Source: an uncultured Bacillota bacterium | GTDB taxonomy: Bacteria > Bacillota > DTU025 > MWDF01 | Direction: 5' to 3' | Assembly: GCA_963823655.1 (NCBI GenBank) | Contig: CAWGMK010000010.1 | Coordinates: 128,001-192,000 of the forward strand | DNA length: 64,000 nucleotides | Part shown: one piece after another, positions 1-64,000 of the stretch | How the letters are laid out: each line of letters begins with the position of its first letter | Numbering within the stretch: the stretch's first letter is position 1 | The notes under the pieces: generated by a model | What the model was told of the DNA's origin: nothing | What the model saw: the letters and a program-made list of their open reading frames with translations, nothing else | Database searches by the model: none | Program-made: the position numbers and the translations under genes

Positions 1-1221
1 AAGGGCGCAGCATACGATTTCTCGAGCGACAATAAGCTGAAAGCAGGCTACAGGCTGCCTCTGAAGTTTGACATAGCATTAGGCCTTCAGACATCGTTCA
101 CATATGATGGCCTTACTGACACCAAGGGTGCCATCTTCGATGCATTCGTTGAGCTTGCTCCGATACCTGAGCTGACTATTGCCGCATACGCCCAGATAGC
201 CAGGATTGGTTCCCCCAAGGACAGCGACGGGGACTACAGCCTGGCGATTACCTACAAGCCGAACTCGAAGATAGGTATCAGCTTGTCTTATTCAACCGGC
301 CTGAATGTACAAGACAGGTACCACACTATAGCCCTCTCGGCTGATGTAGCAGTTACGAAGATGGGGAAGGTGTTCGGGAAGGTTAACGTGCCGTTGGCGA
401 CAGGCTCTGCTAAGGTTCTAAGCCTCGGATACCAGGATGGTTACAAATTATGCGAAGGATTGCAGACGAATTTCCTGATTGAAGGCGCAATCGGCTTCAA
501 GGGGACGGGCATAGAGCAAAGCGCTACGAAGGTATCGGCGGCCGGCGCGCTGGAATACGCCGCCAAGTCGGGGTTCAAAGCCTACCTCAAACAGGAAGTG
601 GCATTCCATGCGGCTGAGGGTTTCAAGTCGCTTACAATGCTCACCCTGAGCGGAAAACCTGCGGACTGGCTCAGCGTAGAGGCTACGGCGGCTGGCTATT
701 ACGGCAATTCCCCAAGCAGGGAAGGGCTGCCCCTTACAGCGGAGGCGAGCCTGTCGTTGGCTGCCCGTCCTGAAAACACCATATATACCGGGCTGCTGAA
801 AATAGGAGCAGAATATTTCAGAGGAGAGCACCTTGGAGTGGATGAAGCGGCGGTAGTCGCAACTGCGGTAACGGATTGGACCCTGGAGGCCGGCAAATTC
901 CTTTCGCTCTTGGCGAAGGTAGGTTACAAGCTTGCTGCCGAGGGCCCGATAGGCGAGGATCTTTCATTGAACAACATCCTGCTTCTGCAGGGCGGCTCCT
1001 CGCTCCACATAACAAAAACAACCGATATCGAGGGCTTTGTAAGGGCGATAGGCTGGGCAGACAACTGGAAGTTCGGTTACAGCGTGCAGATCGTGCAGAA
1101 GTTATTCAACCTTTTCAGCGTGGCGGCAGGTTACAACTCCAGAGACCTTGCCGATACAGACATAGCTGATCAGAAACCTTGGAACGAGGGATTCTACCTC
1201 AAGGCCCTTATTAAGTTCTAA
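1..1221 (+). CDS. 3' part of a large, probably outer-membrane beta-barrel-type protein (5'-truncated by the window)
   Basis: Frame is open from base 1 (KGAAYDFSSDNKLKAGY...). Alternating amphipathic beta-strand pattern and C-terminal ...GYNSRD...EGFYLKALIKF ending in Phe. Confidence 0.65.
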   Translation, partial: KGAAYDFSSDNKLKAGYRLPLKFDIALGLQTSFTYDGLTDTKGAIFDAFVELAPIPELTIAAYAQIARIGSPKDSDGDYSLAITYKPNSKIGISLSYSTGLNVQDRYHTIALSADVAVTKMGKVFGKVNVPLATGSAKVLSLGYQDGYKLCEGLQTNFLIEGAIGFKGTGIEQSATKVSAAGALEYAAKSGFKAYLKQEVAFHAAEGFKSLTMLTLSGKPADWLSVEATAAGYYGNSPSREGLPLTAEASLSLAARPENTIYTGLLKIGAEYFRGEHLGVDEAAVVATAVTDWTLEAGKFLSLLAKVGYKLAAEGPIGEDLSLNNILLLQGGSSLHITKTTDIEGFVRAIGWADNWKFGYSVQIVQKLFNLFSVAAGYNSRDLADTDIADQKPWNEGFYLKALIKF

Positions 1222-1303
1222 CTACTTATAAATCCAACAAAATCCAGTGAGGGGTTGGCATCTAGTATGCTGCCCCTTTTCTTTTGCTCCCAATCCGCTC
1301 CTA

Positions 1304-1344
1304 TTGACAAAAATCTTAAGAATGCGATAATGATAATCGTTATC
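1304..1344 (+). promoter_or_regulatory. sigma-70-type promoter overlapped by a Fur box
   Basis: TTGACA at 1304-1309. GATAATGATAATCGTTATC at 1326-1344 matches the canonical Fur box at 18/19 and lies directly upstream of feoAB-fur. Confidence 0.9.
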
Positions 1345-1369
1345 ACTATATAAAAGGGGGGACAGCCAC

Positions 1370-1603
1370 ATGGGAGCTTTCAGACTCAGAAAAGGCCAGA
1401 CTGCCAGGATATGTAGCATCGATGTTGAGCACAGGTCTGCTCCCCATCTAATAGAAATGGGATTTACCCCGGGGTCTTCTTTTGAAGTAATAGGGGCATC
1501 GCCCTTTGGCGATCCTCTAATGCTAAGGCTGAGAGGATATTCCGTAGCCGTAAGGATGAGGGACCTGGCCGCCTTGACAGTGGAAGGCATAGCGGAGGCT
1601 TAG
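1370..1603 (+). CDS. feoA: ferrous iron transport protein A
   Basis: LIEMGFTPG...ASPFGDPL.LRLRGYSVAVR motif; directly upstream of feoB. Confidence 0.95.
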   Translation: MGAFRLRKGQTARICSIDVEHRSAPHLIEMGFTPGSSFEVIGASPFGDPLMLRLRGYSVAVRMRDLAALTVEGIAEA

Positions 1604-3430
1604 ATGAAAGAGGCAAACATGGGCTTAAGAGTCGTTCTCGCCGGCAATCCGAACAGCGGGAAGACAACTTTGTTTAACGCCCTAACTGGCAGTAATCAGC
1701 AGGTAGGAAACTGGCCCGGTGTTACTGTGGAAAAGAAAGAAGGAGCTTACTCCTTTTCCGGGTCGGACTACAGCGTGATCGACCTCCCGGGCACATACTC
1801 CCTCGAACCGGGCACCCCGGAGCAAAGGCTGGCGGGGGAATACCTATCCGGCGGGGGAATTGACCTGATCATAAATACCGTGGATGCCGGCAACCTCTCC
1901 AGGAGCATGTTCCTTACGCTTCAGCTGATGAACAAAGGTATTCCCATGCTCATCGCGGTCAACTTCATGGATGAGGCCGAGAAGACCGGTCTGAAAATAG
2001 ACTTAGCCAAGCTTGAAAGCCGGCTGGGCGTAAAAGTAGTACCCATCTCAGCATTAAAAGGGGATGGCATATCGGAGCTTAGGAGCGCGGCTGCCGAGGC
2101 AATCAAGTCAGGCGTGGCCCCCAAGCCTATTTTCGCATGCTCAAAGGGATGCTCCGGCTGCAGCGCCGCAATCGAAGGGTTTTCATGCATAGACTCAATG
2201 TTCGCCGACTGCGTATCGGCCGCCGAGCCCAAAGGGGCGCTTGCGCTCTTCGACAGGGTTGCGCTTAATAGGTGGCTCGCAATACCTGTTTTCGCCGCGA
2301 TAATGGCGGGGGTATTCACCCTTACCTTCGGCCCTGTTGTAGGCAAGGCTTCGGATCTGATCGACTGGATAGTGAATGTTAAGGCCATTGAGCTGGCAAA
2401 AGCAGCGCTTGCATCGATAGCGGCGCCCAACTGGCTTATCGGTCTGGTAGCGGACGGCGCAATCGGCGGGGCCGGATCTGTGCTGATCTTCCTTCCGCAA
2501 ATAGCCATGCTTTTCTTCCTGCTGTCCCTGCTTGAGGGCACCGGCTACATGGCAAGGGCCGCTTTCGTGATGGACCGCGCCCTGTCATGGCTGGGCTTAA
2601 GCGGAAAAAGCTTCGTTACACTGCTGATGGGCTTCGGATGTACGGTTCCTTCCATAATGGCATCGCGAATCCTTGAGGATGAGGCTGAAAGGAAGCTGTC
2701 CGTCGTGGTTGCACCTTTCATATCTTGCAGCGCGCGCATGCCGATATATGTCCTTATCGCAGGCGCGTTCTTCGGTTCGAAGGCCGGCCTTGCCGCAGCT
2801 TCGATGTATCTTCTGGGGATACTTGTGATGGTGCTCTCGGCCCTGCTTCTAAGCAAAACCGTCTTCAGGAGCCGCTCGGCGGGCTCTTTCGTGCTTGAGA
2901 TACCACCTTACCGCATGCCTCGCCTAAGATATCTCGCGATGTCGACCTGGCACAAGACCAAGGACTTCATTGTAAGGGCGGGCACTTTGATCGTGCTGGT
3001 GTCGGTCGGCATTTGGATTATGGGCAACCTTAGCTTCTCCCTTAAAGTCGTGGCAGATCCTTCGCAAAGCATGTTGGCTACGCTAGGAAGGTTCATCGTG
3101 CCTGTCCTAAGGCCTCTGGGCCTTGGGGACTGGAGGATTGGTGTGGCCCTTCTTTCAGGTGTTGCCGCCAAGGAGATCGTAGCCTCGACCATAACCCAGT
3201 TGGCGGGATCCGGCAGGGAGGCGATGATGTCGATGGGCCTTACTGCGGCTTCTGCGCTATCGTTTATGGCCTTCTCATTGTTGTATGTGCCTTGCGCAGC
3301 TACAATAGTGGTAATGAAAAGAGAGCTCGGAGGCGCCAGGCAGGCGGCGCTGGCCGTTGCCTACGGAATAGCGGTCGCATGGACGGTGTCATTCATAATC
3401 TACAGGATAGGGACCCTGATCCTGGGCTAG
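1604..3430 (+). CDS. feoB: ferrous iron transport protein B
   Basis: GNPNSGKT, VGNWPGVTVEKK, DLPGTYSL G-domain motifs; GFGCTVP and PFISCSAR membrane motifs. Confidence 0.97.
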   Translation: MKEANMGLRVVLAGNPNSGKTTLFNALTGSNQQVGNWPGVTVEKKEGAYSFSGSDYSVIDLPGTYSLEPGTPEQRLAGEYLSGGGIDLIINTVDAGNLSRSMFLTLQLMNKGIPMLIAVNFMDEAEKTGLKIDLAKLESRLGVKVVPISALKGDGISELRSAAAEAIKSGVAPKPIFACSKGCSGCSAAIEGFSCIDSMFADCVSAAEPKGALALFDRVALNRWLAIPVFAAIMAGVFTLTFGPVVGKASDLIDWIVNVKAIELAKAALASIAAPNWLIGLVADGAIGGAGSVLIFLPQIAMLFFLLSLLEGTGYMARAAFVMDRALSWLGLSGKSFVTLLMGFGCTVPSIMASRILEDEAERKLSVVVAPFISCSARMPIYVLIAGAFFGSKAGLAAASMYLLGILVMVLSALLLSKTVFRSRSAGSFVLEIPPYRMPRLRYLAMSTWHKTKDFIVRAGTLIVLVSVGIWIMGNLSFSLKVVADPSQSMLATLGRFIVPVLRPLGLGDWRIGVALLSGVAAKEIVASTITQLAGSGREAMMSMGLTAASALSFMAFSLLYVPCAATIVVMKRELGGARQAALAVAYGIAVAWTVSFIIYRIGTLILG

Positions 3431-3439
3431 GAGGATAAC

Positions 3440-3877
3440 ATGCAAGAGGAACTGCGCACAGGTTCAGAAAGGCACTCGGAGCACAGGAAGCTCGTACTTG
3501 AGTGCATAACTTCTGCAGGAGGCAGGCATCTTACTGCGGAGCAGGTCTTCGAAGAGGTGAAAGGCGTCCACCCGGGGATAGGGATCGCCACCGTGTACAG
3601 AAATCTGAAGCACCTGGAAGAGTCCGGCTCCATTGTTAAATCCATAGTCAGCGAGAGCGGCGCCTCAGTATACGAGGTGGCGGGTCCCGAGGGCTCCCAT
3701 TCGCACCATCATCTGATATGCCTTTCGTGCGGCAAAGTCGAGGACCTGGGAACTGACCTTTTAGACGCCATAGAAAAGCACGTTGAGGACAAGAACGGTT
3801 TCAAGGTCAAGGACCACCGCCTTCAGATCTTCGGCGTATGCAAGTCTTGCTTCGAGGAAAAATCCCGGGGCTGCTGA
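3440..3877 (+). CDS. fur: Fur family transcriptional regulator
   Basis: HLTAEQV, GIATVYRNL, HHHLICLSCG and GVCKSC motifs. Confidence 0.93.
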   Translation: MQEELRTGSERHSEHRKLVLECITSAGGRHLTAEQVFEEVKGVHPGIGIATVYRNLKHLEESGSIVKSIVSESGASVYEVAGPEGSHSHHHLICLSCGKVEDLGTDLLDAIEKHVEDKNGFKVKDHRLQIFGVCKSCFEEKSRGC

Positions 3878-4021
3878 TCGAGGCAAAATGCAGCAAACCT
3901 TTCCAATTAGCAAATAACTTGGCGGCTTGGGCCGATTGAATCCTCCCATTTGCCTTTGAAGGTAAATCGGGGCTTTTTGACGAATATGAAAAGATAAATA
4001 TCCGGTGAAAGGAGCATTTGC

Positions 4022-4540
4022 ATGGAAAAGCAGTTGGCAGCCCTCAACTTCGCACTGGGCATGGAGAAGGAAGGCAAGGCCTTTTTTGAGAAGGCGGCCG
4101 CCTCCGCCAGAAACCTTGGCGCCAAGCAGGCGTTCACGGACCTTGCTCATATGGAAGAGGGCCACATAGCGTATATACAGGCGAATATCGAAAGCCTTAC
4201 AAAGGGCGGAAAATGGACTGTGGTGCCCTCCGAAGGCATGGACCAGGCCAAGATGGGCAAGGCCGTCTTCCACGCCAGAGGCGAGGGGAAAGGGCCGGAG
4301 CCAGAGCTGGCAATCAGTGCGCTAACAACAGACCTGTCGGCAATCAGGATAGCGATTGCCATAGAAAACGACCTTTTCGGCTTCTATGCCAGAGCTTCAG
4401 AACACTCCGTTGAAAGGGACGCGAAAGCCGTATTCACGAAGCTATCGAACTGGGAGAAGGGGCACAGGGAGCTGCTTGAGGAGCAGTACGAGGGGATGAA
4501 GGAAGGCTTCTGGTCGGAGATGGGCTTCTCGCCGTTCTGA
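4022..4540 (+). CDS. rubrerythrin/ferritin-like diiron protein
   Basis: Paired E..EEGH and E..EKGH helices; C-terminal FWSEMGFSPF. Confidence 0.85.
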   Translation: MEKQLAALNFALGMEKEGKAFFEKAAASARNLGAKQAFTDLAHMEEGHIAYIQANIESLTKGGKWTVVPSEGMDQAKMGKAVFHARGEGKGPEPELAISALTTDLSAIRIAIAIENDLFGFYARASEHSVERDAKAVFTKLSNWEKGHRELLEEQYEGMKEGFWSEMGFSPF

Positions 4541-4560
4541 TCTTTATTGCTTTGAAAATT

Positions 4561-4598
4561 GGCAAGGGGGGCTTTTATGAGCCCCCCTTGCCCTATTT
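4561..4598. terminator. intrinsic terminator between convergent genes
   Basis: GGCAAGGGGGGCT...AGCCCCCCTTGCC hairpin followed by a T-rich tail. Confidence 0.8.
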
Positions 4599-4630
4599 TG
4601 GCCGATTTGGCCTGGAGCAGCCTGGAAAGC

Positions 4631-6007
4631 TTAGAGCAATACCAGCGACATTAACGCAATAGAGAGGATCGAAACGATGCCGACGAACAGAGTGCCGCCG
4701 GTCTGAAGCTTATATGCCTGGTTGACGTCCATGTCGGAGAATTGTGATACGACCCAGAAGTAGGAGTCGTTGGCATGGGACACAACCATGGAGCCGGCGC
4801 CGATCGCAATTGTAACGAGGGCCCTTGCCATATTGCTGTCGAAGCCCAAAGACGGCATCAGCGGAGCAAGTATGGCGGATGTTGTTATCAAAGCGACCGT
4901 TGAAGAGCCCTGGGCGGTCTTGATTGCGGCCGCGATGATAAAGGGCAGGAAAATCCCCAAGTTGTATTTCGACAGAATGTCGCCAAGCACCCCGCCTATT
5001 CCTGTAGCCTGGAGCACCGCGCCGAACGAACCGCCTGCCGCGGTGATTACAAGTATTACCGCCGAATCCTTGATGGCCTCACTCACCCAGTCACCGTATA
5101 CTTGCTTGTTGATCTTGGTGGCGAGCGTCATGGCAAGGAAAACGCCGAGGATGAGGGCGAAGTTGGGGTTGCCTATGAACACCAAAATCGTCTTCAGGGT
5201 GCCTGTGCCGAAGGGGTTGGTATTGAAGTTCGCTACAGATCTTAGGGCTATTAGCAATATTGGGATGAGGATGGGCATGAAAGCTGCGAACGTGCCGGGA
5301 AGCCTTCCGAACTTCTTCAGCATCTCCTCATAGCTCATGCTTGCCTTGGGCTTGATGTCGATCTTGGAACCTACCTTCAGGGCATACAGCCAGCCTGCAA
5401 GAGTTGCGGGAATCGACGCGACAAGGCCGAGAAGGATGACCAGCCCGAGGTCGGCTCCGAGGTTGCCGGCTGCGGCGATGGGCCCCGGCGTAGGCGGCAC
5501 CATCGTATGGGTTGCGTAAAGCCCCATAGATAGCGCAGTCCCCATGACCGCAAGTGAAATACCCCCGGACTGGGCCAGCGCCCTGTTCAGGGACGATAGG
5601 ATTACGAATCCGCTGTCGCAGAAGACGGGAATTGATACGACATAACCGGAGAAGGCCATCGCAAGCGGCGAGTTCTTCTTGCCGACGAGCTTGAGCATGG
5701 TGCGGGCCATGACAACTGCAGCTCCGGTCTTCTCAAGTATGGTCCCTATGATTGTGCCAGCGACGATTACGATGCCGATGTTCGTCAGCGTGCTGCCGAA
5801 CCCGTTCGCAATCGTCTCAATAATTCCCGGAGTGGTCTTACCGTCGACTGTCTTCGGGATAAGAGGGGGATTTGTTGCCAGCAGGCCCACGAAAAGGGCA
5901 GCAAGAAGCAGTACGAGGAAAGCATTCATCTGTACTTTGCCTGTCATGATGACTATGAAAACTATCGCGATGACGAGCAGCAGAATTAACCAGGTGCCAC
6001 TGAACAC
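4631..6007 (-). CDS. GntP family gluconate/sugar-acid permease
   Basis: SIPVFCDSGFV, HTMVPPTPGP, KTAQGSSTVA and SHANDSYFW motifs. Confidence 0.93.
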   Translation of the reverse strand: MFSGTWLILLLVIAIVFIVIMTGKVQMNAFLVLLLAALFVGLLATNPPLIPKTVDGKTTPGIIETIANGFGSTLTNIGIVIVAGTIIGTILEKTGAAVVMARTMLKLVGKKNSPLAMAFSGYVVSIPVFCDSGFVILSSLNRALAQSGGISLAVMGTALSMGLYATHTMVPPTPGPIAAAGNLGADLGLVILLGLVASIPATLAGWLYALKVGSKIDIKPKASMSYEEMLKKFGRLPGTFAAFMPILIPILLIALRSVANFNTNPFGTGTLKTILVFIGNPNFALILGVFLAMTLATKINKQVYGDWVSEAIKDSAVILVITAAGGSFGAVLQATGIGGVLGDILSKYNLGIFLPFIIAAAIKTAQGSSTVALITTSAILAPLMPSLGFDSNMARALVTIAIGAGSMVVSHANDSYFWVVSQFSDMDVNQAYKLQTGGTLFVGIVSILSIALMSLVLL

Positions 6008-6216
6008 TTGCTAAACACCTCCCCTTATGAATGACCTATATGTGGTCGATAAGTAATTCTTCCTCATATTCAGGATTCCTCCAACTATAGGCGTGCACGT
6101 GGACTAAATTGCCGTAAAAGAGCTCCCTGCGATCCATGGTTGCGCCTGCCCATCCTCGCCTTATACTCCCGGGCAAAAGCATGGTAAAATTTACTTTCAG
6201 GCTATGGAGGTGTGAT

Positions 6217-6834
6217 TTGGACCTTCTTTTCATAAGGCATGGAGAAAGCTATGCGAATACTGACCGGGTGTTCTCTAATACGGGATGGAGGCACGGGTTA
6301 ACCGAAAAAGGCTTTTTGCAGGCAGAGGCCGCGGCAGCAGAGATGGAACCCTTCTTCGGGAGGCCTTCAAGGATATACAGCAGCGGGCTTAAAAGGGCAT
6401 ACGAGACCGCATCGGTAATCTCGGCGGCAAATGCGATCGAGCACAGGATACTGCCAGAGCTTGCCGAGGTGTCGGTAGGCATACTTGAGGGCAGGTCGGA
6501 CGCGGCAGGCTGGAGGATACATAACACAGTCTGGGACAAGTGGTTCCAGACGGGGGACCTCCAAGCAAGGGTGCCGGGGGGCGAGAGCCTTTTGGATGCG
6601 ATATCCAAATTCCGTGCGGTCATCTCAAGGCTCGGGGAGGAGGAGGGTGAAGACGCCAGGCTTATGCTTGTAAGCCACGGCGGCTTTATACTGGCAGGCC
6701 TTCTCAATCTCGTGTACAACGTGCCGGATTTCATCCCTCGCCGGGGGCATTTGGCGAATTGCGACATGATTCACCTGAGGGAAGTCGGCGGAGTGCTGAC
6801 TTTTCAAGGTTTCAAGTCGGTTTCGGCGCGGTAA
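6217..6834 (+). CDS. histidine phosphatase (phosphoglycerate mutase-like) family protein
   Basis: RHGES, SSGLKRAYET, GGES and VSHGG motifs; GGAGG RBS before TTG at 6217. Confidence 0.9.
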   Translation: MDLLFIRHGESYANTDRVFSNTGWRHGLTEKGFLQAEAAAAEMEPFFGRPSRIYSSGLKRAYETASVISAANAIEHRILPELAEVSVGILEGRSDAAGWRIHNTVWDKWFQTGDLQARVPGGESLLDAISKFRAVISRLGEEEGEDARLMLVSHGGFILAGLLNLVYNVPDFIPRRGHLANCDMIHLREVGGVLTFQGFKSVSAR

Positions 6835-7010
6835 TTTTGGGGCTTAAATCACGAAATATGCGAGATGCTGTACAATTAAAGCGAAAATCTTTCGATATTC
6901 ATTTTTTACCGATATGATTCTTGCAGGATAATCAAGATTTTCGACGTAGTTTTATTAGTGAAGCAAACCACCGTCCTTTGAAGGGTGTTGATATTTTGGA
7001 CTCCGAGAAG

Positions 7011-7502
7011 ATGAAAGCCGTACATACCGTCGGAAACCGTGTCCTGTTGAACGAGTTCCTCACTGACGTTTTCCACCATATCCTCAAGTTCGAGGAATAT
7101 GCGTTGAGCAGGCAGGGAGTCGGCGACTTGTCGATACAGGAGATGCACCTGATTGAAAAGCTCGGTCCGGACAAGGAGCTGAGGATGAGCCAGATAGCCA
7201 ATGTGCTTGGCGTCACGCTCGGCACTATGACAGTCGCCGCGGACAGGCTCGATAAAAAGGGCTATGTCGTAAGGCAGAGGCTGGATGACGACCGCAGGGT
7301 AGTCAAGCTCAGACTCACCGATAAGGGCAAAGAGGCTTTTCACTTCCATGAGGAGTTCCACCTGAAGATGGCCGATATGGTGCTGCAGGGGCTTTCCCCT
7401 CTGGAAGAGGAGACGCTCACCCAGGCGCTGTCCAACTTAAGGGATTTCTTCATGGGGCTTGACTACAGGAAGCTGAAGAAAAAGGGAAAGAAGCCGGAAT
7501 AG
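7011..7502 (+). CDS. MarR family transcriptional regulator
   Basis: MSQIANVLGVTLGTMT...DRLDKKGYVVR...DDRRVVKLRLTDKG winged helix; start codon uncertain. Confidence 0.9.
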   Translation: MKAVHTVGNRVLLNEFLTDVFHHILKFEEYALSRQGVGDLSIQEMHLIEKLGPDKELRMSQIANVLGVTLGTMTVAADRLDKKGYVVRQRLDDDRRVVKLRLTDKGKEAFHFHEEFHLKMADMVLQGLSPLEEETLTQALSNLRDFFMGLDYRKLKKKGKKPE

Positions 7503-7522
7503 ATTTTCAGGGGAGGTAAAAC

Positions 7523-8290
7523 ATGAAGAGATTGTTGCAGGTATTAAATATTCTGGGCTATCTTGCGGTTGTGGGCGTCAATGCGCTTGCAGTGCTTCTT
7601 CCCATCAACAACAAGACGACGGAAGAACTGTCAGACATGTATCCGAACCTTTTCGTACCTGCAGGCCTTACATTTTCCATCTGGGGCGTAATCTACATCC
7701 TTCTTCTGATATTTACGATTTATCAGGCGGCGGATCTTCTGGGCGGAAAGTCCAATAGGACGGAATTCGTCGCTAAGACAGGGCTTTTGTATCTGATAAC
7801 AAGCCTTCTTAACGTCGGCTGGATACTGGCCTGGCATTACGAGCAGATATTGCTTTCCGTAGTAATCATGCTCGGCTTCCTGGTAACGCTCATCGCTTTG
7901 TATTTGAGGATCGGGCAGAAGTTCCAAAGCTTCGGCGAGAGGTTCATGGCACAAGTACCGATCGGAGTCTATCTTGGCTGGATATCCGTCGCCACCATTG
8001 CCAATGTAACCGCGCTTCTGGTCAGCCTCGGCTGGAACGGCTTCGGCATCAGCGAGGAGATCTGGGCGATAGTCATGATAGGCGCCGCGGCGCTTCTAGG
8101 TGTGCTTATGAGGATATTGAAAGGCGAAATAGCATATGGGTTGGTCGTCATATGGGCGCTTGCAGGCATTGCCATCAAACGCCTTGGCACAGAGCCGGTT
8201 TTCATAAGCGTCGCTTACATGGCAATCTGCGGCGCGGCGGTCGTGCTCCTCTCATTCCTAATAAGAAAGAAGAAGTCGATCTTCCGCTAA
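7523..8290 (+). CDS. TspO-like tryptophan-rich membrane protein
   Basis: FVPAGLTFSIWGVIY, LNVGWILAWHY and YLGWISVATIAN motifs. Confidence 0.8.
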   Translation: MKRLLQVLNILGYLAVVGVNALAVLLPINNKTTEELSDMYPNLFVPAGLTFSIWGVIYILLLIFTIYQAADLLGGKSNRTEFVAKTGLLYLITSLLNVGWILAWHYEQILLSVVIMLGFLVTLIALYLRIGQKFQSFGERFMAQVPIGVYLGWISVATIANVTALLVSLGWNGFGISEEIWAIVMIGAAALLGVLMRILKGEIAYGLVVIWALAGIAIKRLGTEPVFISVAYMAICGAAVVLLSFLIRKKKSIFR

Positions 8291-8310
8291 TCGCGCGCAG
8301 AGGTAAATTC

Positions 8311-8336
8311 AGGGCGGCCGATCGGCCGCCCTTTTT
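8311..8336. terminator. intrinsic terminator
   Basis: Perfect palindrome AGGGCGGCCGATCGGCCGCCCT plus T-run between convergent genes. Confidence 0.75.
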
Positions 8337-8343
8337 ACATGAA

Positions 8344-9108
8344 CTAGATCTTTACCGCCACTGCCATCAGCTCGTATTCGTCCGGGTCTATCGGGCGCCT
8401 TCCCCAATTGCCGGCGGTGCCTCCCCAGATGTGTTCTGTCCTAAGGCCGCACTCCTTGAACATCAAGGATATCTCGCCACCCGTGAAGGCTTTCTCCCCT
8501 ACCATCTGAGCTGCAAGATCCGGGCTAATCTCGGGGTCTACCTCGGAAAGCGAGTGCCACTCCACGATATTCACCGGGTCGAACCTGCCGCTTGCGATGT
8601 CGGCTGCCCCATATTGCCTGATCAGCTTCAAGGCGCTAAGCGCGGTGACTATGAACTTGCCGCCCGGGCGAATGACCTTTGCGGCGTTGGCAAACACGGA
8701 GATTGCCTGTTGCATGGGCTCATCTCCGGAGCCAATTAGCCCTAGGGAGCCCTCGCAAAGACAGATGGCCGCATCGAACTGCCCGGCAAGCCCGAACTCC
8801 TCAGGGTATCCGCCTGTGGCGTCGGCCTTCAGAAATTTGATATCAAGGCCCGCTGCCGATGCCTTTTTCCGGGCGATTTCAAGCATTCCGTCCGATAGGT
8901 CCAGGCCGGTCATCTCATACCCCATACCGGTCAATGCTATGCTGTGCCGGCCTGTGCCGCAGCCGATGTCGAGGATCCTGCGGTGCTCCCCTATTGGCAG
9001 CAGCTCAGAAAGGAATTCGCACTCGGCAATCGTTGCGAAAGTGAATGCGTTCTCGTCGTAGCGCTTTGAATGGCTGTCGAAGAATGTCTGCCAGGCCTTC
9101 TTATGCAT
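8344..9108 (-). CDS. class I SAM-dependent methyltransferase
   Basis: ILDIGCGTGRH, GLDLSDGML and RPGGKF motifs. Confidence 0.92.
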   Translation of the reverse strand: MHKKAWQTFFDSHSKRYDENAFTFATIAECEFLSELLPIGEHRRILDIGCGTGRHSIALTGMGYEMTGLDLSDGMLEIARKKASAAGLDIKFLKADATGGYPEEFGLAGQFDAAICLCEGSLGLIGSGDEPMQQAISVFANAAKVIRPGGKFIVTALSALKLIRQYGAADIASGRFDPVNIVEWHSLSEVDPEISPDLAAQMVGEKAFTGGEISLMFKECGLRTEHIWGGTAGNWGRRPIDPDEYELMAVAVKI

Positions 9109-9196
9109 AAGAGCAACCTCCGTCCTTCATCGAAACCTAGTGCAGCAGGGGGCGAATACCATTACAATCGTAGTATATACTTATGGCGGTGATAGA

Positions 9197-9904
9197 ATGG
9201 CCACAGTAAAAGTAAAATTCATAGGCCATAGCGGGTTTCTAGTCGAAACGGGCGGCAGATTCCTGCTCTTCGACCTGTATAAGGACGAGGCAGGTGTGCT
9301 TTCGCAGGGCTTGCCCTTCGAAGGCGCCGGCGCGGTATTCGTCTCGCACAGCCACGGCGATCATTTCAACCCTAAGGTCTTCGGCCTAGGGGTAACAGGC
9401 AGCACCAGCTTCATAATCGATGAAGGAGTCAGGGCTCCTAAGACCGACTGCGAGCTGTTCAGGCTGTCGCCGGGAAAAAGCGCGGACCTGGGATGGGCTA
9501 CAGTTCGGGCATTCGGCTCAACGGATGAGGGATGCTCTTTCCTTGTGGATGTCGGCGGCATCAGGATATTCCATGCCGGGGACCTGAACGACTGGTACTG
9601 GGAGGACGAATCCACGCCCGAAGAACTTCTAAACGACGAGGCCCGCTTCATGCAGGAGCTTGGGAAAATCGCGGGCAATGAAGTGGACATCGCATTCTTC
9701 CCGGTGGATCTGAGGCTGGGCAGGCATGCTGCCAGAGGCGCCATCCGGTTTGCCGAGGCAGTAAGGCCGAAGTTCATCTTTCCGATGCACGTAAACGGCA
9801 GGCTTGATGCGAATCTGCTGCCCAAAGCCCTCCTTGAGAAGGGGATTAGGGCCGCTAGCATATATATGGAGAATCCGGGCGATGAGGTTTTAATAGAGCC
9901 CTAG
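9197..9904 (+). CDS. metallo-beta-lactamase fold hydrolase
   Basis: GHSGFLVE, SHSHGDH, FHAGDLN and PMH motifs. Confidence 0.92.
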   Translation: MATVKVKFIGHSGFLVETGGRFLLFDLYKDEAGVLSQGLPFEGAGAVFVSHSHGDHFNPKVFGLGVTGSTSFIIDEGVRAPKTDCELFRLSPGKSADLGWATVRAFGSTDEGCSFLVDVGGIRIFHAGDLNDWYWEDESTPEELLNDEARFMQELGKIAGNEVDIAFFPVDLRLGRHAARGAIRFAEAVRPKFIFPMHVNGRLDANLLPKALLEKGIRAASIYMENPGDEVLIEP

Positions 9905-9938
9905 AGTACAAATCGGGGCGTAAAATTGGGAGGTAACC

Positions 9939-10310
9939 ATGGAATTCAGGATCGTCCACTCGAACATCAATGTAACTGACCTGGAAAGGTCGCTGCGCTT
10001 CTACAAAGAGGCACTTGGGCTGACTGAGATGCGGCGCAAGGATGGGGCTGACGGCTCCTACAAGATAGCATTCCTCAAAGACGTGGTGGGGGAATACTTC
10101 CTGGAGCTGACCTGGCTTGCCGATAAGAAGGGGCCCTATGACCTGGGGGATAACGAATCCCACATCGCATTCAGGACGGATGATTACGAGGCGGCTTATG
10201 CCCTTCATTCGAAGATGGGCTGCATATGCTACGAGAACAAGGCGATGGGGATCTATTTCATAGAAGATCCGGACGGCTACTGGCTGGAAGTGCTGCCGAC
10301 CAGGAAATGA
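9939..10310 (+). CDS. gloA: lactoylglutathione lyase (VOC family)
   Basis: HSNINVTDLERSLRFY...LELTW...HIAF...FIEDPDGYWLE. Confidence 0.85.
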   Translation: MEFRIVHSNINVTDLERSLRFYKEALGLTEMRRKDGADGSYKIAFLKDVVGEYFLELTWLADKKGPYDLGDNESHIAFRTDDYEAAYALHSKMGCICYENKAMGIYFIEDPDGYWLEVLPTRK

Positions 10311-10321
10311 GGGGCTAACAG

Positions 10322-10792
10322 ATGGTAAAGACAGTTGTATGCTACTCGCGCTCGGGGAAAACACTTAGAGCAGCGGAGGAACTGGCAAAAGGGCTTGGCG
10401 CAAGGTTAATCGAGATCAAGGAGGCGAACCCGAAGAAGGGCTTCTTCGGCTTCATGGAATGCGGCATGTACGCGACCTTCAGATGGCCGTCCAAAATCCT
10501 GCCTCTGGACCTGCCCGGCGAAAAGCCTTCTCTTACCGTAATATGCGGCCCGATATGGGCAGGTAAGATGTCCGCCCCCGTAAGGGCATTTCTTCTAAAA
10601 AACAAGGATAAGATCGATGATGTAGCCTACATCCTTACGCGCGGCGACCAGAAGAACGATTATTTGGGCGCGATGGACGAGATGGACTCCATATTGGGCA
10701 AGAGGAGGAAGGGCGGCTTGAGCCTTGCGGCTGATTTGCCCCCGACCGCTGTGGCGTCCAGGGTGAAGTCCTTCTCGGACAGCTTGAGATAG
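10322..10792 (+). CDS. flavodoxin-like protein
   Basis: YSRSGKT and GPIWAG...PVRAFL motifs. Confidence 0.85.
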   Translation: MVKTVVCYSRSGKTLRAAEELAKGLGARLIEIKEANPKKGFFGFMECGMYATFRWPSKILPLDLPGEKPSLTVICGPIWAGKMSAPVRAFLLKNKDKIDDVAYILTRGDQKNDYLGAMDEMDSILGKRRKGGLSLAADLPPTAVASRVKSFSDSLR

Positions 10793-11016
10793 GCTTATCT
10801 AAGCACAGTTGATAAGAGTTGGCCTCAGAAACTGCGCTGTGAAGCATGCCGGGTGTGTATAACGGCTTGCTTTTCGCGCCGCTTTTGGGCGTATCAACGA
10901 AAATTATCCGCTTCGAATATTTCGGCGCCTGTTTATTCGTTAAGTTATATGGCTTCGATTATCAAGAGGAACCTACAATGGTATAATATCTTGGTATGGA
11001 TCTTGGAGGTGCTAGT

Positions 11017-11874
11017 GTGGAAAACGAGGAGAAAGAGCTGAAGCCGGAAGTGCCCGTCGGCACAGAGGCAGAGGCTGTCCCTGAGAAGGTTTTGGATGAG
11101 GCCCATGAGGCAGAAGTCGTTGAGGTAGCAGTGCCGGAGGGCATAGAAGCCGAGGCGGACGAAACGGTCGCTGCCTGCGAGGCTAATCTGCAGGGTTCAT
11201 CCGAAGAGGGCGAGCAGGTCGTAGAACCAGCGGCCGATGTGGTAGAGCCAGTGCCGGCGAAGAAGGGAAAGGCTTTCATGTCCGTTGTCCTGGAGTATCT
11301 CCAATCGATAGTCATGGCGTTTTTGATCGCAATCGTGATAATGGCATTCCTGGGCCGCTCCTATATGGTTGAGGGGGCGTCCATGGAGCAGACTCTCTTC
11401 AACAACGAGAGGGTGCTGGTCGAGAAGGTCAGCTATTACGTAAGCTCACCTAAAAGAGGCGACATCGTCGTACTCATGAATCCCAGGCAGCAGAAGTACG
11501 GCAACTGGTTTTTGGACACATTCGGCTTCGTAAAGGACATATTCGTGGTCGACATGTCCACAAGGCCTTACATAAAAAGGATAATCGGCATCACGGGAGA
11601 TACCGTCGAGGTGAAATCGGGCAAGGCGTACCTGAACGGGGAAATGCTCGAAGAGCCATACGTTAGCGAGGAGATCTGGTGGGACTTCGGCCCCACTACG
11701 GTGCCCGAGGGCTATGTATTCGTAATGGGAGACAACCGCAACCACAGCGACGACAGCAGGGGCTCCGTCGGCTTCCTTGAGACCGGGCGCATCCTTGGCA
11801 AGGCGGTCGTGAGGTTCTGGCCTATCAACAAGATGACGGTTTTCACAAGGCCGGATGTATTGAAGAACAGATAA
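11017..11874 (+). CDS. lepB: signal peptidase I
   Basis: GASMEQT (catalytic Ser), YIKRIIG (Lys) and GDNRNHSDDSR; long acidic N-terminal extension. Confidence 0.95.
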   Translation: MENEEKELKPEVPVGTEAEAVPEKVLDEAHEAEVVEVAVPEGIEAEADETVAACEANLQGSSEEGEQVVEPAADVVEPVPAKKGKAFMSVVLEYLQSIVMAFLIAIVIMAFLGRSYMVEGASMEQTLFNNERVLVEKVSYYVSSPKRGDIVVLMNPRQQKYGNWFLDTFGFVKDIFVVDMSTRPYIKRIIGITGDTVEVKSGKAYLNGEMLEEPYVSEEIWWDFGPTTVPEGYVFVMGDNRNHSDDSRGSVGFLETGRILGKAVVRFWPINKMTVFTRPDVLKNR

Positions 11875-11891
11875 AGGCCCTTTTCAAATCC

Positions 11892-11922
11892 ACCGGCCCG
11901 ATTTATCTCGGGCCGGTTTTTT
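11892..11922 (+). terminator. intrinsic terminator
   Basis: ACCGGCCCGA...TCGGGCCGGT followed by a T-run. Confidence 0.8.
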
Positions 11923-11973
11923 CTTAGCTAGCATTACCGCATGTTAGAATACTGCTTGGAACGGGGTGTTTAC

Positions 11974-12720
11974 ATGGACTGTGCACTTATCGAGGCTCAG
12001 ATAGTCGAATGGCTAGGATCCAAGGCGGCGGAAGCCGGCAGCAAGGGCTTCGTCTTCGGCCTTTCCGGTGGAATTGATTCCGCGCTCGTCGCAGCCCTTG
12101 CCGCGAAGGCGATGAAGGGCAGCTGCCTCGGGCTAATTATGCCCTGCGATTCGCATCCTTTAGATGCAGAACATGCCGTGCTCGTTGCTGAGACATTCGG
12201 CATAAGCACCAAAATCGTAGACCTATCAAGCGCGCATAAAAGCCTTATGTCGGAGTTCAGAAGAGGCGCCGAAAAGGAGCCGTCCAGGCTTGCCGCGGCA
12301 AACCTGAAGCCCAGGCTGAGGATGGCCAGCCTCTACTTCTACGCCAATGAGCTCAACTATATGGTCCTTGGCACCGGCAACAGGAGCGAGTGGTATGTGG
12401 GCTACAGCACCAAGTACGGGGACGGCGGCGTAGATGTGCAGCCGATCATAGGCCTTCTCAAAACACAGGTGGCCGAACTTTCCAGGCACCTGGGAGTGCC
12501 GGAGGAGATAGTCACCAAGACACCCACGGCAGGGCTCTGGCAGGGCCAGACCGACGAGGGGGAGATGGGCTTCACATATGCCCAGCTGGACAGATACATC
12601 GCGACAGGTGTTGCCGACGATGAGGTTAAGGCGAAGATCGACAGGATGCACAGGGGTTCAAGGCACAAGTTCGCCCTGGCTCCGTCCCCGATAGAGCCCG
12701 AAAAGGGCATAATGCTTTAA
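11974..12720 (+). CDS. nadE: NH3-dependent NAD+ synthetase
   Basis: GLSGGIDS, NLKPRLRM, GYSTKYGDG and PTAGLWQGQTDE motifs. Confidence 0.96.
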   Translation: MDCALIEAQIVEWLGSKAAEAGSKGFVFGLSGGIDSALVAALAAKAMKGSCLGLIMPCDSHPLDAEHAVLVAETFGISTKIVDLSSAHKSLMSEFRRGAEKEPSRLAAANLKPRLRMASLYFYANELNYMVLGTGNRSEWYVGYSTKYGDGGVDVQPIIGLLKTQVAELSRHLGVPEEIVTKTPTAGLWQGQTDEGEMGFTYAQLDRYIATGVADDEVKAKIDRMHRGSRHKFALAPSPIEPEKGIML

Positions 12721-12730
12721 AGCAGGAGCT

Positions 12731-13303
12731 GTGTGCGAAAGTTGGCTCAAAATCCTGTGGAGGAAATTCATATCCGGCTTTGGCGTCTACGACCTTGTGG
12801 TCATAGGCTTCATAGCAGCGCTGGGGATTGCCGCCAAAAGCGTCATAGGCCCCCTTGCCCATCTTGTGACTGTGCCCATCGGCATACCCGGCGGTGCGCT
12901 TGCAGGTGGCTTCTATATGCTCTGGCTGGTGCTGGCAAGGGCTTTTACGGCAAAGAGAGGGGCGGCCCTTCTGGCGGCGCTCGTACAGGCGATAATAGTG
13001 CTTATAACAGGCTCGTTCGGCTCCCACGGGGCGCTGACCCTGCTGACCTATACTCTGCCCGGCTTGGCGTGCGAGCTAGCCATGCTCCCGTACAGCCCGG
13101 ATGGCGACGGCAAGCTGTTGTGGTGCAGCCTTGGCGGGATCGCGGCGAACCTTACTGGCGTTGTTGCGTCCAACATAGCGTTTTTCAGGCTGCCTGCCCT
13201 GGCTCTGGCGCTCATGGCGGCAACGGCCGCGTTCTCGGGTGCGGCGGGGGGAGCCGCGGCATACGCGGCAACGACAAAGCTCAAGGCCGTTCTGGGTAGA
13301 TGA
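12731..13303 (+). CDS. ECF transporter S (substrate-specific) component
   Basis: About 190 aa, very hydrophobic; GIPGGALAGGFYMLW and GSFGSHG segments; in an operon with two ATPases and EcfT. Confidence 0.8.
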   Translation: MCESWLKILWRKFISGFGVYDLVVIGFIAALGIAAKSVIGPLAHLVTVPIGIPGGALAGGFYMLWLVLARAFTAKRGAALLAALVQAIIVLITGSFGSHGALTLLTYTLPGLACELAMLPYSPDGDGKLLWCSLGGIAANLTGVVASNIAFFRLPALALALMAATAAFSGAAGGAAAYAATTKLKAVLGR

Positions 13304-13319
13304 TGACTGGAGGAATAAG

Positions 13320-13835
13320 ATGAAAAGCAAGGACAGGCTGGCAATAGGCATCATAGTCCTCTTCGGGCTGGTTATGGTGGTACTCGGCGCCGTGAATTCC
13401 TGCGCAACCGACCAGAAGCTTGAAGGGGCGCTGGAAATATATCTTAACGGGGAGAAAGTCGCCACATTGAGCGCGGCTGACCTGTCAGCCCTGAAAAGCT
13501 CCACATTCAAGGCCGTTATAAGAAGCTCTAGCGAGGGCACGAGCGAGGCCGAGTTCACCGGCGTGCTCGTCTACGATATCGCGGCAAAGGCGGTTCCGAG
13601 CATCGCGGACGGCTTCAAGGCGATAATCGTAAAGGCGGAGGACGGCTACCAGACGGTGTTGAGCAAGGATGAGGCGCTGCTTAAGGACAATGCTTACATC
13701 TGCTTTCTCATGAACGGGGCCCCTATAAAAGGCAAGCTGCAGAAGGGCCACGGACCTTTGCGCCTGATCATCCGCAATGACGAGTTTGGCCAGCGCTGGG
13801 TGAAGTACGTAAACAGGATCGAGATAAGAAAGTGA
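13320..13835 (+). CDS. membrane-anchored molybdopterin-binding (sulfite-oxidase-like) domain protein
   Basis: N-terminal TM helix; FTGV.V, AEDGYQT, MNGAP and GPLRLII...RWVKYVNRIEI motifs. Confidence 0.75.
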   Translation: MKSKDRLAIGIIVLFGLVMVVLGAVNSCATDQKLEGALEIYLNGEKVATLSAADLSALKSSTFKAVIRSSSEGTSEAEFTGVLVYDIAAKAVPSIADGFKAIIVKAEDGYQTVLSKDEALLKDNAYICFLMNGAPIKGKLQKGHGPLRLIIRNDEFGQRWVKYVNRIEIRK

Positions 13836-14518
13836 GCGTGCTGGCGCTGCACGGCATCAGCTTTCGCTACAAGTCGGCTAAAAAGCCGATATTGTGCGGG
13901 CTTGATCTCGTTTTGGAGCGCGGCGAGTGCGTAATGGTCTCAGGGCCGTCAGGGGGCGGAAAAAGCACGCTATGCCTTATAGCTTCCACCATAATCCCCA
14001 CAAGGATTGCAGGCGAGCTTGCCGGAAGCGCCGAGCTGATGGGCGAAAGCACAGCCAAGCTGGGCCCGGCGGGGGCCTCGCATCACCTGGCGTTCGTAAT
14101 GCAAGAACCTGAATACTCTATGATAATGCCCACTGTGGAAGAGGAGCTGGCCTTCGGCCTGGAGAGCAGGAGCTGGCCTGCCGGCGAGATCTCAGCTCGC
14201 GTTGAGGAGCTCATCGAGGCCTTCGGGCTTGGTTCGCTTCTGGGAAGGAATCCCGTGAAGCTCTCCGGCGGGGAGAAGCAGGCAGTGGCAATCGCCGCGG
14301 CAATCGCCCCGAAGCCCACCCTTCTTATCCTAGATGAGGCCTTCTCCGGCCTGGACAACGAGAGATACGCCCTTGCCCAGGTACAGATTAAGAAGCTGAA
14401 GGATGAAGGCTCGGCAATGCTTCTGGTTGAACACACCGCCAATGGCAGAAGCGTTCATTCATGGGTGGACAGGCAGCTGCTGCTTGAAGGCGGATTGCTG
14501 GCGGAGGTGGCGCGGTGA
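13832..14518 (+). CDS. ecfA: ECF transporter ATP-binding protein
   Basis: GPSGGGKST, QEPE, LSGGEKQ and LILDE motifs. Confidence 0.9.
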   Translation: MSVLALHGISFRYKSAKKPILCGLDLVLERGECVMVSGPSGGGKSTLCLIASTIIPTRIAGELAGSAELMGESTAKLGPAGASHHLAFVMQEPEYSMIMPTVEEELAFGLESRSWPAGEISARVEELIEAFGLGSLLGRNPVKLSGGEKQAVAIAAAIAPKPTLLILDEAFSGLDNERYALAQVQIKKLKDEGSAMLLVEHTANGRSVHSWVDRQLLLEGGLLAEVAR

Positions 14519-15193
14519 AGGAAGTAAGATTCGATGCCGTGCATTACTCCTATCCTCCCGACAGGAACGGGGAGCCTGGCAGGAAGGTGTTCTCAGGGCT
14601 CACCATTGAGCTTGAGCCGGGAAATGTGTACGTAATGACCGGGCCAAATGGCAGCGGGAAGAGCACCTTGGCAAGGCTTATGGCAGGCATAATTCATCCG
14701 GATGAGGGCAAGGTTTCAATCGGCGGCAAGGATGTTTTGGCATTGAGCCTTCCTGAGGTAGGCAGGTCGGTAGGGCTCGTGATGCAGGATCCCTCAAGGC
14801 AGCTTATCATGCAGAAGCCCGCGGATGAGATAGCATTCGGGCTAGTCCACAACGGAACTGGGAGGGAAGAGGCCCTTAAGATCGCCGAGAAGGTGCTTGA
14901 AGAGTACTGCTTGACGCGGGGCGTCAGGGACGTTTACCCAGAGGCTGTCTAAGGGCGAGCAGGTTAGGCTGGCGATGGCATCTGTCGCGGCGCTCAATCC
15001 CGACTGGCTGGTACTGGATGAGTCTTTCGCAAGCCTAGATTCCGGCACAAGCAGCATAATCATGGCCAAGCTCAGGCAGATGGTGCAAAAAGGAGCCGGC
15101 GCGCTGGTCATATCCCACTCCGGGCTTATCTTAGAAGAGCTTAAGGGCATAAGGATAGATATGCAGAAGGGGGGCGCGGCGCTTGTGGGCTGA
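14515..15193 (+). CDS. ecfA: ECF transporter ATP-binding protein (frameshift near 14940)
   Basis: GPNGSGKST and QDPSRQ in the first ORF; LSKGEQ and LVLDE in another frame. Confidence 0.85.
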
Positions 15194-15914
15194 TATCGAC
15201 CCCAGGCCGAAGCTTTTTGCGGCCCTGTGCCTGTCCTCCATGGCCCTGATGGCAAGGCAGGCGGGCTCCTCGATCCTGCTTCTGCTGCTTAGCATCGCTG
15301 CATTCATGGCCTTCGGCGTGGATCTGCGAAGGCCGGCAAAGGCTCTGGTGCGCCTCGCCCCTGTGTTGATGACAGTTGCCCTTATCCAGATACTGCTCAT
15401 CAAAAGCGGGGATGTGCTGGTGAGCGCAGGCGTCATCCGGATCGTCACGACAGGCGGGCTGAGAGCTGCGCTGTTCATGGCCGTAAGAGTGGGAGTCATC
15501 GCAAGTTGCGGCTTTATCATAGGAAGCATAGGCTTTTCGGATTTTCTTCTGGCGATGAAGGCGATAAGGGTGCCTTACGAGCTGTCATTCATTTCAGCGA
15601 TGGGTGCGAAGCTTCTTCCACTTCTGGCTGAGCAGATGAAGGATTCTCTGGTATCGGCACAGCTCAGAGGCGCAAATTTATCTAAGATGGGGCTTATGGC
15701 CAGGTTCAGGCTTTACACCGATGTGCTGATGCCCGCCACAGTGACTTCGATAATGAGGGCTGAGCAGATATCCTGGTCGCTGGAGCTGAAAGGTTTCGAT
15801 CCGGGCAAGCCCCGCACATACTGGCGCAGGCTTGACATGTCTACGGGGGATTGGTTGGTCTTTCCCGCCTGCCTGATTGCCATTGGCGCGTTTCTGATTT
15901 TGAATTATGCCTGA
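15183..15914 (+). CDS. ecfT: ECF transporter transmembrane component T
   Basis: IDPRPKL start; AQLRG and LELKGF conserved positions. Confidence 0.9.
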   Translation: MWADIDPRPKLFAALCLSSMALMARQAGSSILLLLLSIAAFMAFGVDLRRPAKALVRLAPVLMTVALIQILLIKSGDVLVSAGVIRIVTTGGLRAALFMAVRVGVIASCGFIIGSIGFSDFLLAMKAIRVPYELSFISAMGAKLLPLLAEQMKDSLVSAQLRGANLSKMGLMARFRLYTDVLMPATVTSIMRAEQISWSLELKGFDPGKPRTYWRRLDMSTGDWLVFPACLIAIGAFLILNYA

Positions 15915-15926
15915 TAGGAGGCCATC

Positions 15927-16439
15927 ATGAAAGTTTTTGCCGTATCCGGTCTTCATGGCACAGGGAAGACCACCGTTGTGGAAAACTTGGTCAGGGAGCT
16001 CTCTTCAAGAGGGCTAAGAGTCGGCACGGTCAAGGATATACATTATGAGGGCTTCTCTATGGACAAGGAGGGCACCAATACCTGGAGGCACATGCAAGCG
16101 GGAGCCTGCATGGTGGCGGCCCGCGGGCTCAGGGAGACCGATTTTCTTATACCCGCCAGATTGGCCATGGCCGACATCGTCCGGAAGTTCGACACCGACG
16201 TTGTCATAATCGAGGGGGGACATGAGGAGGATTACCCGAGGATTACATGTGCCACGATGCCTGAGGACGCCGATTTGAGAATAGATGCACGTACCTTCGC
16301 AATATCGGGTTGCCTTGCCGAATGCATGGCGGAATATCGAGGTTTCAGGGTGTTCAATTGCCTGATCGAGGCAGGGCTACTTGCCGACCTGGCGCTTGCC
16401 TCATCGCTTGAGCTTGGCACTAAGGGAAGCGAAGTATGA
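15927..16439 (+). CDS. mobB: molybdopterin-guanine dinucleotide biosynthesis protein B
   Basis: GLHGTGKTT, VGTVKDIH, DKEGTNTWRHMQAGA and IIEG motifs. Confidence 0.88.
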   Translation: MKVFAVSGLHGTGKTTVVENLVRELSSRGLRVGTVKDIHYEGFSMDKEGTNTWRHMQAGACMVAARGLRETDFLIPARLAMADIVRKFDTDVVIIEGGHEEDYPRITCATMPEDADLRIDARTFAISGCLAECMAEYRGFRVFNCLIEAGLLADLALASSLELGTKGSEV

Positions 16440-17270
16440 GGGCCGACGCGATTGATTTGAAGATTGCGCCTCTGGCCGGGGCTGTCGTTAGCGTGATGGC
16501 CGAAGCGGATGGCAGGATATCCAGCGAGGAGGCGCTTTCGGTACTTCCCGGCTTCGAAGGGGCTTTCAGGCTCAATTCGAGGAAAGGCACCTGCTTTGAG
16601 ATTAGGTTTGCCGGTTCGCCGTCAATCTTCGCCAAGTTCCTGGAAAATGAGCAGAAGGCGGAGAATGAGAGAGTTTGCGCAAGGCTCCTTAACGATTGCG
16701 GCATCAGCTGCCCGGCGGTGCTGGCAAGATCCGGCAAAGCGATCGCAAGGCGCTTCATAGAGGGGAATACGGCATCGGACGAGCTGGATACGATACAGTC
16801 CTGGGGCGATTGCCCGGCTGCGCTAAAACTGTGCGGCAAGATAGGCGGCATGTTGCGCCAGGTGCATGGGATAAGCACTGAATGAAGCAGCGTCGTTGGC
16901 ACTTAACGATTTGAATTTGAAGAACTTCATTGTATCCCGAAGAGGAGAGCTGAGCCTCATAGACCTCGAGGATGCGGGCGTTGGGCAGGCAGCGGTGGAC
17001 CTGGGGGCGCTTATAGTGCACATCCTGACCCACAGGCCGAGCTTCTCGGAGCTCTCCTGGCAGATGGCCGAGGCCGCCTTCGATGGTTATTGCGGCCCTA
17101 CAGGCCCCGATTTCGGCCTCGAGGAGTGGAAGGAAGGCCTGGATACTGCAATCAGGGATGCATCCATTAGGAGGAAAGACCCGACTCTTGTAGAACAAAT
17201 GCCGGGGATACTTGCGCGCGCATCAGAATGGAGACTGCCAAAAAGCGAAGGGAGCCGGTTGACGCGATGA
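16436..17270 (+). CDS. aminoglycoside-phosphotransferase/kinase-like protein (frameshift near 16880)
   Basis: AKF...E, LRQVHG, NDLNLKNF and LIDLED kinase motifs split across two frames. Confidence 0.7.
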
Positions 17271-17812
17271 AGGCCAAGGAGCTTACGCTCGGTGCTCTTT
17301 TCACGGCCCTGATGATAGCGGGGGCTTACATCGCCTTGCCGACCCCTCTCCTGCCTGTGACATTTCAGCCGTTTTTCAGCGTGCTTGCAGGCTCGATATT
17401 AGGGCCCAAGCTAGGTAGCATGTCTGTTGCGGCATATATTGCGATCGGCCTTGCCGGAGTACCCGTATTCGCGGGCTTCACAGGAGGCATCGGCAAAGTG
17501 CTTTCGCCTTCATTCGGTTTCATACTGGGCTTTTTCGGAGCGGCCTTAATCACGGGCGCAATGCTCAATAAAAAGGAGGCCACTTTTAGAAGTGTGGCGC
17601 TGGCTTCCACCGCCGGCATCCTCGCAATATACCTGATAGGTGTGCCATACATGTATGGCGTTTTCACGCTTGTGTCCGGCAAGGATGTGACTTTTACCGC
17701 GGTCGCGATTTCTATGGTGCCGTTCTTCATTAAGGATCTGGTACTTTCATTGGCTGCAGCTGGCCTTGCGGTTAGGCTCATACCTGTCGCCAGGATGGCA
17801 GTCAGGTCCTGA
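17267..17812 (+). CDS. bioY: biotin ECF S component
   Basis: PVTFQ, GLAGVPVFAG and SPSFGFILGF motifs. Confidence 0.92.
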   Translation: MKAKELTLGALFTALMIAGAYIALPTPLLPVTFQPFFSVLAGSILGPKLGSMSVAAYIAIGLAGVPVFAGFTGGIGKVLSPSFGFILGFFGAALITGAMLNKKEATFRSVALASTAGILAIYLIGVPYMYGVFTLVSGKDVTFTAVAISMVPFFIKDLVLSLAAAGLAVRLIPVARMAVRS

Positions 17813-17837
17813 TTCCCGCCCCCGTTCAAGAAGGCGT

Positions 17838-18464
17838 TTAGGCCTTCGCAACATTGCCCTGTTTCTTCAGTGGGAGCGTTATGCCCATATAGATCATCAC
17901 ACACCCTACTATTACGCTAAGGGCTTTGATTACGCCGTCCGGCAGGAAACCCTTCATGAAGCCTCCCAGAACCGCCACAAGGCCCAGTGAAAGGGCCGTG
18001 GACAGGGCGCAACCGATGCCGAAGTATACCAGCTGGGCGCCCGAAAGGCGCTCTTTTGCCACTTGCGAGGAGAAGACCCCTCCCCAGAAGATTATGGTAA
18101 GCGGATTGGATGCGGTAAGCAGGAAGCCGCGCATAAAGTTGCCACCTGCGGATGACTCTTTGAACAGCGCGATTTTGGGCAGCAAGGAATAGCCGAAGGC
18201 GCCAGCTAACGCATCAGCGCCGAATGCTATCAGCACAAGCCCGCCGAATAGCAATAGCGCTTTCCGGACCGAGTCCTTCTTAAGGAAAGCGGCCATCCCG
18301 AAGCCGGCAAGGGTTATGTAGATGGCGTCAACGAGAGTAATCGATGCCATAACGACCAGCCCGGGGATTATTCCCTCTTTGCTTGAAGTGTTGAAGACCA
18401 GCAGGCACATTGGGCCCACTACAAGCTGCAGCAGCATACCGAATTTCAAGCCGCGAAGTATCAT
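17838..18464 (-). CDS. LysE family translocator
   Basis: VGPMCL and GFLLTASNPLTIIFW motifs. Confidence 0.9.
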   Translation of the reverse strand: MILRGLKFGMLLQLVVGPMCLLVFNTSSKEGIIPGLVVMASITLVDAIYITLAGFGMAAFLKKDSVRKALLLFGGLVLIAFGADALAGAFGYSLLPKIALFKESSAGGNFMRGFLLTASNPLTIIFWGGVFSSQVAKERLSGAQLVYFGIGCALSTALSLGLVAVLGGFMKGFLPDGVIKALSVIVGCVMIYMGITLPLKKQGNVAKA

Positions 18465-18513
18465 GAATTACCTTCCATCCGCATATTTGCCCATTTAGGA
18501 TTTCAGGGCAGTG

Positions 18514-19245
18514 CTATCTACCAGAAAGCTTTAATATCGCCTCTTCCATTTTCAAAGCATCATACCACGACTGCCTCAAGATTACCGTACCGTCCTTGCC
18601 TATTAGATAGGCGATGTTCGGCGCGGGCCCGTAAGTGAACCAGACGGGGTTGTCGAACTCATCTACAAGAACCGGTATGCGGATATGGGACTCCTCGATG
18701 GTCTTTTTGGCAAGTGAGACCCTTTGATCGTAACTTTGCGGCTGAAGAACCGGGGCGCCATTCTCGTCCTTGCTGAAAGCAGCCGGCCACTCCTTGGTCG
18801 AATATGGGCTTACAGAGCCTACAGGATGGGCCTCTATTGTGTAGATGATCAGGAAGTGTGCAATGTCCTTGAACTTCCCGTGAAGCTTGTCTGTGGCAGC
18901 CAACCGCTGCCTGAAGGGCGGTCAGGTGAAAGAGCCTATGATCAGGACGACAGGCTTTTCGGAAAGCAGGTCCGATAATGTGTGGCTTACACCCTCAGTG
19001 TCCTTCAAAGTGAAATCGACCGCCATTTGAGCCTGTGCGATGCCGACCCTGGAAAATGACGCCTGCCCCGGAAGCGGCAAGCCCCTTAGGAGCACCCCGG
19101 GCAATGAAGGCGAAATGCCTGCTTCTTTGCCAATCAAAAGGCCGGCAAAAGCGGGACCTGGCAGAAGAAGGCATACGGCAGAGGCCAGCGCCGCTACAAG
19201 CAGCAATCGGAATATCCACATTGAAGAAACCCTTCGCGCTTTCAT
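18514..19245 (-). CDS. iodothyronine-deiodinase-like thioredoxin-fold selenoprotein (Sec at UGA 18922-18924)
   Basis: Two ORFs join in frame: DFTLKD...KPVVLIIGSFT-UGA-PPFRQR...FLIIYTIEAHP...LVDEFDN...YGPAPN. Hydrophobic N-terminus; GGAGG RBS before ATG at 19245. Confidence 0.88.
18895..18911 (-). promoter_or_regulatory. bacterial SECIS-like hairpin
   Basis: mRNA GGCAGC-GGUUG-GCUGCC, a perfect 6-bp stem beginning 10 nt 3' of the in-frame UGA. Confidence 0.7.
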
Positions 19246-19309
19246 ATTGACCCCTCCCGTTTGATTATCTTTGAGTAGCATAATTCTTTACTTGACTGCA
19301 AATGCCCCG

Positions 19310-20582
19310 CTAAAGTCCTAATGAGGCCCTCATCTTGCCGAAAAGAGCCGTGTTATCGTAGTAGCCTTGGAAAAGACCTTCGCCTGGCCCCCGGGCGCTT
19401 ACGACTACGGGCACTGCCGTGTGCGAGCTGGTCCCCCAGGAGATGTTGGCCCTTGCCGATACCATCCTGCCGATCTCCCTTGCCGGATCGGAGGACGCGG
19501 CGATTAGCTCCATGCCGTCGCCCTCAGTATGGCTCAGATGAGCCTGCGAAGACAGAATTGAATATAGGCTGCTCCAGTCCGAGGCGGCATCGGCTGCCAT
19601 TTGGGATGCGCTGGAGCGCACGCTCTTCAGATATGGAATTCCGATCTTGTAGCCGGCCGCGGCCCCCAAGGAGAGCCCGCCGGTCTCGTGGTCGGCTGCG
19701 ACTATCACCAAAGTGTCGCCACGGGTACGCGCATAGTCAAGGCAAACGGCAACAGCTTCGTCGGTTGACAGCATCTCCGCTAATGCGCCTGCCGCGTCGT
19801 TATCGTGCGACATCCGGTCTACCGCACCCGATTCCACAAGCAACATGAACGGCTTATCGGATTCTTCCAGCAGGGCAAGCCCCTCCTTGAGCATGTCAGT
19901 GAGCCTGGCCTCATCCTTCTGCCTGTCAATTTCCGGGGTGAGCTCCTCGTCCGCGAGAAGGCAGATGGCGGGTAAGCTGGCGGAAGCCCTTAAAGAGGGG
20001 AGGCTGTAGTAAAATGCGGGTCCCTTCCTTTGAGCAGGCTCGCCTTTATCCGCATTGTCCGATGCCGGCTTTATATAGGACCTGCCGCCGCCGATCATTA
20101 AGTCTATGCCCGATGAGAGCAGCTGGGTCGATATGTTCTTCTTGGCAGTGCGGTCGAACTCGCTTGCGTACATGGCGGCGCACGTTGCGTCGTACAATGC
20201 CGATGTCGTAATTATGCCGGTATTCATGCCTTTGGCCTCTGCCAGCTCCATGATGCTGGTAAGCTCGTCCAGCTCCTTGTCGTAACCCAAGACGCCGTTG
20301 TAGGTCTTCTTTCCGCAGAACATGGCGGTGGCCGAGGCGGCAGAGTCGGTGATGTCCAAATCGACGCTAGACGTCAGCATAAGCCCAATAAAAGGCATGT
20401 TGTTCATGACAAGCCCTTTGTCCAAAGCAAGCTCCCCGAGCTGCCTGTGGGAAGGTCCCATGCCGTCCACTATGAAGATGATGAGATTTCCTGGCGGGGG
20501 CGGCCGAGTAAACTGCACCAGAAAGGATCATAAGGCCCGCCAGCAACGTCAGGAATATGCGGAAAAGGGTACTTTTGCGCAT
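19310..20582 (-). CDS. phoA: alkaline phosphatase (signal peptide in a different frame; frameshift near 20490)
   Basis: IVDGMG, ITDSAASATA, VESGAVDRMSHDND, ADHETGG and HTAVPV motifs. Confidence 0.9.
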
Positions 20583-20681
20583 CGCTGCCTCCCGGCTTGT
20601 AATAGCCTGATTTTACACCAATGGAGGCGAATCCAAATACCCTCATGTTATAATCCCCTCTGAAGGGAAGGTAATGAAACA

Positions 20682-21683
20682 ATGAGAAGAAGAGTTCTGC
20701 TTATCCTGCTTGCAGCGTTGCTCGCTGCATCATTTACGACTTTTGCAGCGCCTCCCACCTACCACGATGTAAGGCCGGGCTACGGCGTAAGCGGGATAGG
20801 ATGGCTTTCGGATTACAACCCGACGCTTTTGGGCACCAACGGCGACACGATGGTGTTCTGCCTTGACAGCGGAAAGCCCGGTATGGACGTGTTTGTGCTT
20901 GGCGGCACGCACGCCAATGAGATAGCCGGAATACTAACAGCCACGCTTCTTGTGGAAAGGGCTGAGGTAAAGGCCGGTCGCCTTTTCGTTATTCCTCATG
21001 CGAACAACAGCGCATCAATGACGGCCGACACAAGAGGGGGCGGCAAGCTCACCAAAGTAGAGATACAAGCCCTGTCCGGCACAAGGGTTTTCGCATACGG
21101 GGACAGGTACACGAGGGTGGAAGACCAACCAGATTTCGCAAAAGAACCCCTTGGGGCCGAATCCCGCAACTTGAACAGGGTGTATCCAGGCAAACCGGAT
21201 GGGACGCTTACTGAGAAGATAGCATACGGCATTATGCAGCTCATCGCCAAGGAGAGCATAGATGTGGCCATAGATCTGCATGAGGCCAATCCGACCAGCA
21301 CGCTGGGTTGGACTATCATCTCCCCCAACGAGACTCTGGATGTGGCAGTGCTTACCGCTTTCGAGCTGGAGGACAAGGGGATAAGGATGAGCCCCGACAG
21401 GAGCGGTCCCGGTTTCGCAGGCTACAGCCACTGGGAGTGGAGCAGGCTGGGGGCGGCGGCATTCCTGCTGGAGACCGTGAATCCTGGGATGGAGACCGGC
21501 AAGATGGCAGATCCTGTCGTAAGCGAGACATATCCAATCGCCAAAAGGGTTGGAATTGACCTTGAGACAATACTGATGCTGATAAAATACCGGGCGGAGC
21601 TTACGGGCGGGTCTTTTGTAGTAGAAGGCGTGCCCAGCTATGCCGATCTGATGAAGAACGGGCTGGCCAGTTATCTGAGATAA
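20682..21683 (+). CDS. secreted succinylglutamate desuccinylase/aspartoacylase (M14-like) family protein
   Basis: Signal peptide; GGTHANE, RNLNRVYPG and IDLHE motifs. Confidence 0.88.
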   Translation: MRRRVLLILLAALLAASFTTFAAPPTYHDVRPGYGVSGIGWLSDYNPTLLGTNGDTMVFCLDSGKPGMDVFVLGGTHANEIAGILTATLLVERAEVKAGRLFVIPHANNSASMTADTRGGGKLTKVEIQALSGTRVFAYGDRYTRVEDQPDFAKEPLGAESRNLNRVYPGKPDGTLTEKIAYGIMQLIAKESIDVAIDLHEANPTSTLGWTIISPNETLDVAVLTAFELEDKGIRMSPDRSGPGFAGYSHWEWSRLGAAAFLLETVNPGMETGKMADPVVSETYPIAKRVGIDLETILMLIKYRAELTGGSFVVEGVPSYADLMKNGLASYLR

Positions 21684-21700
21684 GGCCTTAAGATAGAACG

Positions 21701-21740
21701 AAGCCGCGCTCTCCTCTTTTTGTGAGGTGAGCGCGGCTTT
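21701..21740. terminator. bidirectional terminator
   Basis: AAGCCGCGCTC...GAGCGCGGCTT inverted repeat between convergent genes. Confidence 0.75.
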
Positions 21741-21755
21741 AGATTTCTCCAAGGG

Positions 21756-22922
21756 CTAGTAGATCTTGTCTATCCTCTGGATTATGGCGTCTGCGAACCT
21801 AATGGCGCGGTCCATGATCTCCTTGTCCATCTTATCGAAAGTGTCTGAAGGCATATGCCAATGGGGGGCGAAGCCGTCCCTTTCAAGGCCGATCAGAGTT
21901 ATCGCCGGAATGCCGTTTATTATCGAATTGCTCGCCTCGGTGCACCCACCGGTGAGGACCGAAGGATAGGCGTTGAATTCCGGGCCGCCGGCTACTGATT
22001 TAACAATTTCAAGAAGCTTCCTGTCGGGCCTGAGCGGCAGAAGCAGCCCCTCCTTCACAATATAGGACGGGCCAGCGCAGCCTAGCATCTCGAAGTTAAG
22101 AGTCATAGGGTTTATGAACTCCGCCTTGTGCGTCTTGAAGAAGTGCACAGCCCCTTCGTGCAGGGATTCTTCGCTTCCTGAACAGACCAGCCAGAGGCGG
22201 GTATTGTCCAGAGGATGCGCTTTGAACCATTCGGCGAATGTCAGCACAAGGCCGGCGCCCGTGGCATTGTCGTTGGCTCCGGCTGTGTACGGCGAAAGGT
22301 CCGCCTCCAGGGTTATTGCGATGAGTGACAGCGCTGCCAACAGGGATATGAAGCAAATCCTCCATACGATAAGCCCCGTGGACGGCCAGATGAGGGAGAG
22401 GCCGAACAGCACGGTCTGGACTACCAGCAGCCCCATCGCCACATTTGACCAGACGGCATAGATCTTCCTCCACTGCTTGGACGAGAAAATCAGCGGCGTG
22501 CGCTGCGTATCGATGTGGCCCATGAGAATCAGCTCGCGCTTAACAGTCCCCTTGGGATCCTGTTTCGCGTATACATTACGGCTTAAGTTCCTTGAGCCGA
22601 AGGCGCGCATGAGATTGGACCGCAGAAGCAGCTCCTGGAATTCCGACACAAGGGCAAACGCCGAGATTATGAACGCGACGAAAGGCATCCTCAGATATAT
22701 GAGGTAGGCAATGGCGAAGAGTATTGCCACTACCATATGAGGCCTGAATACCGAAGACTGGCTTACGAACTGCTCGACGACGGGCTCGTGGCCCATCTGC
22801 CTGAACTGCCCTTCGCAGTACTTGGCGCCCTTTTCCTCTTCCTTGCTGCCCGAGCCCCTGGCCCCTATCTTCGAAGATAGCCCTTCGACATGGGCAAGCC
22901 AGGTCTGAACCCTAAGATCCAT
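21756..22922 (-). CDS. membrane M28 family aminopeptidase
   Basis: GHIDT, GANDNATG, GSEE, NFE and HWHMPSD motifs with inserted TM helices. Confidence 0.9.
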   Translation of the reverse strand: MDLRVQTWLAHVEGLSSKIGARGSGSKEEEKGAKYCEGQFRQMGHEPVVEQFVSQSSVFRPHMVVAILFAIAYLIYLRMPFVAFIISAFALVSEFQELLLRSNLMRAFGSRNLSRNVYAKQDPKGTVKRELILMGHIDTQRTPLIFSSKQWRKIYAVWSNVAMGLLVVQTVLFGLSLIWPSTGLIVWRICFISLLAALSLIAITLEADLSPYTAGANDNATGAGLVLTFAEWFKAHPLDNTRLWLVCSGSEESLHEGAVHFFKTHKAEFINPMTLNFEMLGCAGPSYIVKEGLLLPLRPDRKLLEIVKSVAGGPEFNAYPSVLTGGCTEASNSIINGIPAITLIGLERDGFAPHWHMPSDTFDKMDKEIMDRAIRFADAIIQRIDKIY

Positions 22923-22994
22923 ATTTTCTCCCCCTTTAGGTCCGATTCAATTGCAATTACATTATCACACAATGTATGATTCCGAGTAAGAAAA

Positions 22995-23097
22995 CCGCGC
23001 TCCGAGCCGGAGGGCCTAAAGCGAGAATGGCCAAGGATCTCCGGCCGATAGGGCCAGGGCGGAAACACCCTGACCTCCCTTTTGGAAAGGATTGCGG
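22995..23097 (+). ncRNA. Moco/tungsten-cofactor riboswitch (MOCO_RNA_motif-like)
   Basis: CTCCGAG...GGCCTAAA...GGAAAC...CCTCCC..TGGAAAGGA signature; closing stem CCGCGCTCC/GGATTGCGG; upstream of molybdopterin-binding-domain genes. Confidence 0.82.
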
Positions 23098-23162
23098 GGG
23101 GCTTGCATTTATTTGCCGTGCCTTCCGATTGGGGGCACGGCATTTGTTTTGGAGGTGCCAGG

Positions 23163-24131
23163 ATGAAACCGGCGATTAGAATCAGGGCTATTGTGCTGGT
23201 CTGCCTTTCTTTAGCGCTTATGGCATTAGCCTTATCGGCCCAGGCCGCAGAGAAGGTGCAGATTAAGCTTACCGACAGGTTGGGCACATCCCAGATCGTA
23301 AATGTTTCGGCCCTGCCGCAGCTGACATACAAGGCGGCATACAAGCGTTCATCAGGGACGATAGTCGGCCCGTTCACTTACACAGGACCCTCCATGATGT
23401 CCATACTGGCACTTATGGGCGGCGTCCATAAAGGCGATGCCGTGCAGCTCATTTCCGACGATGGCTACAGGATGAGCCTTACTTTCGAGCAGTTGTCGGG
23501 GGAAGTCACTGTATACGACGAGAAGGGTGAAGCCCTTGACGAATTCAAGCGCCCGGTGATGATGCTTGCCCTTTCATCAGATAATCCCGCATTTGCTGCC
23601 GGCAACCCCAGAGCCATATACGCTGGTCCTGAGACGCCGCTGACCGATGGACACACGTGGGTCAAGAGCATAGTAGAAATCAAGGTCATCCCGCTGGTCA
23701 AAGAGTGGGTGCTGGAGCTGAAAGGCGCAGTACAGGCCAGGATGGACAGGTCCACATTCGAAAGCCTTGCCACTTGCCCCGTTTCCCCGCACCCGGGATC
23801 GGAGTTCGGAACAGAAGCATCCGCATATGCGGGCACACCGCTTTGGACTCTTGTGTCCGTGGTGGACAATGTCGAGGCCGAGAACGCGCATTACACATTC
23901 GACAGAAAGCTCGCCAAAGAGGGCTATATCGTCAGGGTCATATCGAAAGACGGCACCTACCTGGACATCCGCTCCCAGGATATGGCGGATGAGCCCGGTA
24001 TATTCATGGCTTTCACCAAAGGTGGAGCCCTGCTCTCTGAAGAAGAGGGGCCCCTTATGCTAACAGGGCCCAAGGTCGGCAAACCCCTCAAGAACATAGT
24101 GGCGATAGAGCTTATAGGCTTGAATAAATAG
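23163..24131 (+). CDS. secreted protein with two molybdopterin-binding-like domains
   Basis: Signal peptide (AQA); repeated YTG/YAG...SDDGY/SKDGT...WVKSIVEI/LKNIVAIEL units; GGAGG RBS. Confidence 0.7.
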   Translation: MKPAIRIRAIVLVCLSLALMALALSAQAAEKVQIKLTDRLGTSQIVNVSALPQLTYKAAYKRSSGTIVGPFTYTGPSMMSILALMGGVHKGDAVQLISDDGYRMSLTFEQLSGEVTVYDEKGEALDEFKRPVMMLALSSDNPAFAAGNPRAIYAGPETPLTDGHTWVKSIVEIKVIPLVKEWVLELKGAVQARMDRSTFESLATCPVSPHPGSEFGTEASAYAGTPLWTLVSVVDNVEAENAHYTFDRKLAKEGYIVRVISKDGTYLDIRSQDMADEPGIFMAFTKGGALLSEEEGPLMLTGPKVGKPLKNIVAIELIGLNK

Positions 24132-24142
24132 GAGGCATTGAC

Positions 24143-24661
24143 ATGAAAAGAAAGTTCCTGGTATCAGTCATTATCCTTACGGTTATGTCCGTATCCCTGG
24201 CCGTTATGGCGGCGGGTCCGGCAGTTAAGCTCGTAAAAGGCGACGCGGCTCCGGTAGTAGCGGAGCTCGAGAAGCTCGAAAAGGTTGAGGGTCTGGCCCT
24301 GTACAAGAACTCCAAGGGGGTAATCTCCGGTCCCTTCAAAATCAAGGGAGTGAAGCTGTCAGAGGCGCTCAAGCTTGTGGGCGGAATGACGGCTGACGAG
24401 AAGCTGGTCATCACGTCCTCCGACGGCTATTTGACCGAGCTCACCTTCGCCCAGGCCAATGGCGAATTGGCGGTCACCAAGGCAGATGGATCGCCCGTCG
24501 AAGAGAAGCTCTCTGTAGTGCCCGTGCTGATCACCTGGTCGGAGCCCGCCATGGAGAAGGACCTGCCAAGGCTCGCCTTCATAACACAGGCAGGTCACAT
24601 CACCGAGAGCAAGTACTGGGCGCGCAATGTAGTAGAGATAAAAGTGGTTCCGGCGAAATAG
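24143..24661 (+). CDS. secreted single-domain paralog of the preceding gene
   Basis: Signal peptide; GPFKIKGVKL...GGM...SSDGY..ELTFAQ...WARNVVEIKVVP parallels domain 1 of 23163..24131. Confidence 0.7.
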   Translation: MKRKFLVSVIILTVMSVSLAVMAAGPAVKLVKGDAAPVVAELEKLEKVEGLALYKNSKGVISGPFKIKGVKLSEALKLVGGMTADEKLVITSSDGYLTELTFAQANGELAVTKADGSPVEEKLSVVPVLITWSEPAMEKDLPRLAFITQAGHITESKYWARNVVEIKVVPAK

Positions 24662-24684
24662 GGAAGATTTAGCTGCCAGTTTTG

Positions 24685-24718
24685 GGGCGCCTTTCGGTCG
24701 TACGAAGGGCGCCCTTTT
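24685..24718 (+). terminator. intrinsic terminator
   Basis: GGGCGCCTTTCG...CGAAGGGCGCCC followed by TTTT. Confidence 0.8.
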
Positions 24719-24825
24719 CAACATAAGCGCATTGAAAAAGGTTATAATTTATCTGTTAAGATGCTGTAATAAACCGCCTGGCCCCTCGTAAAGGAGCGCA
24801 CAGGCGCATTTACGGAGGTGCACTG

Positions 24826-26589
24826 ATGGCAGATTCCCTCCGAATTTCGATAATTCAGATGGGGGCATATGACATACTAAGTCCGCACCATGCGGACAAT
24901 GAGATGTTCTACATGCTTGAGATGGAGAAGGACTTCAAACCGGACATCATCCTTCTTCCCGAGTGCGCCTGGCCGGGCTATTTCCTCTCCGGCTGGGACT
25001 ACTCCATGCAGGAGAAATCGGATGATATTAGAGCCAGGCTCGCCCAGACGGCAAGGAGGCTCGACTGCTTCATAGTTGCCGGACTGCCGGAGCCGGATAA
25101 GAGCGGGCCCACAGCCCAGATGCTCCCCTTCAACGAGGGCTGGATGCAGCCAGAGCCATCGCCCCTGTTCAATTCCGCGATCGCGTGGAACAAGCAGGGC
25201 AAGGTGGTCGCTTCGGGCCATAAGATCAATTTGTGGCACTTCGATTCACGTTGGTTCATGAAGGGTGAATCGCCGGCCTCCTTCCGCACGAAATGGGGAA
25301 AAGTAGGCCTTATAGTCTGCGCGGACGCGAGGGTCCCCGGCATAGTGGAGACGCTTACAGAGGACGGCTGCCGCCTGGTATTGAACTGCACCAACTGGGT
25401 AACGTCCGGACCAGACAGGTCGAGGCTCACAAACCCCCAGGCGGACTACCTGATAAGAGTCAGGGCGGTCGAGAACAACGTATGGATCGCTTCGTCCAAC
25501 AAGGTGGGCCTGGAAGACGGCCTCATAGCCTTCTGCGGGGGCTCGCAGCTCGTATCCCCTGAAGGGGTTACGGTAAGCAGGGCTTCGTCCGACAGGATAG
25601 AGACCATAAGGGCGGAGATACCTCTCGATGAGCAGGGCAGGATAGCTCTGCCGGAGCCCAAGATCGAAAGGATCAGCAACGCGGCATACTACGACGCAGC
25701 CGTTACAGGCCTTTCCGTACAGCCTGCCGCTGAGCCGACGGCCGAAACTCCCCTGGCGTCCGGAGATAGTGAAGACGGAGCGGCCAGCGGCGATAAAGGC
25801 CTGAAGATTCAAGGTTATTGCCCGAGGCCCTCATATCCCTACATGGCGGTGGTCCAGCAGTCTCCGGAATCGGCAGGGCAGCCCGGCACAGGGCTGATTG
25901 CCAAGGCAGCGGTGAAAAGGCTGGCTGCTAAGATAGATGCGCTCGATGCGGACATTGTGGTGTTCTCCGGGACTTTCGCGGCCCTTCCGGGCCCGGATCC
26001 CCAGGCCGGGGCGCTATTAAATGAGCCCGGCATAAGGAAACGCCTGCTGGTAATACCGTACGGAAGGTGCGCCAAGTGCGGAAACCCTATTGGAGGGGCG
26101 GACGTCTGCTTTGATGGCAAGTCCCTTCAGCAATACGGCGCTTTGAGCGTCAGGGAGGCCACCAGAGGCTGCCCCAGGTGCGGCAACGGGGATTCCGTGG
26201 CGCTGGCACCTGTAGTGCAGACTCCTTTCGGCCCGCTGGGGCTCGTCCTCGGCAGGGAGGGGCACGAGCACAGGTTGATAGCGAACCTCGCCGGCATGGG
26301 AGTGGGCATGTTCGCATGGATAACATCGGGCCTGGTACATGAGCATGAGATTGTGGCTCGGGCAAGGGCGATGGAAAGCAGGGTCTGGGTGGCCACTGCC
26401 AACCCGGCGCGCATAGTAGGGAAAGCGGACGGCCCGGAGGCACATTCTGGGCTCAGCCTCATTGCAGAGCCCGATGGAAGGGTAGCTTCATGCGCATTCC
26501 CGGACGAAGAGCAGATCATATGCTCCTACTGCGATTTGTGCCTGACTGAAAGGGCCGAGGCCGTTCCAGGCACGCTTGCAACAAGATAG
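24826..26589 (+). CDS. carbon-nitrogen hydrolase (nitrilase superfamily), two domains
   Basis: LPEC, HKINLW and IVCAD give the E-K-C triad; RVRAVEN; degenerate second domain with RARAMESR. Confidence 0.88.
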   Translation: MADSLRISIIQMGAYDILSPHHADNEMFYMLEMEKDFKPDIILLPECAWPGYFLSGWDYSMQEKSDDIRARLAQTARRLDCFIVAGLPEPDKSGPTAQMLPFNEGWMQPEPSPLFNSAIAWNKQGKVVASGHKINLWHFDSRWFMKGESPASFRTKWGKVGLIVCADARVPGIVETLTEDGCRLVLNCTNWVTSGPDRSRLTNPQADYLIRVRAVENNVWIASSNKVGLEDGLIAFCGGSQLVSPEGVTVSRASSDRIETIRAEIPLDEQGRIALPEPKIERISNAAYYDAAVTGLSVQPAAEPTAETPLASGDSEDGAASGDKGLKIQGYCPRPSYPYMAVVQQSPESAGQPGTGLIAKAAVKRLAAKIDALDADIVVFSGTFAALPGPDPQAGALLNEPGIRKRLLVIPYGRCAKCGNPIGGADVCFDGKSLQQYGALSVREATRGCPRCGNGDSVALAPVVQTPFGPLGLVLGREGHEHRLIANLAGMGVGMFAWITSGLVHEHEIVARARAMESRVWVATANPARIVGKADGPEAHSGLSLIAEPDGRVASCAFPDEEQIICSYCDLCLTERAEAVPGTLATR

Positions 26590-26612
26590 TCCCGAAAAAC
26601 GGAGGTCCGGCG

Positions 26613-27539
26613 ATGAGAAGGTCTTCGATAATTGCACTTATTGTCCTTTTGGCGATGATGGCAGTTCAGTCCACAGGATGCACAGCGGGGTATAAGCCGA
26701 AGGTTGTAGTGCTGAACGGCGTCACGGGCCTGGGGCTGGCGAAGCTGTTGGGGAGCCCGGATTACGAGGTCGAGGTTGGCAAATCGGCGGACGTGGCGGT
26801 TGCAAGGCTCACTTCCAAGACCGCTGACGCTGCGGCCCTTCCCGTATCAACTGCCGCGCTGCTTCGAAGCAAAGGCACTGCCATAAGATTGGCCGCTATC
26901 ACCAACTATGGCTCCCTATACATCCTTACTTCCGGCAAAAACGTGGATATACCCTCCATAGCGGCATCCTTCCTCGGGGTTCCCGGCAGGGGCACGATGC
27001 CCGACGTAACGATGAGCATGCTGCTTTCGGAGTACAAAGTACAAGGCACCGGAGTGCAGTACTATTCCTCGCCAGCCGAGCTTGCCAACCTTCTTGCAGC
27101 CGGCAGGGTGGAGGCGGCGCTTCTTCCCGAGCCGTGGGTCAGCCAGGTACTTTCGGCAAACAGCTCGCTTAAAATTGCCGTAGATATGCAGAAGGCTTTC
27201 AAGGACGCCTATGGCTTCGACTATCCGCTAAGCTGCGTCGTTGTGAGCGAAAGCTTCGCAACCGACAGGCCGGCAGAGCTCAAGAAACTGCTTGAGGACA
27301 TCAAGGCGAGCGTCGCTTGGGTCGTGTCGAACCCGGCGAAGGCCGCACTGGTCGCCGAGGAGAGGCTCTCGATGGAGAAAGGCGCGACCGAAGCTGCGAT
27401 CCCGCGCTGCAATTTCGAATACCTGGATGGTCTTAAAGCCAGGGAAGCCGCCCTTGCCTTCTACAGTAAGGTGCTTTCCGTATCGCCTGCCATGATCGGA
27501 GGGAAGCTCCCCGATGAGGCGTTCTACATCTCGAAATAG
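26613..27539 (+). CDS. ABC transporter substrate-binding lipoprotein (NitT/TauT/NMT1-like)
   Basis: Lipobox STGC; AALLPEPW motif; C-terminal GGKLPDEAFY. Confidence 0.88.
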   Translation: MRRSSIIALIVLLAMMAVQSTGCTAGYKPKVVVLNGVTGLGLAKLLGSPDYEVEVGKSADVAVARLTSKTADAAALPVSTAALLRSKGTAIRLAAITNYGSLYILTSGKNVDIPSIAASFLGVPGRGTMPDVTMSMLLSEYKVQGTGVQYYSSPAELANLLAAGRVEAALLPEPWVSQVLSANSSLKIAVDMQKAFKDAYGFDYPLSCVVVSESFATDRPAELKKLLEDIKASVAWVVSNPAKAALVAEERLSMEKGATEAAIPRCNFEYLDGLKAREAALAFYSKVLSVSPAMIGGKLPDEAFYISK

Positions 27540-28287
27540 CTTTTATACGGCGGCGGGGCTAGCCCTGTTGATTGCCATATGGTGGGCAGGATCGCTTATC
27601 ATCGGCAGCGTCATCCTGCTGCCCACGCCTGCTGAGGCATGGCTTGCTCTGCTGAGGATTTCTGCAAAGCCGGGCTTCCTTTCGGATCTGGGGGCAACGG
27701 GCCTTCGCGTCCTGATCGCATTCGCCCTATCATTCGCCCTGGGGCTGCTTGCAGGCGTTGCGTCCGGCATGTCCGGTGCGGCAAAAGGGATGCTTTCGCC
27801 GTTATTGGCTGCCCTTCGGACGATCCCCTTCATATCACTCTCTGTGCTTTCGATAATCTGGTTCCCGTCAGGCACCGTGCCCATCTTCGTGGCGTTTTTA
27901 ATGGCATTTCCGATCGTCGCATCTGATGTATCGGAGGGGCTGGGCTCAGTCGATGCGGGGCTTATCGAGATGTCCCGAGTTTTCAAGGTGAGCCGCACAA
28001 AGATGCTAAGGAGACTTTACCTTCCGTCCATAGCCCCGTATCTTGTGTCCGCAAGCGCGCAGTCGCTGGGCATGTCATGGAAGATCGTAGTCTCCGCCGA
28101 AGTGCTCTCAATACCTGCAAAAGGAATCGGAGCGCGGATGGACGCGGCGCGAGCCTTCCTTGAGACTCCAGAGCTTTTCGCCTGGACTTTGCTGCTCGTA
28201 ATCCTGGGCTTTCTGGCCGACCTCGCCCTGGGGGCAATGATGGCAAGGGCTTTCAGGAGGAAGGAGGGAAAGCTTTGGCAGGAGTGA
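27514..28287 (+). CDS. ABC transporter permease (NitT/TauT family)
   Basis: LPTP, LIEMSRVF, YLPSIAPY and WKIVVSAE motifs. Confidence 0.9.
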   Translation: MRRSTSRNSFYTAAGLALLIAIWWAGSLIIGSVILLPTPAEAWLALLRISAKPGFLSDLGATGLRVLIAFALSFALGLLAGVASGMSGAAKGMLSPLLAALRTIPFISLSVLSIIWFPSGTVPIFVAFLMAFPIVASDVSEGLGSVDAGLIEMSRVFKVSRTKMLRRLYLPSIAPYLVSASAQSLGMSWKIVVSAEVLSIPAKGIGARMDAARAFLETPELFAWTLLLVILGFLADLALGAMMARAFRRKEGKLWQE

Positions 28288-29006
28288 TCATAAAGGGCCT
28301 ACGGAAGGCCTTTGACGGGGTGGACGTCTTCTCGGGCGTGGGGCTTGAGCTTACAGAGGGGAAAATAACAGCGATACTCGGGCCTTCCGGAAGGGGCAAG
28401 ACCACGCTGCTGAGGATAATCTGCGGCCTTGATAAGCAGACGGACGGGCAAGTGCAGATGCCTGAAGGCGCCACATGTTCCGTTGCCTTCCAGGAGCCGA
28501 GGCTAATCCCTTGGCTTACGATCGGAGAGAACATGTCCTACTGCCTTGGGGATGCAGGCATGGCCGCGGCAAGCTCCTGGCTTGCAGAGCTGGGGCTTGG
28601 GGATTTCGCCGACAGATTCCCGTGCAGCATGTCCGGCGGTGAAAGGCAGAGGGCGAACCTCGCAAGGGCGCTTGCGGCAAAATCATCACTGCTGCTTCTC
28701 GATGAACCTTTTAACTCAATCGGGCTTGGCATGAAAGCAGAGCTGCTGCCAAGGCTGAGGGCGAAGTTCGCAAACGAGGGCAGGACGGTCGCAATGGTCA
28801 CTCACAGCCCGGTAGATGTGGCGCTGATGGCCGACAGGTTCTATCTAATGGACGGGGACGGAATGGGCGCGCAGGGCCCGTTCGGGCTTAATATCGAAGG
28901 TGTGGAAAGAGACCTCGCAGATGAGGCCATGGGACAAGAGGTCCACAGGTTGATGCTGCTTATGGCGTCTTTGGGGACGGGGGTGCAAAAGGCGGATGGG
29001 CGATAA
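28275..29006 (+). CDS. ABC transporter ATP-binding protein
   Basis: GPSGRGKTT, FQEPRLIPW, MSGGERQR and LLDEPF motifs. Confidence 0.92.
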   Translation: MAGVIIKGLRKAFDGVDVFSGVGLELTEGKITAILGPSGRGKTTLLRIICGLDKQTDGQVQMPEGATCSVAFQEPRLIPWLTIGENMSYCLGDAGMAAASSWLAELGLGDFADRFPCSMSGGERQRANLARALAAKSSLLLLDEPFNSIGLGMKAELLPRLRAKFANEGRTVAMVTHSPVDVALMADRFYLMDGDGMGAQGPFGLNIEGVERDLADEAMGQEVHRLMLLMASLGTGVQKADGR

Positions 29007-29716
29007 TCCGGAGAGGTTCGCAAGGGAAGAGCTCCTGGTAGGAAAAGAGGGCATCGAGAAGCTGGCCTCAAGCCACGTCGCGGTCTTCGGCATCGGTGGC
29101 GTTGGTTCGTTCTGCGCTGAGGCCCTGGTAAGAGCAGGTATAGGAGAGATTACATTCGTAGATTCGGATACTGTGCAGGAGAGCAATTCCAACAGGCAGC
29201 TTGTCGCGCTTGTCAGCACTCTGGGCCGCGCGAAAGTCGATGTGATGGCAGAAAGGGCGCTGGACATCAACCCTGAACCTGAAAGTCCATGCGATAAAGG
29301 CGTGGTTCGGGCCCGATAACGCGGAGCAGATGCTCTCATCCGGGTTCGATTACGTGGCGGATGCGATAGACAGCGTGGAATCCAAGCTGGAACTCATCCG
29401 GAAGTGCCATGAAAAGGGGATTATGATAGCCTCCTCGATGGGCGCCGGCAACAAGCTCGACGCGACCGGCTTCAAAATCGCGGACATCTCCTCCACACAT
29501 ACTTGCCCGCTTGCAAAGGCCATAAGGACGAGGCTCAAGCGCGAGGGGATAACAAACGGGATAACAGTCGTATTCTCGGAGACTGAGCCTGTAAGGAGGG
29601 CCCCAGGGCCTCCTGGCAGCATATCTTTCGTGCCGCCGGTCGCAGGCCTGCTTTTGGCCCAGGTCATAATTAGGGGGCTGCTGGAGAGGGAGGCCGTGCC
29701 TGAGGGTTCAATTTAA
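28996..29716 (+). CDS. tcdA: tRNA threonylcarbamoyladenosine dehydratase (ThiF family; frameshifted near 29280-29320)
   Basis: GIGGVGS and ESNSNRQ in the first ORF; DAIDS, SSMGAGNK, TCPLAK and GSISFVP in the second. Confidence 0.88.
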
Positions 29717-29742
29717 AAAGCCCGCCTTCTTTTAAGGCGGGC
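29715..29742. terminator. terminator between convergent genes
   Basis: A-run followed by GCCCGCCTT...AAGGCGGGC. Confidence 0.7.
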
Positions 29743-29762
29743 CTGATAAGAGCTTAACTATC

Positions 29763-30978
29763 TTATTTCAAAGTCCATTCTGACTTCTGGCTCACTCCTG
29801 TTATAGGGTCTATGACCTTGTCTTCCATCCAGTAGACGAGCACGCCGTCGTTCGATCTGTATACCCAAGCCCTCTTGAAGTTCTTGCCGAACTCGAAGAT
29901 GCCAATCCTGTTGGTGCCGTCCTTGGCAAGACCGATGTAGCTTACCTCTAGCACTGTGTTCGTGATGGGGTCCTTGTCCAGGACCTGGCCCTCGCGAAGC
30001 TTGGCATATTGCGCCAATCGGCAGCCAGAACGAGCCGCTCAGCTGGGATAAGCCGATGCTTATCTTTGACTCGTAGGATTCCTTTTCGCTGTATATCCGG
30101 GAAATGTTTGCGGTTATGAGGTTCTGCTCGACCTTCTCGATTTTGAATTGCATCAGCGCGGGGACTGACAGCCCCGGCCCCGACTTGGGGCTCCAGGTCT
30201 GGATATTGCCCTCATAGGCGAGGCTAAGTCCCGCCTTGGCGAACCCCGGCAGCACCGCGCCCGACCAGGGGAGGATCATATAGCGCATGGAATAGAACTC
30301 AACTGCGTTGATTTCGACTTCCGCGCCTGCTTTGGGCCTTGTCACCCTGGCGCTGTAAAGCAGCAGCCCGGTGGACTTCTCTACAATCCATACATAGAAC
30401 GCGTCGGTCTGCTCGGTTGATTCATAGGATATCTTAACCGCCTGATACTCTTGGCTGTATATCTTCCACGTGGTGTTCTCCATCTTGAGCCCAGGCTTCG
30501 CCGGGGCCGGGGCTTTTATAAGGTCAGGGTGGAGCCAGAACGAACCCATGCCGGAAGGCGAGATATCGCTCGTATCTTCCCAGGGCAGGAAGGCCATATC
30601 GAAGAATGCAGTGCTCGAAGAGGCCGTGAGCTTTCCTGATACTCCGGTGATATCGGTCCTGACTAGCATCGGGTTCACCGAGATCTGTTCGGGTTTCTGC
30701 AGCGTAAGCTCCGAAAGCTTTAAGACTGCCGCGGATTCGGACTTGCTCAGCTTGCCTGATGATGTACGATAATAGACCCTAAGCCCCTCTTTAAGCCATG
30801 AGGGGGCGGAGAGGCTATTGATTCCGGGAAACAGGCTCAACAGGATTTCGCTTCCCTGCGCGCTGTCCTTGGCATCTGCAGCCGTTGCCACAGGGGCCGC
30901 CATGGAAGGCAGGAGCGCCGATGAAGCGAATACCGCCGCTACTATAAGCAGGATGAGGATTTTCGCGGGGGTTCTCAT
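29763..30978 (-). CDS. secreted hypothetical protein (frameshift near 30015)
   Basis: Signal peptide; C-terminal part QYAKLREGQVLDKDPIT... continues in another frame. Confidence 0.7.
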
Positions 30979-31138
30979 TACAAATTCCTCCTATAGACCG
31001 AGGTGCAGGATTAAGCACCATTGGTACCGAATGTAACCTTATCAAATATCCATCGTATCTATATTATATTACGTGTCGGAGGGCAAATACCTCTCACTGT
31101 GTGTGATATTTGCCCAAGGCGGGCGGAGGACGGCTATA

Positions 31139-33002
31139 TTGAAGAAGGTTTTGCTGGCATCTTTCATTACGATTCTTCTCTTCACCTCCGGGTGCGTCCC
31201 GCAGGAGAACTGCCGCGTGAGCCTGTACGGAGAGGTTGTCGATGCGGCCACCGGCATGGGCCTGCCTGACGTCAAGGTGCAGGTCCTGGATGGTTCGTAT
31301 TATTGCGAGAGCGGCTCGGACGGTTCATATGAGATGCCTGTGATAAATATGAAGCCGGGGAAAGTAGTCCTGGTTTTCAGCAAGTCAGGATTCGGATCCG
31401 TTACCAAGGAAGTTGCAGTGTCTAGAAGCGGAAGCATACGAGTGGACGCGTCGCTTTTTGGCGAATCGGCCGGTGATGCCCTCGTAGAGTTTCAAGTTCA
31501 CGCTTATAAACGACTATGAGCCGGGGGCGGCCCCCAGATCAGCAGCCTCCTCCTATAAGTCAGTATTTGTTGAAGCCGGCGAACCATTGGAAGCAACTGC
31601 TGTTGTAGTATATCCCAGGGCAGGGAGCAAGTTCTCCGAGACTATGGAATCTCTTCAAAAGTTAGAAGCGGAGCTTATCGAAACGGACGCCGAGATGGGC
31701 TATTTGTTAGTTGGCGTCCCGGATGGCGTTGACTCATACGAATATGCTCAGATATTGGGCTCGCAGCCCTGGGCAGAAGATGCGGAGCCCGATTATATAT
31801 GTTTCCCTACAGGAGGTTATGTGCCCGACGACCCGTTGTGGCCATTGCAGTGGGGGCCTAGGGCCATGAGCATGCACAGGGCATGGATGTACGGCATACC
31901 TGCGGCTCCGGTAATCGTCGCAGTCGTTGACACAGGGGTGGACACGACGCACCCTGACCTTGAGGCAAGGTGCCTGCCTATGCTCAATGCGATAAACACG
32001 GATATGTTGGACAATGACGGACACGGCACGCATGTCGCAGGAATAATCGGTGCCACAGCCGATAACGGTATTGGCATATCAGGCGTCGTCGGTGCGATTA
32101 CCCTGCTTCCTGTAAAGGTGATGGACTTCAACGGATTCGTGACTACAGGGACATTAAGCAGCGTATCCAGGGGAGTAAGGCTTGCCACCGACAACGGCGC
32201 CGATGTCATAAATTTGAGCCTGGGCTGGCCGCTTATGTTCGCAGACTTCACTTTCAGGCTACTTAAAGAGGCGATAGATTACGCCGATTCGCACGGCGTG
32301 GCAGTGATTGCGGCGTCTGGCAACAACGGTTCTGACACGAATCTGACTATGCCGGCGAAGTACTCGAAGTGCTTCGCGGTATCGGCGGTGGATCCATACC
32401 TGTATGTGGCGGCTTACTCGAACACCGGGCCGGGGGCAGATGTATTCGGGCCTGGAGGAGGGGGAGGCTTTGACGGCGTGCTTAGCACTGTGCCTTATGC
32501 CAAGTATCCTTCAGGTTACATAAAAATGTCCGGAACATCGATGGCTACGCCTCATCTGTCCGGCGTATTCGCAGCCCTCATGTCCGCGGGGATGGATAAA
32601 GAGGAGGCAAAGGACGCAATTTCGTCTTCCTCCCAGTTTATCGAGGGTGAGGATATCGGGTTTGTTAACGCATATGCTGCGCTTTCCGGCGCAAGGGGCA
32701 GCAGGGCGCTCTTCTGGCTGTGCGATGACGTGGGCGAGCCGCTAAGCTACGCTTTTAGGGGATCGGACGGCTCGCGGGATATGACTGTCTTCGGCGACTA
32801 TTCAGGGCACGCATGGCTTTGCGGCTGGGTTCCGGTCTCCGGGGCCGATGCGCCGGTGCAGGGAGACTTCTTCGGAATCGAGGAAGTATTCGTTTCAGCG
32901 GATGGGGTATCAGGACTGCCTTCGATCTTCCAGCTCAAGTACTTCGACCTGGAGGACGATGGGCCGCTAGTGGTTAAATCGGTGCCGCCTGAATGGAATT
33001 AG
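31139..33002 (+). CDS. S8 subtilisin-family lipoprotein with N-terminal carboxypeptidase-regulatory-like domain (frameshift near 31500)
   Basis: Lipobox TSGC; VVDTG, HGTHVAG, AASGN and GTSMATPH motifs. Confidence 0.9.
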
Positions 33003-33072
33003 GGTGGCCGTGTCGAACAAACGGTATGATTAGGCGTCATTAAACATATCTGGACGATTTGGGGGGCCGACT

Positions 33073-34921
33073 ATGAAGAAATATTTGGCATTGGCCGCGG
33101 TTGCAGCCTTGATGCTGTCGCTATCCGGCTGTTTCGAAACGACAACATTCAGTCTTCAGATCGCAGGTGTCGTTACGGAATTCGGTTCATCGACGGCAAT
33201 TTCGGGGGTCACTGCGACAGCTACCGTTCAGGGCAAGTTTGGAAGCTGGCAGGACGTAACAGACCTTTCCGGAGGGTATTCCATTTCGCTAACGGGCTTA
33301 AGCGTAGGATCTGTGATTACAGTGGCCTTCGCGCATCCTGACTATATTCAGGATTCGGCGACCTTTACGAGGTCTTCAGGCGGAACCTATGTGCTTAACA
33401 TGGCCCTGACCGAGGAATTCACAGGGGCCACCGTTGAGGGCTATGCATCGCTCATGAACCTGGTACCTCCGGCGTCATCGGTATCCAGTGCAGTGAGGAT
33501 AGGGGCAAAAACGCAGAAGACGCCCGTGGTCCCGGAGGCAACAGAGGTCATACTTGCGCCCAAGGCGGGGGTGCGCATTGACAAGATAAACACTTTCCTC
33601 GCTGCAAACAATACGAAGTCAATTAAGACTTCCTTCGAACGCGGCTACTTGGTAGTGCCTGTGCCTGAAGGAAAGGATATTGACGAATTCATTAAGAAGA
33701 TCGAGGATGCCGGCATCGCAAGATATGTCGAGGCAAATGACTGGGCGGTCATAAACTCGTTCTGGGAGCCGCAAGACGACTATTTCCTCACTACGCAGTG
33801 GAATATGTTCGCCACCAGCATGCCATATGTCTGGGACATGGCTGATTTCGGCGCTGCCACAATTATCGCGGTGCTCGATACAGGAATTCTCTGCGGCCCA
33901 TCCTGACCTTGCGGGCAGGACGCTTACCGCTTTGGATACGATATATGAGCCAAGCGGCACGTTGGATGTGCATGGGCACGGCACCCATGTTACCGGGATA
34001 ATAGCCTCAATCATCGACAACAGCCAGTATATGGCGGGCATGAGCAATAAATCGGCACTGGTGTTGCCAGTAAAAGTACTGGGAGACAGCGGCGCAGGAG
34101 ACGCTGATTCTATCGCAGACGGAATCGATGCGGCAGTGGCAGCCGGAGCCGATATCATAAGCATGAGCCTGGGATACGGTGACGCGTCCCAGGCAGTTGA
34201 TAGTGGAGCAATCGAACGATGCCGTTGAGCTGCCGGTGTGACGATTGTGGCGGCGGCGGGAAACGCAGCGAAATGGCAGGTGGACTTCCCGGCTAACAAT
34301 CCAAATGTAATAGCTGTCTCGGCCGTAAGGCCCGATTTCACATCATCCGACTTTACAAATTACGGCTCGGAAGTAGATATCGCAGCTCCAGGAGGAAATC
34401 TTACTCCGCCATACCTAGGCGTGTGGAGCCTCTACCCTTCTGCCAAGGGGATGGTTGGTGAGTTGGCCGGAACGTCTCAGGCAACCCCTCATGTGGCTGC
34501 GCTGCTTGCGATGCTGATGCAGCAGGGGTACAGCAAGAACGCGGCAATCGACATGATGGGAAAGACTGCCCAGTATAATGACAGAGACCCGCTTTATTTC
34601 GGCGACGGGATTATCAACGCGCATGCAGCCCTAAACCAGCTAACCATGGATAAGGCGGTCTTCTGGCTGGCGGACATTTCTTCAGGCGATGCGGTTACAA
34701 GCCTGTACTTAGGCAGCATAGACCGCAGCTTTGAAGTACCCTTTGAGGAGGCACCGGGTGATTATTATCTTGCAGGCTGGGTTGACACCGATGCGAGCAA
34801 CACAATAAACGACGGCGACTATTACGGCTATGAGGAAGTCACTATAAGTCCAGCGGGGCTTCACACTGGCTCACGTACTGGAACTTGGGCTTATACAGCA
34901 CTTCAGGGCCCAGCTCAATAA
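33073..34921 (+). CDS. second S8 subtilisin-family lipoprotein (indels near 33890 and 34210-34230)
   Basis: Lipobox LSGC; VLDTG, HGTHVTG, AAAGN and GTSQATPH spread over three ORFs. Confidence 0.88.
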
Positions 34922-34997
34922 AGCAGAGACTTCTAATTGCTCCCGATTTTGCAGCTCCCAGTAAAGTAAGCCAAATCTGGGCACATTCAAGCTTGAG

Positions 34998-35032
34998 GCC
35001 GGGCCCGCCTGCAAAGGCGAGCCCGGCGTTTT
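34998..35032 (+). terminator. intrinsic terminator
   Basis: GCCGGGCCCGCCT...AGGCGAGCCCGGC followed by GTTTT. Confidence 0.75.
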
Positions 35033-35109
35033 GCTAAAGGGGAGCAGGCGAACGTGTTATAAACCCATTCCATCAAACCCGCAGTTAATGTATAATCTTT
35101 ATGTTATGC

Positions 35110-35186
35110 GGAGGCGTGGTGTAGTGGTCCAACATGCCTGCCTGTCACGCAGGAGACCGCGGGTTCGACTCCCGTCGCTTCCGCCA
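35110..35186 (+). tRNA. tRNA-Asp(GTC)
   Basis: Acceptor GGAGGCG/CGCTTCC; anticodon arm CCTGC-CTGTCAC-GCAGG; TTCGA; CCA end. Confidence 0.97.
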
Positions 35187-35276
35187 ATAACTTGATCTGG
35201 ATCGAAAGATAATGCATGGATGAAGAGCCAAATATTGCGGAAGCGTCGCAGTAAGGGCTATAATATTTCCTGCCGA

Positions 35277-35351
35277 GCGGATGTAGCCCAGTGGTAGGGC
35301 AATGGCTTCCCAAGCCATGTGTCGCGGGTTCGAATCCCGTCATCCGCTCCA
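35277..35351 (+). tRNA. tRNA-Gly(CCC)
   Basis: Acceptor GCGGATG/CATCCGC; anticodon arm ATGGC-TTCCCAA-GCCAT; TTCGAA; CCA end. Confidence 0.97.
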
Positions 35352-35540
35352 TTTTTATGCCCAGCTAAAGCTCACTAATGAATTCCATACTGTATTGCAT
35401 AAGCGCCTAGAAAAAGCACACCAAAACCACACCATCAAATATAATGCCTGCAAAACAGGCGTTTGAACTATTGCGAATTAGGCACGATTTTGAGAGGATT
35501 ATTATTGCCAAACTTGACCAGCTCCAGATTTAGGTCCAGC

Positions 35541-36238
35541 TTAAGGTTTGGGTTCCATAGGCTCGAAAACAGACGATATTCCAGCAGCACTTGGGAGTGG
35601 CGAGACAATTTCGAAGTAAGCCCCTTTGTCAGTTATTGTTGAACCCTCTGTAAAATCAAATTGGTAGAACGATGTACCGCTTGGCTTCTTCTGGTATCCA
35701 ATAACACCAATTACAAAATCGAACTGAACGAGTTGCTCAGTAGTATCAATCCTGTAACAAAGGGTGAAACTAAAGGTTTTTCCTTTTGATGACTCAGACC
35801 AAAAATTAGGTAACATTGATGAGTGTAGCCACTCATTCGTTGTTGTGTCATAGGAAATATTATCTCTTGACAATACTGTGCAGTATTGGGCTTCTTTCGA
35901 GGGAATTATTGTGGCAGGAGTGGGCTTTTTGTTATAGGCATCAATATAGTTTACACTGGCAGGAACAATAGGATGTCTGGAGCCAAACAAATCGGTATAA
36001 ACACAATTGTCCCAAAGGATTTTTATTGCTGAAGTGCTAACGTTGGCAAGTTGAAATTTGATTGTACTCCCGATGCTTGTAAAAGTTAACTCGATTTCCT
36101 CATTATTGAAGGTTTTGCCGGAGACCCATCTAGGGGCAACAAAATCCATCCATACTGATTTGTAAATTCGAGTGAAGTGCAACCACTCAAGGATACAAGA
36201 GCAACTACGGCCAACATAACAACTAATAGCCTTTTCAT
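35541..36238 (-). CDS. hypothetical lipoprotein (frameshifted after the signal peptide)
   Basis: ATG at 36238 with GGAGG RBS gives MKRLLVVMLAVVALVSLSGC; the body lies in ORF 35541..36182. Confidence 0.6.
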
Positions 36239-36249
36239 TGAACGCCCTC

Positions 36250-36430
36250 CAATATCTGCGCTAGTTCTTTCAGCCTAATCTCCAGGTTTCCTTCGACACT
36301 CCGAAGATCCGAGCCATAGCCCTTGCTGACTTTTACTTATTGACCTCTATACTTTCTTCGAGCATGAGAATAGAGGCTGCGAACCTACAAGCTTGGCGCT
36401 CTTCCAAGGAGTCCGAAACTATGCTGCTCA
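36250..36430 (-). pseudogene. ImmA/IrrE family metallopeptidase C-terminal remnant
   Basis: Minus strand reads EERQACRFAASILMLEE...*...AMARIFGVSKET(fs)LEIRLKEL, resembling the E-x-QA-x-x-FAA-x-LLM...LA-x-x-FGVS...RL pattern. Confidence 0.6.
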
Positions 36431-36708
36431 TTCGCATTACTTGTTGCTGTTCTGGGACTTGAGGTACTCAAGGGGGATTTGGATGAGTATTTCCCCTGCA
36501 TGGTAGTATGATTTCGCTGTAAGAAGGAGTTATCCTGCAATTGAGATAGTTGTATCAATCTAAAACCAGGAAGGGGAAGTATAGGGCAGTGTCAAGAATC
36601 CTTTGTACATTGATAGCCGCTTGGCATCCGGAAGTCAACTTATGAGAGCTTCATCAGAGGCGTCCTCCGGATTGTAGATATGCTCGGTACTCATGTAGAG
36701 CTTGTTGC

Positions 36709-36757
36709 CCCAAGCCATGTGTAGCGGGTTCGAATTCCATCATCCGTTCCATTTTTA
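36709..36757 (+). repeat. degenerate copy of the tRNA-Gly 3' half (att site)
   Basis: 45/49 identical to 35309-35357, offset exactly 1400 bp. Confidence 0.88.
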
Positions 36758-36792
36758 CCTCGGTTGAACACCAATTGCCCTCAGATTGAGGA

Positions 36793-37923
36793 CTAGCCGA
36801 TAAAAGCAGCTATCGCCCCCGCGACAGTTTCGATTTCATCATCGGTCATATATGCATGCATCGGCAGCGACAGTACGCGCCTTGATGCCTCAATGGAGTT
36901 TTCAAGAGAGACTAACGGCGGCTTTTGCCCGGAAATCGCCTTTTGCTGATGCATCGGTATAGGATAGTAAATCATCGAAGGAATGTCCCTTGCGCCAAGG
37001 AAAGCCTTAAGCCCATCCCTGGTCTTATTGTCTTCCAACAAGATCGTGTATTGGGCCCAGCTAGAGCCGAAGCCCTCAGGTACAATAGGAATGCCCACTT
37101 TGCCTTTCAACAGCTGGGAGTACTTATCTGCCACTATATTGACGCGGTTGATCTCGAAATCCTTAAAAGCCTTCAGTTTCTGAATCAGTATTGCCGCCTG
37201 CATTGTGTCGAGCCTGGAATTCAGTCCGACATTTATATTGTCGTACTGGTCCTCGACGGACCTTCCCAGGGCTCTCATCGATCTAAGCAGGTTGGCTATA
37301 TCCTCGGAGTCGGTGAATATGGCCCCGCCGTCGCCGTAACAGCCCAATGGTTTATTAGGGAAGAAGGAAGTTGTGGATATGTCGCCAAAGGAGCATGCCA
37401 TCTGCCCACCTATAGATCCTCCGAAGCCCTGGGCTCCGTCTTCCAGCACATTAAGGCCGTATCTGTCGGCGATTTCACGGATTTTCCTGTAATCAGCCGG
37501 CAGGCCGAAAAGGTCAACTGCCAGTATCACCCGTGGCCTCAACCTGCCTTCGCGGACTACTTCCGCAATTGCTGCCTCCAGAGAATCCGGATCCATATTG
37601 AACGTATCCAGGTCGATGTCCACGAACACCGGCTCTGCACCCCTAACCAGGATGCAGGTAACGGATGCAAAACAGGTAAAATCGGGGACGAACACAGCAT
37701 CACCGAGGCCTACGTTCCAGGCCATAAGCGACAATATAAGCGCATCCGTGCCGTTGGCGCAGCTTATGCAGTGTCTGCTATTCGTGAAGACTTTAAGCTC
37801 ATCCTCGAACTGGCCGACTTGCGGACCCAGGATGTACTGGCTATCCGTCATAGCAGTCGACATCGCCATATCTATATCGCCCTTAAGGGCAAGATATTGC
37901 CTTTTCAAATCCCGAAATAGCAC
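36793..37923 (-). CDS. DegT/DnrJ/EryC1/StrS family PLP-dependent aminotransferase
   Basis: CANGTDAL, EDGAQGFG, SFFPNKPLGCYGDGG and NSRLDTMQAA motifs. Confidence 0.95.
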   Translation of the reverse strand: MLFRDLKRQYLALKGDIDMAMSTAMTDSQYILGPQVGQFEDELKVFTNSRHCISCANGTDALILSLMAWNVGLGDAVFVPDFTCFASVTCILVRGAEPVFVDIDLDTFNMDPDSLEAAIAEVVREGRLRPRVILAVDLFGLPADYRKIREIADRYGLNVLEDGAQGFGGSIGGQMACSFGDISTTSFFPNKPLGCYGDGGAIFTDSEDIANLLRSMRALGRSVEDQYDNINVGLNSRLDTMQAAILIQKLKAFKDFEINRVNIVADKYSQLLKGKVGIPIVPEGFGSSWAQYTILLEDNKTRDGLKAFLGARDIPSMIYYPIPMHQQKAISGQKPPLVSLENSIEASRRVLSLPMHAYMTDDEIETVAGAIAAFIG

Positions 37924-38212
37924 TTGAATTGCTCCCTATCGTACGGCAGGAAAGCTTCTCATTTGCTTCGCGCCGTTTTCTATCCATCATAACAGGGTAT
38001 GCCCCCAAGACTTGAAACAAGCACGGAGGCATACGAGTACGCTATCGAATTGCATTCTGGATAATGTTGAATAACCGTAATAAGCGGGTGTGTTCAGCAA
38101 ATCCAAAGGTTGTGGATCCATCTGTCGCGAAGCAAAAACCTCAACCATCACTCATTCAGGTAGCTGAATTATCAGCGGCATCCTGGCCGAAAGCCAACCC
38201 TGGTTACAATCC

Positions 38213-38587
38213 TCAGGCCAGCTGAGCTCTGCCAAGGTCAAGGCATAATTCAATTTGCTGCCTGGCATCTGCCGCAGAATTTGAATCTGCTGTCTCCGAC
38301 GTGCAATGCGTATTTTCCGAATTTTCCACGTTGGAGCTTTCCAGCTCCTTCAGGTACTGCCAGCCCTTGCGCCTTATCAGGGCGCATGCGCTCGTTTCGC
38401 AGCTGCCGTTCAGTATAAGCTCGTCCTCTTCCAGCACTGCTAGTGCACATGATAAAGTCTCTCTATCAAGGCCCATGCTCTCGGCCATAGGAATCAAATC
38501 GATAAGCTTTGAGCTCTTGAATTCATCCTGCTTTTCGGATAGCCCTCTGAGGATATCGTCGCAAAGTCCCCTAGTAATTTTCTGCAT
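38213..38587 (-). CDS. hypothetical protein (possible winged-helix fold)
   Basis: GGAGG RBS before ATG at 38587; L..LEEDELI...IRRKGWQYL pattern. Confidence 0.5.
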   Translation of the reverse strand: MQKITRGLCDDILRGLSEKQDEFKSSKLIDLIPMAESMGLDRETLSCALAVLEEDELILNGSCETSACALIRRKGWQYLKELESSNVENSENTHCTSETADSNSAADARQQIELCLDLGRAQLA

Positions 38588-38917
38588 AATTCGCCCTCCA
38601 ACTTGAACTATTAAAACATAGATTAATGAGAAAGCAAAGACGAAATATGCTATGGAATCCATAGCTATCAACGATAGCCAATATTTGTAAGTCTCTATTT
38701 AGAGTATATGGCGCTTAGCAGGGATGAAGCCTCAATTAATCCTGTTTATCACTAAGGCCCGTAAACGGTTCCCCATCGTACTTCAAGCCATGGTTTCTTC
38801 CCCGCCCTTTCCTTGGGGGCATGTCTTCATCTGGCATAGTATGCCGAGGGAAATAGAGGTATATTGATGCGGACAGCGAATAACACATTAAATAGTGAAC
38901 AATTAAGGGGTGATAAT

Positions 38918-39046
38918 ATGGGAAAGAATAAGAAAGAACAGAAGCAGAAGGCTAAGCCCAAGCCGGTAGTGCAGGCTATGTCTGTGAAGGACGTCCTCGA
39001 GAAGCCGAGGGTCGGAAACCCGGAAAAGGGACAGAAGGGCAAGTAG
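38918..39046 (+). CDS. small Lys-rich hypothetical protein (42 aa)
   Basis: AAGGGGTG RBS; MGKNKKEQKQKAKPKP...; tandem TAG TAG stops. Confidence 0.5.
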   Translation: MGKNKKEQKQKAKPKPVVQAMSVKDVLEKPRVGNPEKGQKGK

Positions 39047-39353
39047 TAGCCTAAAGCCCGATTGCTGAATAATCACGTCCGTGCTCGGCAGGTCCGGCAA
39101 GAATAATTATGGCCAGCATCGAGAAATGTAACAGAGCAATAGCGACAATAGCGGCCAATAACCGGGTATCCCGGATCATGCGAGTGGGGAGCCCGGTTGC
39201 CCATATAAATGCGGATAATAAGGAAGAAAGCCAGAAAAGCCGGTAAATTGGAGAGCTGAGCCTAGAAATAGTTCGATAACCATAGTTTCTCCATGAATTC
39301 TTAACAAACTGTGTGTAACATTATCCATGTATCACATATAAGGAGGCTGGAAC

Positions 39354-40037
39354 ATGAAAAGAGCTCATTTATTGGTAATAATCCTGACAATGGTTATGAT
39401 TGCCGGGTTCGCAGCAATAGCCGGAGCATCTGATCAGCCGGGAGCTGCACCTATGTCGGCGCCAAAAGCGATGACTATGGAAGGGCCCAAGGCAATGGCT
39501 GCAGAGGGACCCAAGGGCATAGAGCAGATGATAGCCGAAAGCCAGATCAGGCCCATGGAGATACTCGTCAAGGTTTCCGGAAAGAGCCCTGAGCAGGTCA
39601 AGATGCTCGTTATGCATAAGGGCATGTGGGCCGCCGCGCAGCAGCTTAAGGCCGCTGACGCCCTGGTCACGGCCGTGGTACAGAAGAGGTTCGCGATGAT
39701 AGATTTCCTGGTAGCCAAAAACAAGATAGGCCTTAAGCAGGCATTGCTTGTCAAGATGGCGTTCTTGCGCCGCGTCATGACGCTGGTTTCCGAAAAACAA
39801 ATGGGCCAGGGGATGATGGGTGGCATGATGTCGAAGGCAGGGTGCAATTGCCAGATGATGGAGGCCGAAGGTTCTGGCATGATGGGCAAGGGCATGGGAG
39901 ACGGCGCCAAGGCAGGAGAAGGTAAAATGGGCCGGTCTCAGGAAACCGAAACAACTGCAGCGCCCGAAGGCGACAAGCCTGAGGTAGCGAAGCCCGAAAC
40001 AGCAGTTCCCGTGACTGCTCCTGAACACCAGCACTAG
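39354..40037 (+). CDS. secreted Met-rich hypothetical protein
   Basis: AGGAGG RBS; signal peptide (AGA); MMGGMM motifs; terminator follows. Confidence 0.75.
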   Translation: MKRAHLLVIILTMVMIAGFAAIAGASDQPGAAPMSAPKAMTMEGPKAMAAEGPKGIEQMIAESQIRPMEILVKVSGKSPEQVKMLVMHKGMWAAAQQLKAADALVTAVVQKRFAMIDFLVAKNKIGLKQALLVKMAFLRRVMTLVSEKQMGQGMMGGMMSKAGCNCQMMEAEGSGMMGKGMGDGAKAGEGKMGRSQETETTAAPEGDKPEVAKPETAVPVTAPEHQH

Positions 40038-40058
40038 AGGCAATCGAGCAGAAATTGC

Positions 40059-40090
40059 GGCAGCCCGTCCTTGAGGATGGGCTGCCATTT
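40059..40090 (+). terminator. intrinsic terminator
   Basis: GGCAGCCCGTCCT...AGGATGGGCTGCC followed by ATTT. Confidence 0.7.
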
Positions 40091-40094
40091 GCTT

Positions 40095-40340
40095 TCTATA
40101 AATTGCGGTTTCGGGACTGCCTAGGACATCAACTGCAAACAGAATCCGCCCATCGGGCAGCTTCTCCACAGACAGTCTTCGCTTTTTGTCATCAGCCAGT
40201 TTCCTGACGTGTTCAACCGCTTCTTCATTTTCGACGGTGACCACTACAGGTTTACCGCCCGAAATTGCCAAGGCACGCCTGACAATTGAAATCAGCAACG
40301 GTTTCTCAAGTCCGCAGGCGTCCACTTCAACTTAATTCAT
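40095..40340 (-). pseudogene. TusA/SirA-like small protein, disrupted
   Basis: MN*VEVDACGLEKPLL...VVVTVENEEAVEHV resembles TusA (VDARGLxCPxP) but lacks the CP motif; stop at codon 3. Confidence 0.5.
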
Positions 40341-40381
40341 AGATGCCATCCTTTTTAACAGGAATTTGCCCTTGTAACATA

Positions 40382-41495
40382 CTACTTCTTCAGGAATGAG
40401 CCCAGTAAGCCGCCCAAATCATCCATTACATTGCCGTCATCATCGGAATCCAGCAGTTTGGATGCCATATCCATAATGCCTCCTCCGCCGAGCTGATTTC
40501 ATTGAACCTGCAAGTGTTGAAGTAAGGCCGGCTACTCCGTCCGCATCGAGGTTCTGCTTCTTCTTCTGCTGTCCGAGCATTCCGAGCACCAGGGGCGCGA
40601 ACTGCGTCAGCAGCCCTGATACCTGGTTCGGGTCCAAACCTGTCTGTTTTGCGAGCTTGGTCTGCACTTTTTCGTTCTTGTCCGCGAAGACATGGCTCAA
40701 TATTTTGGCGCCGTCATTCCTGTCTACTTTGCCGAAAAAGCCCATAAGATCATCCACGCCGTCGTCCTGGTGGTTATCAAGCGCCTTAGCAAGGGATGCG
40801 GCGCCAGTACTGGTGCTGGCGTTTCTGCTGAGCGCCTGAAGTATTGCCGGCAAGCCCAGCTGTGCCACCTGTTGTGCCTGATTCGAGCTTACCCCCACCG
40901 ACTTTCCGAGGTTTCCGAGGGCATCGGAGCCGAGAAGGTTTTTTATATTGTCCATGATGTCACCGTCGCCGTCGGAATCCAGCAGCCTTGTGACCTGGCC
41001 GAGTATGTTGCTCCCGCCGGACTGATTTAGCGAACCCAGAAGGGAGGAAGCCAAACCGGCTACGCCACTAGCATCCACGCCCTGTTTCTTCTTCTGTTGG
41101 CCGAGGAAGCCGAGAATCAGGGGGGCGAATTGAGTCATAAGGCTCATTATCTGGTTCAGGTCCAAACCTGTCTGTTTGGCCAGGTTCGTCTGCACCTTCG
41201 TGTTCTTGTCCGCAAAGACGTGGTTGAGGATCTTCGCGCCGTCGTTCTTATCTACTTTGCTGAAGAAGCCTGCAATGTCGTCGATATCATCGTTTTGGTG
41301 GTCATCAAGCGCCCTGGCAAGGGAGCTTGCACCCTCGGCGGTACTTGCGTTACGGTTTAAGGCTTGGAGTATGGCCGGCAGGCCCAATTGGGCCGCTTTC
41401 TGCACTTTCGAGGGGTCCGCACCGACCGCTTTGCCCAGCTGGTTCAACGCGCCGGAGCTGCCAAGCTGCGAAGTCAAAAGCTCTAGAATGTCCAT
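40382..41495 (-). CDS. DUF937 domain protein with an internal tandem duplication (frameshift near 40490)
   Basis: Two 176-aa repeats (LPAILQAL.RNAST..GA.SLA.ALD.HQ...DGAKIL.HVF), each ending LLDSD.DG. Confidence 0.85.
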
Positions 41496-41713
41496 AATGG
41501 CTACCTCCTGTCTTTGATTACAGTCTAACACCGCTGGCAACGGCTGTAAAAAGTCCTCTGCCCCATACTGCCCGGCTCACCGGCCGCTCCAGGGCTAGCT
41601 TTCAGGTTGATTTTGCAGAAAAGTCCTGTAAATATAGATGAATTATTCCTTAAGGAAACGTCCGGATGTTAAAATCGTTTAGTAAGTATCAGATTTCGCC
41701 GGAGGTGTTGGCC

Positions 41714-42665
41714 TTGCGAAGATTCCACCTGCTGAAACTGCTAATGATTACAGCCCTCCTTCTAATGGTCCTGATAACCACGAATACTGCCGCCGCCAGC
41801 GGCACATGGACCGAATCGAAGATGCAATATGGCGGCTATGAGAGGGAATATGCCGTCTATGTCCCGTCGAACTGGGTTCGCGGAGGCCCCGTTTTCGTAT
41901 TCTTCCACGGCTTCACGCTCGGATATAAGGATTATAGGAAAGGCACCGGCATAATCGAGGCGGCAGACAAGTATGCCACCGCGCTGATAATGCCAAACGC
42001 CCTTCCTATTAAGCTGAAGAGGGCGCCCTGGCTTCTCAATCCCCGGGTCTGGGACATGGGGCAGGTCACCGACAGGAATGAGTTCATAGACGATGCAGCA
42101 TTCGTAGATCAGCTTATAAAGGACGTTTCGGCGCAGATAGGGGCAGACACCTCCCGCATCTTTCTGGGGGGCCATTCCAACGGAGCGTTCTTCGCCCATC
42201 ATATGGCCGGCAAATTTCCCGGCCGCTTCGCCGGCCTAACGTCAATAATGGGAAGGTACTACAAAGCGACCGTGCCCGAAATCCATTTACCCGCTGCCTA
42301 CAGTAATCATCAATGGACTACAGGATCCGATATTGCCCATAGACGGGACTACTGGCACCAAACCGCAGCAGAACGTCCCCGCCGCCCAGGAGAACATAGA
42401 TCTCTGGGCCTCGCTGATGGGCCTGGAAGCTGAACCTTTGAAATCGGACATCAAGGAGGGCGGCTACCAGCTAATCTATAAAGACGCGCTCGGCCGCTCA
42501 ATGCTGCTTGCAGTATATGTGGACAAGCAGGGACACTGGATACCTGGGGCAAAGCTTGCGGCCTTCCAATCGTTCTTCGGCGGGCCGATAAATATGAGCT
42601 ACGCAGCCTTCGACCGCGCCTGGGGGCTTCTGATCGGCTCGGGCCCGCAGGGGTTAAGCCTTTAG
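41714..42665 (+). CDS. secreted esterase, PHB-depolymerase/LpqC-like alpha/beta hydrolase (frameshift near 42290)
   Basis: Signal peptide; REYAVYVP, FFHG, DDAAFV, GHSNG nucleophile and GHWIPG motifs. Confidence 0.85.
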
Positions 42666-42763
42666 TGCTGGCGCCTGCTTGCCGGATCGCGGTCTTAAGT
42701 TGAGCGTCGCCAAAATTGACATAGCGGCCATGGATTGGTAAAATCAAATTTGCGTTAGAGCAT

Positions 42764-42838
42764 GCCGGTGTAGCTCAGTGGTAGAGCAGCGCATTCGTAA
42801 TGCGCGGGTCGCGGGTTCAACTCCCATCACCGGCTCCA
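42764..42838 (+). tRNA. tRNA-Thr(CGT)
   Basis: Acceptor GCCGGTG/CACCGGC; anticodon arm GCGCA-TTCGTAA-TGCGC; CCA end. Confidence 0.96.
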
Positions 42839-42911
42839 TATTGTTCATTTGCCGCGGCGGACTTCAATCCCTGCGGCTTTAACATTATCTAAGAGGCTAG
42901 GGGTGGCACAG

Positions 42912-43361
42912 ATGAGGCTGGACCTTCACGGCATGAGGACGCGCGATGCGATAGACCGCTTCATATACGAATATAACAGGACTGTGGGTGCAGGCGGCGA
43001 GAGGATGGAAGTCGTGCACGGTTACGGTTCATCAGGCGTGGGTGGGGACATCAAGGGCGCCCTTTGCGCCTTGCTTGATGCGCATGCCTCCAAGGTAAGG
43101 TATATTAAAGGTGAGTCACTGGGTAATAAAGGAATTACTGTAGTCATTCCAGATGGTGCGCTGCCTTCAAGGCAGTACGCCCTGGACCCGGTGGTTGGAA
43201 GCGCGCTTTCGATAAAGCCTGTTAGCGTAGCCGCAATAGAGCAGAAGCTGAGCGGGCTTGCGACCGCGGATGAGATCCAAAGAAGCCTTGCGGCGCTCGT
43301 TTCGAACGGGAAAGCCATAAAAGTGATACAGACCGGAAGGCTCTTATACGCGAAGAAATAG
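42912..43361 (+). CDS. Smr/MutS2 domain protein
   Basis: LDLHGM, VVHGYGSSG and GNKGITVV motifs. Confidence 0.88.
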   Translation: MRLDLHGMRTRDAIDRFIYEYNRTVGAGGERMEVVHGYGSSGVGGDIKGALCALLDAHASKVRYIKGESLGNKGITVVIPDGALPSRQYALDPVVGSALSIKPVSVAAIEQKLSGLATADEIQRSLAALVSNGKAIKVIQTGRLLYAKK

Positions 43362-43376
43362 GACGGGGGGATCAGT

Positions 43377-43763
43377 TTGGCAGATTTGGACGTGTATGAT
43401 TACACGCTGAAGATCGACAAAGCGGGGCTCGCCAGGATATACAACGAGGCGGGCGAGCTTGACAGGCCGGAAGAATCAGTCGGCTACTTGCTGGTAGGGA
43501 TTTTAAGCTGCATGGGGCTTACTTGTAGATCGATACTCGAGAAGATGAAGATCGAATACGGCAAGATCATCATGAACGGCAAGGTCCACATGGTAGATGA
43601 CAATATCAGGTACGGCAACAGGATAGAGTGCAAACTGAGCCTTGAGGGCGGTCCAGAGCTGGGCTTAGATGTTAAAGCAAGGATTGCGCAGCTTACGAAG
43701 AAGTACTGCACAGTCTCCGTTACTATAGACAGGCACCCAGAGATAACTCTGGTTATGGAATAA
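43377..43763 (+). CDS. OsmC family protein
   Basis: LLVGILSCMG...KYCTVSVTI two-Cys pattern. Confidence 0.8.
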   Translation: MADLDVYDYTLKIDKAGLARIYNEAGELDRPEESVGYLLVGILSCMGLTCRSILEKMKIEYGKIIMNGKVHMVDDNIRYGNRIECKLSLEGGPELGLDVKARIAQLTKKYCTVSVTIDRHPEITLVME

Positions 43764-43775
43764 GGTGATTGGGAC

Positions 43776-44399
43776 ATGACAAAACCTACAACGTTCCTGG
43801 TCAAGTTCAAGGACTATCTAATATCCGGGCTTCTGATAGTTGCCCCGATAGTCCTGACCATCTATGTACTGATATGGTCCTTCAACCTGCTAGACGGCAT
43901 ACTCGGCCCTCTCATCTATAACCTGCTCGGCCGCAGACTCCCCGGAATAGGCCTTATTGCAGGCATATTGATAACTCTTTTCGCGGGCTTTTTGACTCGC
44001 GGCTGGCTTGCCAAGAGGGTTATGAAATGGGCTGAGGCTACCGTATCCAGGCTGCCTTTGGTGAGGCCTCTCTACGGTACAATAAAGCAGCTTACCAGCG
44101 CCCTTCTGTCCGGCAGCGACAAGAACCTTTTCAAAAGGGTTGTGCTGCTGGAGTATCCAAGGAAGGGGCTATGGAGCATAGGTTTCGTAACATCGGAGGA
44201 AGATAGCGCCCTCAACCGCGAGCTTTCTGAGAAAGCCGGAAAGAAGCTGGTCTCGGTTTTCGTAGTATCATCTCCCAACCCGACGACTGGATGGCTGACC
44301 CTTGCCCCGGAAGAGGAACTAACGACTCTGAACATCAACGTCGAAGAGGCTCTTAAGCTGGTGGTATCAGGCGGCTATATCAAGCCCGAGGAGAAGTAG
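43776..44399 (+). CDS. DUF502 family membrane protein
   Basis: EYPRKG.WSIGFVT and SPNPTTGW motifs. Confidence 0.9.
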   Translation: MTKPTTFLVKFKDYLISGLLIVAPIVLTIYVLIWSFNLLDGILGPLIYNLLGRRLPGIGLIAGILITLFAGFLTRGWLAKRVMKWAEATVSRLPLVRPLYGTIKQLTSALLSGSDKNLFKRVVLLEYPRKGLWSIGFVTSEEDSALNRELSEKAGKKLVSVFVVSSPNPTTGWLTLAPEEELTTLNINVEEALKLVVSGGYIKPEEK

Positions 44400-44417
44400 C
44401 GAAAGCGGTAAAGAAAC

Positions 44418-44457
44418 AAGCGCCGCAGGTTGGATCCAATCCCGCCTGTGGCGCTTT
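44418..44457. terminator. bidirectional terminator
   Basis: AAGCGCCGCAGG...CCTGTGGCGCTT inverted repeat between convergent genes. Confidence 0.65.
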
Positions 44458-44479
44458 GCAATGATGTTGGCCTATAAGC

Positions 44480-45691
44480 CTATTCCTCGGGCGCCTCTCC
44501 CAGAGTCACCGAAATCTCCAGGGACTTGCCGTTTCTTATTACCGTTAACTTTACCTTGTCCCCGATTTCGTGCGCCCTTACTTCCTGTGACAGGTTGAAC
44601 TTTCCCTCTGCGGACTTGCCGTCGAATGATTTGATGACATCACCCTTTTTAAGCCCGGCCTTGGCGGCCGGCCCGCCTTCAGCGATGTCCGCCACATATA
44701 TCCCCGCGGTCTCTTCTATATCAAGCTCTGCGGCCGCGTCGGCGTTCAGGGCGTAATACCAGATGCCTATCCAGGGCCTAGCATATTTGCCCGTTGCTTT
44801 CAGCGACTGTATGGCGTCTTTCACCGAATCGATCGACACCGCGAAGCTGATTCCCTGCGCATATGGGATGATGGCCGTATTAATCCCGACTACCCTTCCT
44901 TCCATGTCAAGAAGGGGCCCGCCGCTGTTTCCGGAGTTGATCGCAGCGTCGGTCTGGATGAGCTCGGCCTGGGAAATATCCTCGGCGCCTTGCACGCTTG
45001 AAAGGTTCCTGTTTATCGCGCTGACTATTCCGGCGGTTACGGTATGGTCGAAGCCGTGGGGATTGCCGATGGCAACGACCCATTCGCCGGGTCTAAGATC
45101 GCTAGAATTTCCTAGCACTGCATACGGCAGCCCAGTCGCCTTGACCTTGATCACCGCTACATCGTATGCTGCGTAGCTTCCGACCAGCTCGGCATCAAGG
45201 GTCCTTCCGTCCAGCAGAGTTACTTTTATCTCGTCGACATCGCCGACAACGTGGTGATTGGTTACAATGTAGCCATCGGCAGACAGTATGAAGCCGGATC
45301 CGGATCCCTCTTCCTCATACTCGTAATCTCCGAAGTCCCTGAAGAAATCTCCGAGCGATCCCTGGCCGCCAATGGGCGACTGGGAGACTTTCTTGACTAC
45401 GTCGATCCTGACTACTGCAGGGCTGATCGCCTCGGCTATGTCGGCAATCGGAGGCAGCGCGGACAAGTAGTCCCCGCCCGTCGCCGGAAGGGCCGGCCCT
45501 GAAGCGGCTAATTCGTCATCCGAGCCCAACTCAAGCCCGTCTGTTTCGTTTTCATCGAGCGAATTATCTAATGTGCTCAGCTTTTCGGTTCTCTTATCCC
45601 ATCCGTCATAAAGGACCATTCCGACGGCAAGAAGACATGCAATGATTACGATAAACGATACGACTTTATAAGCTCCGCCTCTTTCGGACAT
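44480..45691 (-). CDS. htrA: HtrA/DegP serine protease with PDZ domain
   Basis: GSGF, TNHHVV, DVAV and TDAAINSGNSGGPL motifs; C-terminal PDZ domain. Confidence 0.95.
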   Translation of the reverse strand: MSERGGAYKVVSFIVIIACLLAVGMVLYDGWDKRTEKLSTLDNSLDENETDGLELGSDDELAASGPALPATGGDYLSALPPIADIAEAISPAVVRIDVVKKVSQSPIGGQGSLGDFFRDFGDYEYEEEGSGSGFILSADGYIVTNHHVVGDVDEIKVTLLDGRTLDAELVGSYAAYDVAVIKVKATGLPYAVLGNSSDLRPGEWVVAIGNPHGFDHTVTAGIVSAINRNLSSVQGAEDISQAELIQTDAAINSGNSGGPLLDMEGRVVGINTAIIPYAQGISFAVSIDSVKDAIQSLKATGKYARPWIGIWYYALNADAAAELDIEETAGIYVADIAEGGPAAKAGLKKGDVIKSFDGKSAEGKFNLSQEVRAHEIGDKVKLTVIRNGKSLEISVTLGEAPEE

Positions 45692-45714
45692 TCTATCACT
45701 CCCGTATTAATTGC

Positions 45715-46353
45715 TTACCAGTTGCCCCCGAACGAGGCATTGCTGGCAGTAGGCCTGGTACTATCGAAAGTCTGCACATATCTCGACAGCCTTGCATCCT
45801 CTATGTTCAGGCTCAGGTCCGATGTGGAAGCAGTAGCTCCCAGCGTAAGAGAGCCATAGGATGCGCCGCTGATGGTGGCCGTTTCCAGTTCGCCATAGCC
45901 GGCCGGGTTGAGGTCGGGAAGGATGACTTCAGCCGTGTCGTCAGACAGGCTCGTTATGGCATCCTTTGTTACTAGCCCCGCAATCGCTCCCCCGATATCC
46001 ACTTTAAATACGAACTGGAGCACGGGAAGGGCGACCAGCGTCCCAACCAGGGCCGCGGGCAGCAGCGCCCTTCCAAGGAATGAGAACAGGCCGAAATGCC
46101 TCTCGTTGGCATACGATGCGGCCGCTTCCACTTCCAGGGCCCTTGCCCTGATAATCCCCATATCGAACAGGCCTTCCGGCACTTCGGCGGGTTCAAGTTC
46201 CTCTAAGGCCGACTTGATCCTCTCGAACTCGTCAAGAAGCCTTGCGCATTCGGCGCACCCGATTATGTGCCGCTTTACCATAGCGGATTCCTCAGGCGAC
46301 AGCTCCCTGTCAAGATAGGCCGACAACAGCCTCTCATACTTGCTGCAAGTCAT
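45715..46353 (-). CDS. zinc-finger (zf-HC2) anti-sigma factor
   Basis: MTC...LSAYLDREL...HIIGCAEC followed by a TM helix. Confidence 0.92.
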   Translation of the reverse strand: MTCSKYERLLSAYLDRELSPEESAMVKRHIIGCAECARLLDEFERIKSALEELEPAEVPEGLFDMGIIRARALEVEAAASYANERHFGLFSFLGRALLPAALVGTLVALPVLQFVFKVDIGGAIAGLVTKDAITSLSDDTAEVILPDLNPAGYGELETATISGASYGSLTLGATASTSDLSLNIEDARLSRYVQTFDSTRPTASNASFGGNW

Positions 46354-46956
46354 CTAATTGTTCCTCCTTTGGGCGTCGAAATGAGGCGAAAGGGCCTCTC
46401 TTAAGGCCTTCCTCGCCCTGTGCAGCCTGCTGCGCACGGTTCCGATGGAGGTGTTCATGATGCCTGCTATCTCCTCATAGGAGAAGCCTTCGATGTCGCA
46501 GAGTATGACCACCATCCTGAATTCCGGCTGCAGTGCGTTCAGGGCTGCCGACACCCTGCTGTCCATCGCGTTCTTGTTCAGAACAAGATAGGGATCCGCC
46601 TCATAATCGGGCAGTTCCCTTTGCATGCTTCCCTCTTCGGTGCGCACGGGGGCGTCGTAAGACTCAGTCTCCGGGCGCCTTTTCCTCTTCCTCACTTCGT
46701 CAATAAACAGGTTCGTGACTATCCTGTAGAGCCACTTGTCGAAGGCCGTATCCTTCTTGTAGCTGTCAAATGACCTGTAAGCCCTCACGAACGCGTCCTG
46801 TGCCAGGTCCTTCGCGTCTTCGTGGTTGCCCGTCATCCTGAGCGCCGCATTATAAACCGAGCCCTGGTGCTTGCGCATCAGGCCTTCGAATTCTTCGGTC
46901 CTGGACATCCCGCCGGCGGTCGTCACAAATGTGCGCTCGGCAAGAAGCTGCAACAT
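46354..46956 (-). CDS. ECF RNA polymerase sigma factor
   Basis: DAKDLAQDAF, WLYRI..N and SYEEIA...GTVRSRLHRAR motifs. Confidence 0.95.
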   Translation of the reverse strand: MLQLLAERTFVTTAGGMSRTEEFEGLMRKHQGSVYNAALRMTGNHEDAKDLAQDAFVRAYRSFDSYKKDTAFDKWLYRIVTNLFIDEVRKRKRRPETESYDAPVRTEEGSMQRELPDYEADPYLVLNKNAMDSRVSAALNALQPEFRMVVILCDIEGFSYEEIAGIMNTSIGTVRSRLHRARKALREALSPHFDAQRRNN

Positions 46957-47021
46957 ACCTTTTCCTCCAGTACTTGGCACCTCGCGCCAAAATTGACTAG
47001 AAACATCGTTCAGTTCAAAAT

Positions 47022-47047
47022 AACGATAGGAATATGCGGGTTGTTCC
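47022..47047 (-). promoter_or_regulatory. putative autoregulatory ECF sigma promoter
   Basis: GGAAC-N17-CGTT on the minus strand upstream of the sigma gene. Confidence 0.55.
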
Positions 47048-47105
47048 CGTATTCCTATTAGTAATTATAACCTACAGGGCCGCGGCTCAGAACGGCAGGT
47101 GGAAT

Positions 47106-48410
47106 GTGACGCCTTCAAAGAACGCAATCGAAAGGCTCCCGGCGCTCGGCGCCCTGCCTGAAAGGGTTAGGAAGGTGCTGTCCTCGCTTCAAGGCGACGG
47201 AAACGTTGCCTACATAGTCGGCGGCGCCATAAGGGACATTTTTTTGAAAGGCTCGACCGATGACTGGGACATCGCAACTTCCGCAAGGCCCGAGCGCGTT
47301 AAAGAACTGTTCCCTCATAATGCACCCGCTTGGCGAGCGCCACGGCTCCATTATGGCAATATTCGAGGACGGGAACGTGGACATAACCACTTTCAGGACC
47401 GAGGCGGGCTACAGCGACTCCAGAAGGCCGGATGCGGTCAGCTTCGTGGGCGACATCGAAGAGGACCTTTCAAGGAGAGATTTCACGATAAACGCCATGG
47501 CTTGGGATCCTTCAGGCAACCGCCTTTTAGACCCGTTCGACGGTCTTGACGATCTGCGCGCCGGGATCATACGGACCGTAGGGGACCCCCTTCTGAGGTT
47601 CTCTGAGGATGCGCTCCGCATGATTAGGGCGCTGAGGTTCGCATCCCTGCTTTGCTTCGAAATCCATTCCGACACTGAAGCTGCGATAGGAAGGCTCTCA
47701 GGAACCATTGGCAAGGTATCTGCCGAAAGGAAGGCAGTAGAACTGGGGCGAATGCTGTCGGGGCTATGTGCGCCCAAGGCCCTGGCACTTTTCATACGGC
47801 TCGGGCTTGCCTCAAGCCAATTTCCGACCCTGGACGGAAACGGGATGTTGAAAGCAGCAGAGCATATTGGAGAGCTATCGCAGAAGCCCCTTCTGCGCCT
47901 GACGGCGTTTCTGGCCTGCGGGGACAAGCTTGGCCCGCAAAGGGTGGATGAGAATATAAGGTCCAGGTTCGATGAGCTGAAGATGCCGAGGCTCGCCAAA
48001 ATACATGCGGCGAAGCTGGCGGAATCTTTGTACGAGGGATACGCCCTTGCCGACGGGCCGTCGATCAGGAAATGGGCCGCCCTTCTGGGCTGGGATGCCT
48101 TGGAAGAGGGATTGGAGCTTAGATCCTGGTATGACAGATTCATAAGGCTCAAGAAGGATTGGAAGGATGACGTCGAAAGAGTGAAAGGGGTGCTTGCGGT
48201 AAAGCCCCCTCTTACAAAAGACGAGATGAAGATCAGCGGCTCCGATATAGTAAGCCTTCTGGGCGGCAAGACCGGACCGATGGTGAAAGCGCTTATGAAC
48301 AGGCTGTATCTGGACGTGCTGGATTCCCCGAGCTCAACGACAAAGAGAAGCTGATGTTATTGGCTTTGATGTATCTAAAAGGTGATGAAGGCGGAGGTGT
48401 CAGACAATGA
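47106..48410 (+). CDS. cca: CCA tRNA nucleotidyltransferase (frameshifts near 47325 and 48330)
   Basis: VGGAIRD, DWDIAT, DLSRRDFTINAMA and RFSEDALRMIRALRF motifs. Confidence 0.92.
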
Positions 48411-49552
48411 GGATCGTACTAGCCCCCGATTCCTTTAAAGGCTGCCTAACGGCCGTGCAGGTCTGCAATGCTCTGGAAAGCGGCATTAAGAGATCCTTTC
48501 CGGACGCCGAGATAGTTAAGGTGCCCATGGCCGACGGCGGCGAGGGTACGGTCCAATCGCTGGTAGACGCATCAGACGGCAGGATAGTGGAGGCTATGGT
48601 CACCGACCCGCTCGGAAGGAAGATCAAATCCTTTTTCGGCATAATGGGAGGGGGCAGGACGGCTGTAATAGAGATGGCCGCGGCATCCGGCCTTCCACTT
48701 CTGAGGCTGGGCGAGCGCAACCCCCGCATGACTACAACAAGGGGCACAGGGGATCTTGTACTTGCGGCACTCAACGAGGGTTGCCACAAGATCATAATGG
48801 GCATAGGCGGTTCAGCCACGAACGACGGGGGAAGGGGCATGGCCGAGGCACTGGGCGTGCGTTTCCTCGGGAAGGACGGCAAAACTCTTGAGACTCCCGG
48901 CGGCGGCGCGCTGCACGATTTGGACAGGATAGACGTAAGCGGCATGGACCCGAGGGTCAAGGACACGGAGTTCACGGTCGCCTGCGACGTCGACAATCCT
49001 CTAACAGGCCCGAAAGGGGCTGCTGCCGTTTACGGCCCGCAGAAGGGGGCGAACCCGGCTGATGTCGAGTTCCTGGATGCGGCTCTCGTGAGGTACGCTA
49101 AAATCATAGAAGCCCAGCTTGGAAAGAACATTAAGGACATTCCTGGGGCGGGTGCCGCAGGAGGCCTGGGCGCCGGCCTTATGACGTTCTGCGATGCCAC
49201 ATTGAAGCGCGGCGTGGAGATCGTTGTGGAGGCGACCCACCTGGTCGAGAAGTGCAAGGGTGCTGACCTGGTTATAAGCGGCGAGGGGAGGACGGACTTC
49301 CAGACGAAGTTCGGGAAGACCCCCATGGGAGTCGCAAAGGCGGCCAAGGTTCACGGAATTCCTGTTATACTAATCAGCGGCGGACTTGCCTCGGGTGCCA
49401 GGGACCTGTATGAGGTAGGGGTTGACGCGTTGTTCGGGATACCGAACATGCCCATGCCGCTTGAGACATCGCTGAAAGAGGCGCCGGCGCTTCTTGCCGA
49501 AGCCGCGGAGAACGTACTTAGGACTTTCGCCGCTGGTAGAGGCTTGGAGTAA
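48407..49552 (+). CDS. glxK: glycerate kinase
   Basis: APDSFKG, MADGGEGT, GGSATNDGG, YGPQKGA and GAAGGLG motifs. Confidence 0.96.
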   Translation: MRIVLAPDSFKGCLTAVQVCNALESGIKRSFPDAEIVKVPMADGGEGTVQSLVDASDGRIVEAMVTDPLGRKIKSFFGIMGGGRTAVIEMAAASGLPLLRLGERNPRMTTTRGTGDLVLAALNEGCHKIIMGIGGSATNDGGRGMAEALGVRFLGKDGKTLETPGGGALHDLDRIDVSGMDPRVKDTEFTVACDVDNPLTGPKGAAAVYGPQKGANPADVEFLDAALVRYAKIIEAQLGKNIKDIPGAGAAGGLGAGLMTFCDATLKRGVEIVVEATHLVEKCKGADLVISGEGRTDFQTKFGKTPMGVAKAAKVHGIPVILISGGLASGARDLYEVGVDALFGIPNMPMPLETSLKEAPALLAEAAENVLRTFAAGRGLE

Positions 49553-49591
49553 CCGAACGGGTCCGGATTCTCGGGCCCTTGGAGGAATTTT

Positions 49592-51022
49592 ATGGCGACC
49601 GAGAGACAGAAAGAAATCCTGCGCTCCTTCGAAGGGGCCCGCGTAGCCGTAACGGGCTTGGCGCGCACCAGCGTGCCCCTGGTAAGGGTGCTTTCGCGCG
49701 CAGGCGCGAGGATAACCGTATTCGACAAGAAGCCGGCAGAGGCGCTAAAACCCCAGACTGACCAGCTTGCCGGCTATGTATATGAGCTGAGGGCCGGTTC
49801 TGATTCCTTTGAGGGCATAGACTGCTATGACTATGTTTTCCCATCGCCCGGCATCAACCCCGACAGGCCGGATTTCCTTGCGGCAAGGGACGCCGGAGTG
49901 AAGTTCAGGTATGAGATCGAACTTACGATGCAGCTTGCCGAGTGCACTGTCATCGGAATCACAGGAAGCTCCGGTAAGACCACCACTACAACCCTGACCG
50001 GCCTTATCATGGAGAGGGCCTGCAAAAGGCTAGGCAAGGGGAAAGTGCTAGTCGGAGGCAATATAGGGCAGCCGCTGGTTGAAGCGGTCCTGGATGCAGG
50101 CAAAGACGATTTCATCGTGCTGGAGATGTCCAGCTTCCAGCTCAAGTTCCTGAAGACCAGCCCGGACATAGCCGCGGTGCTCAACATTACGCCAAACCAT
50201 CTGGACGTGCATCCAAGCATGGAGGACTATGTGGCCTCGAAGGCAAATATCCTCGCGTACCAGGGAAAAGAAGCGGTTGCGGTTTTGGGCGCCGATGATG
50301 TGGCGGCCTCTTCGCTCGAGGCTGTGGCCAAGGGCAGGAAGCTCTGGTTCTCGGCGGCGGGCGAAGTGAAAGCAGGAGCCTTCCTCAGGGGCGATGAGCT
50401 GGTACTTCGCCAGAGAGGCAAGGACGATGTCGCGGCCCTTACCAGAGATGACGTCCATTTGCCCGGGATGCACAATGTGCTCAACGTGCTGGCCGCCATG
50501 GCAGTATGCGGCGCGGCAGGCGCACAAGCGTCCGATATGAAAGAGGCAGTCGATGGTTTCCGCGGGGTAGAGCACAGGCTCGAGACTGCGGCGGAGGGCG
50601 GCGGCGTAGTCTACATCAATGATTCGATCGCCACTAGCCCGACAAGGACAATAGCTGCTCTGAAAGCTATGGAGGCGCCAGTGGTGCTTATTGCCGGAGG
50701 GTATGACAAGCACCTCCCCTTCGACGAGATGGCTGAAGTGGCGGTGGGCAAGGTAAGGCATATAGTGACGCTGGGCGTCACGGCAGAGAAGATCGAGGCG
50801 GCCTTCATGGCGGCGTATGCGAAAGCAGGGAAGGGCATACCGCCTATGGAGCGCGCATCAAGCTTCGACGAGGCTGTCTATGCCGCGGCACGAGCCGCCA
50901 AACCCGGAGACATAGTGCTCATGTCGCCTGCGTGCGCAAGCTACGATATGTTCAATAACTTCGAAGAGCGCGGAAGGCGCTTCAAGGAACTTGCAAGGCA
51001 AATCACATCCGGTGGGAGGTAG
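49592..51022 (+). CDS. murD: UDP-N-acetylmuramoyl-L-alanine--D-glutamate ligase
   Basis: [28 protein letters not shown] and [10 protein letters not shown] motifs. Confidence 0.96.
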
Positions 51023-51026
51023 ACAT

Positions 51027-51887
51027 ATGTCAGCAATCGTAATCGATGGCAAGGCCGTAGCGGCGGAGATCAGGGAAGGTTTGAAACTGGAAGTGGAGGC
51101 TTTCAAAGCCGAGTTCGGGCGCGAACCGGGGTTGGCGGTAGTCATCGTAGGAGATGACCCTGCCAGCAGGACCTATGTGAACAACAAGAAGAAGGGGTGC
51201 GCAGAGCTTGGCATGTATTCCGAGGAATACGCCCTGCCCGAGTCCACGACGCAAGCGGAGCTTGTGGAGCTCGTAAAGAAGCTCAACTGCGACCCGAAGA
51301 TAGACGGCATACTGGTGCAGCTGCCCGTACCCAAGCATATGGACGCCGATGCTGTAATCAGCACAATCGATCCCAAGAAGGACGTCGACGGCTTCCATCC
51401 GGTGAGCGTAGGCAACCTTTTCATAGGAAGGCCGTGCCTTAAGTCCTGCACGCCGGCTGGTATCATGGAGCTTATTAAAAGGAGCGGAATAGACCTTACT
51501 GGAAAGCATGCCGTGGTTGTGGGCAGGAGCAATATCGTTGGCAAACCCGTTTCCATACTGCTTCTTGAGAAGCACGCCACAGTAACGATATGCCATTCCA
51601 GGACGAAGGACCTGGGGGCGGTCTGCCGCACGGCGGATGTGCTGGTAGCAGCCGTCGGCAAGGCGAAGCTAATAAAGGGCGACTGGATCAAGCCGGGGGC
51701 GGTCGTAATCGATGTGGGCACCAACAAAGTCGAAGGCTCCAAGAAGCTTGTCGGTGACGTCGATTTCGACGAGGCCGTTGAAGTAGCCGGATGGATTACC
51801 CCGGTTCCGGGCGGAGTGGGACCCATGACGATAACCATGCTGATGAGCAATACGCTAAAAGCCGCAAGGGCGATAATGGCGAGGTAG
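51027..51887 (+). CDS. folD: methylenetetrahydrofolate dehydrogenase/cyclohydrolase
   Basis: [17 protein letters not shown] and [10 protein letters not shown] motifs. Confidence 0.97.
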
Positions 51888-51889
51888 CT

Positions 51890-52612
51890 ATGATGGCTCA
51901 TGGCATGAAGGCCTGCCTGGCAGAAATATTGAAAGAGGAGCCCATAGTCAACTATGGGTTCCTCAAATATCTGGACAAGTACGAGATAAAAAGGTCCGCT
52001 ACATGCGGTTCGTCCTGCGCTGCGGCCTTCAGCTTTGATGGCGAGATCTTCGGTGCGCTCTACTCGAGGGACGAGGCAGAGGCGAAGCAGCTCTCCCACA
52101 TATTCGACGGTATAACAGGCATTGCGATAGAGCCTGCTTTCCCCTGGAGCCCGAAGGCAATCCTGGGAGACAGGGAACCGAAAGGGATGCTCAATGCCGC
52201 CATGCTCTACCTGCCGGATGGAGTAATAGTGCCGGAGGCGTCGTCTGATCCGGTTGTGATAGGTGTCGAGCATACGGAGACGGTATGGAAGAACTACAAA
52301 AGGGCCGAGCACGTTGACATAGCATATATCAGGGAGAGACTAGCTGAAGGGCCCGCAGTCGGCATCTTCAGGGACGGCAATCTGGTCGGCTGGGCTTTGA
52401 CGCACGACGATATGGCCATGGGAATGCTCACTGTGCTGCCGGAGTACAGGAGGCAGGGCATAGCACTCGATATTACGCTTGCCCTTATTGCCCGCATGCG
52501 TGAGTTGGGGGAGGTCCCGATTGTCCACATCTCGAAGGACAACACCATGTCGATGCCGCTTGTAAAGAAGCTCGGCTTCGTAGAGATCTGCGACGTCATG
52601 TTCCTAGAATAG
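51890..52612 (+). CDS. GNAT family acetyltransferase
   Basis: LTVLPEYRRQGIA and N..S..L..KLGF motifs. Confidence 0.88.
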   Translation: MMAHGMKACLAEILKEEPIVNYGFLKYLDKYEIKRSATCGSSCAAAFSFDGEIFGALYSRDEAEAKQLSHIFDGITGIAIEPAFPWSPKAILGDREPKGMLNAAMLYLPDGVIVPEASSDPVVIGVEHTETVWKNYKRAEHVDIAYIRERLAEGPAVGIFRDGNLVGWALTHDDMAMGMLTVLPEYRRQGIALDITLALIARMRELGEVPIVHISKDNTMSMPLVKKLGFVEICDVMFLE

Positions 52613-52746
52613 CTTCAGACAGGCCAGCTTTATTGCGCAATATGTTTCTGTTTTAAATAATCACGCCGATATTTCCCGCGTTGAAGGAATTCGAATCCTG
52701 ATATTGAAAGAGTAAACATCCTCGAAAGATTATTGGGGGTGTTCTC

Positions 52747-53394
52747 TTGAAAGCTCTTAGAATAGCGATAATCGCAGCAGTGATCATATTTGCGGTATTC
52801 CAGTCAGGTTGCCGGACGACATGGTCTTTGGATTTTACAGAGGCTATTGAGGAGGACCTTGCCGATTGGGGCGGGTATTCCAGCTGGGCACTTGACGACC
52901 CTCCCGGATCGGGCCTACAGGTCGAAGAGTATTACGTGCTGAGCCCGATAGGGTTCTCTGCCGATTTCACGCTGACTCTGGATATGTGGATGGATATTGA
53001 CGATTCCAACAGCGCAGATTTTAGGATTTGGATCGGCGATGATGAGAGCGACTATCCGGAGCATTACATTACCTGCGAGTTCGAGCAGGCAGGAGATGAG
53101 ATTAACGAGGAAGTCCTGATCCATGAGGACGGTGTGGGATTGGATTTTCGCGACATCGATACTTTGGAGCCCATACCGGGCATTAAGAATGGCACCAATA
53201 CATTCAAGCTGATAAGAAGAGGGGACCATATCAGGATAACCATGAACGGCGCTGAACTTGCGGACTTTGATGCCATCTACTTTAATCCTCCGGCATGTTT
53301 TGTCGGCTTTGTAACCGATGATACATCTAGCCAGGATGTCTATTACAGGAAGATCAGCGTCAGCTATGCGGGGGATCCGGTCCCGCTTCCTTAA
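52747..53394 (+). CDS. acidic hypothetical lipoprotein (beta-sandwich-like)
   Basis: Lipobox QSGC; beta-rich, acidic sequence. Confidence 0.7.
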   Translation: MKALRIAIIAAVIIFAVFQSGCRTTWSLDFTEAIEEDLADWGGYSSWALDDPPGSGLQVEEYYVLSPIGFSADFTLTLDMWMDIDDSNSADFRIWIGDDESDYPEHYITCEFEQAGDEINEEVLIHEDGVGLDFRDIDTLEPIPGIKNGTNTFKLIRRGDHIRITMNGAELADFDAIYFNPPACFVGFVTDDTSSQDVYYRKISVSYAGDPVPLP

Positions 53395-53499
53395 TCGGCG
53401 CGGCTGACTGCGAAGAAGTCACCGGCGGTATATAATAGCCCAAAGGCTCCATTAGTGCAGAGCCCGTTGATACTTGAGATTCTCGACAGTTATGGGGTG

Positions 53500-54624
53500 A
53501 TGCATCATTCGTCTAAGGAAGTAAGATATTCTTTCTGCTCAGTCTAATATTAGCCGTATTCCTGGCCAGTGCGACCACCTCGGCAGGCGCAATGACGCTG
53601 TCTCCGGCATGGGTTAAGGACGGCTTCGATGGTGCGTCCATGGCAACTTCGGGCGAGGGTGTCATCATTGTGGCTGTCGGAGATAGGGTCTATAAGATAG
53701 GCAAGGACGGCTCGACTGTCTGGGAGAGGAAATCCCCAGGGCCGGTGGCGGTTGTTGAAGGGGACGGATACGGGGGCGCATGGGCGGCGACGGGGAAGAC
53801 TCTGATACGAATCTCAACAGACGGCGCAATTAAGTGGACGTTCACCTATGACGATGTGATTTTAAACCTTGAAGCTTTGCCGGATGGCAGGATGCTTGCT
53901 GGCACCGAGCGGGGCGTGATCCTCGTGGATAGTGCAGGAAAGCTGGTATGGCTGTACGACCCTGCGACCGGGTGCGACACTTGAATACCTATCATTCTTG
54001 GGCCGGTTCGGTCCATTGAATACTTAGGCGGCGACGACATTCTTGTGCTCGGGCAGGTGTATCGGGATATTCAGCGACATGGAAGCGCTCGATTACCTGA
54101 CTGTCGTCAGCCTTGAATATGGCGACACATCCAACGACTGCAACTATATATGGCCATTCAACATTACTGCTGTGGCAATTGAGCACCGCAATTCGATCAT
54201 AGTCTCGGCTTACTATAGAAGGGTAGTCAAGTGGAACGGAATTAGCGAATTTGAAGTTGAATGGTCCAAGACGATGGATCTGCCGAAGTACTTAGCATAT
54301 GACAAGCTGACCGGCATAGTAATCATCGGGCAGGAGGGGAAGAGCATAACGGCAATAGCCACAAGGAATGGCGAAAGCGCGAGTTCTGCAGTGCTTCCTT
54401 TTGAGGTGCTTACAGAGCCTCTCAGCCTGGAAGGAAACGGGTTGCTGATAATTGGGGACGGAATTGCAGCGGTGCTTGACGGGAAGCTGGTCATTTCGGG
54501 CGAATACCGGGCTTCATGGATAGTGGACGGCGCAATTGCGTCATTTGACGGTAGCTCAATATTCGTGCTTTCTTCCGGCAAATTGGCTAGGTTCGGTGTT
54601 GTTGCGGTCCTGGGGCTGCCGTAG
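53500..54624 (+). CDS. secreted PQQ-like beta-propeller protein; candidate selenoprotein (CDT-UGA at 53982-53984)
   Basis: Signal peptide KIFFLLSLILAVFLASATTSAGA; xDG..xW propeller repeats; frame continues past UGA as IPIILGPVRSIEYLGGDDILVLG; apparent frameshifts near 53515 and 54055. Confidence 0.6.
53994..54021 (+). promoter_or_regulatory. SECIS-like hairpin
   Basis: AUUC-U-UGGGCC-GGUUC-GGUCCA-UU-GAAU; loop 20 nt after the UGA; same GGUU loop as at 18895-18911. Confidence 0.55.
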
Positions 54625-54771
54625 CATCGGACGGATGCCTCAGGAGCCTATTCTATTGGGGCCTTGCGTTTAACGGCGATAGCTGATTGTCGCATGCAAA
54701 GAGATGCTAGACAGTATTTGTACTTCGCATCGTTGTCATTCCTGTAAGAGCATACTTAGTCTGCCAACTGC

Positions 54772-56264
54772 TCAAACCTTGTCTTCATTGAAGGCATCAT
54801 CGGGCGTCACCTGATCCCTGACCCAGACAGAAACCTGGCCTCCGTTGCAGGGAAAGATGCCATTGCCATCTTTATCGATGGTGACTTTGTCGGTCCGGTT
54901 GCCCGTATAATCGGCATAAACAGCGCCTTGATTGATAGAGCCTACATTCATCTGTTTTTCGCCGCCGGCGCCGTTGCTCATGACAACAGCACAGCCATAG
55001 GGATGCACTCTCATCACCCATCCGGACCCAGCCGACGGAATTGTTGTGGTCGAAGTAGTCCACCTGTTTGCCATAGGCATGTAGATTCCGCAGATACAAC
55101 AGCTTATCAATCATCGCCTGCTGCCCGTCAAAGGGCTGTGGCGCCTTAATGCCATAATAGTCCCCGTAGAAGATCTTCGGATATCCGTCCTGGCGAAGCA
55201 GGATCAGCGCATAGGCCAGTGGTTTGAACCAGGCTTCAACCCAGGACTGGAGGGGCTGGTCAGGCTGGGAGTCATGGTTGTCGACAAAAGTCACGGCATA
55301 TTCCGGATGTTCCTTGACCAGAGATCCTTCAAAGATCTTGCTCATATCATAACGGTCGCCGGATTTGCTGGCCGTATGCATGTTGAAATGGAGTTTCACG
55401 TCGAAAAGGTCCATCTCGAAGTCGGTATTGTCAAGATAGTCATTGATCGCTTCTTTATCCTGATTCCAGTATTCACCTACGGCATAAAAGTCTGTCCGGT
55501 ATTCACCCCTGATCTTCCGAATTAGATCGCGTAAGAAGAAATCGTTGATATGCTTGACTGCATCAAAGCGGAAACCATCCACACCTGTCTCATTAACGAA
55601 CCAAAGCGCCCAATTGCGGACCTCTTTGACCACATCAGGATGTTTGTAGTCAATATCATTGAACATGAGATAGTCAAAATTGCCGTTTTCGTAGGTGACG
55701 CCACTTGACCAGCCCTTGTTGATGCCATCGATCATGTAGATAGCATCTTTGATTGTCTCTCGCATTGAAGTCGAGACCGGAGAAATGGATCCAGCTCCAT
55801 TTGAATGCGGAATACTGGTCGCCACGCCCGGGGAAAGTGAATTTTGTGTAAGCCTCGATCTCATAAGATTCGGAAATAGCCCGGGTTCGGTTTGAAGGGT
55901 CCATTTTCCTGGCCATGAAAGTTTCTTTTTCATCGCCATTGGCTTTATGGTTCAGGACGACATCGACATAGACATTGATCCCATGATCGTGAAGCACGCG
56001 GATGGCTTCCTGAAGCTCTTCCTTGGAGCCGTACTTGGTCCTGACCGATCCTTTCTGGTCGAACTCGCCTAGATCATAAAGATCATAAGTGCCATAGCCT
56101 GAATCAAAGGGAGAAGTAGCCTTAAAAACTGGCGGGATCCATACACTGGTGATGCCTAGCTCCTTCAGATGACCGGCATCATCTTTCAGCCGAATCCAGA
56201 GGTTATTCTGAAGATCCCCCATATACCATTCAAAATATTGAAACATGATTCCTTTTCGAGCCAT
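54772..56264 (-). CDS. alpha-amylase (GH13, AmyS/AmyA type; frameshifts near 55745 and 55010-54970)
   Basis: MFQYFEW, GYGTYDLYDLGEFDQKG, DVVLNHK, DGFRFDAVKH, GEYW and FVDNHD motifs. Confidence 0.93.
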
Positions 56265-56793
56265 AAAGCTTTCCTGCCTTTCAGTAATCACACCCATCAC
56301 CCAAAGTTGTTACACTTGCCATTCGAATAAGAATGCACTATGCGAATATTTCTTCGGCTTGGTCTGGGAGGTTTAACAGAATTTGCAGCCATGCCGAAGT
56401 TCAAAGGTGCTTTCTCTGTCACAAGGGCAGGTTCTACCTCAGAAAAGAGGCGCCTTTTTGGCGTCCACAAAGCCCGAACCCTTTCTAATGTTCGCTTCAA
56501 AGAGCGTTTCCCCATTGTTGAATTTAGTCCTCATAAACGACTGAAAATGCAGTGAATAAAATCGATTCCGGAGCTTTACACCGATATTGCTTTTGCGCCT
56601 ACTTAAGGCGCGATAATCTTTATGGTAGCGCCCGAAACAATCGCAGTTTTCGATCCTCTTGATGACAACGCCGCCTGCGACATCCGCAATCAGGATGCCT
56701 TCGAGACGGCAATTGGCGTGACCAGTTTTCGGACACCAAGTTGGCACACGCGGACAAACCCTACGTAATTCATCTTAGAGTCAACTGATATTC

Positions 56794-57000
56794 TTAGGGC
56801 TCCACAATGAAGGAGACCTTGGCATTCACACGATAACTGACGACTTTGTTGTTCTCAACAATGGCTTTCAGGTTTTCAATGTAAACGTTTTTAATGTTAC
56901 GTACTGTTTTAGCTGCCTCGGCAACAGCCAGTTTCGTTGCGGCCTCCCAGCTTTCAGTCAATTCTGCAATGATTTCGATTACTTTGACAACAGCTGCCAT
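56794..57000 (-). CDS. dodecin family flavin-binding protein
   Basis: VVKVIEII...SWEAA...AVAEAAKTVRNI...YRVNAKVSF. Confidence 0.9.
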   Translation of the reverse strand: MAAVVKVIEIIAELTESWEAATKLAVAEAAKTVRNIKNVYIENLKAIVENNKVVSYRVNAKVSFIVEP

Positions 57001-57037
57001 TTTTCATACCCCTCTCTTTATTTTGTTCAGGTAGACT

Positions 57038-57301
57038 TTAAAACCTTTTACCGCTGCCGCAAATCAAGTTAAACAGGAACAGTAACACCACAGCGCCTCC
57101 TACGGCAACCAAAAAGGTTGTGAAACTGAACGTGAGCGGCTCTATTACATCCATTAAACCCAGAAGCCACGATCCAGCCAATGCACCCAATATTCCGACG
57201 ACGATGTTCGATATAATGCCCATCTGTGCACTGTTTCTTGTTAACATGCTTGCAACCCAGCCGGCAAATCCTCCCAAAACGATCCAAGCAATCCAACTCA
57301 T
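57038..57301 (-). CDS. GlsB/YeaQ/YmgE family stress-response membrane protein
   Basis: WIVLGGFAGWVAS...NIVVGILGA...AVGGAVVLL. Confidence 0.92.
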   Translation of the reverse strand: MSWIAWIVLGGFAGWVASMLTRNSAQMGIISNIVVGILGALAGSWLLGLMDVIEPLTFSFTTFLVAVGGAVVLLFLFNLICGSGKRF

Positions 57302-57825
57302 CTATATTGCCTCCCTACATATTCCTAATCTGACAAGTTCCCTACAGAAATCGACAATCTCAGGTAATTCGATACACCAGTGGCTTTCTTTGGCGAAAAT
57401 TCACGAATTGGTCATTGGGAGCTGTTCATTGGCTTACATTCGAATATGGACGAACCATATGAACATGCTACTTGAAGCCACTAATAGTACAAGCTTATAC
57501 CCATTATGATAATTTGTCATCAGATTATTACATATATTTTTATATATTTTATTATAATATTTATTGGGTATTCAAAATAAGGGCATTGGCAAATTGATTC
57601 CAGGGTGATTTGAGGGCAAGCCGATGTTAAGCTTACCCCCAGTGTATGCATGGCTTTTTGTTGCAAGTCGGCTTTGGGAATCAAATCGCTAAGAAAAGAA
57701 AGGATGATAAGTGCCAGTATAAGAAATTCGTTGTTCGCTCAAGGCTCCAAAGGCAATTTGGCCAAGAACAAGTTTGGGGCCAAAGAGGTGGTTTGCTAAT
57801 GGTGAGACGGGGAGCCGAACAAGAT

Positions 57826-58728
57826 TCAAAAAGCCTGCACCTTAAGACTAAGACAGGCAAACCCTTCCGCTTTTTTGAAGCCTTCCTTTGTATACAGTGA
57901 GAGCGCAGATTCGTTATCGGCATTCACACTTAGGATTACGCTCTTATAGGATTTCTCATGGGCACAAATCAGCATTGCCCTCAGAAGGACTCTCCCGAGC
58001 CCCTTGCCCTGATAGGAGGGCAACACGGCAACTGGGCCGATATTCATAACGGTACGCTCCCCATACTCATCCTGCGGATCCTCTAATCAACCCTACCGGC
58101 TTTTCACCGTCTGTAAGGAAAAGCATCCCGCCGGCAATAAAATCGTCTCCGGCCGCCATTTCGCGAACCATATTTTCTGTTATCGGCGCTTCATTTCCTT
58201 TTAGAGCTAGAAAAAGCGCTGTTGCGGATATCGCACCAGGCCTGCTCGTCGGAACCTGCGACGTATTGCCTTATGCTGAAGCCAACAGGAAGGTTAAGCG
58301 CTCGGTTTTATCCCATCCTCCCTTATGAGCAGGAAGACGAACCTGTCAATCGTAAATCCGAGCCTTTTCAGATTGCCCAACAGCGAGAGATTTGTATCGG
58401 GCGAGAATATATAGAGGGAGTCAATGCCGGAGGTTTCTTTTATGAGGGCTTCCATAAGCGCTTTATAGCTGCCAAGATCGTCGGTTTCCGAGTGCAGTAT
58501 CCTCAGGCGGGCCCTTTTAGCCCTTAGTGCGGCTTCATCGATTACCAGCGATGCGGCGCCGCTAATCTTCATATCCTCATCAAGTGCGATGAACGTTGGG
58601 TTTGAGGGCCCGATCCTAAATTTCTCCAGCTCAGCGTCAGACAGGTAGGATTTGTCCAGCCCATCCCTGTGCCTGCGGCAGTAGTCCAGAAATGCCTCCA
58701 AGCCGGCCTCATCTAGCCTTCTTATCAT
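57826..58728 (-). CDS. two-domain GNAT acetyltransferase (multiple frameshifts)
   Basis: N-terminal ORF 58294..58728; C-terminal AVLPSYQGKGLG...VNADNESALSLYTKEGF. Confidence 0.75.
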
Positions 58729-58759
58729 AGCTTTAGCACCTCCGCCTGGCAGGGCTTGC

Positions 58760-59665
58760 CTAGAACTCGACCAGGTCAGCGTTCTCACCCAAAATTGACA
58801 TGGGTATTACGGCCCGCACCGTTTTCAGAGGGTCCACGCACTGGCTGATTCTCATATCCACCGCGAGGCTTGCCAGCATGTACGCCTCATCCCAGCCGAT
58901 TCCGCATGCATTGCACAAGAAGCTGACCGCGGATTCCGTCGCCAGCTCAACCGCCTTATCCAGGCTGGGAGCCGACGCTATTATCATAAACGCTTCTTCG
59001 TTTCTAATCACAGGCCAGCTTATATGTCTGCCTTTGATGACATCGACTTGGACTTGCACCTCGGCTGCCGCCTCGCATCCAGTCACGCAGACCTCGCCGT
59101 CGCCCATGACTGCATGTATGTCGCCGATCGCCAGCATCGCACCAACCTGGCTGACAGGAAGGTATAGGGTCGCTCCTTCGCAGATGTCCTTGGTGTCCAT
59201 GTTGCCGCCGTGCCTTCCGGGGGTGCCGGTGGGTATCAGCCCTTCTTCATCCGCCGTCGCCAGCCCGATGACTCCTATCATCGGCCTGGACTTAAGGGAA
59301 AGGGCTCCGAACTCCACGAAACCGTCAACTATGGGCAGCAGTTTAGTCGCAGATTTCTTTACTTTGTGCCCCAACACTCCAGCTCCAGGAATGATGTTCA
59401 CCACACCGGTCGAAGCTGTCCTTATGGAGAGAACCTTTACTGAAAGCACATCCCCGGGCATCGCGCCAGCAATGCTTACCGGCCCTGTGGCAGGGTTCAA
59501 GGAGGTGAAATCCACGCTTTCTATCTCCTGCCGTTCGGAACAGATCTGGCCGTGCCAGCAGTCGTTGGTCTCAAAGGAGATGACATCGCCCGGGGCAGCA
59601 TTGGCCGTCGCCTTCATATCGGGCCCGAAGCCTGTTACGAAATGCTCTTTTCCGATCCTAAGCAT
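58760..59665 (-). CDS. acetamidase/formamidase family protein
   Basis: NPATGP, PMIGVIG, HGGNMD and GDIHAVMGDGEV motifs. Confidence 0.93.
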   Translation of the reverse strand: MLRIGKEHFVTGFGPDMKATANAAPGDVISFETNDCWHGQICSERQEIESVDFTSLNPATGPVSIAGAMPGDVLSVKVLSIRTASTGVVNIIPGAGVLGHKVKKSATKLLPIVDGFVEFGALSLKSRPMIGVIGLATADEEGLIPTGTPGRHGGNMDTKDICEGATLYLPVSQVGAMLAIGDIHAVMGDGEVCVTGCEAAAEVQVQVDVIKGRHISWPVIRNEEAFMIIASAPSLDKAVELATESAVSFLCNACGIGWDEAYMLASLAVDMRISQCVDPLKTVRAVIPMSILGENADLVEF

Positions 59666-59692
59666 CGTTAGACCCAGCCTCCCAAACTGCGC

Positions 59693-60487
59693 CTATTTGG
59701 CCAAGTTCCAGGCATCTCCCCTGTACTTATCAAGCAGCTCCCCGGCCCTTTTCAGCTCTCCTGCCGTAAGCTCGGACTGAAGGATTGCAGAGCCTGTAAG
59801 CTTTCCGAACTCCTTGACGATAAATGGCACCAGCTCGTACCTGCCGACCGGCCTTCCCATTGCCTCACCTACCGTGGAGATTCCGGACTGGAGCCTTGCT
59901 CGCATTGCTTCCGGCAGGGCACACGATTTGAGCAGGGCGTCGATGTCTATGGACATGAGAATCGAGCCGTGCTGAAGGAAGTATCTGCCCGATCTGAACT
60001 GGGCGCTGCCTATTATCTTCCTGCCCTTCCATGCTACCTCAAAGCTTGAGGGGGCATCGAAGCATGCCGCCGACTTCTCCTTGCCCTTGTCGCTGTACGC
60101 AGGTACAAGGTCTGCAGCAACGCCGAATGCCTTTAAGCCGTCTGCCAGTGCGCTGCTGACCATCATGTAGACGTCGAGGACGGCCCCTCCTCCGAAAAGC
60201 AGGGAATCTGCTGTTACGCTGTAAGTAAGCTCGTCGTCATGCAATACTGCGCGCCCGCCGGTGCGGCGCCTTACCATCGTATAGCCACTGTCCTTAACGG
60301 CGTCCATGTCGCACGAATCCGCAGACCTTTGGTTGAACCCGAGCGAAAGGCAGGCAGGGTCCCATGTATAGAACCTGAGGGTGGGCGGCGCATCACCCGC
60401 CATCACCGCCTCCAGTATCGCCTCATCGACTGCCATATTCCATGCGCCTTCAGCGGCGCCCGATATGATTAGCCTCCAGTCGGTCAT
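59693..60487 (-). CDS. lipM: LipM-like octanoyltransferase / lipoate-protein ligase family
   Basis: NMAVDEA, PTLRFYTW, RRRTGGRAVLH, ACFDAPS, KIIGSAQ and QHGS motifs. Confidence 0.85.
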   Translation of the reverse strand: MTDWRLIISGAAEGAWNMAVDEAILEAVMAGDAPPTLRFYTWDPACLSLGFNQRSADSCDMDAVKDSGYTMVRRRTGGRAVLHDDELTYSVTADSLLFGGGAVLDVYMMVSSALADGLKAFGVAADLVPAYSDKGKEKSAACFDAPSSFEVAWKGRKIIGSAQFRSGRYFLQHGSILMSIDIDALLKSCALPEAMRARLQSGISTVGEAMGRPVGRYELVPFIVKEFGKLTGSAILQSELTAGELKRAGELLDKYRGDAWNLAK

Positions 60488-62372
60488 TCTTTCCCCTCCA
60501 AGCTGCCCGTACTGACCCCCTCAAGAGAGAGGGAGAGCGCCTTTTCGGCTTCCTCCGGCTCAAGCGCTGACAGGGTAGTTGTAAAGCTCGGTGCCGGGAC
60601 TCTCATTGTAGAAAGGCCTGTTGCACCAGCTGCAGCCAGAAGTCTCGAACGGGTCGCCCTTTTCTGCAAGCCTTCCTATTTCCTGCCCGCTCAAGCCTAT
60701 TCCGGCCAACCTGCCCTCATCGTCAAAGCTTAATGAACCTATGGGAAGCCCGTGGCGCTTAATGAGCCAGAAAGCGAGCTGCACCCTCCTGTAAGATGCC
60801 AGCTCGGGCTTCGGATGGCCCTCCATCTCGGTTCCCCGCAGAGGCGTGAACGCGAAAAGCCCAAGTCCCACACCCATGTCCCTTAGAGTCGCCGCAAGCG
60901 ACAAAAGCTCCTGCTCCGTCTCGCCCATGCCCGAGATAAGGTGGGTAGATATCCTGCCGGGAAAGCGAGCTGCAGCTTTTGCAATAAGCGACAGGGAGGT
61001 TTGCATATCGGCCTTCTTGATCGCCTTGTGAAGCTCCGGGTTGCAGGCATCCAGCGCGAGCGCTACCCTGTCCGCCCCGGCTTCCAAAATCCTTCCGACG
61101 TCCTCGATGCCCGCAGTCGCGCTGAATGACACAGAGAACGCGGTCTTTTCGGCGCATGAACGCTTGAGCACAGCTACAGCTTCGCAGACGGCATCAAGGG
61201 CCGCGCGGCCGCCCACCGTCTGCAGGCACACCCTCCTGATCTTGCCGGCCTTAGTGGCCCTTCCCAGGGCTTCCAGGAGGATGCCCTCCTCAGCCTCGGG
61301 CCAGGTGACCCTCGACAGCCTTCCGGCACCGGCGCTGCTGTTTCTAGCCTGGGCGCAGAAGGCGCAATCCCTTACGCACTTCTCTCCTAGCATGATATAG
61401 GCCGTGGTAGGCAAAGCATCAACCTTTATATCCAGCAGGCCAAGCGCCGCCATGGTTCCGGCGGACGGCCTGAACTTTATCTTATTGACTTTGCTTTCAC
61501 CTTCCATCCCCGATTTCGGGGCATCAATCGACGGGAAGGCACAGCATTCATCGTCCTCAGCTACTGAAAGGCCAAGCTCTGCAGCCCTAAGCCTTGCTTT
61601 GGCGGACGGCTGAACAATGACATCGGCCCCGGCATCTACAGCCATGGGGTCCAGCTCGTCCCTGTATTTGCCCGACGGCCTCATGCAGCCGAGGCAGACC
61701 CGGGATGAGGGGAACAATTCCTTGGCAAGCCCGATGACCTCGGCCACAGACTTGGGAGAGGGGGCGGGAACATCCTGCATCCTTGTGCCCGGCGTTGGCC
61801 TCAGGGCGATGATGACGATTGCAGGCGGCTCCGGTATAAGGCAGTCGTCGGAGAGCGAGCGTATCTCCTGAAGGCTCTTTCTTGGAAAGCGCCGGCTCTT
61901 CGTCCGGCCCCAGCAGCCCGACGGTAACATGTGGCACGGTGGGGGCGGTGTTCGATGCCATTATGAAGCTTTTTACGTAATCGGCCGCTTTGGAACGGGA
62001 GCCATACACGCCCTCTATGATGCGCTCATCGGAAACATAGTCGAAGGAGATGACATCGGCATAGCCTTTGAGCCGTGCTGCCTGATCTTCATCAAGCACG
62101 CCGGTATGGCAGTTCACCCTGGTATCGGGGGACATGCTCTTTATCCTTTCGGGCCAGCCCTCCATTGGCACATGCCCGAAAGCGTCGCTTCCTCCGGAGA
62201 TTAGGACGCTTTTCGGGGCAGAATCGGAAAAGGCCGCCAGCGCTTCATCCGGCGGCCTCATCCCCTTTAGATATTTCGCGCCGCAGTGGGCGCAGTCCAG
62301 CCCGCATGAGGCCCCCGTCACCGATATCGCGACGGTCCCCTTCGGGCGGCTGAAGGTTATCTTCCTAGGCAT
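60484..62372 (-). CDS. radical SAM lipoyl synthase of the LipS1/LipS2 type, apparently one fused gene (frameshifts near 61880 and 60570)
   Basis: CGLDCAHC + GCMRP + ECC (LipS1 motifs) run in frame into CVRDCAFC + [10 protein letters not shown] (LipS2 motifs); lies between gcvPB and lipM. Confidence 0.8.
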
Positions 62373-63835
62373 TGTCCCCTTTTTGTCCACCTTAGTATCG
62401 GCTTCCTTGCGGCAAGCGTCTCGTCCAGCCTGCCGACCGGCGTATTGTGCGGGGCCGAGTGGAGATTCTCCGGATCCTCCACGGCCTCTTTTGCGATCCT
62501 CTTCATCGCGTCTATGAACGAGTCCAGGGTCTCCTTGCTCTCGGTCTCGGTAGGCTCGATCATTATCGCCTCTTCGACTATGAGAGGGAAGTAGACGGTG
62601 GGGGCGTGGAAGCCGTAATCCAGAAGCCTCTTCGCCATATCCAGCGTCCTTACTCCGTTTTCCTTCTTCTGCTTGGAGCCGGACAGCACGAACTCGTGCT
62701 TGCAGGCCCTGTCGTAGTTCAGCACGAAGTCCGACTTCAACGCGTGCATCAGGTAGTTGGCGTTCAAAACGGCCAGCTCGGAGGCCGCCTTAAGCCCGTC
62801 GGGCCCCATCGTCCTGATGTAGGTCCAGGCTCTCAAGAGCACGCCGAAGTTGCCGTTGTAGGAGTGCACATGCCCGATGGAATCCGGCATGTCGGCGTCC
62901 CACCTGTACATGGCCCCATCCTTTACCACGAGCGGCTTGGGAAGGAAGGGTATCAGCGACTTCTTGACGCCGACCGGCCCTGCTCCGGGGCCGCCTCCGC
63001 CGTGAGGCGTGGAGAAGGTCTTGTGCAGGTTCAGATGGACTACGTCGAAGCCCATGTCGCCGGGGCGGGATTTGCCCATGATGGCGTTGGCGTTCGCACC
63101 GTCGTAATAGACGAGGCCGCCCGCCTTATGGACTATGTCGGTTATCTGCTTGATGTGCTCATCGAACAGGCCAAGCGTGTTGGGGTTCGTAAGCATGAGG
63201 GCTGCGGTGTCGGGGCCTACTTTGGCCTTCAGGTCCTCTATGTCGACATTGCCCCTGGCATCCGATGCCACCTGGACTACCGTCATGCCGGCAGCAGCCG
63301 CGCTTGCGGGGTTGGTGCCGTGCGACGAATCGGGCGCTAGTATCTTGTCCCTCTTGCAGTCCATCCTCTTGAAATGGTAGGCGCGGATTATGAACAGGCC
63401 TGTCAGCTCGCCGTGGGCACCTGCTACCGGCTGGAGCGTGAAGCGGTCCATGCCGCATATTTCGGACAGCCACAAGTCGAGATCATGGATGACTTTAAGC
63501 GCGCCTTGCGCGCCGCGCTCGGGCATATCGGGGTGGAGCTTCGCGAAGCCGCCAAGCCTTGCCGCATCTTCGTTTATCTTCGGGTTATATTTCATCGTGC
63601 AGCTGCCCAGAGGGTAGAAGCCGGTATCCACGCCGTGGTTGAGAGTGGAGAGGTTGACGAAGTGCCTTACCACGTCCACTTCGGATACTTCCGGAAGCTC
63701 GGGGCGTGCTTTCCTGATCATGGTGTCGGGAACCATTGAATCTATCGGAAGCTGCGGCACGTCCGAGGAGGGAAGGCTTACGCCGATCCTTCCTGGCCTG
63801 CTCATCTCGAAAATCAGAGGCATGAGCTTTTTCAT
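62357..63835 (-). CDS. gcvPB: glycine dehydrogenase (decarboxylating) subunit 2
   Basis: [19 protein letters not shown] and [18 protein letters not shown] motifs. Confidence 0.97.
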
Positions 63836-64000
63836 TGTGCGTTCACCTCCAGCAAGGATACGAGCCTGTCCATCTGCTCTTTCGTGCGCAGTTCGGTTAC
63901 TGCCCACAAGGAGTTGTGCTTAAGCTCGGGGTACGCCGTGGAGAGCGGGATGCCGCCCAGGACCCCATCGTCCAGAAGCTTGTCCCTCAGCTCTGCTGCG
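63832..64000 (-). CDS. gcvPA: glycine dehydrogenase subunit 1, C-terminal fragment
   Basis: ...GVLGGIPL...YPEL...[17 protein letters not shown]; ATGA overlap with gcvPB. Confidence 0.88.

Follow-up and report, generated by a model that had tools for sequence, protein, structure and literature searches.

ECF transporters are, to our knowledge, known only as importers, and they normally operate without an extracytoplasmic binding protein. In the salvage of thiamine, riboflavin, pyridoxal, and nicotinamide riboside, the compound is dephosphorylated outside the cell, imported, and re-phosphorylated inside. We know of no bacterial importer or kinase described for a metal-dithiolene pterin, and such an uptake route would be new for bacteria. 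The structures most similar to proteins of the locus described here are 5EDL, which we take to be YkoE from the YkoEDC system of Bacillus subtilis, a system related to thiamine/HMP, and the pterin-binding protein PruR. In the PruR report (PMC11194511), the pterin is sandwiched between Y104 and W160 (numbering of that paper), and the Trp of a PW motif occupies the position at which chicken sulfite oxidase (Cys185) and YedY (Cys102) have their Mo-ligating Cys.

Seven close-set genes had been claimed in an earlier note on the 64,000-nucleotide stretch of DNA analysed here (the window), and all seven were found on the + strand at 12731-17270 (Table 1), joined by overlaps of 4–11 nt or gaps of 10–16 nt. 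The open reading frame of OxM spans 13239-13835, with the ATG at 13320 as the likely start codon. The best NCBIfam match of EcfA, ECF_ATPase_1, has an E-value of 2.6e-36 and lies under the equivalog cut-off. Since a separate EcfT-like gene is present in the genome (C6:283973-284590), the EcfA-EcfA'-EcfT module of this operon is regarded as dedicated. The ECF operon of the genus sits 3' of nadE. BioY adjoins the operon in 5/5 genus loci and in 0/36 loci outside the genus, and is probably a passenger whose linkage is limited to the genus. Judging from comparative genomics, the locus could best be explained as a system for the capture, trimming, ECF import, re-phosphorylation, and hand-off to MobB of a W/Mo pyranopterin cofactor, a reading to which we assign a probability of roughly 0.65.

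Table 1. Features of the window discussed in the text (positions are those of the window).
Feature	Position	Strand	Evidence
ECF S component, distinct subfamily of the PF09819 YkoE-like superfamily	12731..13303	+	PF09819, 42.2 bits (cut-off 25.2)
OxM, Cys-less SUOX-fold domain	13320..13835	+	PF00174, 43.4 bits (cut-off 24)
EcfA ATPase	13832..14518	+	ABC_tran, 70.8 bits; best NCBIfam match ECF_ATPase_1
EcfA' ATPase	14515..15193	+	two frames in assembly: 14515-14952, 14915-15193
EcfT transmembrane coupling component	15183..15914	+	PF02361 CbiQ, 70.3 bits
MobB-family P-loop protein	15927..16439	+	PF03205, 81.1 bits; TIGR00176, 80.9 bits (cut-off 76.2)
Small APH/RIO/Bud32-like kinase	16436..17270	+	APH, 25.1 bits (C-terminal piece)
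BioY biotin S component	17228..17812	+	PF02632, 117.9 bits
Moco/Tuco riboswitch aptamer without P3 hairpin	22988..23108	+	RF01055, 64.9 bits (gathering 36)
Expression platform: terminator-like 12-bp GC-rich hairpin and U-rich tract	23115..23150	+	sequence
RsA, secreted, signal peptide, one OxM-like domain, probably two	23163..24131	+	translation; alignment to OxM
RsB, secreted, single OxM-like domain	24143..24661	+	translation; alignment to OxM

In the assembly, EcfA' is split between two reading frames by a shift near 14915, the first piece carrying Walker A and the second LSKGEQ and Walker B. The kinase is also split (16436-16885 and 16875-17270), with a shift within 16875-16882, and each of the two proteins is encoded in a single frame in relatives. 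Metagenome contigs 95–99% alike to the window have one base fewer at EcfA' site 14915 in 2/2 covering runs and at kinase site 16879 in 4/4 runs. Both frameshifts are most likely assembly indels. The out-of-frame state of EcfA' and the kinase in the assembly was counted against the salvage reading.

The second gene had been described as encoding a membrane-anchored molybdopterin-binding-like protein with VIRSSSEG in place of the Mo-ligating Cys, and this description holds. The protein matches PF00174 above the cut-off, its AF2 model (pLDDT 94.5) has a lone N-terminal helix (residues 3-29), and the whole chain, anchor included, is 171 aa long with no further domain. Foldseek placed PruR (7kom) top with a TMt of 0.78, followed by SorA, chicken SO, and YedY; the SUOX Moco enzymes were matched with a probability of 1.00 and a TMq of about 0.6. 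Profile searching returned 7kom at E 5e-8 and SorA at 3e-6. In the profile alignment to 7kom, S69 of R68-S69-S70 falls on the Trp of the PruR PW motif, and the same column holds the Cys of a paralogue encoded at another site in the genome (L033 4586-5278, 'YCVEGW'). R68-S69-S70 is invariant, with the Cys replaced, in 9/9 aligned OxM orthologues, and in the model it caps a long hairpin formed by residues 60-83. None of D108, Y110, and W160 varies among 11 OxM paralogues and orthologues; the first two align in the same profile alignment with an Asn and a Tyr of 7kom, which we take to be N102 and Y104 in the published PruR numbering. The small pterins bound by PruR, the nearest relative of OxM with a solved structure, are not Moco, which was counted against the salvage reading. 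On these similarities, OxM is proposed to be an extracytoplasmic pterin-cofactor binding protein. No Pfam match was obtained for RsA and RsB. Alignment to OxM showed the DGY and W positions to be kept in RsA, and G81, D108, Y110, P146, and W160 in RsB; the RsA orthologue in genome G012 matches PF00174 over residues 216-350.

The AF2 model of the S component (pLDDT 91.4) consists of six long helices, and its best fold match was 5EDL, with a TMq of 0.76 and 17% identity. A sequence/profile search against the PDB yielded no match at E<=10. PF09819 is matched by 27/31 S-family members, and orthologues in other families are 41–48% identical to the S component. Membership of a known-substrate family, raised in the earlier note, was not found, the YkoE type being distant kin by these figures, and scans of the window and of 48 related loci detected no TPP riboswitch. 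In G012, a single 358-aa fusion protein, matching PF09819 and PF00174, combines the S component with an OxM-like domain; in G013, the S gene adjoins genes for XdhC, a MocA-like transferase, and a xanthine-dehydrogenase-type enzyme; and in two loci (L101 and L102), S, MobB, and kinase form a stand-alone trio with overlapping stops. The S component is proposed as a candidate translocator of a pterin cofactor.

The suggested linkage of the S component to mobB and a molybdopterin-type domain is kept in loci across many Bacillota lineages. Among 42 cassette loci collected with an OxM profile, S is present in 40, EcfA in 42, EcfT in 38, and MobB in 33; a PF01663 phosphodiesterase (secreted nucleotide pyrophosphatase) is found in 24/42 and extra OxM-like proteins (OxL lipoproteins) in 23/42. 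MobB lies directly 3' of EcfT in 31/33 loci, loci with at least 600 nt past EcfT being counted, and the ORF 3' of MobB is kinase-like in 11/13 tested. The MobB gene at 15927-16439, with the P-loop sequence GTGKTT, is the sole MobB match in the genome; long forms with a C-terminal Cys-rich FeS-like domain occur in most lineages. Residues K66, E77, D157, N159, N162, and D175 are invariant in the kinase family alignment. Secreted phosphoesterases, the ECF S component, and the cytoplasmic kinase share one operon in relatives.

Moco riboswitch co-occurrence, which the earlier note had proposed as a check, was observed outside the genus: RF01055 immediately precedes the cassette, in the same orientation, in 20/28 non-truncated loci, and is in tandem in L053 and L070. 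RF01055 also precedes a second, fusion-type cassette architecture in three loci (L099, L103, and L104). Within the genus, no riboswitch was found at the ECF operon itself; the window riboswitch precedes the genes of the secreted RsA and RsB, and G001 and G002 have riboswitches beyond the operon at distances comparable to the window. In its alignment to the model, the window aptamer has a deletion in place of the hairpin near model positions 61-75, and the hairpin at 23115-23150 appeared in every ViennaRNA fold tried. By inspection, 29/29 aptamers from these positions are without P3, and the G036 aptamer 5' of moeA-moaC has it. Aptamers of the P3-less type were tied to the tungsten cofactor by Regulski 2008 (PMC2408646).

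The expectation that the genome would lack moa genes and yet encode Mo/W enzymes was borne out. In G000, which is 97.1% complete, no match was found for the MoaA C-terminal domain, MoaC, MoaE, or MoeA, and eight AFOR_N matches, representing about six AOR loci, and an Fe4S4+Molybdopterin+Molydop_binding enzyme (bis-MGD-type) were present. The other six genus genomes gave 0/6 for each of MoaC, MoeA, and MoaE, and 6/6 for both AOR and PF00384. Of 36 other cassette genomes, 14 are without MoaC, MoeA, and MoaE, and AOR and/or a PF00384 enzyme is present in 13 of these; the remaining one, G063 (locus L075, also without MobB), has neither. An S-family gene was found in 12/13 AOR-positive, MoaC- and MoeA-negative genomes in a sample of 41 genomes of relatives, the exception being G008, with an AOR fragment and no S-family match. 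MoaC and MoeA are present in 18/36 other cassette genomes, and the system is therefore not confined to auxotrophs. Late enzymes are kept, with a MobA-like gene in G000 and MocA-like genes in G001 and G028. Most genomes are MAGs, with completeness figures absent for G041-G076, and several moa genes could vanish with one missing contig because these genes cluster; such an account is disfavoured for the genus, since 7/7 genomes are without MoaC, MoaE, and MoeA. G000, G028, G053, and G057 yielded no recognisable ModA/WtpA/TupA-type binding protein; the last three have no match to PF12849 or PF13531. A PF12849 match was rejected as PstS, and the best PF13531 match in the genus as PhnS-like.

In the proposed salvage route, cofactor that is free or has been released would be held on the exterior of the membrane by Cys-less SUOX-fold proteins (the operon OxM, the riboswitch-controlled RsA and RsB, and the OxL lipoproteins of relatives), whose conserved Tyr and Trp would stack on the pterin. 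A secreted nucleotide pyrophosphatase/phosphoesterase would, in many lineages, remove dinucleotide or phosphate groups, and the YkoE-like S component with its dedicated EcfA-EcfA'-EcfT would bring the trimmed cofactor inside, where the small kinase may trap it by re-phosphorylation, by analogy with other vitamin salvage. We infer that MobB is the acceptor of the imported cofactor; together with retained MobA/MocA/XdhC-type late enzymes, it would take over the labile compound and supply apo-AOR and the bis-MGD-type enzyme with it. Because the genus has no MoeA match and no recognisable molybdate/tungstate binding protein, the cargo most likely carries its metal already; the P3-less class of the riboswitch and the abundant AOR suggest that this metal is tungsten, and the phosphate state of the cargo is likewise something we infer. 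The step from a metal-loaded cofactor to W-bis-MPT without MoeA lacks an explanation, which was counted against this reading. Free cofactor is chemically very labile, so the extracellular pool is uncertain even in anoxic habitats. If the salvage route is true, anaerobes unable to make the W/Mo pterin cofactor obtain it ready-made from their surroundings.

The cargo could instead be a metal-free or precursor pterin (dephospho-MPT, MPT, or cPMP), with the metal inserted inside by an unrecognised route, possibly by MobB or a MobB-FeS protein. Secreted phosphoesterases and a cytoplasmic kinase would suit the import of a dephosphorylated pterin, the long MobB forms carry the Cys-rich FeS-like domain, and the 18/36 cassette genomes with MoeA could metallate it; however, known enzymes could not finish cPMP or metal-free MPT in the 7 genus genomes and 14 others without MoeA and MoaE, and G000, G028, G053, and G057, having no ModA/WtpA/TupA-type binder, have no known metal entry, which makes this explanation unlikely. 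Still more doubtful is the binding and import, or mere PruR-like sensing, of a non-Moco pterin such as neopterin, monapterin, biopterin, or a folate precursor. It draws on the closest solved relatives of OxM, the PruR proteins, which bind neopterin or monapterin and have pterin-stacking residues in common with it, but it leaves aside the Moco/Tuco riboswitch 5' of the 20/28 loci, the near-constant presence of MobB in the cassette, the genes for XdhC, MocA, and xanthine dehydrogenase next to S in G013, and the tie between gene content and loss of the Moco pathway. In addition, the related loci scanned gave no RNA of the THF class or of another class related to pterins, OxM has RSS on a long hairpin (in the model) instead of the PW motif, and no DcpA-type partner is present.

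ECF-type uptake of tungstate or molybdate, with the OxM-like proteins as oxyanion binders, is very improbable. Moco riboswitches commonly govern Mo/W transporters (PMC2408646), and several cassette genomes have no ModA/WtpA or TupA family matches; nevertheless, bare metal would be of no use to genomes without MoaC, MoaE, and MoeA, the kinase and nucleotide pyrophosphatase have no part in oxyanion uptake, and OxM keeps the pterin-stacking residues. The fold of the S component is also vitamin-type, nearest to 5EDL and ThiT, the sole metal-type match (5x3x, the cobalt transporter CbiMQO) ranking 38th with a TMq of 0.47. We give least credence to redox catalysis by the OxM-like proteins outside the cytoplasm, with Ser as the ligand, in which case ECF-MobB would deliver cofactor to them or export it instead of importing it. 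Proteins of the SUOX fold are normally enzymes, OxM, lacking a twin-arginine motif, would have to be loaded outside the cell, and a Cys-bearing paralogue with a DOMON partner is present at C13:4025-5278; against this stand the small size of OxM, the replacement of the Cys throughout the aligned orthologues, the exclusively import function of known ECF transporters, and the auxotrophic genomes, which have no cofactor to export.

Compared with known systems, OxM has the Moco-binding domain fold of SorA, chicken SO, and YedY (MsrP), but not their Mo-ligating Cys, dimerisation domain, or haem domain. It resembles the periplasmic PruR of Proteobacteria (7kom, 7kos/7kou, 7kp2, 7rkb; PMC11194511) in its small secreted Cys-less SUOX fold, in keeping the pterin-sandwiching Tyr and Trp, with Asp replacing the PruR Asn, and in its location outside the cytoplasmic membrane. 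According to the same report, PruR signals to the c-di-GMP enzyme DcpA and has a truncated cleft for small pterins with the PW motif at the Cys position, whereas OxM is a membrane-anchored protein of Bacillota tied to an ECF transporter, MobB, and the Moco riboswitch. The operon MobB is like E. coli MobB in exceeding the TIGR00176 equivalog cut-off (80.9 vs 76.2 bits), but its gene is part of a transporter operon and occurs in genomes that gave no match to MoaC, MoaE, or MoeA. With YkoE-type S components, the S component shares a six-helix fold, a passed PF09819 gathering score, and its own EcfA/EcfA'/EcfT module; it differs in its 17% identity to YkoE (5EDL), in the Moco/Tuco riboswitch replacing the TPP riboswitch, and in its partners, which here are MobB, a kinase, SUOX-fold binding proteins, and secreted phosphoesterases. 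The combination of secreted phosphoesterases, S component, and cytoplasmic kinase in one operon is that of vitamin salvage, from which the system differs in its proposed cargo, a metal-dithiolene pterin.

The earlier note had described an operon encoding an ECF S component (S), a membrane-anchored molybdopterin-binding-like protein without the Mo-ligating Cys (OxM, a SUOX-fold protein), EcfA, EcfA', EcfT, MobB and an APH-like kinase, and profile searches confirmed this gene list and its coordinates, with all genes found on the forward strand. It had not recorded that EcfA' and the kinase each shift frame once. The ECF module is complete within this one operon, comprising EcfA, EcfA' and a T component of the CbiQ family; ECF_ATPase models are the top matches for both ATPases, yet the scores lie under their equivalog cut-offs. 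MobB exceeds the cut-offs of both of its models and has the P-loop GTGKTT. Linkage of nadE and bioY to the operon was found within the genus only.

Features of the operon and of the riboswitch-preceded genes, in window coordinates
Feature	Position	Strand	Evidence and remarks
nadE	11941-12720	+	Start of the tight gene run 11941-17812
S component	12731-13303	+	PF09819, 42.2 bits (cut-off 25.2)
OxM, 171 aa	13320-13835	+	PF00174 Oxidored_molyb, 43.4 bits; one N-terminal helix
EcfA	13832-14518	+	ABC ATPase
EcfA'	14515-15193	+	ABC ATPase; one reading-frame change near 14915
EcfT	15183-15914	+	CbiQ family
MobB	15927-16439	+	PF03205, 81.1 bits; TIGR00176, 80.9 bits, over equivalog cut-off
APH-like kinase	16436-17270	+	One reading-frame change within 16875-16882
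BioY	17228-17812	+	End of the gene run
RF01055 aptamer	22988-23108		64.9 bits (gathering threshold 36), model positions 1-135; 5.2 kb downstream of the operon
RsA, secreted OxM-like protein	23163-24131		Behind the aptamer and its terminator-like hairpin
RsB, secreted OxM-like protein	24143-24661		Behind RsA

Five congeneric genomes carry each interrupted gene as a single frame. When Logan contigs (95–99% alike) of four metagenome runs, drawn from three studies, were aligned to 12700-17300, exactly two indels appeared: one base is absent at 14915 in both runs covering it, and one at 16879 in all four. In the genome of the window (13 contigs, 2.31 Mb), about four of the six loci encoding AOR are likewise split or truncated (C5:15966, C7:18625-19228, C12:157995 and C13:261-862), and the AOR frames of genomes G001 and G002 are full-length. 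Together, the two operon frameshifts and the split AOR loci suggest a high indel rate in this assembly. Assembly indels are the simplest reading of the frameshifts, strain-specific decay being less likely; true pseudogenisation is disfavoured because precisely the two surplus bases are missing from the related contigs and AOR loci are also split. The putative salvage system is intact in the population. Past the operon, on the reverse strand (18514-19281), two small adjoining ORFs may be one gene split by a further frameshift; the first resembles a thioredoxin fold and matches T4_deiodinase weakly, under the cut-off (22.9 bits), and the second has a signal-anchor sequence.

A profile search of genome contigs with OxM orthologues revealed 42 loci, all in Bacillota and almost all from MAGs. 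They belong to uncultured Clostridia, Halanaerobiales, Syntrophomonadaceae, Christensenellales, Natronincolaceae, Dethiobacteria, Tepidanaerobacteraceae and Eubacteriaceae, the cultured exception being Clostridium ragsdalei P11. According to tblastn with the window proteins and distant orthologues, OxM and EcfA are present in all 42 loci, S in 40, EcfT in 38 and MobB in 33, followed by a PF01663 type I phosphodiesterase/nucleotide pyrophosphatase with a lipoprotein signal (24 loci), further OxM-like proteins (OxL; 23 loci, with lipoboxes in both examples read) and a match to the kinase C-terminus (19 loci). Where a locus extends 600 nt or more past EcfT (33 loci), MobB comes next in 31 (exceptions L075 and L079), and of 13 ORFs tested behind MobB, 11 were APH/RIO-like. 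Long forms of MobB carry a C-terminal FeS-like domain, and locus L066 has a full ThiF-family gene behind MobB. A housekeeping ECF module serving many S components was rejected: the module varies together with S and OxM from lineage to lineage, and the genome has a second EcfT-like gene. At 19310-20518 on the reverse strand, 1.5 kb past the operon, is a gene of the alkaline phosphatase family (PF00245, 218.6 bits); since the genus lacks the PF01663 phosphodiesterase of other cassettes, this phosphatase could be the local trimming enzyme.

Other architectures were found by a profile search with the S family. Genomes G007 and G010 contain S, MobB and kinase genes alone, with overlapping stop and start codons. 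In G012, G015 and G010, a Moco riboswitch is followed by genes for a secreted calcineurin-like phosphoesterase, a 353-aa OxM-like protein, an S/OxM-like fusion, a fused EcfA-EcfA' and EcfT. The fusion protein (358 aa) matches both PF09819 (59.8 bits) and PF00174 (33.6 bits), which is gene-fusion evidence for a joint function of S and the SUOX-fold domain; complex prediction for S and OxM gave a score of 0.23 against a mark of 0.32 and counts neither for nor against binding. At locus L100 (G013:C1:7000-24000), an S-family gene is located between a gene pair for XdhC and a MocA-like nucleotidyltransferase and a three-subunit xanthine-dehydrogenase-type enzyme, in a genome without MoaC, MoeA and MoaE; a secreted GDPD phosphodiesterase is encoded close by.

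The S component was modelled by AF2 (pLDDT 91.4) with the six-helix ECF fold, and Foldseek found 5EDL as its best match (17% identity, TMq 0.76); ThiT, BioY and RibU came next, and ECF complexes were also matched. PF09819 is matched by 27 of 31 family members, the family profile retrieved no PDB chain at E<=10, and identity between distant lineages is 41–48%. Judged by sequence, the family is a separate, well-conserved subfamily. At gathering thresholds, neither the window nor 48 related loci contained a TPP riboswitch (RF00059); its absence, together with the remote relationship of the S component to YkoE, led to rejection of a thiamine/HMP transporter. The kinase family (15 members) has invariant K66, E77, D157, N159, N162 and D175, all the catalytic residues of protein-kinase-like enzymes, and the window copy, though frameshifted, contains LNDLNLKNF and IDLED. 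Its nearest structures are Bud32, RIO and APH (E about 1e-7); the search found no characterised orthologue.

A close-homologue search with OxM returned 16 relatives, none informatively named. The size of the family emerged from a profile search instead: 2082 representatives passed E<=1e-3, 425 of them E<=1e-10 and 80 E<=1e-30. Proteins of about 170 aa make up most of the family, and some have up to 10 tandem domains; P0017, P0020, P0046 and P0093 carry 5–10 OxM-like domains in up to 1556 aa and may be high-capacity surface binders. In Foldseek, the AF2 model of OxM (pLDDT 94.5) was closest to PruR (7kom, TMt 0.78), then to SorA, chicken sulfite oxidase and YedY, and the sequence profile matched 7kom (E 5e-8) and SorA (3e-6). 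PruR is described as a periplasmic Cys-less SUOX fold in which the pterin ring lies between Y104 and W160 with N102 hydrogen-bonding, and in which a Trp on a shortened hairpin replaces the Mo-ligating Cys (PMC11194511). Its Asn-x-Tyr aligns with D108-G-Y110 of OxM, with the Tyr kept invariant and the Asn replaced by Asp108. W160 of OxM is also invariant and was matched to the PruR Trp by motif position, as the printed alignment ends at residue 159. This alignment and the invariant W160 make OxM a predicted pterin binder. R68-S69-S70, likewise invariant, caps a long hairpin spanning residues 60-83 in the AF2 model, and the secondary structure suggests that the cleft may be less truncated than that of PruR.

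Outside the genus, 28 loci have an uncut 5' end, and in 20 of these the RF01055 riboswitch for the Mo/W pterin cofactor (Moco/Tuco) is located directly 5' of the cassette, on the same strand. It also stands 5' of all three fusion-type cassettes examined. Tandem aptamers precede the cassettes of L053 (530-884) and L070 (2737-3017) and would give a steeper ligand response. Within the genus, the ECF operon stands behind nadE without a riboswitch; in the window, the aptamer past the operon precedes RsA and RsB, and in G001 and G002, too, an RF01055 aptamer is located a few kb past the operon. RsA and RsB have no Pfam match, but align with OxM and keep the invariant Gly, Asp-Gly-Tyr, Pro and Trp. 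The run of genes behind them (24826-29716, forward strand) encodes a CN_hydrolase of 587 aa, the permease, ATPase and NMT1/THI5-like binding protein of an ABC transporter, and a short fragment of the ThiF family. The window aptamer lacks the P3 hairpin and is followed by a terminator-like hairpin; the terminator formed in every ViennaRNA fold of the leader, with no clear anti-terminator. By inspection, all 29 cassette-linked aptamers lack P3, while the aptamer 5' of moeA-moaC in G036 keeps it. P3-less aptamers are associated with the tungsten cofactor by Regulski et al. 2008.

The genome of the window is 97.1% complete and has no match for Mob_synth_C (MoaA), MoaC, MoaE, MoeA_N or the xanthine-dehydrogenase MoCoBD domain. 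It contains eight AFOR_N matches in about six AOR loci and a 653-aa enzyme with Fe4S4, Molybdopterin and Molydop_binding domains, for which formate-dehydrogenase and DMSO-reductase models score best; its single MobB is that of the operon, and a MobA-like gene is also present. Six other genomes of the genus (77–98% complete) all have AOR and a bis-MGD-type PF00384 enzyme, and none has MoaC, MoeA or MoaE. MoaC occurs in 20 of the 36 other cassette genomes, and MoeA also in 20. MoaC, MoeA and MoaE are all absent in 14, of which three carry record names in the long-read style, with contigs of 145 kb to 1.3 Mb; AOR is present in ten of the 14, and 13 encode AOR and/or a PF00384 enzyme, G063 having neither. 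Several PF00384 enzymes in these genomes contain an in-frame TGA, a single one in G042, G043, G046, G051, G055, G070 and G071, and are probably selenocysteine formate-dehydrogenase-like proteins. In an unbiased sample of 41 relatives, which are mutually related, 13 genomes were positive for AOR and negative for MoaC and MoeA, and 12 of these, all but G008, carry an S-family gene.

No molybdate/tungstate binding protein was recognised in the genome of the window: the sole PF12849 match is PstS, beside PstC, and the PF13531 matches are weak (at most 48.8 bits), although a divergent ModA/WtpA is possible among them. The top PF13531 match in the genus is PhnS-like, and G028, G053 and G057 have no match to either model. 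Elsewhere in the genome of the window (C13:1-5278, locus L033), an AOR gene in pieces is followed by genes for a DDE transposase and a DOMON-domain protein. The same locus encodes a 230-aa Oxidored_molyb protein (PF00174, 84.6 bits) that has an RK-type signal sequence and keeps the Cys in 'YCVEGW'; this protein may act as an extracytoplasmic SUOX enzyme, in a genome predicted to be unable to make Moco.

Salvage of a W/Mo pyranopterin cofactor, as the earlier note had proposed, is the best-supported reading of the operon and more likely than not. Outside the cell, SUOX-fold proteins (OxM, RsA, RsB and OxL) would capture the cofactor and secreted phosphoesterases would trim it; the ECF transporter would then carry the metal-loaded dephospho-cofactor inward, where the dedicated kinase would trap it by re-phosphorylation. 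MobB would hand it to the retained late enzymes (MobA, MocA, XdhC) for delivery to apo-forms of AOR and the bis-MGD-type enzyme, with a Tuco-type riboswitch reporting the intracellular pool. We put the probability of the complete form of such a dedicated bacterial pathway, in which the cofactor serves as an exchangeable vitamin, at about 0.45, a little short of even.

Several points weigh against salvage: half of the carriers also hold the de novo pathway, the evidence base consists of MAGs, W-bis-MPT would have to form without MoeA, and free Moco-type cofactor is labile. The cargo could instead be a metal-free pterin or a precursor; the auxotrophic genomes, with no MoeA match and no recognised metal uptake, favour a metal-loaded cargo, and the riboswitch class and the AOR bias point to tungsten. 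Non-Moco pterins, as with PruR, are a further candidate cargo. The remaining rivals are oxyanion uptake and export of the cofactor to surface enzymes.

To our knowledge, Moco is generally regarded as a cofactor that each prokaryote has to make itself. The accessible text of Peng et al. 2018 (PMC6147048) reports 'orphan' molybdoproteins in several hundred organisms that lack a complete Moco pathway and, for the most part, any known Mo transporter. It proposes unknown biosynthetic components or metal-independent enzymes rather than import. Community studies take Moco cross-feeding for granted, with no transporter named in the accessible portion (PMC10116762). Likewise, the accessible part of a 2013 riboswitch-regulon survey covers coenzyme uptake for B12, thiamin, riboflavin, queuosine and folate, with no Moco uptake category (PMC3766115), and a 2026 review of pterin signalling regards as unknown how pterins cross membranes. 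The full-text literature found describes no bacterial Moco/Tuco importer or ECF link, although supplementary tables (Regulski 2008, Rodionov-group regulon papers, Peng 2018) could still list the genes described here.

If true, salvage would explain 'orphan molybdoenzyme' genomes, in which both Moco synthesis and metal uptake are missing, and anaerobic communities would be structured in part by cross-feeding of the cofactor. The defined gene set (S, SUOX-fold binders, phosphoesterase, kinase and MobB, plus the riboswitch) makes the question of Moco import directly testable, could provide metagenome markers for W/Mo-cofactor auxotrophy, and could aid the cultivation of uncultured anaerobes from digesters and sediments. 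It also suggests a possible physiological role for MobB and makes the kinase a first candidate pterin-cofactor kinase.

Compared with known systems, OxM shares the Moco-binding domain fold of SUOX-family molybdoenzymes but lacks their conserved Mo-ligating Cys, with S69 at this position (according to PMC11194511). Like PruR, it is a small extracytoplasmic Cys-less SUOX fold; unlike PruR, it has RSS in place of the PW motif, and its neighbours are ECF genes with no GGDEF/EAL gene, whereas the PruR operon includes a DcpA-type regulator. The S component belongs to PF09819, as does YkoE, the S component for HMP/thiamine precursors, but it lacks a TPP riboswitch or thiamine context, is accompanied by MobB, the kinase and OxM, and its family profile does not recognise the solved YkoE-type protein at E<=10. 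Relative to ECF vitamin importers, the predicted novelty lies in the cargo class, the extracytoplasmic binding proteins, which this would apparently be the first ECF system to use, and the dedicated kinase/MobB branch.

Follow-up and report, generated by a model that had tools for sequence, protein, structure and literature searches.

A two-gene unit in a 64 kb stretch of DNA from an uncultured Bacillota bacterium (hereafter, the window) is preceded by a Moco-class riboswitch and encodes two proteins, P0002 and P0001, whose N-termini read as export signals and whose predicted models contain three domains of the SUOX fold. In related bacteria and archaea, homologs of P0002 lie in one gene string with a vitamin-type ECF importer, a phosphodiesterase and a kinase, and this shared operon suggests an undescribed uptake system for the molybdenum or tungsten cofactor or a precursor. 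From this arrangement we propose that P0001 and P0002 may capture, outside the membrane, a pterin akin to the molybdenum or tungsten (Mo/W) cofactor on behalf of an ECF importer, and that they are made when the cofactor is low, a reading to which we give about an even chance. The features on which the analysis rests are collected in Table 1.

Table 1. Features of the window that bear on the riboswitch-controlled unit and on the ECF operon.
Feature	Position	Strand	Details
ECF S component, YkoE type	12731..13303	+	PF09819, 1e-10
P0003, membrane-anchored SUOX-like domain protein	13320..13835	+	PF00174; separate gene here, S-component fusion in relatives
EcfA	13832..14518	+	ABC_tran
EcfA', frame broken	14515..14952 plus 14975..15193	+	ABC_tran
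EcfT, CbiQ family	15183..15914	+	PF02361, 2.3e-19
MobB (molybdopterin-guanine dinucleotide synthesis protein B)	15927..16439	+	PF03205, 8.6e-23; TIGR00176, 80.9 bits (cut-off 76.2)
Small kinase, APH/RIO/Bud32-like fold, frame broken	16436..17270 (16436..16885 plus 16896..17270)	+	
Sigma-70-like promoter, TTGCAA / 18 nt / TATGAT	22951..22980	+	9/12 consensus matches; just 5' of aptamer
Moco RNA motif aptamer, P3-less (presumed tungsten-cofactor class)	22988..23108	+	Rfam RF01055
Expression platform	23093..23150	+	P1 3' strand 23095..23102 able to pair with terminator 5' arm 23119..23127
Leader terminator hairpin	23114..23142	+	12 bp, 8 GC pairs, then TTTGTTTT; T-tract up to 23150
Shine-Dalgarno GGAGG	23151..23155	+	7 nt 5' of ATG at 23163; read from sequence
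Gene 1, P0002, 322 aa	23163..24131	+	Predicted signal peptide (residues 1-28), N-type and C-type SUOX-like domains
P0002 N-type SUOX-like domain	23247..23702	+	No Cys
P0002 C-type SUOX-like domain	23703..24128	+	Conserved Cys205
Gene 2, P0001, 172 aa	24143..24661	+	Predicted signal peptide, single N-type SUOX-like domain, no Cys
Terminator-like hairpin at end of two-gene unit	24684..24715	+	-26.7 kcal/mol, z -5.6

As expected from an earlier note, based on reading the sequence, that had placed a Moco-motif RNA before the two genes, the leader of the unit matches RF01055 on the forward strand at 22988..23108; the hit scores 64.9 bits (gathering score 36, E 2.5e-13) and spans model positions 1-135, the full length. 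The core, P1, P2, P4, P5 and the GAAA tetraloop of the model are present in the window alignment, and the P3 hairpin is a deletion. P3 was likewise deleted in five further aptamer alignments inspected, and in an alignment of the window with 25 related loci, from which one copy cut at its 5' end (L010) was excluded, 26 of 26 aptamers had no insertion at the P3 site. Covariation of the aptamer helices is strong: across these 26 leaders 34 columns are invariant, 94.7% of the cells are paired and 14 of 24 pairs show changes on both sides. Because P3 is absent, the window RNA is placed in the P3-less class of Regulski 2008 (PMC2408646), which, in the excerpted text of that paper, is accompanied by tungsten-cofactor genes. 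The Rfam search and P3 check put forward in the earlier note thus point to the tungsten type; P3-less Moco RNAs are presumed to sense the tungsten cofactor, and we infer the same ligand class here. In 26 of 30 bacterial loci (17/18 and 9/12 in two sets) the homolog is preceded on its own strand by the same P3-less riboswitch, and no RNA class other than Moco occurred among the 26 bacterial leaders carrying an RNA. When a Moco RNA was sought in 50 archaeal loci, none was found (0/50).

The leader terminator lies between the aptamer and the start codon. In folding calculations the truncated leader adopted an alternative pairing, and the full leader formed the aptamer together with the terminator. 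Since the 3' strand of P1 competes with the 5' arm of the terminator, the layout is that of an OFF switch, a direction suggested by energy folding only. Synthesis of the proteins at times of cofactor scarcity, as the earlier note supposed, would fit this predicted competition. By a crude scan, a hairpin with a U-run follows the aptamer in 15 of the 26 loci, one of these 15 being weak. The promoter call is a consensus match only, with three such sites in the region where 1.2 would be expected. At the far end, the terminator thought to close the unit was recovered as the hairpin at 24684..24715, which none of 200 shuffles equalled and which is followed by UUUUC; with only 4 U, this T-run is so short that the hairpin is missing from the consensus terminator scan.

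Both products begin with a basic, then a hydrophobic and then a small-x-small segment (..LSAQA/AEK and ..AVMA/AGP, judged by eye), and their AlphaFold models show a lone helix at residues 3-24 (P0002) and 3-19 (P0001), in keeping with the signal peptides described earlier. By eye, no twin-arginine (RR) motif was seen in MKPAIRIRAIV.. or MKRKFLV.., and homologs have lipoprotein-type signals ending in Cys. P0001, P0002 and their homologs are thus predicted, by eye, to be exported by the Sec or lipoprotein route.

The earlier note had also recognised, in the two products together, three copies of the domain encoded at 13320..13835 (P0003). P0001 and the N-domain of P0002 share 34% identity (E 2e-20). 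In BLASTP, P0001 and P0002 matched P0003 no better than chance, so that profiles were required to relate them, and in profile comparison the P0003-type domain was matched by the N-type at 98.4% (E 8e-15) and by the C-type at 97.9% (E 5.6e-13). P0003 itself matches Pfam PF00174 (Oxidored_molyb) with 44.1 bits (cut-off 24, E 2.2e-11), and the profile of its family finds SoxC (1.5e-7) and SorA (7e-7). In direct scans P0001 and P0002 had no Pfam or NCBIfam match above threshold, PF00174 included; PF00174 is found on P0002 homologs at 31-42% identity (30.1 bits for the homolog of locus L017), and the link of the two proteins to this family runs via homologs, profiles and fold. The structure comparison with MsrP and sulfite oxidase, also proposed in the earlier note, was made with AlphaFold models (pLDDT 86 for P0002 and 89 for P0001) and placed SUOX Mo domains and PruR on top. 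Foldseek matched the P0002 model to SorA (3.8e-5), PruR (4e-5 to 1e-4) and YedY (3e-4); for the P0001 model, the matches listed, to rank 45, were SUOX-family Mo domains or PruR (best 7kom, 1.1e-5). The top matches of both models, SorA, PruR, YedY and sulfite oxidase, had a probability of 1.00. The whole-protein profile matched PDB sequences weakly (E 0.1-0.2). As modelled, all three domains are SUOX-fold relatives of the domain at 13320..13835.

The DGY...W motif by which these copies had been recognised is well kept, with Tyr and Trp each invariant in N-type domains (49/49) and in P0003-type domains (33/33). The description of the domains as Cys-less held for P0001 and for the N-domain of P0002, and failed for the C-domain of P0002, where Cys205, part of the motif DRSTFESLATCP, is retained by 48 of 49 homologs. 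In C-type domains a His is frequent (32/49) and the stacking Trp is absent; in P0001, ESK replaces the DGH that precedes the invariant Trp in 48 of 49 N-type domains. Given the missing Trp of the C-type and the ESK of P0001, the three domains need not share one ligand. In hhalign comparisons the P0003-type profile set a Leu opposite the Cys of MsrP (E 4.7e-4, probability 33%), and the alignments of the C-type and N-type profiles with E. coli MsrP fell outside the Cys region; no tool tried aligned Cys205 with the Mo-ligand Cys. Complex prediction for mature P0002 with the P0003 domain scored 0.00 and gave no verdict either way.

In the window, the ECF operon at 12731..15914 encodes S, A, A' and T together, as in ECF transporters of the dedicated (group I) type, and no riboswitch precedes it by Rfam at E up to 1 (10500..13500). 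The frames of EcfA' and of the small kinase are broken here; the kinase frame is intact in loci L001, L003 and L006, and the S, A, A', T set is intact in relatives. The importer of this genome may be defective, or the breaks may be assembly indels.

Homologs were analysed in 80 loci (30 bacterial, 50 archaeal), the sequence covered being 64 kb of the source genome and about 13 kb or less per related locus; locus counts are lower bounds, since they come from one species-representative genome set and from patterns made with two motifs. A P0002 homolog lies on the same strand as a fusion of PF09819 with a SUOX-like domain in at least 45 of the 80 loci (14/30 bacterial, 31/50 archaeal), and the partnership of the unit with the ECF operon about 7 kb upstream, suggested in the earlier note, would fit this linkage. 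In mapped loci the P0002 homolog, a Metallophos-SUOX fusion, the PF09819-SUOX fusion, EcfAA' and EcfT follow one another in one gene string. The S-component fusion carries the P0003-type domain at its C-terminus (for example in L017 and L021), and the fused S components match YkoE (5edl) at 7.7e-11. The Metallophos part of the secreted phosphodiesterase-SUOX fusion is nearest to GpdQ (2zo9, 1.3e-14) and to cyclic-nucleotide phosphodiesterases. A small kinase directly follows EcfT in 28 of the 37 loci with EcfT. Among W/Mo enzyme and Moco biosynthesis genes none recurs in the flanks of 22 loci, where the kinase alone recurs, and the only Moco biosynthesis gene near the cluster in these flanks and the window is MobB, which adjoins the ECF genes in the window and L006. 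The genes at 12731..13303 and 13320..13835 are a split form of the S-SUOX fusion of the relatives, and the ECF operon of the window with MobB and the kinase is a split equivalent of their gene string. The carriers of the cluster include syntrophs, methanogen and ANME relatives, Thermoplasmata and Asgard archaea. A homolog (P0023) is also encoded by the cultivable Gelria sp. Kuro-4.

For TPP, FMN, THF, preQ1 and cobalamin, riboswitches govern ECF importers that bring in the cofactor in question or a precursor of it, an analogy in favour of our proposal. We read the present unit as a transcription-terminating OFF riboswitch set over two exported proteins with three putative pterin-binding domains of the SUOX fold. 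P0001 and P0002 would capture the cargo, or hand it over, outside the membrane, and the recipient would be the ECF importer, whose YkoE-type S component has its own external SUOX-like domain. The cargo may be a pterin related to the Mo/W cofactor, whether the complete cofactor, molybdopterin, a precursor or a product of breakdown. In the relatives, the secreted class-III-type phosphodiesterase-SUOX fusion could trim a phosphate or nucleotide part outside the cell, and the small cytoplasmic kinase could add the phosphate again after import, in a proposed order of steps. Once cofactor is plentiful, the aptamer would hold P1, the terminator would form and the genes would be off. Secreted scavenging binders, as the earlier note had pictured them, would be in line with the missing Tat motif, the absence of a redox partner gene and the place of PruR among the best matches. 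A counterpoint to this proposal is that the nearest solved relative of the S component binds thiamine or HMP, not a pterin. In addition, free Moco is labile and the field holds that there is no uptake, C. elegans excepted (PMC9026282, in its excerpted text).

PruR (Agrobacterium, Vibrio, Klebsiella; 7kos, 7kom, 7kp2, 7rkb) is a small exported protein of the SUOX fold without the Mo-ligand Cys, as P0001 is predicted to be. In PruR a Tyr and a Trp sandwich the pterin, and an Asn occupies the second position ahead of that Tyr (PMC11194511, in excerpt). HMMER sets the D-G-Y of our family opposite the N-D-Y of PruR, so aligning the pterin-sandwich Tyr, and the Trp may be equivalent by its near-C-terminal position. 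PruR differs in having a Trp (PW motif) at the Cys position, a pocket truncated for small pterins, the sensor DcpA as its partner and a distribution in Proteobacteria (PMC11194511, in excerpt). The PW motif was not found at the Cys site, and sequence similarity between PruR and the unit is at chance level (E 0.1). The unit, by contrast, has no sensor gene, is under a Moco riboswitch and has ECF transporter genes as partners, and its proteins have up to two domains, in one of which a Cys is conserved. YkoEDC and other riboswitch-controlled ECF vitamin importers share with the cluster the PF09819 S component, the dedicated EcfA, A' and T and, in the relatives, an operon headed by a cofactor riboswitch. 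The cluster departs from them in that its S component carries or precedes an extracytoplasmic SUOX-like domain, its RNA is of the Moco class and not TPP, and secreted binding proteins, a phosphodiesterase and a kinase are added. ECF importers as a rule function without external binding proteins.

The SUOX enzymes (SorA/SoxC, MsrP/YedY) have in common with the unit the Mo-domain fold and, for P0003 and homologs, PF00174, whereas the unit lacks a Tat signal, a dimerisation or heme domain and a partner subunit, and the Cys is missing from two domains and unplaced in the third. The RNA class, and uptake genes that are off when cofactor is present, are shared with tupABC and modABC under Moco riboswitches (PMC2408646, in excerpt). 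Unlike those, the cluster encodes an ECF transporter and not a binding-protein-dependent ABC transporter, and its external domains have a SUOX-like fold and not that of a periplasmic oxyanion-binding protein. A parallel in layout may be seen in the salvage of NAD via NadN, PnuC and NadR, which combines an extracellular hydrolase with an importer and an intracellular kinase. The same three functions would be encoded together here, by analogy only, the roles of the phosphodiesterase and kinase being putative.

Four other explanations were weighed against the capture of a cofactor-related pterin. Were the metal itself imported, the ligands of the SUOX-like domains would be tungstate or molybdate, or in sulfidic habitats the thio derivatives of these, which would pass to the ECF importer under a riboswitch acting as for tupABC and modABC. 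Moco RNAs often precede molybdate or tungstate transporters, with a P3-less one in Pelobacter (PMC2408646, in excerpt), the carriers are by their names anaerobes and archaea of tungsten-using kinds, the Cys (48/49) and His (32/49) of the C-type could ligate a thiophilic metal, and SUOX active sites bind oxyanions (sulfate or phosphate, according to structure entry titles). We nevertheless consider metal uptake unlikely, as the conserved phosphodiesterase and kinase would have no role in oxyanion import, the S component belongs to the vitamin importers of YkoE type and not to the metal importers of CbiM/NikM type, and the conserved Tyr and Trp are the pterin-stacking residues of PruR. The low probability we assign to metal uptake applies equally to the import of some other phosphorylated compound (a folate- or methanopterin-type pterin, a thiamine-like compound or another), with an indirect link to the Mo/W cofactor. 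This would agree with the binding of thiamine or HMP by the related YkoE and with archaeal loci in which no riboswitch names the ligand (0/50). APH-fold kinases include vitamin kinases, and the fold of the cluster kinase is of this kind. Evidence to the contrary comes from the 26 of 26 bacterial leaders with an RNA, which carry the Moco class alone, and from MobB adjoining the ECF genes in the window and L006.

The fold matches to SorA, YedY/MsrP and sulfite oxidase, together with the conserved Cys205, could also mean that P0002, through its Cys-bearing domain, acts at the cell surface as a Mo/W oxidoreductase akin to MsrP or sulfite dehydrogenase, with the riboswitch tying the apoenzyme to its cofactor; genes for some cofactor-using enzymes are indeed preceded by Moco RNAs (PMC2408646, in excerpt). 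That reading appears improbable. With no twin-arginine signal seen by eye, P0002 would cross the membrane unfolded and without cofactor; Cys205 was not aligned with the Mo-ligand Cys by the tools tried, and two of the three domains lack a Cys; the unit has no heme, cytochrome, MsrQ-type partner or dimerisation domain. An OFF layout would moreover silence an enzyme when its own cofactor is present, and the unit is linked with ECF, phosphodiesterase and kinase genes. Least probable of all, in our judgement, is signalling of the PruR kind, in which the secreted proteins would bind extracellular pterin and signal its presence to a partner in the membrane, without feeding a transporter. PruR (7kom, 7kp2, 7kos) ranks with the best structural matches and has the secretion signal, small size and missing Cys in common with them (PMC11194511 and PMC13259868, both in excerpt), but neither in the window nor in the loci scanned is a sensor gene, of the DcpA type or another, next to the unit, PruR-dcpA operons are proteobacterial (PMC11194511, in excerpt), and the cofactor riboswitch and the ECF S-component fusion point to transport.

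Beyond the capture of a cofactor-related pterin, a further step can be envisaged, which we put forward tentatively and hold to be rather doubtful: that anaerobic Bacillota and several archaeal lineages can salvage the tungsten (or molybdenum) cofactor intact, by a route with all its steps. The SUOX-like proteins at the cell surface would obtain the cofactor from the environment or from proteins of other cells, the Cys-bearing domain would hold the metal, and the fused phosphodiesterase would strip the nucleotide or phosphate. The ECF importer, with its own pterin-binding domain, would bring the cofactor in, and regeneration of its active form would fall to the dedicated kinase, together with MobB in this lineage. 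Reviews state that Moco is necessarily made de novo, with C. elegans as the sole known exception (PMC9026282, in its excerpted text). On Moco uptake, the literature yielded only studies of C. elegans, a single review and a remark on T11SS made in passing (PMC12282271, in excerpt). In the main text of literature outside subscription journals, we found no description of such a system, nor of a Moco riboswitch and an ECF transporter in one paper. To our knowledge, Moco and its tungsten form (Tuco) are the one large cofactor class without a known microbial uptake system.

The conserved cluster of riboswitch, external pterin-fold proteins, ECF importer, phosphodiesterase and kinase makes uptake of Moco or Tuco directly testable, and in having an external binding domain fused to the S component it differs from ECF importers as usually understood. 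It also offers a function to seek for the homolog family, which numbers about 830 protein clusters (E up to 1e-10) and is annotated as 'hypothetical' or 'molybdopterin-dependent oxidoreductase'. If the salvage reading is true, this would be the first prokaryotic uptake pathway for Moco or Tuco, and cofactor cross-feeding and loss of molybdopterin synthesis would be possible in members of the community.

At the head of the two-gene unit stands an RNA of the P3-less Moco class, together with a terminator. The earlier note had recognized a Moco RNA from the sequence and had called for a check of its P3 hairpin; an Rfam search matched the window to RF01055 (Moco RNA) at 64.9 bits (gathering score 36), with the whole model covered, and this was the sole riboswitch match within the 64 kb. 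The Rfam alignment shows a deletion in the window copy where the model has its P3 hairpin, which places this member of the family in the P3-less class. According to Regulski et al., 2008 (PMC2408646), P3-less Moco RNAs associate with tungsten-cofactor metabolism. The aptamer lies between a sigma-70-like promoter and a GC-rich hairpin with a T-tract (see the table). In energy folding, the full leader was predicted to form aptamer and terminator, and a leader cut before the 3' arm of the terminator was predicted to pair 23095..23102 (3' strand of P1) with 23119..23127 (5' arm of the terminator). Given this alternative pairing, the energy models suggest an arrangement typical of OFF switches, in which ligand would hold P1, the terminator would form and the genes would be silent; such a layout fits the proposal that the unit is switched on when cofactor is scarce.

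The unit ends in a strong hairpin that a consensus terminator scan did not list, because its U-run is short. Its neighbours are functionally unrelated: upstream, the opposite strand encodes an M28 peptidase, and a two-domain CN-hydrolase downstream is probably a separate unit from the riboswitch genes, since it lies behind the closing hairpin. This 587-aa CN-hydrolase follows the two genes in the window and in L001–L006, the six closest loci from other genomes. Next in the window come an NMT1-like ABC transporter and a ThiF-like gene; in L001–L006 an ABC ATPase match is found further downstream, with ThiF-like N-termini in L001–L003, L005 and L006. Elsewhere in the window, Rfam matched three tRNA genes (65–73.5 bits).

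The two products, P0002 (gene 1) and P0001 (gene 2), carry three exported domains of sulfite oxidase (SUOX) fold, with export signals read by eye and the fold taken from models. Both N-termini are signal-peptide-like, as had been claimed, with no twin-arginine motif seen by eye in either; lipoprotein-type signals ending in Cys are common among P0002 homologs. P0001 resembles the first half of P0002 (34% identity, E 2e-20). Neither protein exceeded threshold in a Pfam scan, PF00174 is carried by P0002 homologs at 31–42% identity, and P0002 adjoins PF00174 clusters in a language-model atlas. We aligned the C-type (A2, 49 sequences), N-type (A3, 49) and A4-type (33; the type encoded in the window ECF operon at 13320..13835) domains. 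By hhalign, A4 is related to the C-type (E 5.6e-13) and the N-type (E 8e-15), and its profile matches SoxC and SorA in the PDB at ~1e-7. The best Foldseek matches of confident AlphaFold models (pLDDT 86 for P0002 and 89 for P0001) were to sulfite dehydrogenase, YedY and sulfite oxidase, and to PruR, which is a pterin-binding protein secreted by its host. Thus the earlier note was right to count three copies of the A4-type domain, and the predicted fold, set beforehand as a test, is of the SUOX type and not unrelated to the molybdopterin-binding domain.

The description of these domains as lacking cysteine holds for P0001 and the N-domain of P0002, which have no Cys, and is wrong for the C-domain of P0002: in DRSTFESLATCP, right behind a helix, this domain has Cys205, a residue shared by 48 of 49 homologs. 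Neither sequence nor profile tools matched the Cys205 stretch to the region of the SUOX Mo-ligand Cys. In the A4 type, the residue aligned with the Cys of E. coli MsrP is Leu (hhalign, E 4.7e-4, probability 33%), and transfer through the N-type/A4 alignment puts Tyr or Phe there in the N-type. In PruR, of the same fold, PMC11194511 and PMC13259868 describe Trp at the Cys position and pterin sandwiched between Tyr and Trp. HMMER aligned the N-D-Y of PruR with the D-G-Y of this family; the Tyr of D-G-Y never varies in N-type and A4-type domains, and neither does a Trp close to the C-terminus. The C-type domain lacks this Trp, and P0001 and six orthologs have E-S-K, with D-G-H in the others.

With 16 P0002 homologs as queries against bacterial and archaeal genomes, one for each species, relatives were found encoded at 84 places, 80 of which were kept as loci. 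The bacterial loci belong to Bacillota, many from anaerobic-digester or syntrophic lineages, and one Chloroflexota; the archaeal loci to Methanosarcinales/ANME, Thermoplasmata, Thorarchaeota, Bathyarchaeia and Methanomethylicus. A Moco RNA lies upstream on the same strand in 26 of 30 bacterial loci (17/18 and 9/12 in two batches; missing from L025, L029, L032 and L063) and in 0/50 archaeal loci, and a model built from 26 aptamers, those of the window and 25 loci, detected no additional copy. P3 is absent from all 26 of these aptamers, six of whose alignments were inspected individually. The helices are maintained by compensating changes, as seen from 94.7% of cells paired against 75% after shuffling, from 14 of 24 pairs altered on both sides, and from slid controls, which fall to 29–56%. 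A crude scan found a hairpin and U-run after 15 of 26 aptamers (one weak); the other leaders may act translationally, or their terminators may have been overlooked by the scan. Other RNAs near these aptamers are a TwoAYGGAY RNA immediately upstream in L015 and a c-di-AMP riboswitch ~5 kb upstream in L020.

The P0002-type family is fairly small, with 1582 clusters at an E limit of 0.001, 833 at 1e-10 and 294 at 1e-30, and contains giant multi-repeat and S-layer-anchored members. A 1123-aa protein of L028, behind a Moco riboswitch, combines SLH, CARDB and an N-type/C-type pair; the very large relatives also include one in L029 and proteins P0028–P0094, and the largest in the library reach 3139 aa with 9 matched stretches.

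The main result is the gene neighbourhood, a conserved cluster with an ECF importer, a phosphodiesterase and a kinase. L001–L006 share the window-like order of riboswitch, P0002 type, P0001 type and CN-hydrolase. In less closely related Bacillota, the riboswitch is followed by a longer string: a P0002 homolog; a secreted protein that joins a Metallophos part to a SUOX-like domain at its C-terminus (these two in varying order); a YkoE-family ECF S component (PF09819; 5edl 7.7e-11) with a C-terminal A4-type domain; fused EcfAA'; and EcfT. The archaeal loci repeat this string but lack the RNA. Of the 80 loci, 45 (14/30 bacterial, 31/50 archaeal) carry the S-component fusion on the same strand, several of the remainder being contigs that end within or just past the opening genes. 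For the Metallophos part the closest match is GpdQ (1.3e-14), and it is also near cyclic-nucleotide phosphodiesterase models, at scores below their cut-offs. Directly behind EcfT, and convergent, a small kinase of APH/RIO/Bud32-like fold is present in 28 of 37 EcfT-bearing loci; the flanks of 22 loci held no other recurrent gene and no recurrent Moco biosynthesis gene. In L024 and L026 a HAD-family hydrolase on the same strand takes the kinase's place. L028, L029, L030, L035 and L037, which have no ECF genes, encode membrane-anchored single N-type domains (~195 aa), adjoining ~265–290 aa proteins with matches to a portion of the L017 Metallophos fusion.

The window ECF operon is the split counterpart of this fused string, and the relatives' fusions and shared operons argue for the earlier suggestion that the secreted proteins are its partners. 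Rfam matched no RNA family upstream of it. EcfA', the kinase and a ThiF-like gene are each broken into two ORFs that lie in different frames, by either assembly indels or gene decay; the ABC signature LSKGEQ of EcfA' carries on in the second frame, and the kinase frame is intact in L001, L003 and L006. BioY, directly behind the ECF-MobB-kinase genes in those three loci too, might use the EcfAA'T module as well. Between the ECF genes and the two-gene unit, and with the same synteny in L001, L003, L005 and L006, lies an alkaline phosphatase (PF00245, 1.9e-64; longest ORF without visible signal peptide), which might replace the Metallophos fusion absent from the window lineage.

Coordinates of features in the window and in related loci
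Sequence	Feature	Position	Remark
Window	S component	12731..13303	
Window	A4-type domain protein	13320..13835	own membrane helix
Window	EcfA and EcfA'	13832..15193	EcfA' 14515..15193
Window	EcfT	15183..15914	
Window	MobB	15927..16439	above TIGR00176 cut-off
Window	Kinase	16436..17270	
Window	BioY	17228..17812	biotin S component
Window	Alkaline phosphatase	19310..20518 (-)	
Window	Sigma-70-like promoter	22951..22980	before aptamer
Window	Moco RNA	22988..23108 (+)	
Window	Hairpin and T-tract	23114..23150	12 bp, between aptamer and gene 1
Window	GGAGG	starts 23151	ahead of gene 1 ATG
Window	Gene 1 (P0002)	ATG 23163, end 24131	322 aa
Window	Gene 2 (P0001)	24143..24661	172 aa
Window	Closing hairpin	24684..24715	-26.7 kcal/mol, z -5.6
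Window	Stretch with CN-hydrolase	24826..29003	
Window	ThiF-like gene	28996..29713	
Window	tRNA genes	35110..35183; 35277..35348; 42764..42835	
L015	TwoAYGGAY RNA	4016..4173 (-)	
L020	c-di-AMP riboswitch	288..423 (+)	
L024	HAD-family hydrolase	10393..11079	
L026	HAD-family hydrolase	10415..11104	
L028	SLH protein	4804..8175	
L029	Very large relative	4484..7105	
L028	Single N-type domain	10989..11582	
L029	Single N-type domain	8772..9365	
L030	Single N-type domain	6171..6764	
L035	Single N-type domain	4273..4851	
L037	Single N-type domain	6768..7346	

The cluster of riboswitch, SUOX-fold proteins and ECF importer looks undescribed. Openly accessible work, the 2009 ECF survey not among it, yielded nothing relevant on Moco riboswitches with ECF transporters or on cofactor uptake or salvage; the available portions of a 2013 riboswitch-regulon survey (PMC3766115) list no Moco uptake class, and according to a 2021 review (PMC9026282), Moco uptake does not occur outside C. 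elegans. The transporter belongs with YkoE-branch ECF systems and has an unusual external domain. Uptake of a metal oxyanion is an unlikely purpose for it, as the phosphodiesterase and kinase speak against metal as cargo, and import of another phosphorylated cargo seems equally improbable. That the exported proteins are enzymes is more doubtful still: they share the fold of SUOX enzymes, but the Tat signal and partner subunits of those enzymes are missing, two domains have no Cys and the conserved one of the third is at most a candidate Mo ligand, and Sec signals, the OFF layout and the absent partners speak against catalysis. Signalling in the manner of PruR, to which P0001 is similar in build, is very improbable; operon, taxon and PW motif differ.

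The finding is real, and comparative genomics has largely borne out the earlier interpretation as a whole. Cargo and mechanism, which we infer in their entirety, centre on capture of a Mo/W-cofactor-related pterin outside the cell for the ECF importer, with the genes on at low cofactor, a reading that we consider evenly balanced; cofactor lability, the thiamine-type relative of the S component and the divergent pockets of the C-type domain and P0001 count against it. On this pterin-capture reading, the exported proteins would bind the pterin and hand it to the external domain of the S component; in the relatives, the phosphodiesterase would trim the cargo extracellularly and the kinase would put phosphate back inside the cell.

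Follow-up and report, generated by a model that had tools for sequence, protein, structure and literature searches.

Selenoprotein catalogues are built largely on pairs of selenocysteine (Sec) and cysteine (Cys) homologues and on known families. Such a pair is the usual criterion for a selenoprotein, customary and not strictly defining, and for the beta-propeller family described here none was found. A family without a Cys form, split by gene callers into "hypothetical proteins", is the case that catalogue methods miss. According to the deep-Sep paper almost all selenoproteins have Cys-form homologues, and the propeller family, for which none were found, differs from them in this respect.

The described selenoproteins closest to our locus carry a Cys adjacent to Sec (CU) or three residues ahead of it (CxxU), as the propeller family is predicted to do. 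Table 1 of a 2026 catalogue (PMC13188914) contains SaoC, SaoL and HgcA as examples of the former and SelW-like, AhpD-like and GrdA proteins as examples of the latter. As in the propeller family, their in-frame UGA is followed by a stem-loop in the coding region, and their database entries end early at the UGA (a point made in the Haft preprint). No sequence relationship connects the two groups, and their folds are different: CU/CxxU selenoproteins are thioredoxin-like or small metal-binding proteins, whereas the family studied here is a predicted beta-propeller, likewise predicted to be exported. Among the 119 prokaryotic selenoprotein families of the same Table 1 there is no propeller, PQQ or BamB entry, in agreement with the preliminary description of this locus, which did not recognise the fold in described families. 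NCBIfam release 20.0 likewise contains no family matching the propeller protein at E≤1.

On the side of the fold, the closest systems are the PQQ/BamB-like propellers (PF13360; 3HXJ; the designed 'Cake' and 'Bagel' proteins; BamB), which share the D-G...W blade repeat with our family and none of which has Sec. The likeness is one of sequence and implies neither PQQ binding nor BamB function. Best database matches are giant surface proteins of 674–7935 aa with 4–21 copies of the same blades. Our family is set apart by a predicted Cys/Sec loop of 13–15 residues, in place of the turn of 6 residues that follows the W strand in a Cake blade, and by its divergent C-terminal 200 residues.

Two further systems serve for comparison. 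The fdhF-type SECIS of E. coli is, like the propeller hairpin, an in-gene stem-loop directly 3' of the UGA with a small apical loop carrying G and then U, but the propeller hairpin is very short (6–7 bp) and has neither a conserved lower stem nor a bulged U. The other is found in the window itself (the whole stretch of 64,000 nt analysed here), which holds a deiodinase-like selenoprotein gene (52.5 bits against PF00837, cut-off 27). Its product belongs to a known thioredoxin-fold family with a U-P-P-F motif and is unrelated in sequence to the propeller. The two genes share an N-terminal hydrophobic signal-like segment and a short hairpin at a similar distance from the UGA; that of the deiodinase-like gene has 6 bp and a GGUUG loop (GGCAGC-GGUUG-GCUGCC, from 13 nt past the UGA).

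A propeller gene interrupted by a conserved TGA

As assembled, the frame of ORF 53592..53984 ends ...KLVWLYDPATGCDT and is followed by an in-frame TGA. Frame 0 across this codon reads ...WLYDPATG-C-D-T-TGA-IPIILGPVRS..., and past the TGA the same frame gives IPIILGPVRSIEYLGGDDILVLGQVY before it drifts. The next frame over contains ORF 54043..54624, which encodes GIFSDMEALDYL... and stops at a TAG (54622–54624). Coordinates are collected in Table 1.

Table 1. Features of the propeller locus and of the deiodinase-like gene in the window
Feature	Position	Strand	Basis or remark
Deiodinase-like gene	18517-19245	minus	TGA 18922-18924, GSFT-U-PPF; PF00837
Upstream lipoprotein-like gene, 215 aa	52747..53394	+	ORF; immediately 5' of the propeller gene in 7/7 genus genomes (tblastn)
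Shine-Dalgarno-like AAGGAAG	53515..53521	+	4 nt 5' of ATA 53526; putative, from reading of the sequence
Signal-peptide-like segment (M/I)FFLLSLILAVFLASATTSAGA	53526..53591	+	In frame; start uncertain
N-terminal blades, about three, PQQ-like, to ...WLYDPATGCDT	53592..53981	+	PDB sequence matches, profile positions 26-146
Cys codon TGC of the C-x-x-U motif	53973..53975	+	Column C160 invariant in the 14-sequence alignment A1
In-frame TGA, predicted Sec codon	53982..53984	+	Conservation; identical independent contig
Frame continuation after TGA, IPIILGPVRSIEYLGGDDILVLGQV	53985..54060	+	Alignable with orthologues
bSECIS-like hairpin, made from L-G-P-V-R-S-I codons	53999..54015	+	Folding and covariation
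Extra A, frameshift as assembled	54061..54061	+	Absent from X2 contig; no shift in 6/6 orthologues
C-terminal propeller blades, frame of ORF 54043..54624	54062..54624	+	Homologues at E 1e-40 to 4.5e-62 in 6/6 genus genomes

On the sequence evidence assembled below, the selenoprotein reading of this gene is well supported. The arrangement CDT-TGA-IPI is present in 7/7 orthologues of the genus, and TGA stands at this position in all 26 distinct DNA sequences of the family (20 plus 6 more), always with a Cys ahead of it, as CU or CxxU; the pattern used for the 20 sequences also permitted C, W, G or another stop there. The stop in this column is TGA throughout and never TAA or TAG, on branches of up to ∼1.7 changes per site. 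Exactly one TGA was found in 25 of the 28 match rows of a six-frame search, the other three starting at model position 29 or later without reaching the TGA column. In the alignment of 14 sequences U163 and GPV169–171 are invariant, as is C160. The same genome has six further loci of the family, thus seven copies in total. Five of the six other loci have TGA in the aligned column, preceded by C, CST or CDF, and in the fragmented C6 paralogue it follows CDT. A second TGA in the C4 paralogue lacks conservation, with K or R at its position in relatives, and is probably noise.

Both halves are in frame in all relatives, no spacer separates them, and conservation (IPI/FPT...GPV) sets in from the very next codon. 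Identities of the N and C halves to the reference in five orthologues are 56.0/57.8, 58.4/58.3, 41.9/43.9, 44.4/42.4 and 41.1/43.4%. Judged by this common frame and equal divergence, the two halves are one gene. In public records they appear as separate "hypothetical proteins" split exactly at the TGA; three public N halves end ...EDC or ...GCDT and C halves begin just past the TGA.

The preliminary description had seen a propeller ORF halted at DPATG-C-D-T-UGA, with a frame running on until an indel shifts it into the second ORF. The continuation indeed aligns with orthologues, and the indel is one extra base that is missing from a contig of X2, another public sequencing run. The same description asked whether homologues have UGA or Cys and named a non-Cys sense codon, two separate genes, a read error or a lack of Sec machinery as grounds for giving the idea up; we found TGA and no sense codon in the seven orthologues and the 26 distinct sequences, halves in one frame with equal divergence, and an independent contig that agrees with the assembly across the TGA.

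The family was found in one genus of uncultured Bacillota only, with 2–7 paralogues per genome, and all its members derive from metagenomes, either as assembled genomes or as contigs. The sequencing runs that were matched have few words in common with the query (at most 0.16). When 1.84 billion representatives were searched with a profile, no Cys form appeared among the best 150 matches, which included 7 N halves, 14 C halves and one full-length protein with W at the Sec column. Word-indexed searches did not give one either (the matches listed were 5 C halves and 2 distant PQQ proteins, and 20 C halves), and none is present among the 28 six-frame match rows. As no Cys form was found, support for a selenoprotein comes from the hairpin and from the conservation of the TGA. 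A search for proteins in which the C-terminal region is longer or fused found none, which is weak evidence. Two JGI proteins, P0004 and P0171, have W at the Sec column; their contigs are short (1176 and 1839 nt), and the W may represent TGA translated with table 4 or a true TGG codon.

Assignment to the propeller fold, also proposed in the preliminary description, is supported by a PF13360 match on the intact orthologue P0002 (29.1 bits, gathering threshold 27.6, E 9.8e-7) and by PDB sequence matches to 6TJI (Cake10, E 5.7e-46), 3HXJ (4.7e-22) and BamB chains (∼2e-5); the window's own fragments score below the PF13360 threshold. Internal repeats have offsets of 76 aa and ∼180 aa and W residues are spaced by ∼38 aa in the alignment, which together with the PDB matches suggests ∼7–8 blades. 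The C half alone matches no Pfam family and gave a single weak match outside the genus; for a database C half the ESM Atlas gave weak propeller-like leads (DUF5711, DUF5050 and PQQ_2 at 0.91–0.94). N-terminal hydrophobic segments are present in 14/14 intact relatives.

The hairpin and the decoding machinery

The TGA is followed by the hairpin UGGGCCG-GUU-CGGUCCA with 6–7 bp, whose loop becomes GGUUC (54005–54009) when the closing G-C pair is open; the distance from UGA to loop is 20–21 nt. The segment 53982–54030 folds with an MFE of –16 kcal/mol (z = –2.92; 2/200 shuffles fold as well), and the hairpin by itself with –9.2 kcal/mol, within the range of –7.9 to –10.6 kcal/mol for all 20 sequences. 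Across these sequences 94.3% of cells are paired versus 85.3 ± 2.0% in shuffled sets (0/500 reach 94.3%), and 65–71% if the pairing partner is moved over by one column. At pair 18–34 there is GC in 11 sequences, AU in 5 and UA in 4, and it is never unpaired; RNAalifold recovers an identical helix.

The bSECIS model as given in PMC13188914 has an apical loop of 3–9 nt with G in the first two loop positions, an upper stem of 4–16 bp, 16–37 nt from UGA to loop and an MFE of –7.5 kcal/mol or lower. Our hairpins agree with it: the loop has 3 or 5 nt and reads (N)G-U-N(N) in 19/20 sequences and GGCCU in one, the stem has 6–7 bp, the spacing is 20–21 nt, and in all 20 the MFE lies within the limit. 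Codon choice in the helix is uneven. Gly is GGG in 16 and GGA in 4 of the 20 sequences (GGC, with 54%, is what the genome favours), TCC encodes Ser in 17/17 (24.5% genome-wide) and Arg is split between CGG and AGG (7 each, n = 14). It should be noted that conservation of the hairpin is partly protein-level, since it overlaps the invariant peptide motif GPV(R/W)S. Being made from codons of this motif, the candidate SECIS would place RNA and protein under mutual constraint.

The propeller hairpin resembles those behind the UGAs of selD and of the deiodinase-like gene in the same genome. The preliminary description had pointed to a GGUU-loop hairpin 20 nt past the UGA and to the same loop behind the deiodinase-like UGA; both are there, and the former agrees with the model of bacterial SECIS elements and shows covariation across the family. 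An Rfam scan of 53800–54200 gave no match at E≤10 and is uninformative on bacterial SECIS elements. Our own bSECIS-like scan of the genome returned 624 candidates and was dropped as too unspecific to define a selenoproteome.

The genome encodes a tRNA-Sec (76.3 bits); of the 54 tRNAs found, no other has a UCA anticodon. Genes selD, selA and selB lie together at C6:98054-104116, and selD has a TGA itself. All the sel genes that the preliminary description wished to see confirmed are present. Both selA and selB occur in 7/7 genus genomes. TGA ends 461 of 1272 long ORFs and is thus an ordinary stop; together with the single UCA-anticodon tRNA this rules out global recoding of TGA. We did not find FdhA, GrdA or GrdB. 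For this reason the propeller family, SelD and the deiodinase-like protein may be the main reason why the lineage keeps its Sec machinery.

Competing readings of the locus

Two "hypothetical proteins" in public annotation, and database searches that bring up no Cys-form fusion, are what one would see if the UGA were a true stop, the C half were made by re-initiation and the two polypeptides assembled as a split propeller. We regard this as very improbable. The halves always share one frame with exactly one TGA between them, no spacer and conservation from the next codon; the stop did not turn into TAA or TAG in any of the 26 sequences over the branch lengths given above; an invariant Cys precedes it by one or three residues, and a covarying SECIS-type hairpin follows it at SECIS distance. 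The C half would, moreover, be without a signal peptide while the N half has one. Insertion of Trp, Cys or Gly at the UGA, through near-cognate decoding or SelB-independent local recoding, is also highly unlikely: the W in two JGI proteins that speaks for it comes from short contigs and is compatible with table 4 gene calling, and against it stand the normal use of TGA as a stop, the tRNA-Sec as the only tRNA with a UCA anticodon, a hairpin that agrees with the bSECIS model and resembles those of selD and the deiodinase-like gene, and a Cys at the CU or CxxU spacing typical of selenoproteins (Table 1 of PMC13188914). As the assembly clearly holds indel errors, one may ask if the TGA itself is a sequencing or assembly error within an ordinary gene. 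We consider this refuted, because the TGA is conserved in the genomes of six other species and in all paralogues and an independent X2 contig is identical over 53854–54004, the TGA included.

More weight has to be given to the integrity of the window copy. Its assembled frame is broken at 54061, and the signal segment has no ATG, GTG or TTG ahead of it, ATA at 53526 being its sole possible initiator; in addition, five of the seven family copies in the genome look damaged, which makes paralogue decay conceivable. The copy might then be a pseudogene of a genuine selenoprotein family, with both the additional base 54061 and the lack of a canonical start being real mutations of the strain. The lone contig without this base (X2, 169 nt, 54008–54177) differs in no other letter from the assembly and leaves out precisely base 54061, but its depth is 2.7, and single-contig differences under depth 5 may be errors. 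On the other hand, in silico deletion of the base gives ...LGQVFGIFSDMEALDYL, the exact orthologue consensus (VFGIFSD), and unrelated housekeeping genes of the genome are split as well: selB into two ORFs, alpha-amylase over three frames, and aroA. In 6/6 relatives selB is intact with 639–670 aa. Given the contig without the base and these other split genes, an assembly indel is likelier than a pseudogene, and we judge decay of the window copy to be unlikely. For the start, it is uncertain whether the gene uses ATA 53526 or has an assembly indel relative to the out-of-frame ATG 53500. The ATA is preceded by a Shine-Dalgarno-like sequence and is a possible start, and relative L028 shows ATA at the position where paralogue L030 shows ATG.

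Predicted product and gene neighbourhood

The locus very probably encodes one exported PQQ/BamB-like propeller of ∼365 residues with a UGA-encoded Cys/Sec loop, read by standard bacterial Sec decoding. In the proposed mechanism the hairpin, with its N-G-U-N-N loop 21 nt from the UGA, would recruit SelB with Sec-tRNA(Sec), and the UGA would thereby be decoded as Sec. The product would have an N-terminal signal peptide, ∼7–8 blades and an extended loop past the third blade bearing the invariant Cys and the Sec. We infer that export proceeds via the Sec translocon. The Cys/Sec pair is predicted to lie on the loop that leads from strand D of blade 3 to strand A of blade 4, at the entrance face of the propeller, where it could form an extracellular selenenylsulfide/selenol-thiol redox centre or a soft-metal-binding centre. 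Probably the genes make up an undescribed, exported family with obligate Sec in CU and CxxU forms, found in one genus only, and the first beta-propeller among selenoproteins.

If this is true, it brings the beta-propeller as a new fold and a place outside the cell to selenium biochemistry, and the seven copies in a 2.3-Mb genome represent a lineage-specific selenoprotein expansion. A compact natural SECIS of 17 nt within a conserved peptide motif would be of use in recoding studies. The analysis also points to wrong annotations in several metagenome-assembled genomes in public databases.

A scan for promoters and terminators gave nothing beyond shuffled expectation. No thioredoxin, CcdA or other redox partner adjoins any of the copies examined (six family members). 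In RNA run X9 we found a contig, ∼91% identical, that corresponds to 52936–53619, covering the lipoprotein-like gene and the very beginning of the propeller gene; we do not take it as evidence of propeller-gene transcription or read-through. The lipoprotein-like gene has a weak match of the 3-keto-disaccharide hydrolase/DUF1080 type (PF06439, E 0.029, below cut-off). Neighbourhoods of the six family members are heterogeneous, and the lipoprotein gene is kept only in the orthologue group of the window gene.

The in-frame TGA and its cysteine

Our data argue strongly that the interrupted propeller gene of the window (53500..54624, plus strand) is a real feature and belongs to a well-supported new selenoprotein family; its decoding mechanism is standard, and its fold is new for Sec. 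After a signal-like segment the frame encodes propeller blades over about 130 residues, the last of them ...KLVWLYDPATG-C-D-T, and past the TGA it continues as IPIILGPVRSIEYLGGDDILVLGQVY, while ORF 54043..54624, in the next frame, encodes the remainder of the protein (GIFSDMEALDYL... to TAG 54622-54624). The preliminary description had read the stop, the same-frame continuation, the shift of frame and the hairpin in the same way, and all are present.

Coordinates of the propeller locus and of other features of the source genome, G000 (window positions unless a contig is named; the window corresponds to G000:C10:128001-192000)
Feature	Position	Strand	Remark
Signal-peptide-like hydrophobic segment	53526-53591	+	Read from sequence
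In-frame TGA	53982-53984	+	Directly after ...G-C-D-T
Hairpin UGGGCCG-GUU-CGGUCCA	53999-54015	+	Directly after TGA
Deiodinase-like selenoprotein gene, GSFT-U-PPF	18517-19245 (TGA 18922-18924)	-	PF00837, 52.5 bits vs cut-off 27
Alpha-amylase, adjoining gene, three frames	54772-56300	-	Frameshift-split ordinary gene
aroA, two pieces	G000:C10:283601-284782 (locus L092:3602-4782)		Frameshift-split ordinary gene
selB, two ORFs	G000:C6:102231-104116		Frameshift-split ordinary gene
tRNA-Sec, then selD, selA, selB	G000:C6:98054-104116		Sec cluster

Searching 41 related genomes with the C half gave matches in seven, the source genome and all six other species of the genus, and in 0/34 outside it. All seven orthologues read WLYDPATGCDT-TGA-IPI(I/A)LGPV in one frame. 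The source genome holds seven loci of the family, six with TGA at the aligned column, and the seventh, a fragmented copy on contig C6, has TGA there too. Across all fetched loci TGA was found in 20/20 distinct sequences, with a pattern that also permitted Cys, Trp, Gly or another stop at this position; a looser pattern added 6 more. When the whole class was searched in six frames with a profile, 25 of 28 match rows showed exactly one TGA, the other three beginning at model position 29 or later and not reaching the TGA column. Neither TAA nor TAG occurs at the Sec column in the family sequences found. A Cys always precedes the TGA, either adjacent (CU: EDC-U, PNC-U) or three residues ahead (CxxU: CDT-U, CST-U, CDF-U, CAT-U). 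On a tree of 23 members, from which the window copy was left out owing to its frameshift, the CU label maps as one change (support 74/72), and at least five paralogue clades are separated by branches of up to ~1.7 changes per site.

It had been proposed beforehand that homologues with a non-Cys sense codon here, or with two separate genes, would speak against selenocysteine. TGA is present in all 26 distinct DNA sequences of the family, with the hairpin conserved in the 20 aligned, and in 7/7 orthologues within one frame; compared between orthologues, the N and C halves are equally diverged (identities of 56.0 versus 57.8% in one case and 41.9 versus 43.9% in another) and therefore evolve as one protein. 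It should be noted that the paralogue on contig C4 (G000:C4:90486-91388, minus strand) contains another TGA in frame, KLGVDG-u-LECAF; since K or R stands there in relatives, this TGA is probably noise or decay and not a further Sec site.

The hairpin as a proposed bacterial SECIS element

The region 53982-54030 folds with an MFE of -16 kcal/mol (z = -2.92; 2/200 shuffles equally stable). In an ungapped DNA alignment of 20 sequences, 94.3% of cells are paired in helix columns 18-24/28-34, against 85.3 +/- 2.0% in shuffled alignments, 0/500 of which attain this value, and 65-71% when the helix partner is slid by one column. At the outermost pair 11 sequences have G-C, 5 have A-U and 4 have U-A, with none unpaired, and RNAalifold returns the same helix with 6 bp and a 5-nt loop. 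The codons of G-P-V-(R/W)-S form the helix, so its conservation is partly protein-level. Synonymous choices within it are nevertheless the pairing ones: Gly is GGG or GGA in 20/20 (in the long ORFs of the source genome GGC accounts for 54% of Gly), Ser is TCC in 17/17 versus 24.5% genome-wide, and Arg is CGG or AGG in 14/14. Sequences with Leu (CUC) or Phe (UUC) instead of Ser keep the pairing. Folded alone, each hairpin reaches -7.9 to -10.6 kcal/mol. The family hairpins fall within the consensus bSECIS constraints in the Fig. [quoted passage not shown]

Decoding capacity and integrity of the window copy

The Sec machinery, whose presence was a point to be checked, is present as selC, selD, selA and selB: tRNA-Sec scores 76.3 bits and bears the sole UCA anticodon among 54 tRNAs, selD has its own in-frame TGA (KAG-U-AAK), and selA and selB occur in 7/7 genomes of the genus. 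General recoding of TGA is ruled out since TGA terminates 461 of 1272 long ORFs. The deiodinase-like gene, noticed earlier for its own UGA and GGUU-loop hairpin, is real: the protein also matches AhpC-TSA and starts with a hydrophobic segment, and 13 nt past the UGA begins the hairpin GGCAGC-GGUUG-GCUGCC. No GrdA or GrdB turned up in the source genome, weak negatives as controls for both also gave no match anywhere, and FdhA had no candidate at or above the family cut-off. The selenoproteome was surveyed in part, and the proteins so far recognised as using Sec are SelD, the deiodinase-like protein and seven propeller paralogues.

Two possible sequence errors have to be weighed, one at the TGA and one downstream. 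That the TGA itself is a read error is contradicted by a contig from public run X2 over 53854-54004, which includes the TGA and shows 0 differences, and by the TGA in relatives. A second X2 contig, over 54008-54177, differs only by one base missing at 54061; both contigs are shallow (depth 2.5-2.7), and a single-contig difference at depth <5 may itself be an error. With base 54061 deleted the frame reads ...LGQVFGIFSDMEALDYL, the orthologue consensus. A real pseudogene is the competing reading. Of the seven family copies in the source genome, five are damaged. Ordinary genes are split as well: alpha-amylase, aroA and selB, the last in a single frame of 639-670 aa in 6/6 relatives, and they point to indel errors in the assembly. 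Given the restored consensus and these other split genes, position 54061 is very likely an assembly indel, and in the living organism the window copy is probably an intact gene.

Ahead of the signal-like segment there is no ATG, GTG or TTG; judged from sequence, ATA 53526, preceded by the Shine-Dalgarno-like AAGGAAG, is a possible start. A CU-type paralogue in another genome (locus L028, genome G002) has ATA where the paralogous gene of L030 (G004) has ATG, and the genus may use ATA initiation, the window gene likewise offering only ATA. A 681-nt contig from metatranscriptome X9 (~91% identical) spans window 52936-53619, from the lipoprotein gene across the spacer into the first propeller-gene bases, with several indels relative to the window (53418, 53492, 53518, 53558, 53561); at most, it hints at transcription of this region in a related strain.

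Fold, distribution and neighbourhood

The intact orthologue P0002 (369 aa) has PF13360 (PQQ_2/BamB) as its sole match, 29.1 bits against a cut-off of 27.6, and no NCBIfam model at E<=1. Against PDB sequences the family profile finds PQQ-type propellers: the designed Cake10 (6TJI, 5.7e-46), 3HXJ (4.7e-22) and BamB chains (~2e-5). Hydrophobic signal-like segments stand at the N-termini of 14/14 intact members, and the protein is predicted to be exported, as first proposed. Repeat offsets of 76 and about 180 aa in the profile self-comparison, with a W spacing of ~38 aa in the alignment, suggest 7-8 blades. In a Cake blade the W strand is followed by a six-residue turn; at this place the family has a loop of 13-15 residues carrying Cys and Sec, which precedes GPV(R/W)S, by sequence comparison the first strand of the following blade. 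In the usual propeller topology, the channel-entrance face is where loops of this kind, leading from strand D to strand A, are found, and there we would place the Cys/Sec pair. Outside the cell, the pair would act on its propeller scaffold as a putative redox or soft-metal centre.

Among the 21 genomes of the class, members of the family turned up in 7/7 from the genus and in 0/14 others (completeness 72-97%); selA is present in 18/21, including 11 of the 14 without the family. When 401 genomes sampled evenly across the phylum were searched, the only matches were the genus members and one weak hit (G334, E 1.9e-8), an ordinary 498-aa PQQ-like protein in which the Sec site is not covered. A profile search of 1.84 billion representatives gave, among the best 150 of 20,025 matches, 128 long multi-repeat proteins matching N-terminal blades, 7 N halves (149-162 aa), 14 C halves (177-207 aa) and one full-length call, P0004. 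N halves among 8 database sequences examined end ...EDC or ...GCDT. At the Sec column, W stands in P0004 and in P0171 from the same cluster; these two JGI calls come from contigs 1839 and 1176 nt long, and the W is possibly a TGA read under table 4. One word-indexed search gave 7 matches (C halves and two distant PQQ proteins), a further one 20 matches of 177-210 aa, and one among longer proteins nothing. Source names, where present, are 'hypothetical protein' throughout; the records that carry a name are metagenome-assembled genomes under the labels Bacillota, Firmicutes or uncultured Clostridia.

We found no literature on a propeller selenoprotein. In line with the preliminary view that the fold is unlike described bacterial families, Table 1 of PMC13188914 (119 selenoprotein families and subfamilies), as available, has no propeller, PQQ or BamB entry, and the terms appear in its text only in an author name. 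They are likewise absent from the available text of the BSepDB paper, whose family list is a supplement outside this comparison, of the deep-Sep paper and of the Haft preprint (eight families). The deep-Sep text states that Cys homologues exist for almost all selenoproteins. The propeller family appears to be an exception to what that text says: the best 150 of 20,025 profile matches, the word-indexed searches and the class six-frame search yielded no Cys form, which does not imply absence but would explain why the family was missed.

Other propeller paralogues have unrelated neighbour genes, with no redox partner in the neighbourhoods examined. The upstream lipoprotein gene (52747-53394) adjoins the propeller orthologue in 7/7 loci. 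Its paralogues in the source genome are numerous, with 26 further tblastn HSPs spread over 8 contigs, and the lipoprotein has a weak DUF1080/3-keto-disaccharide hydrolase-like match.
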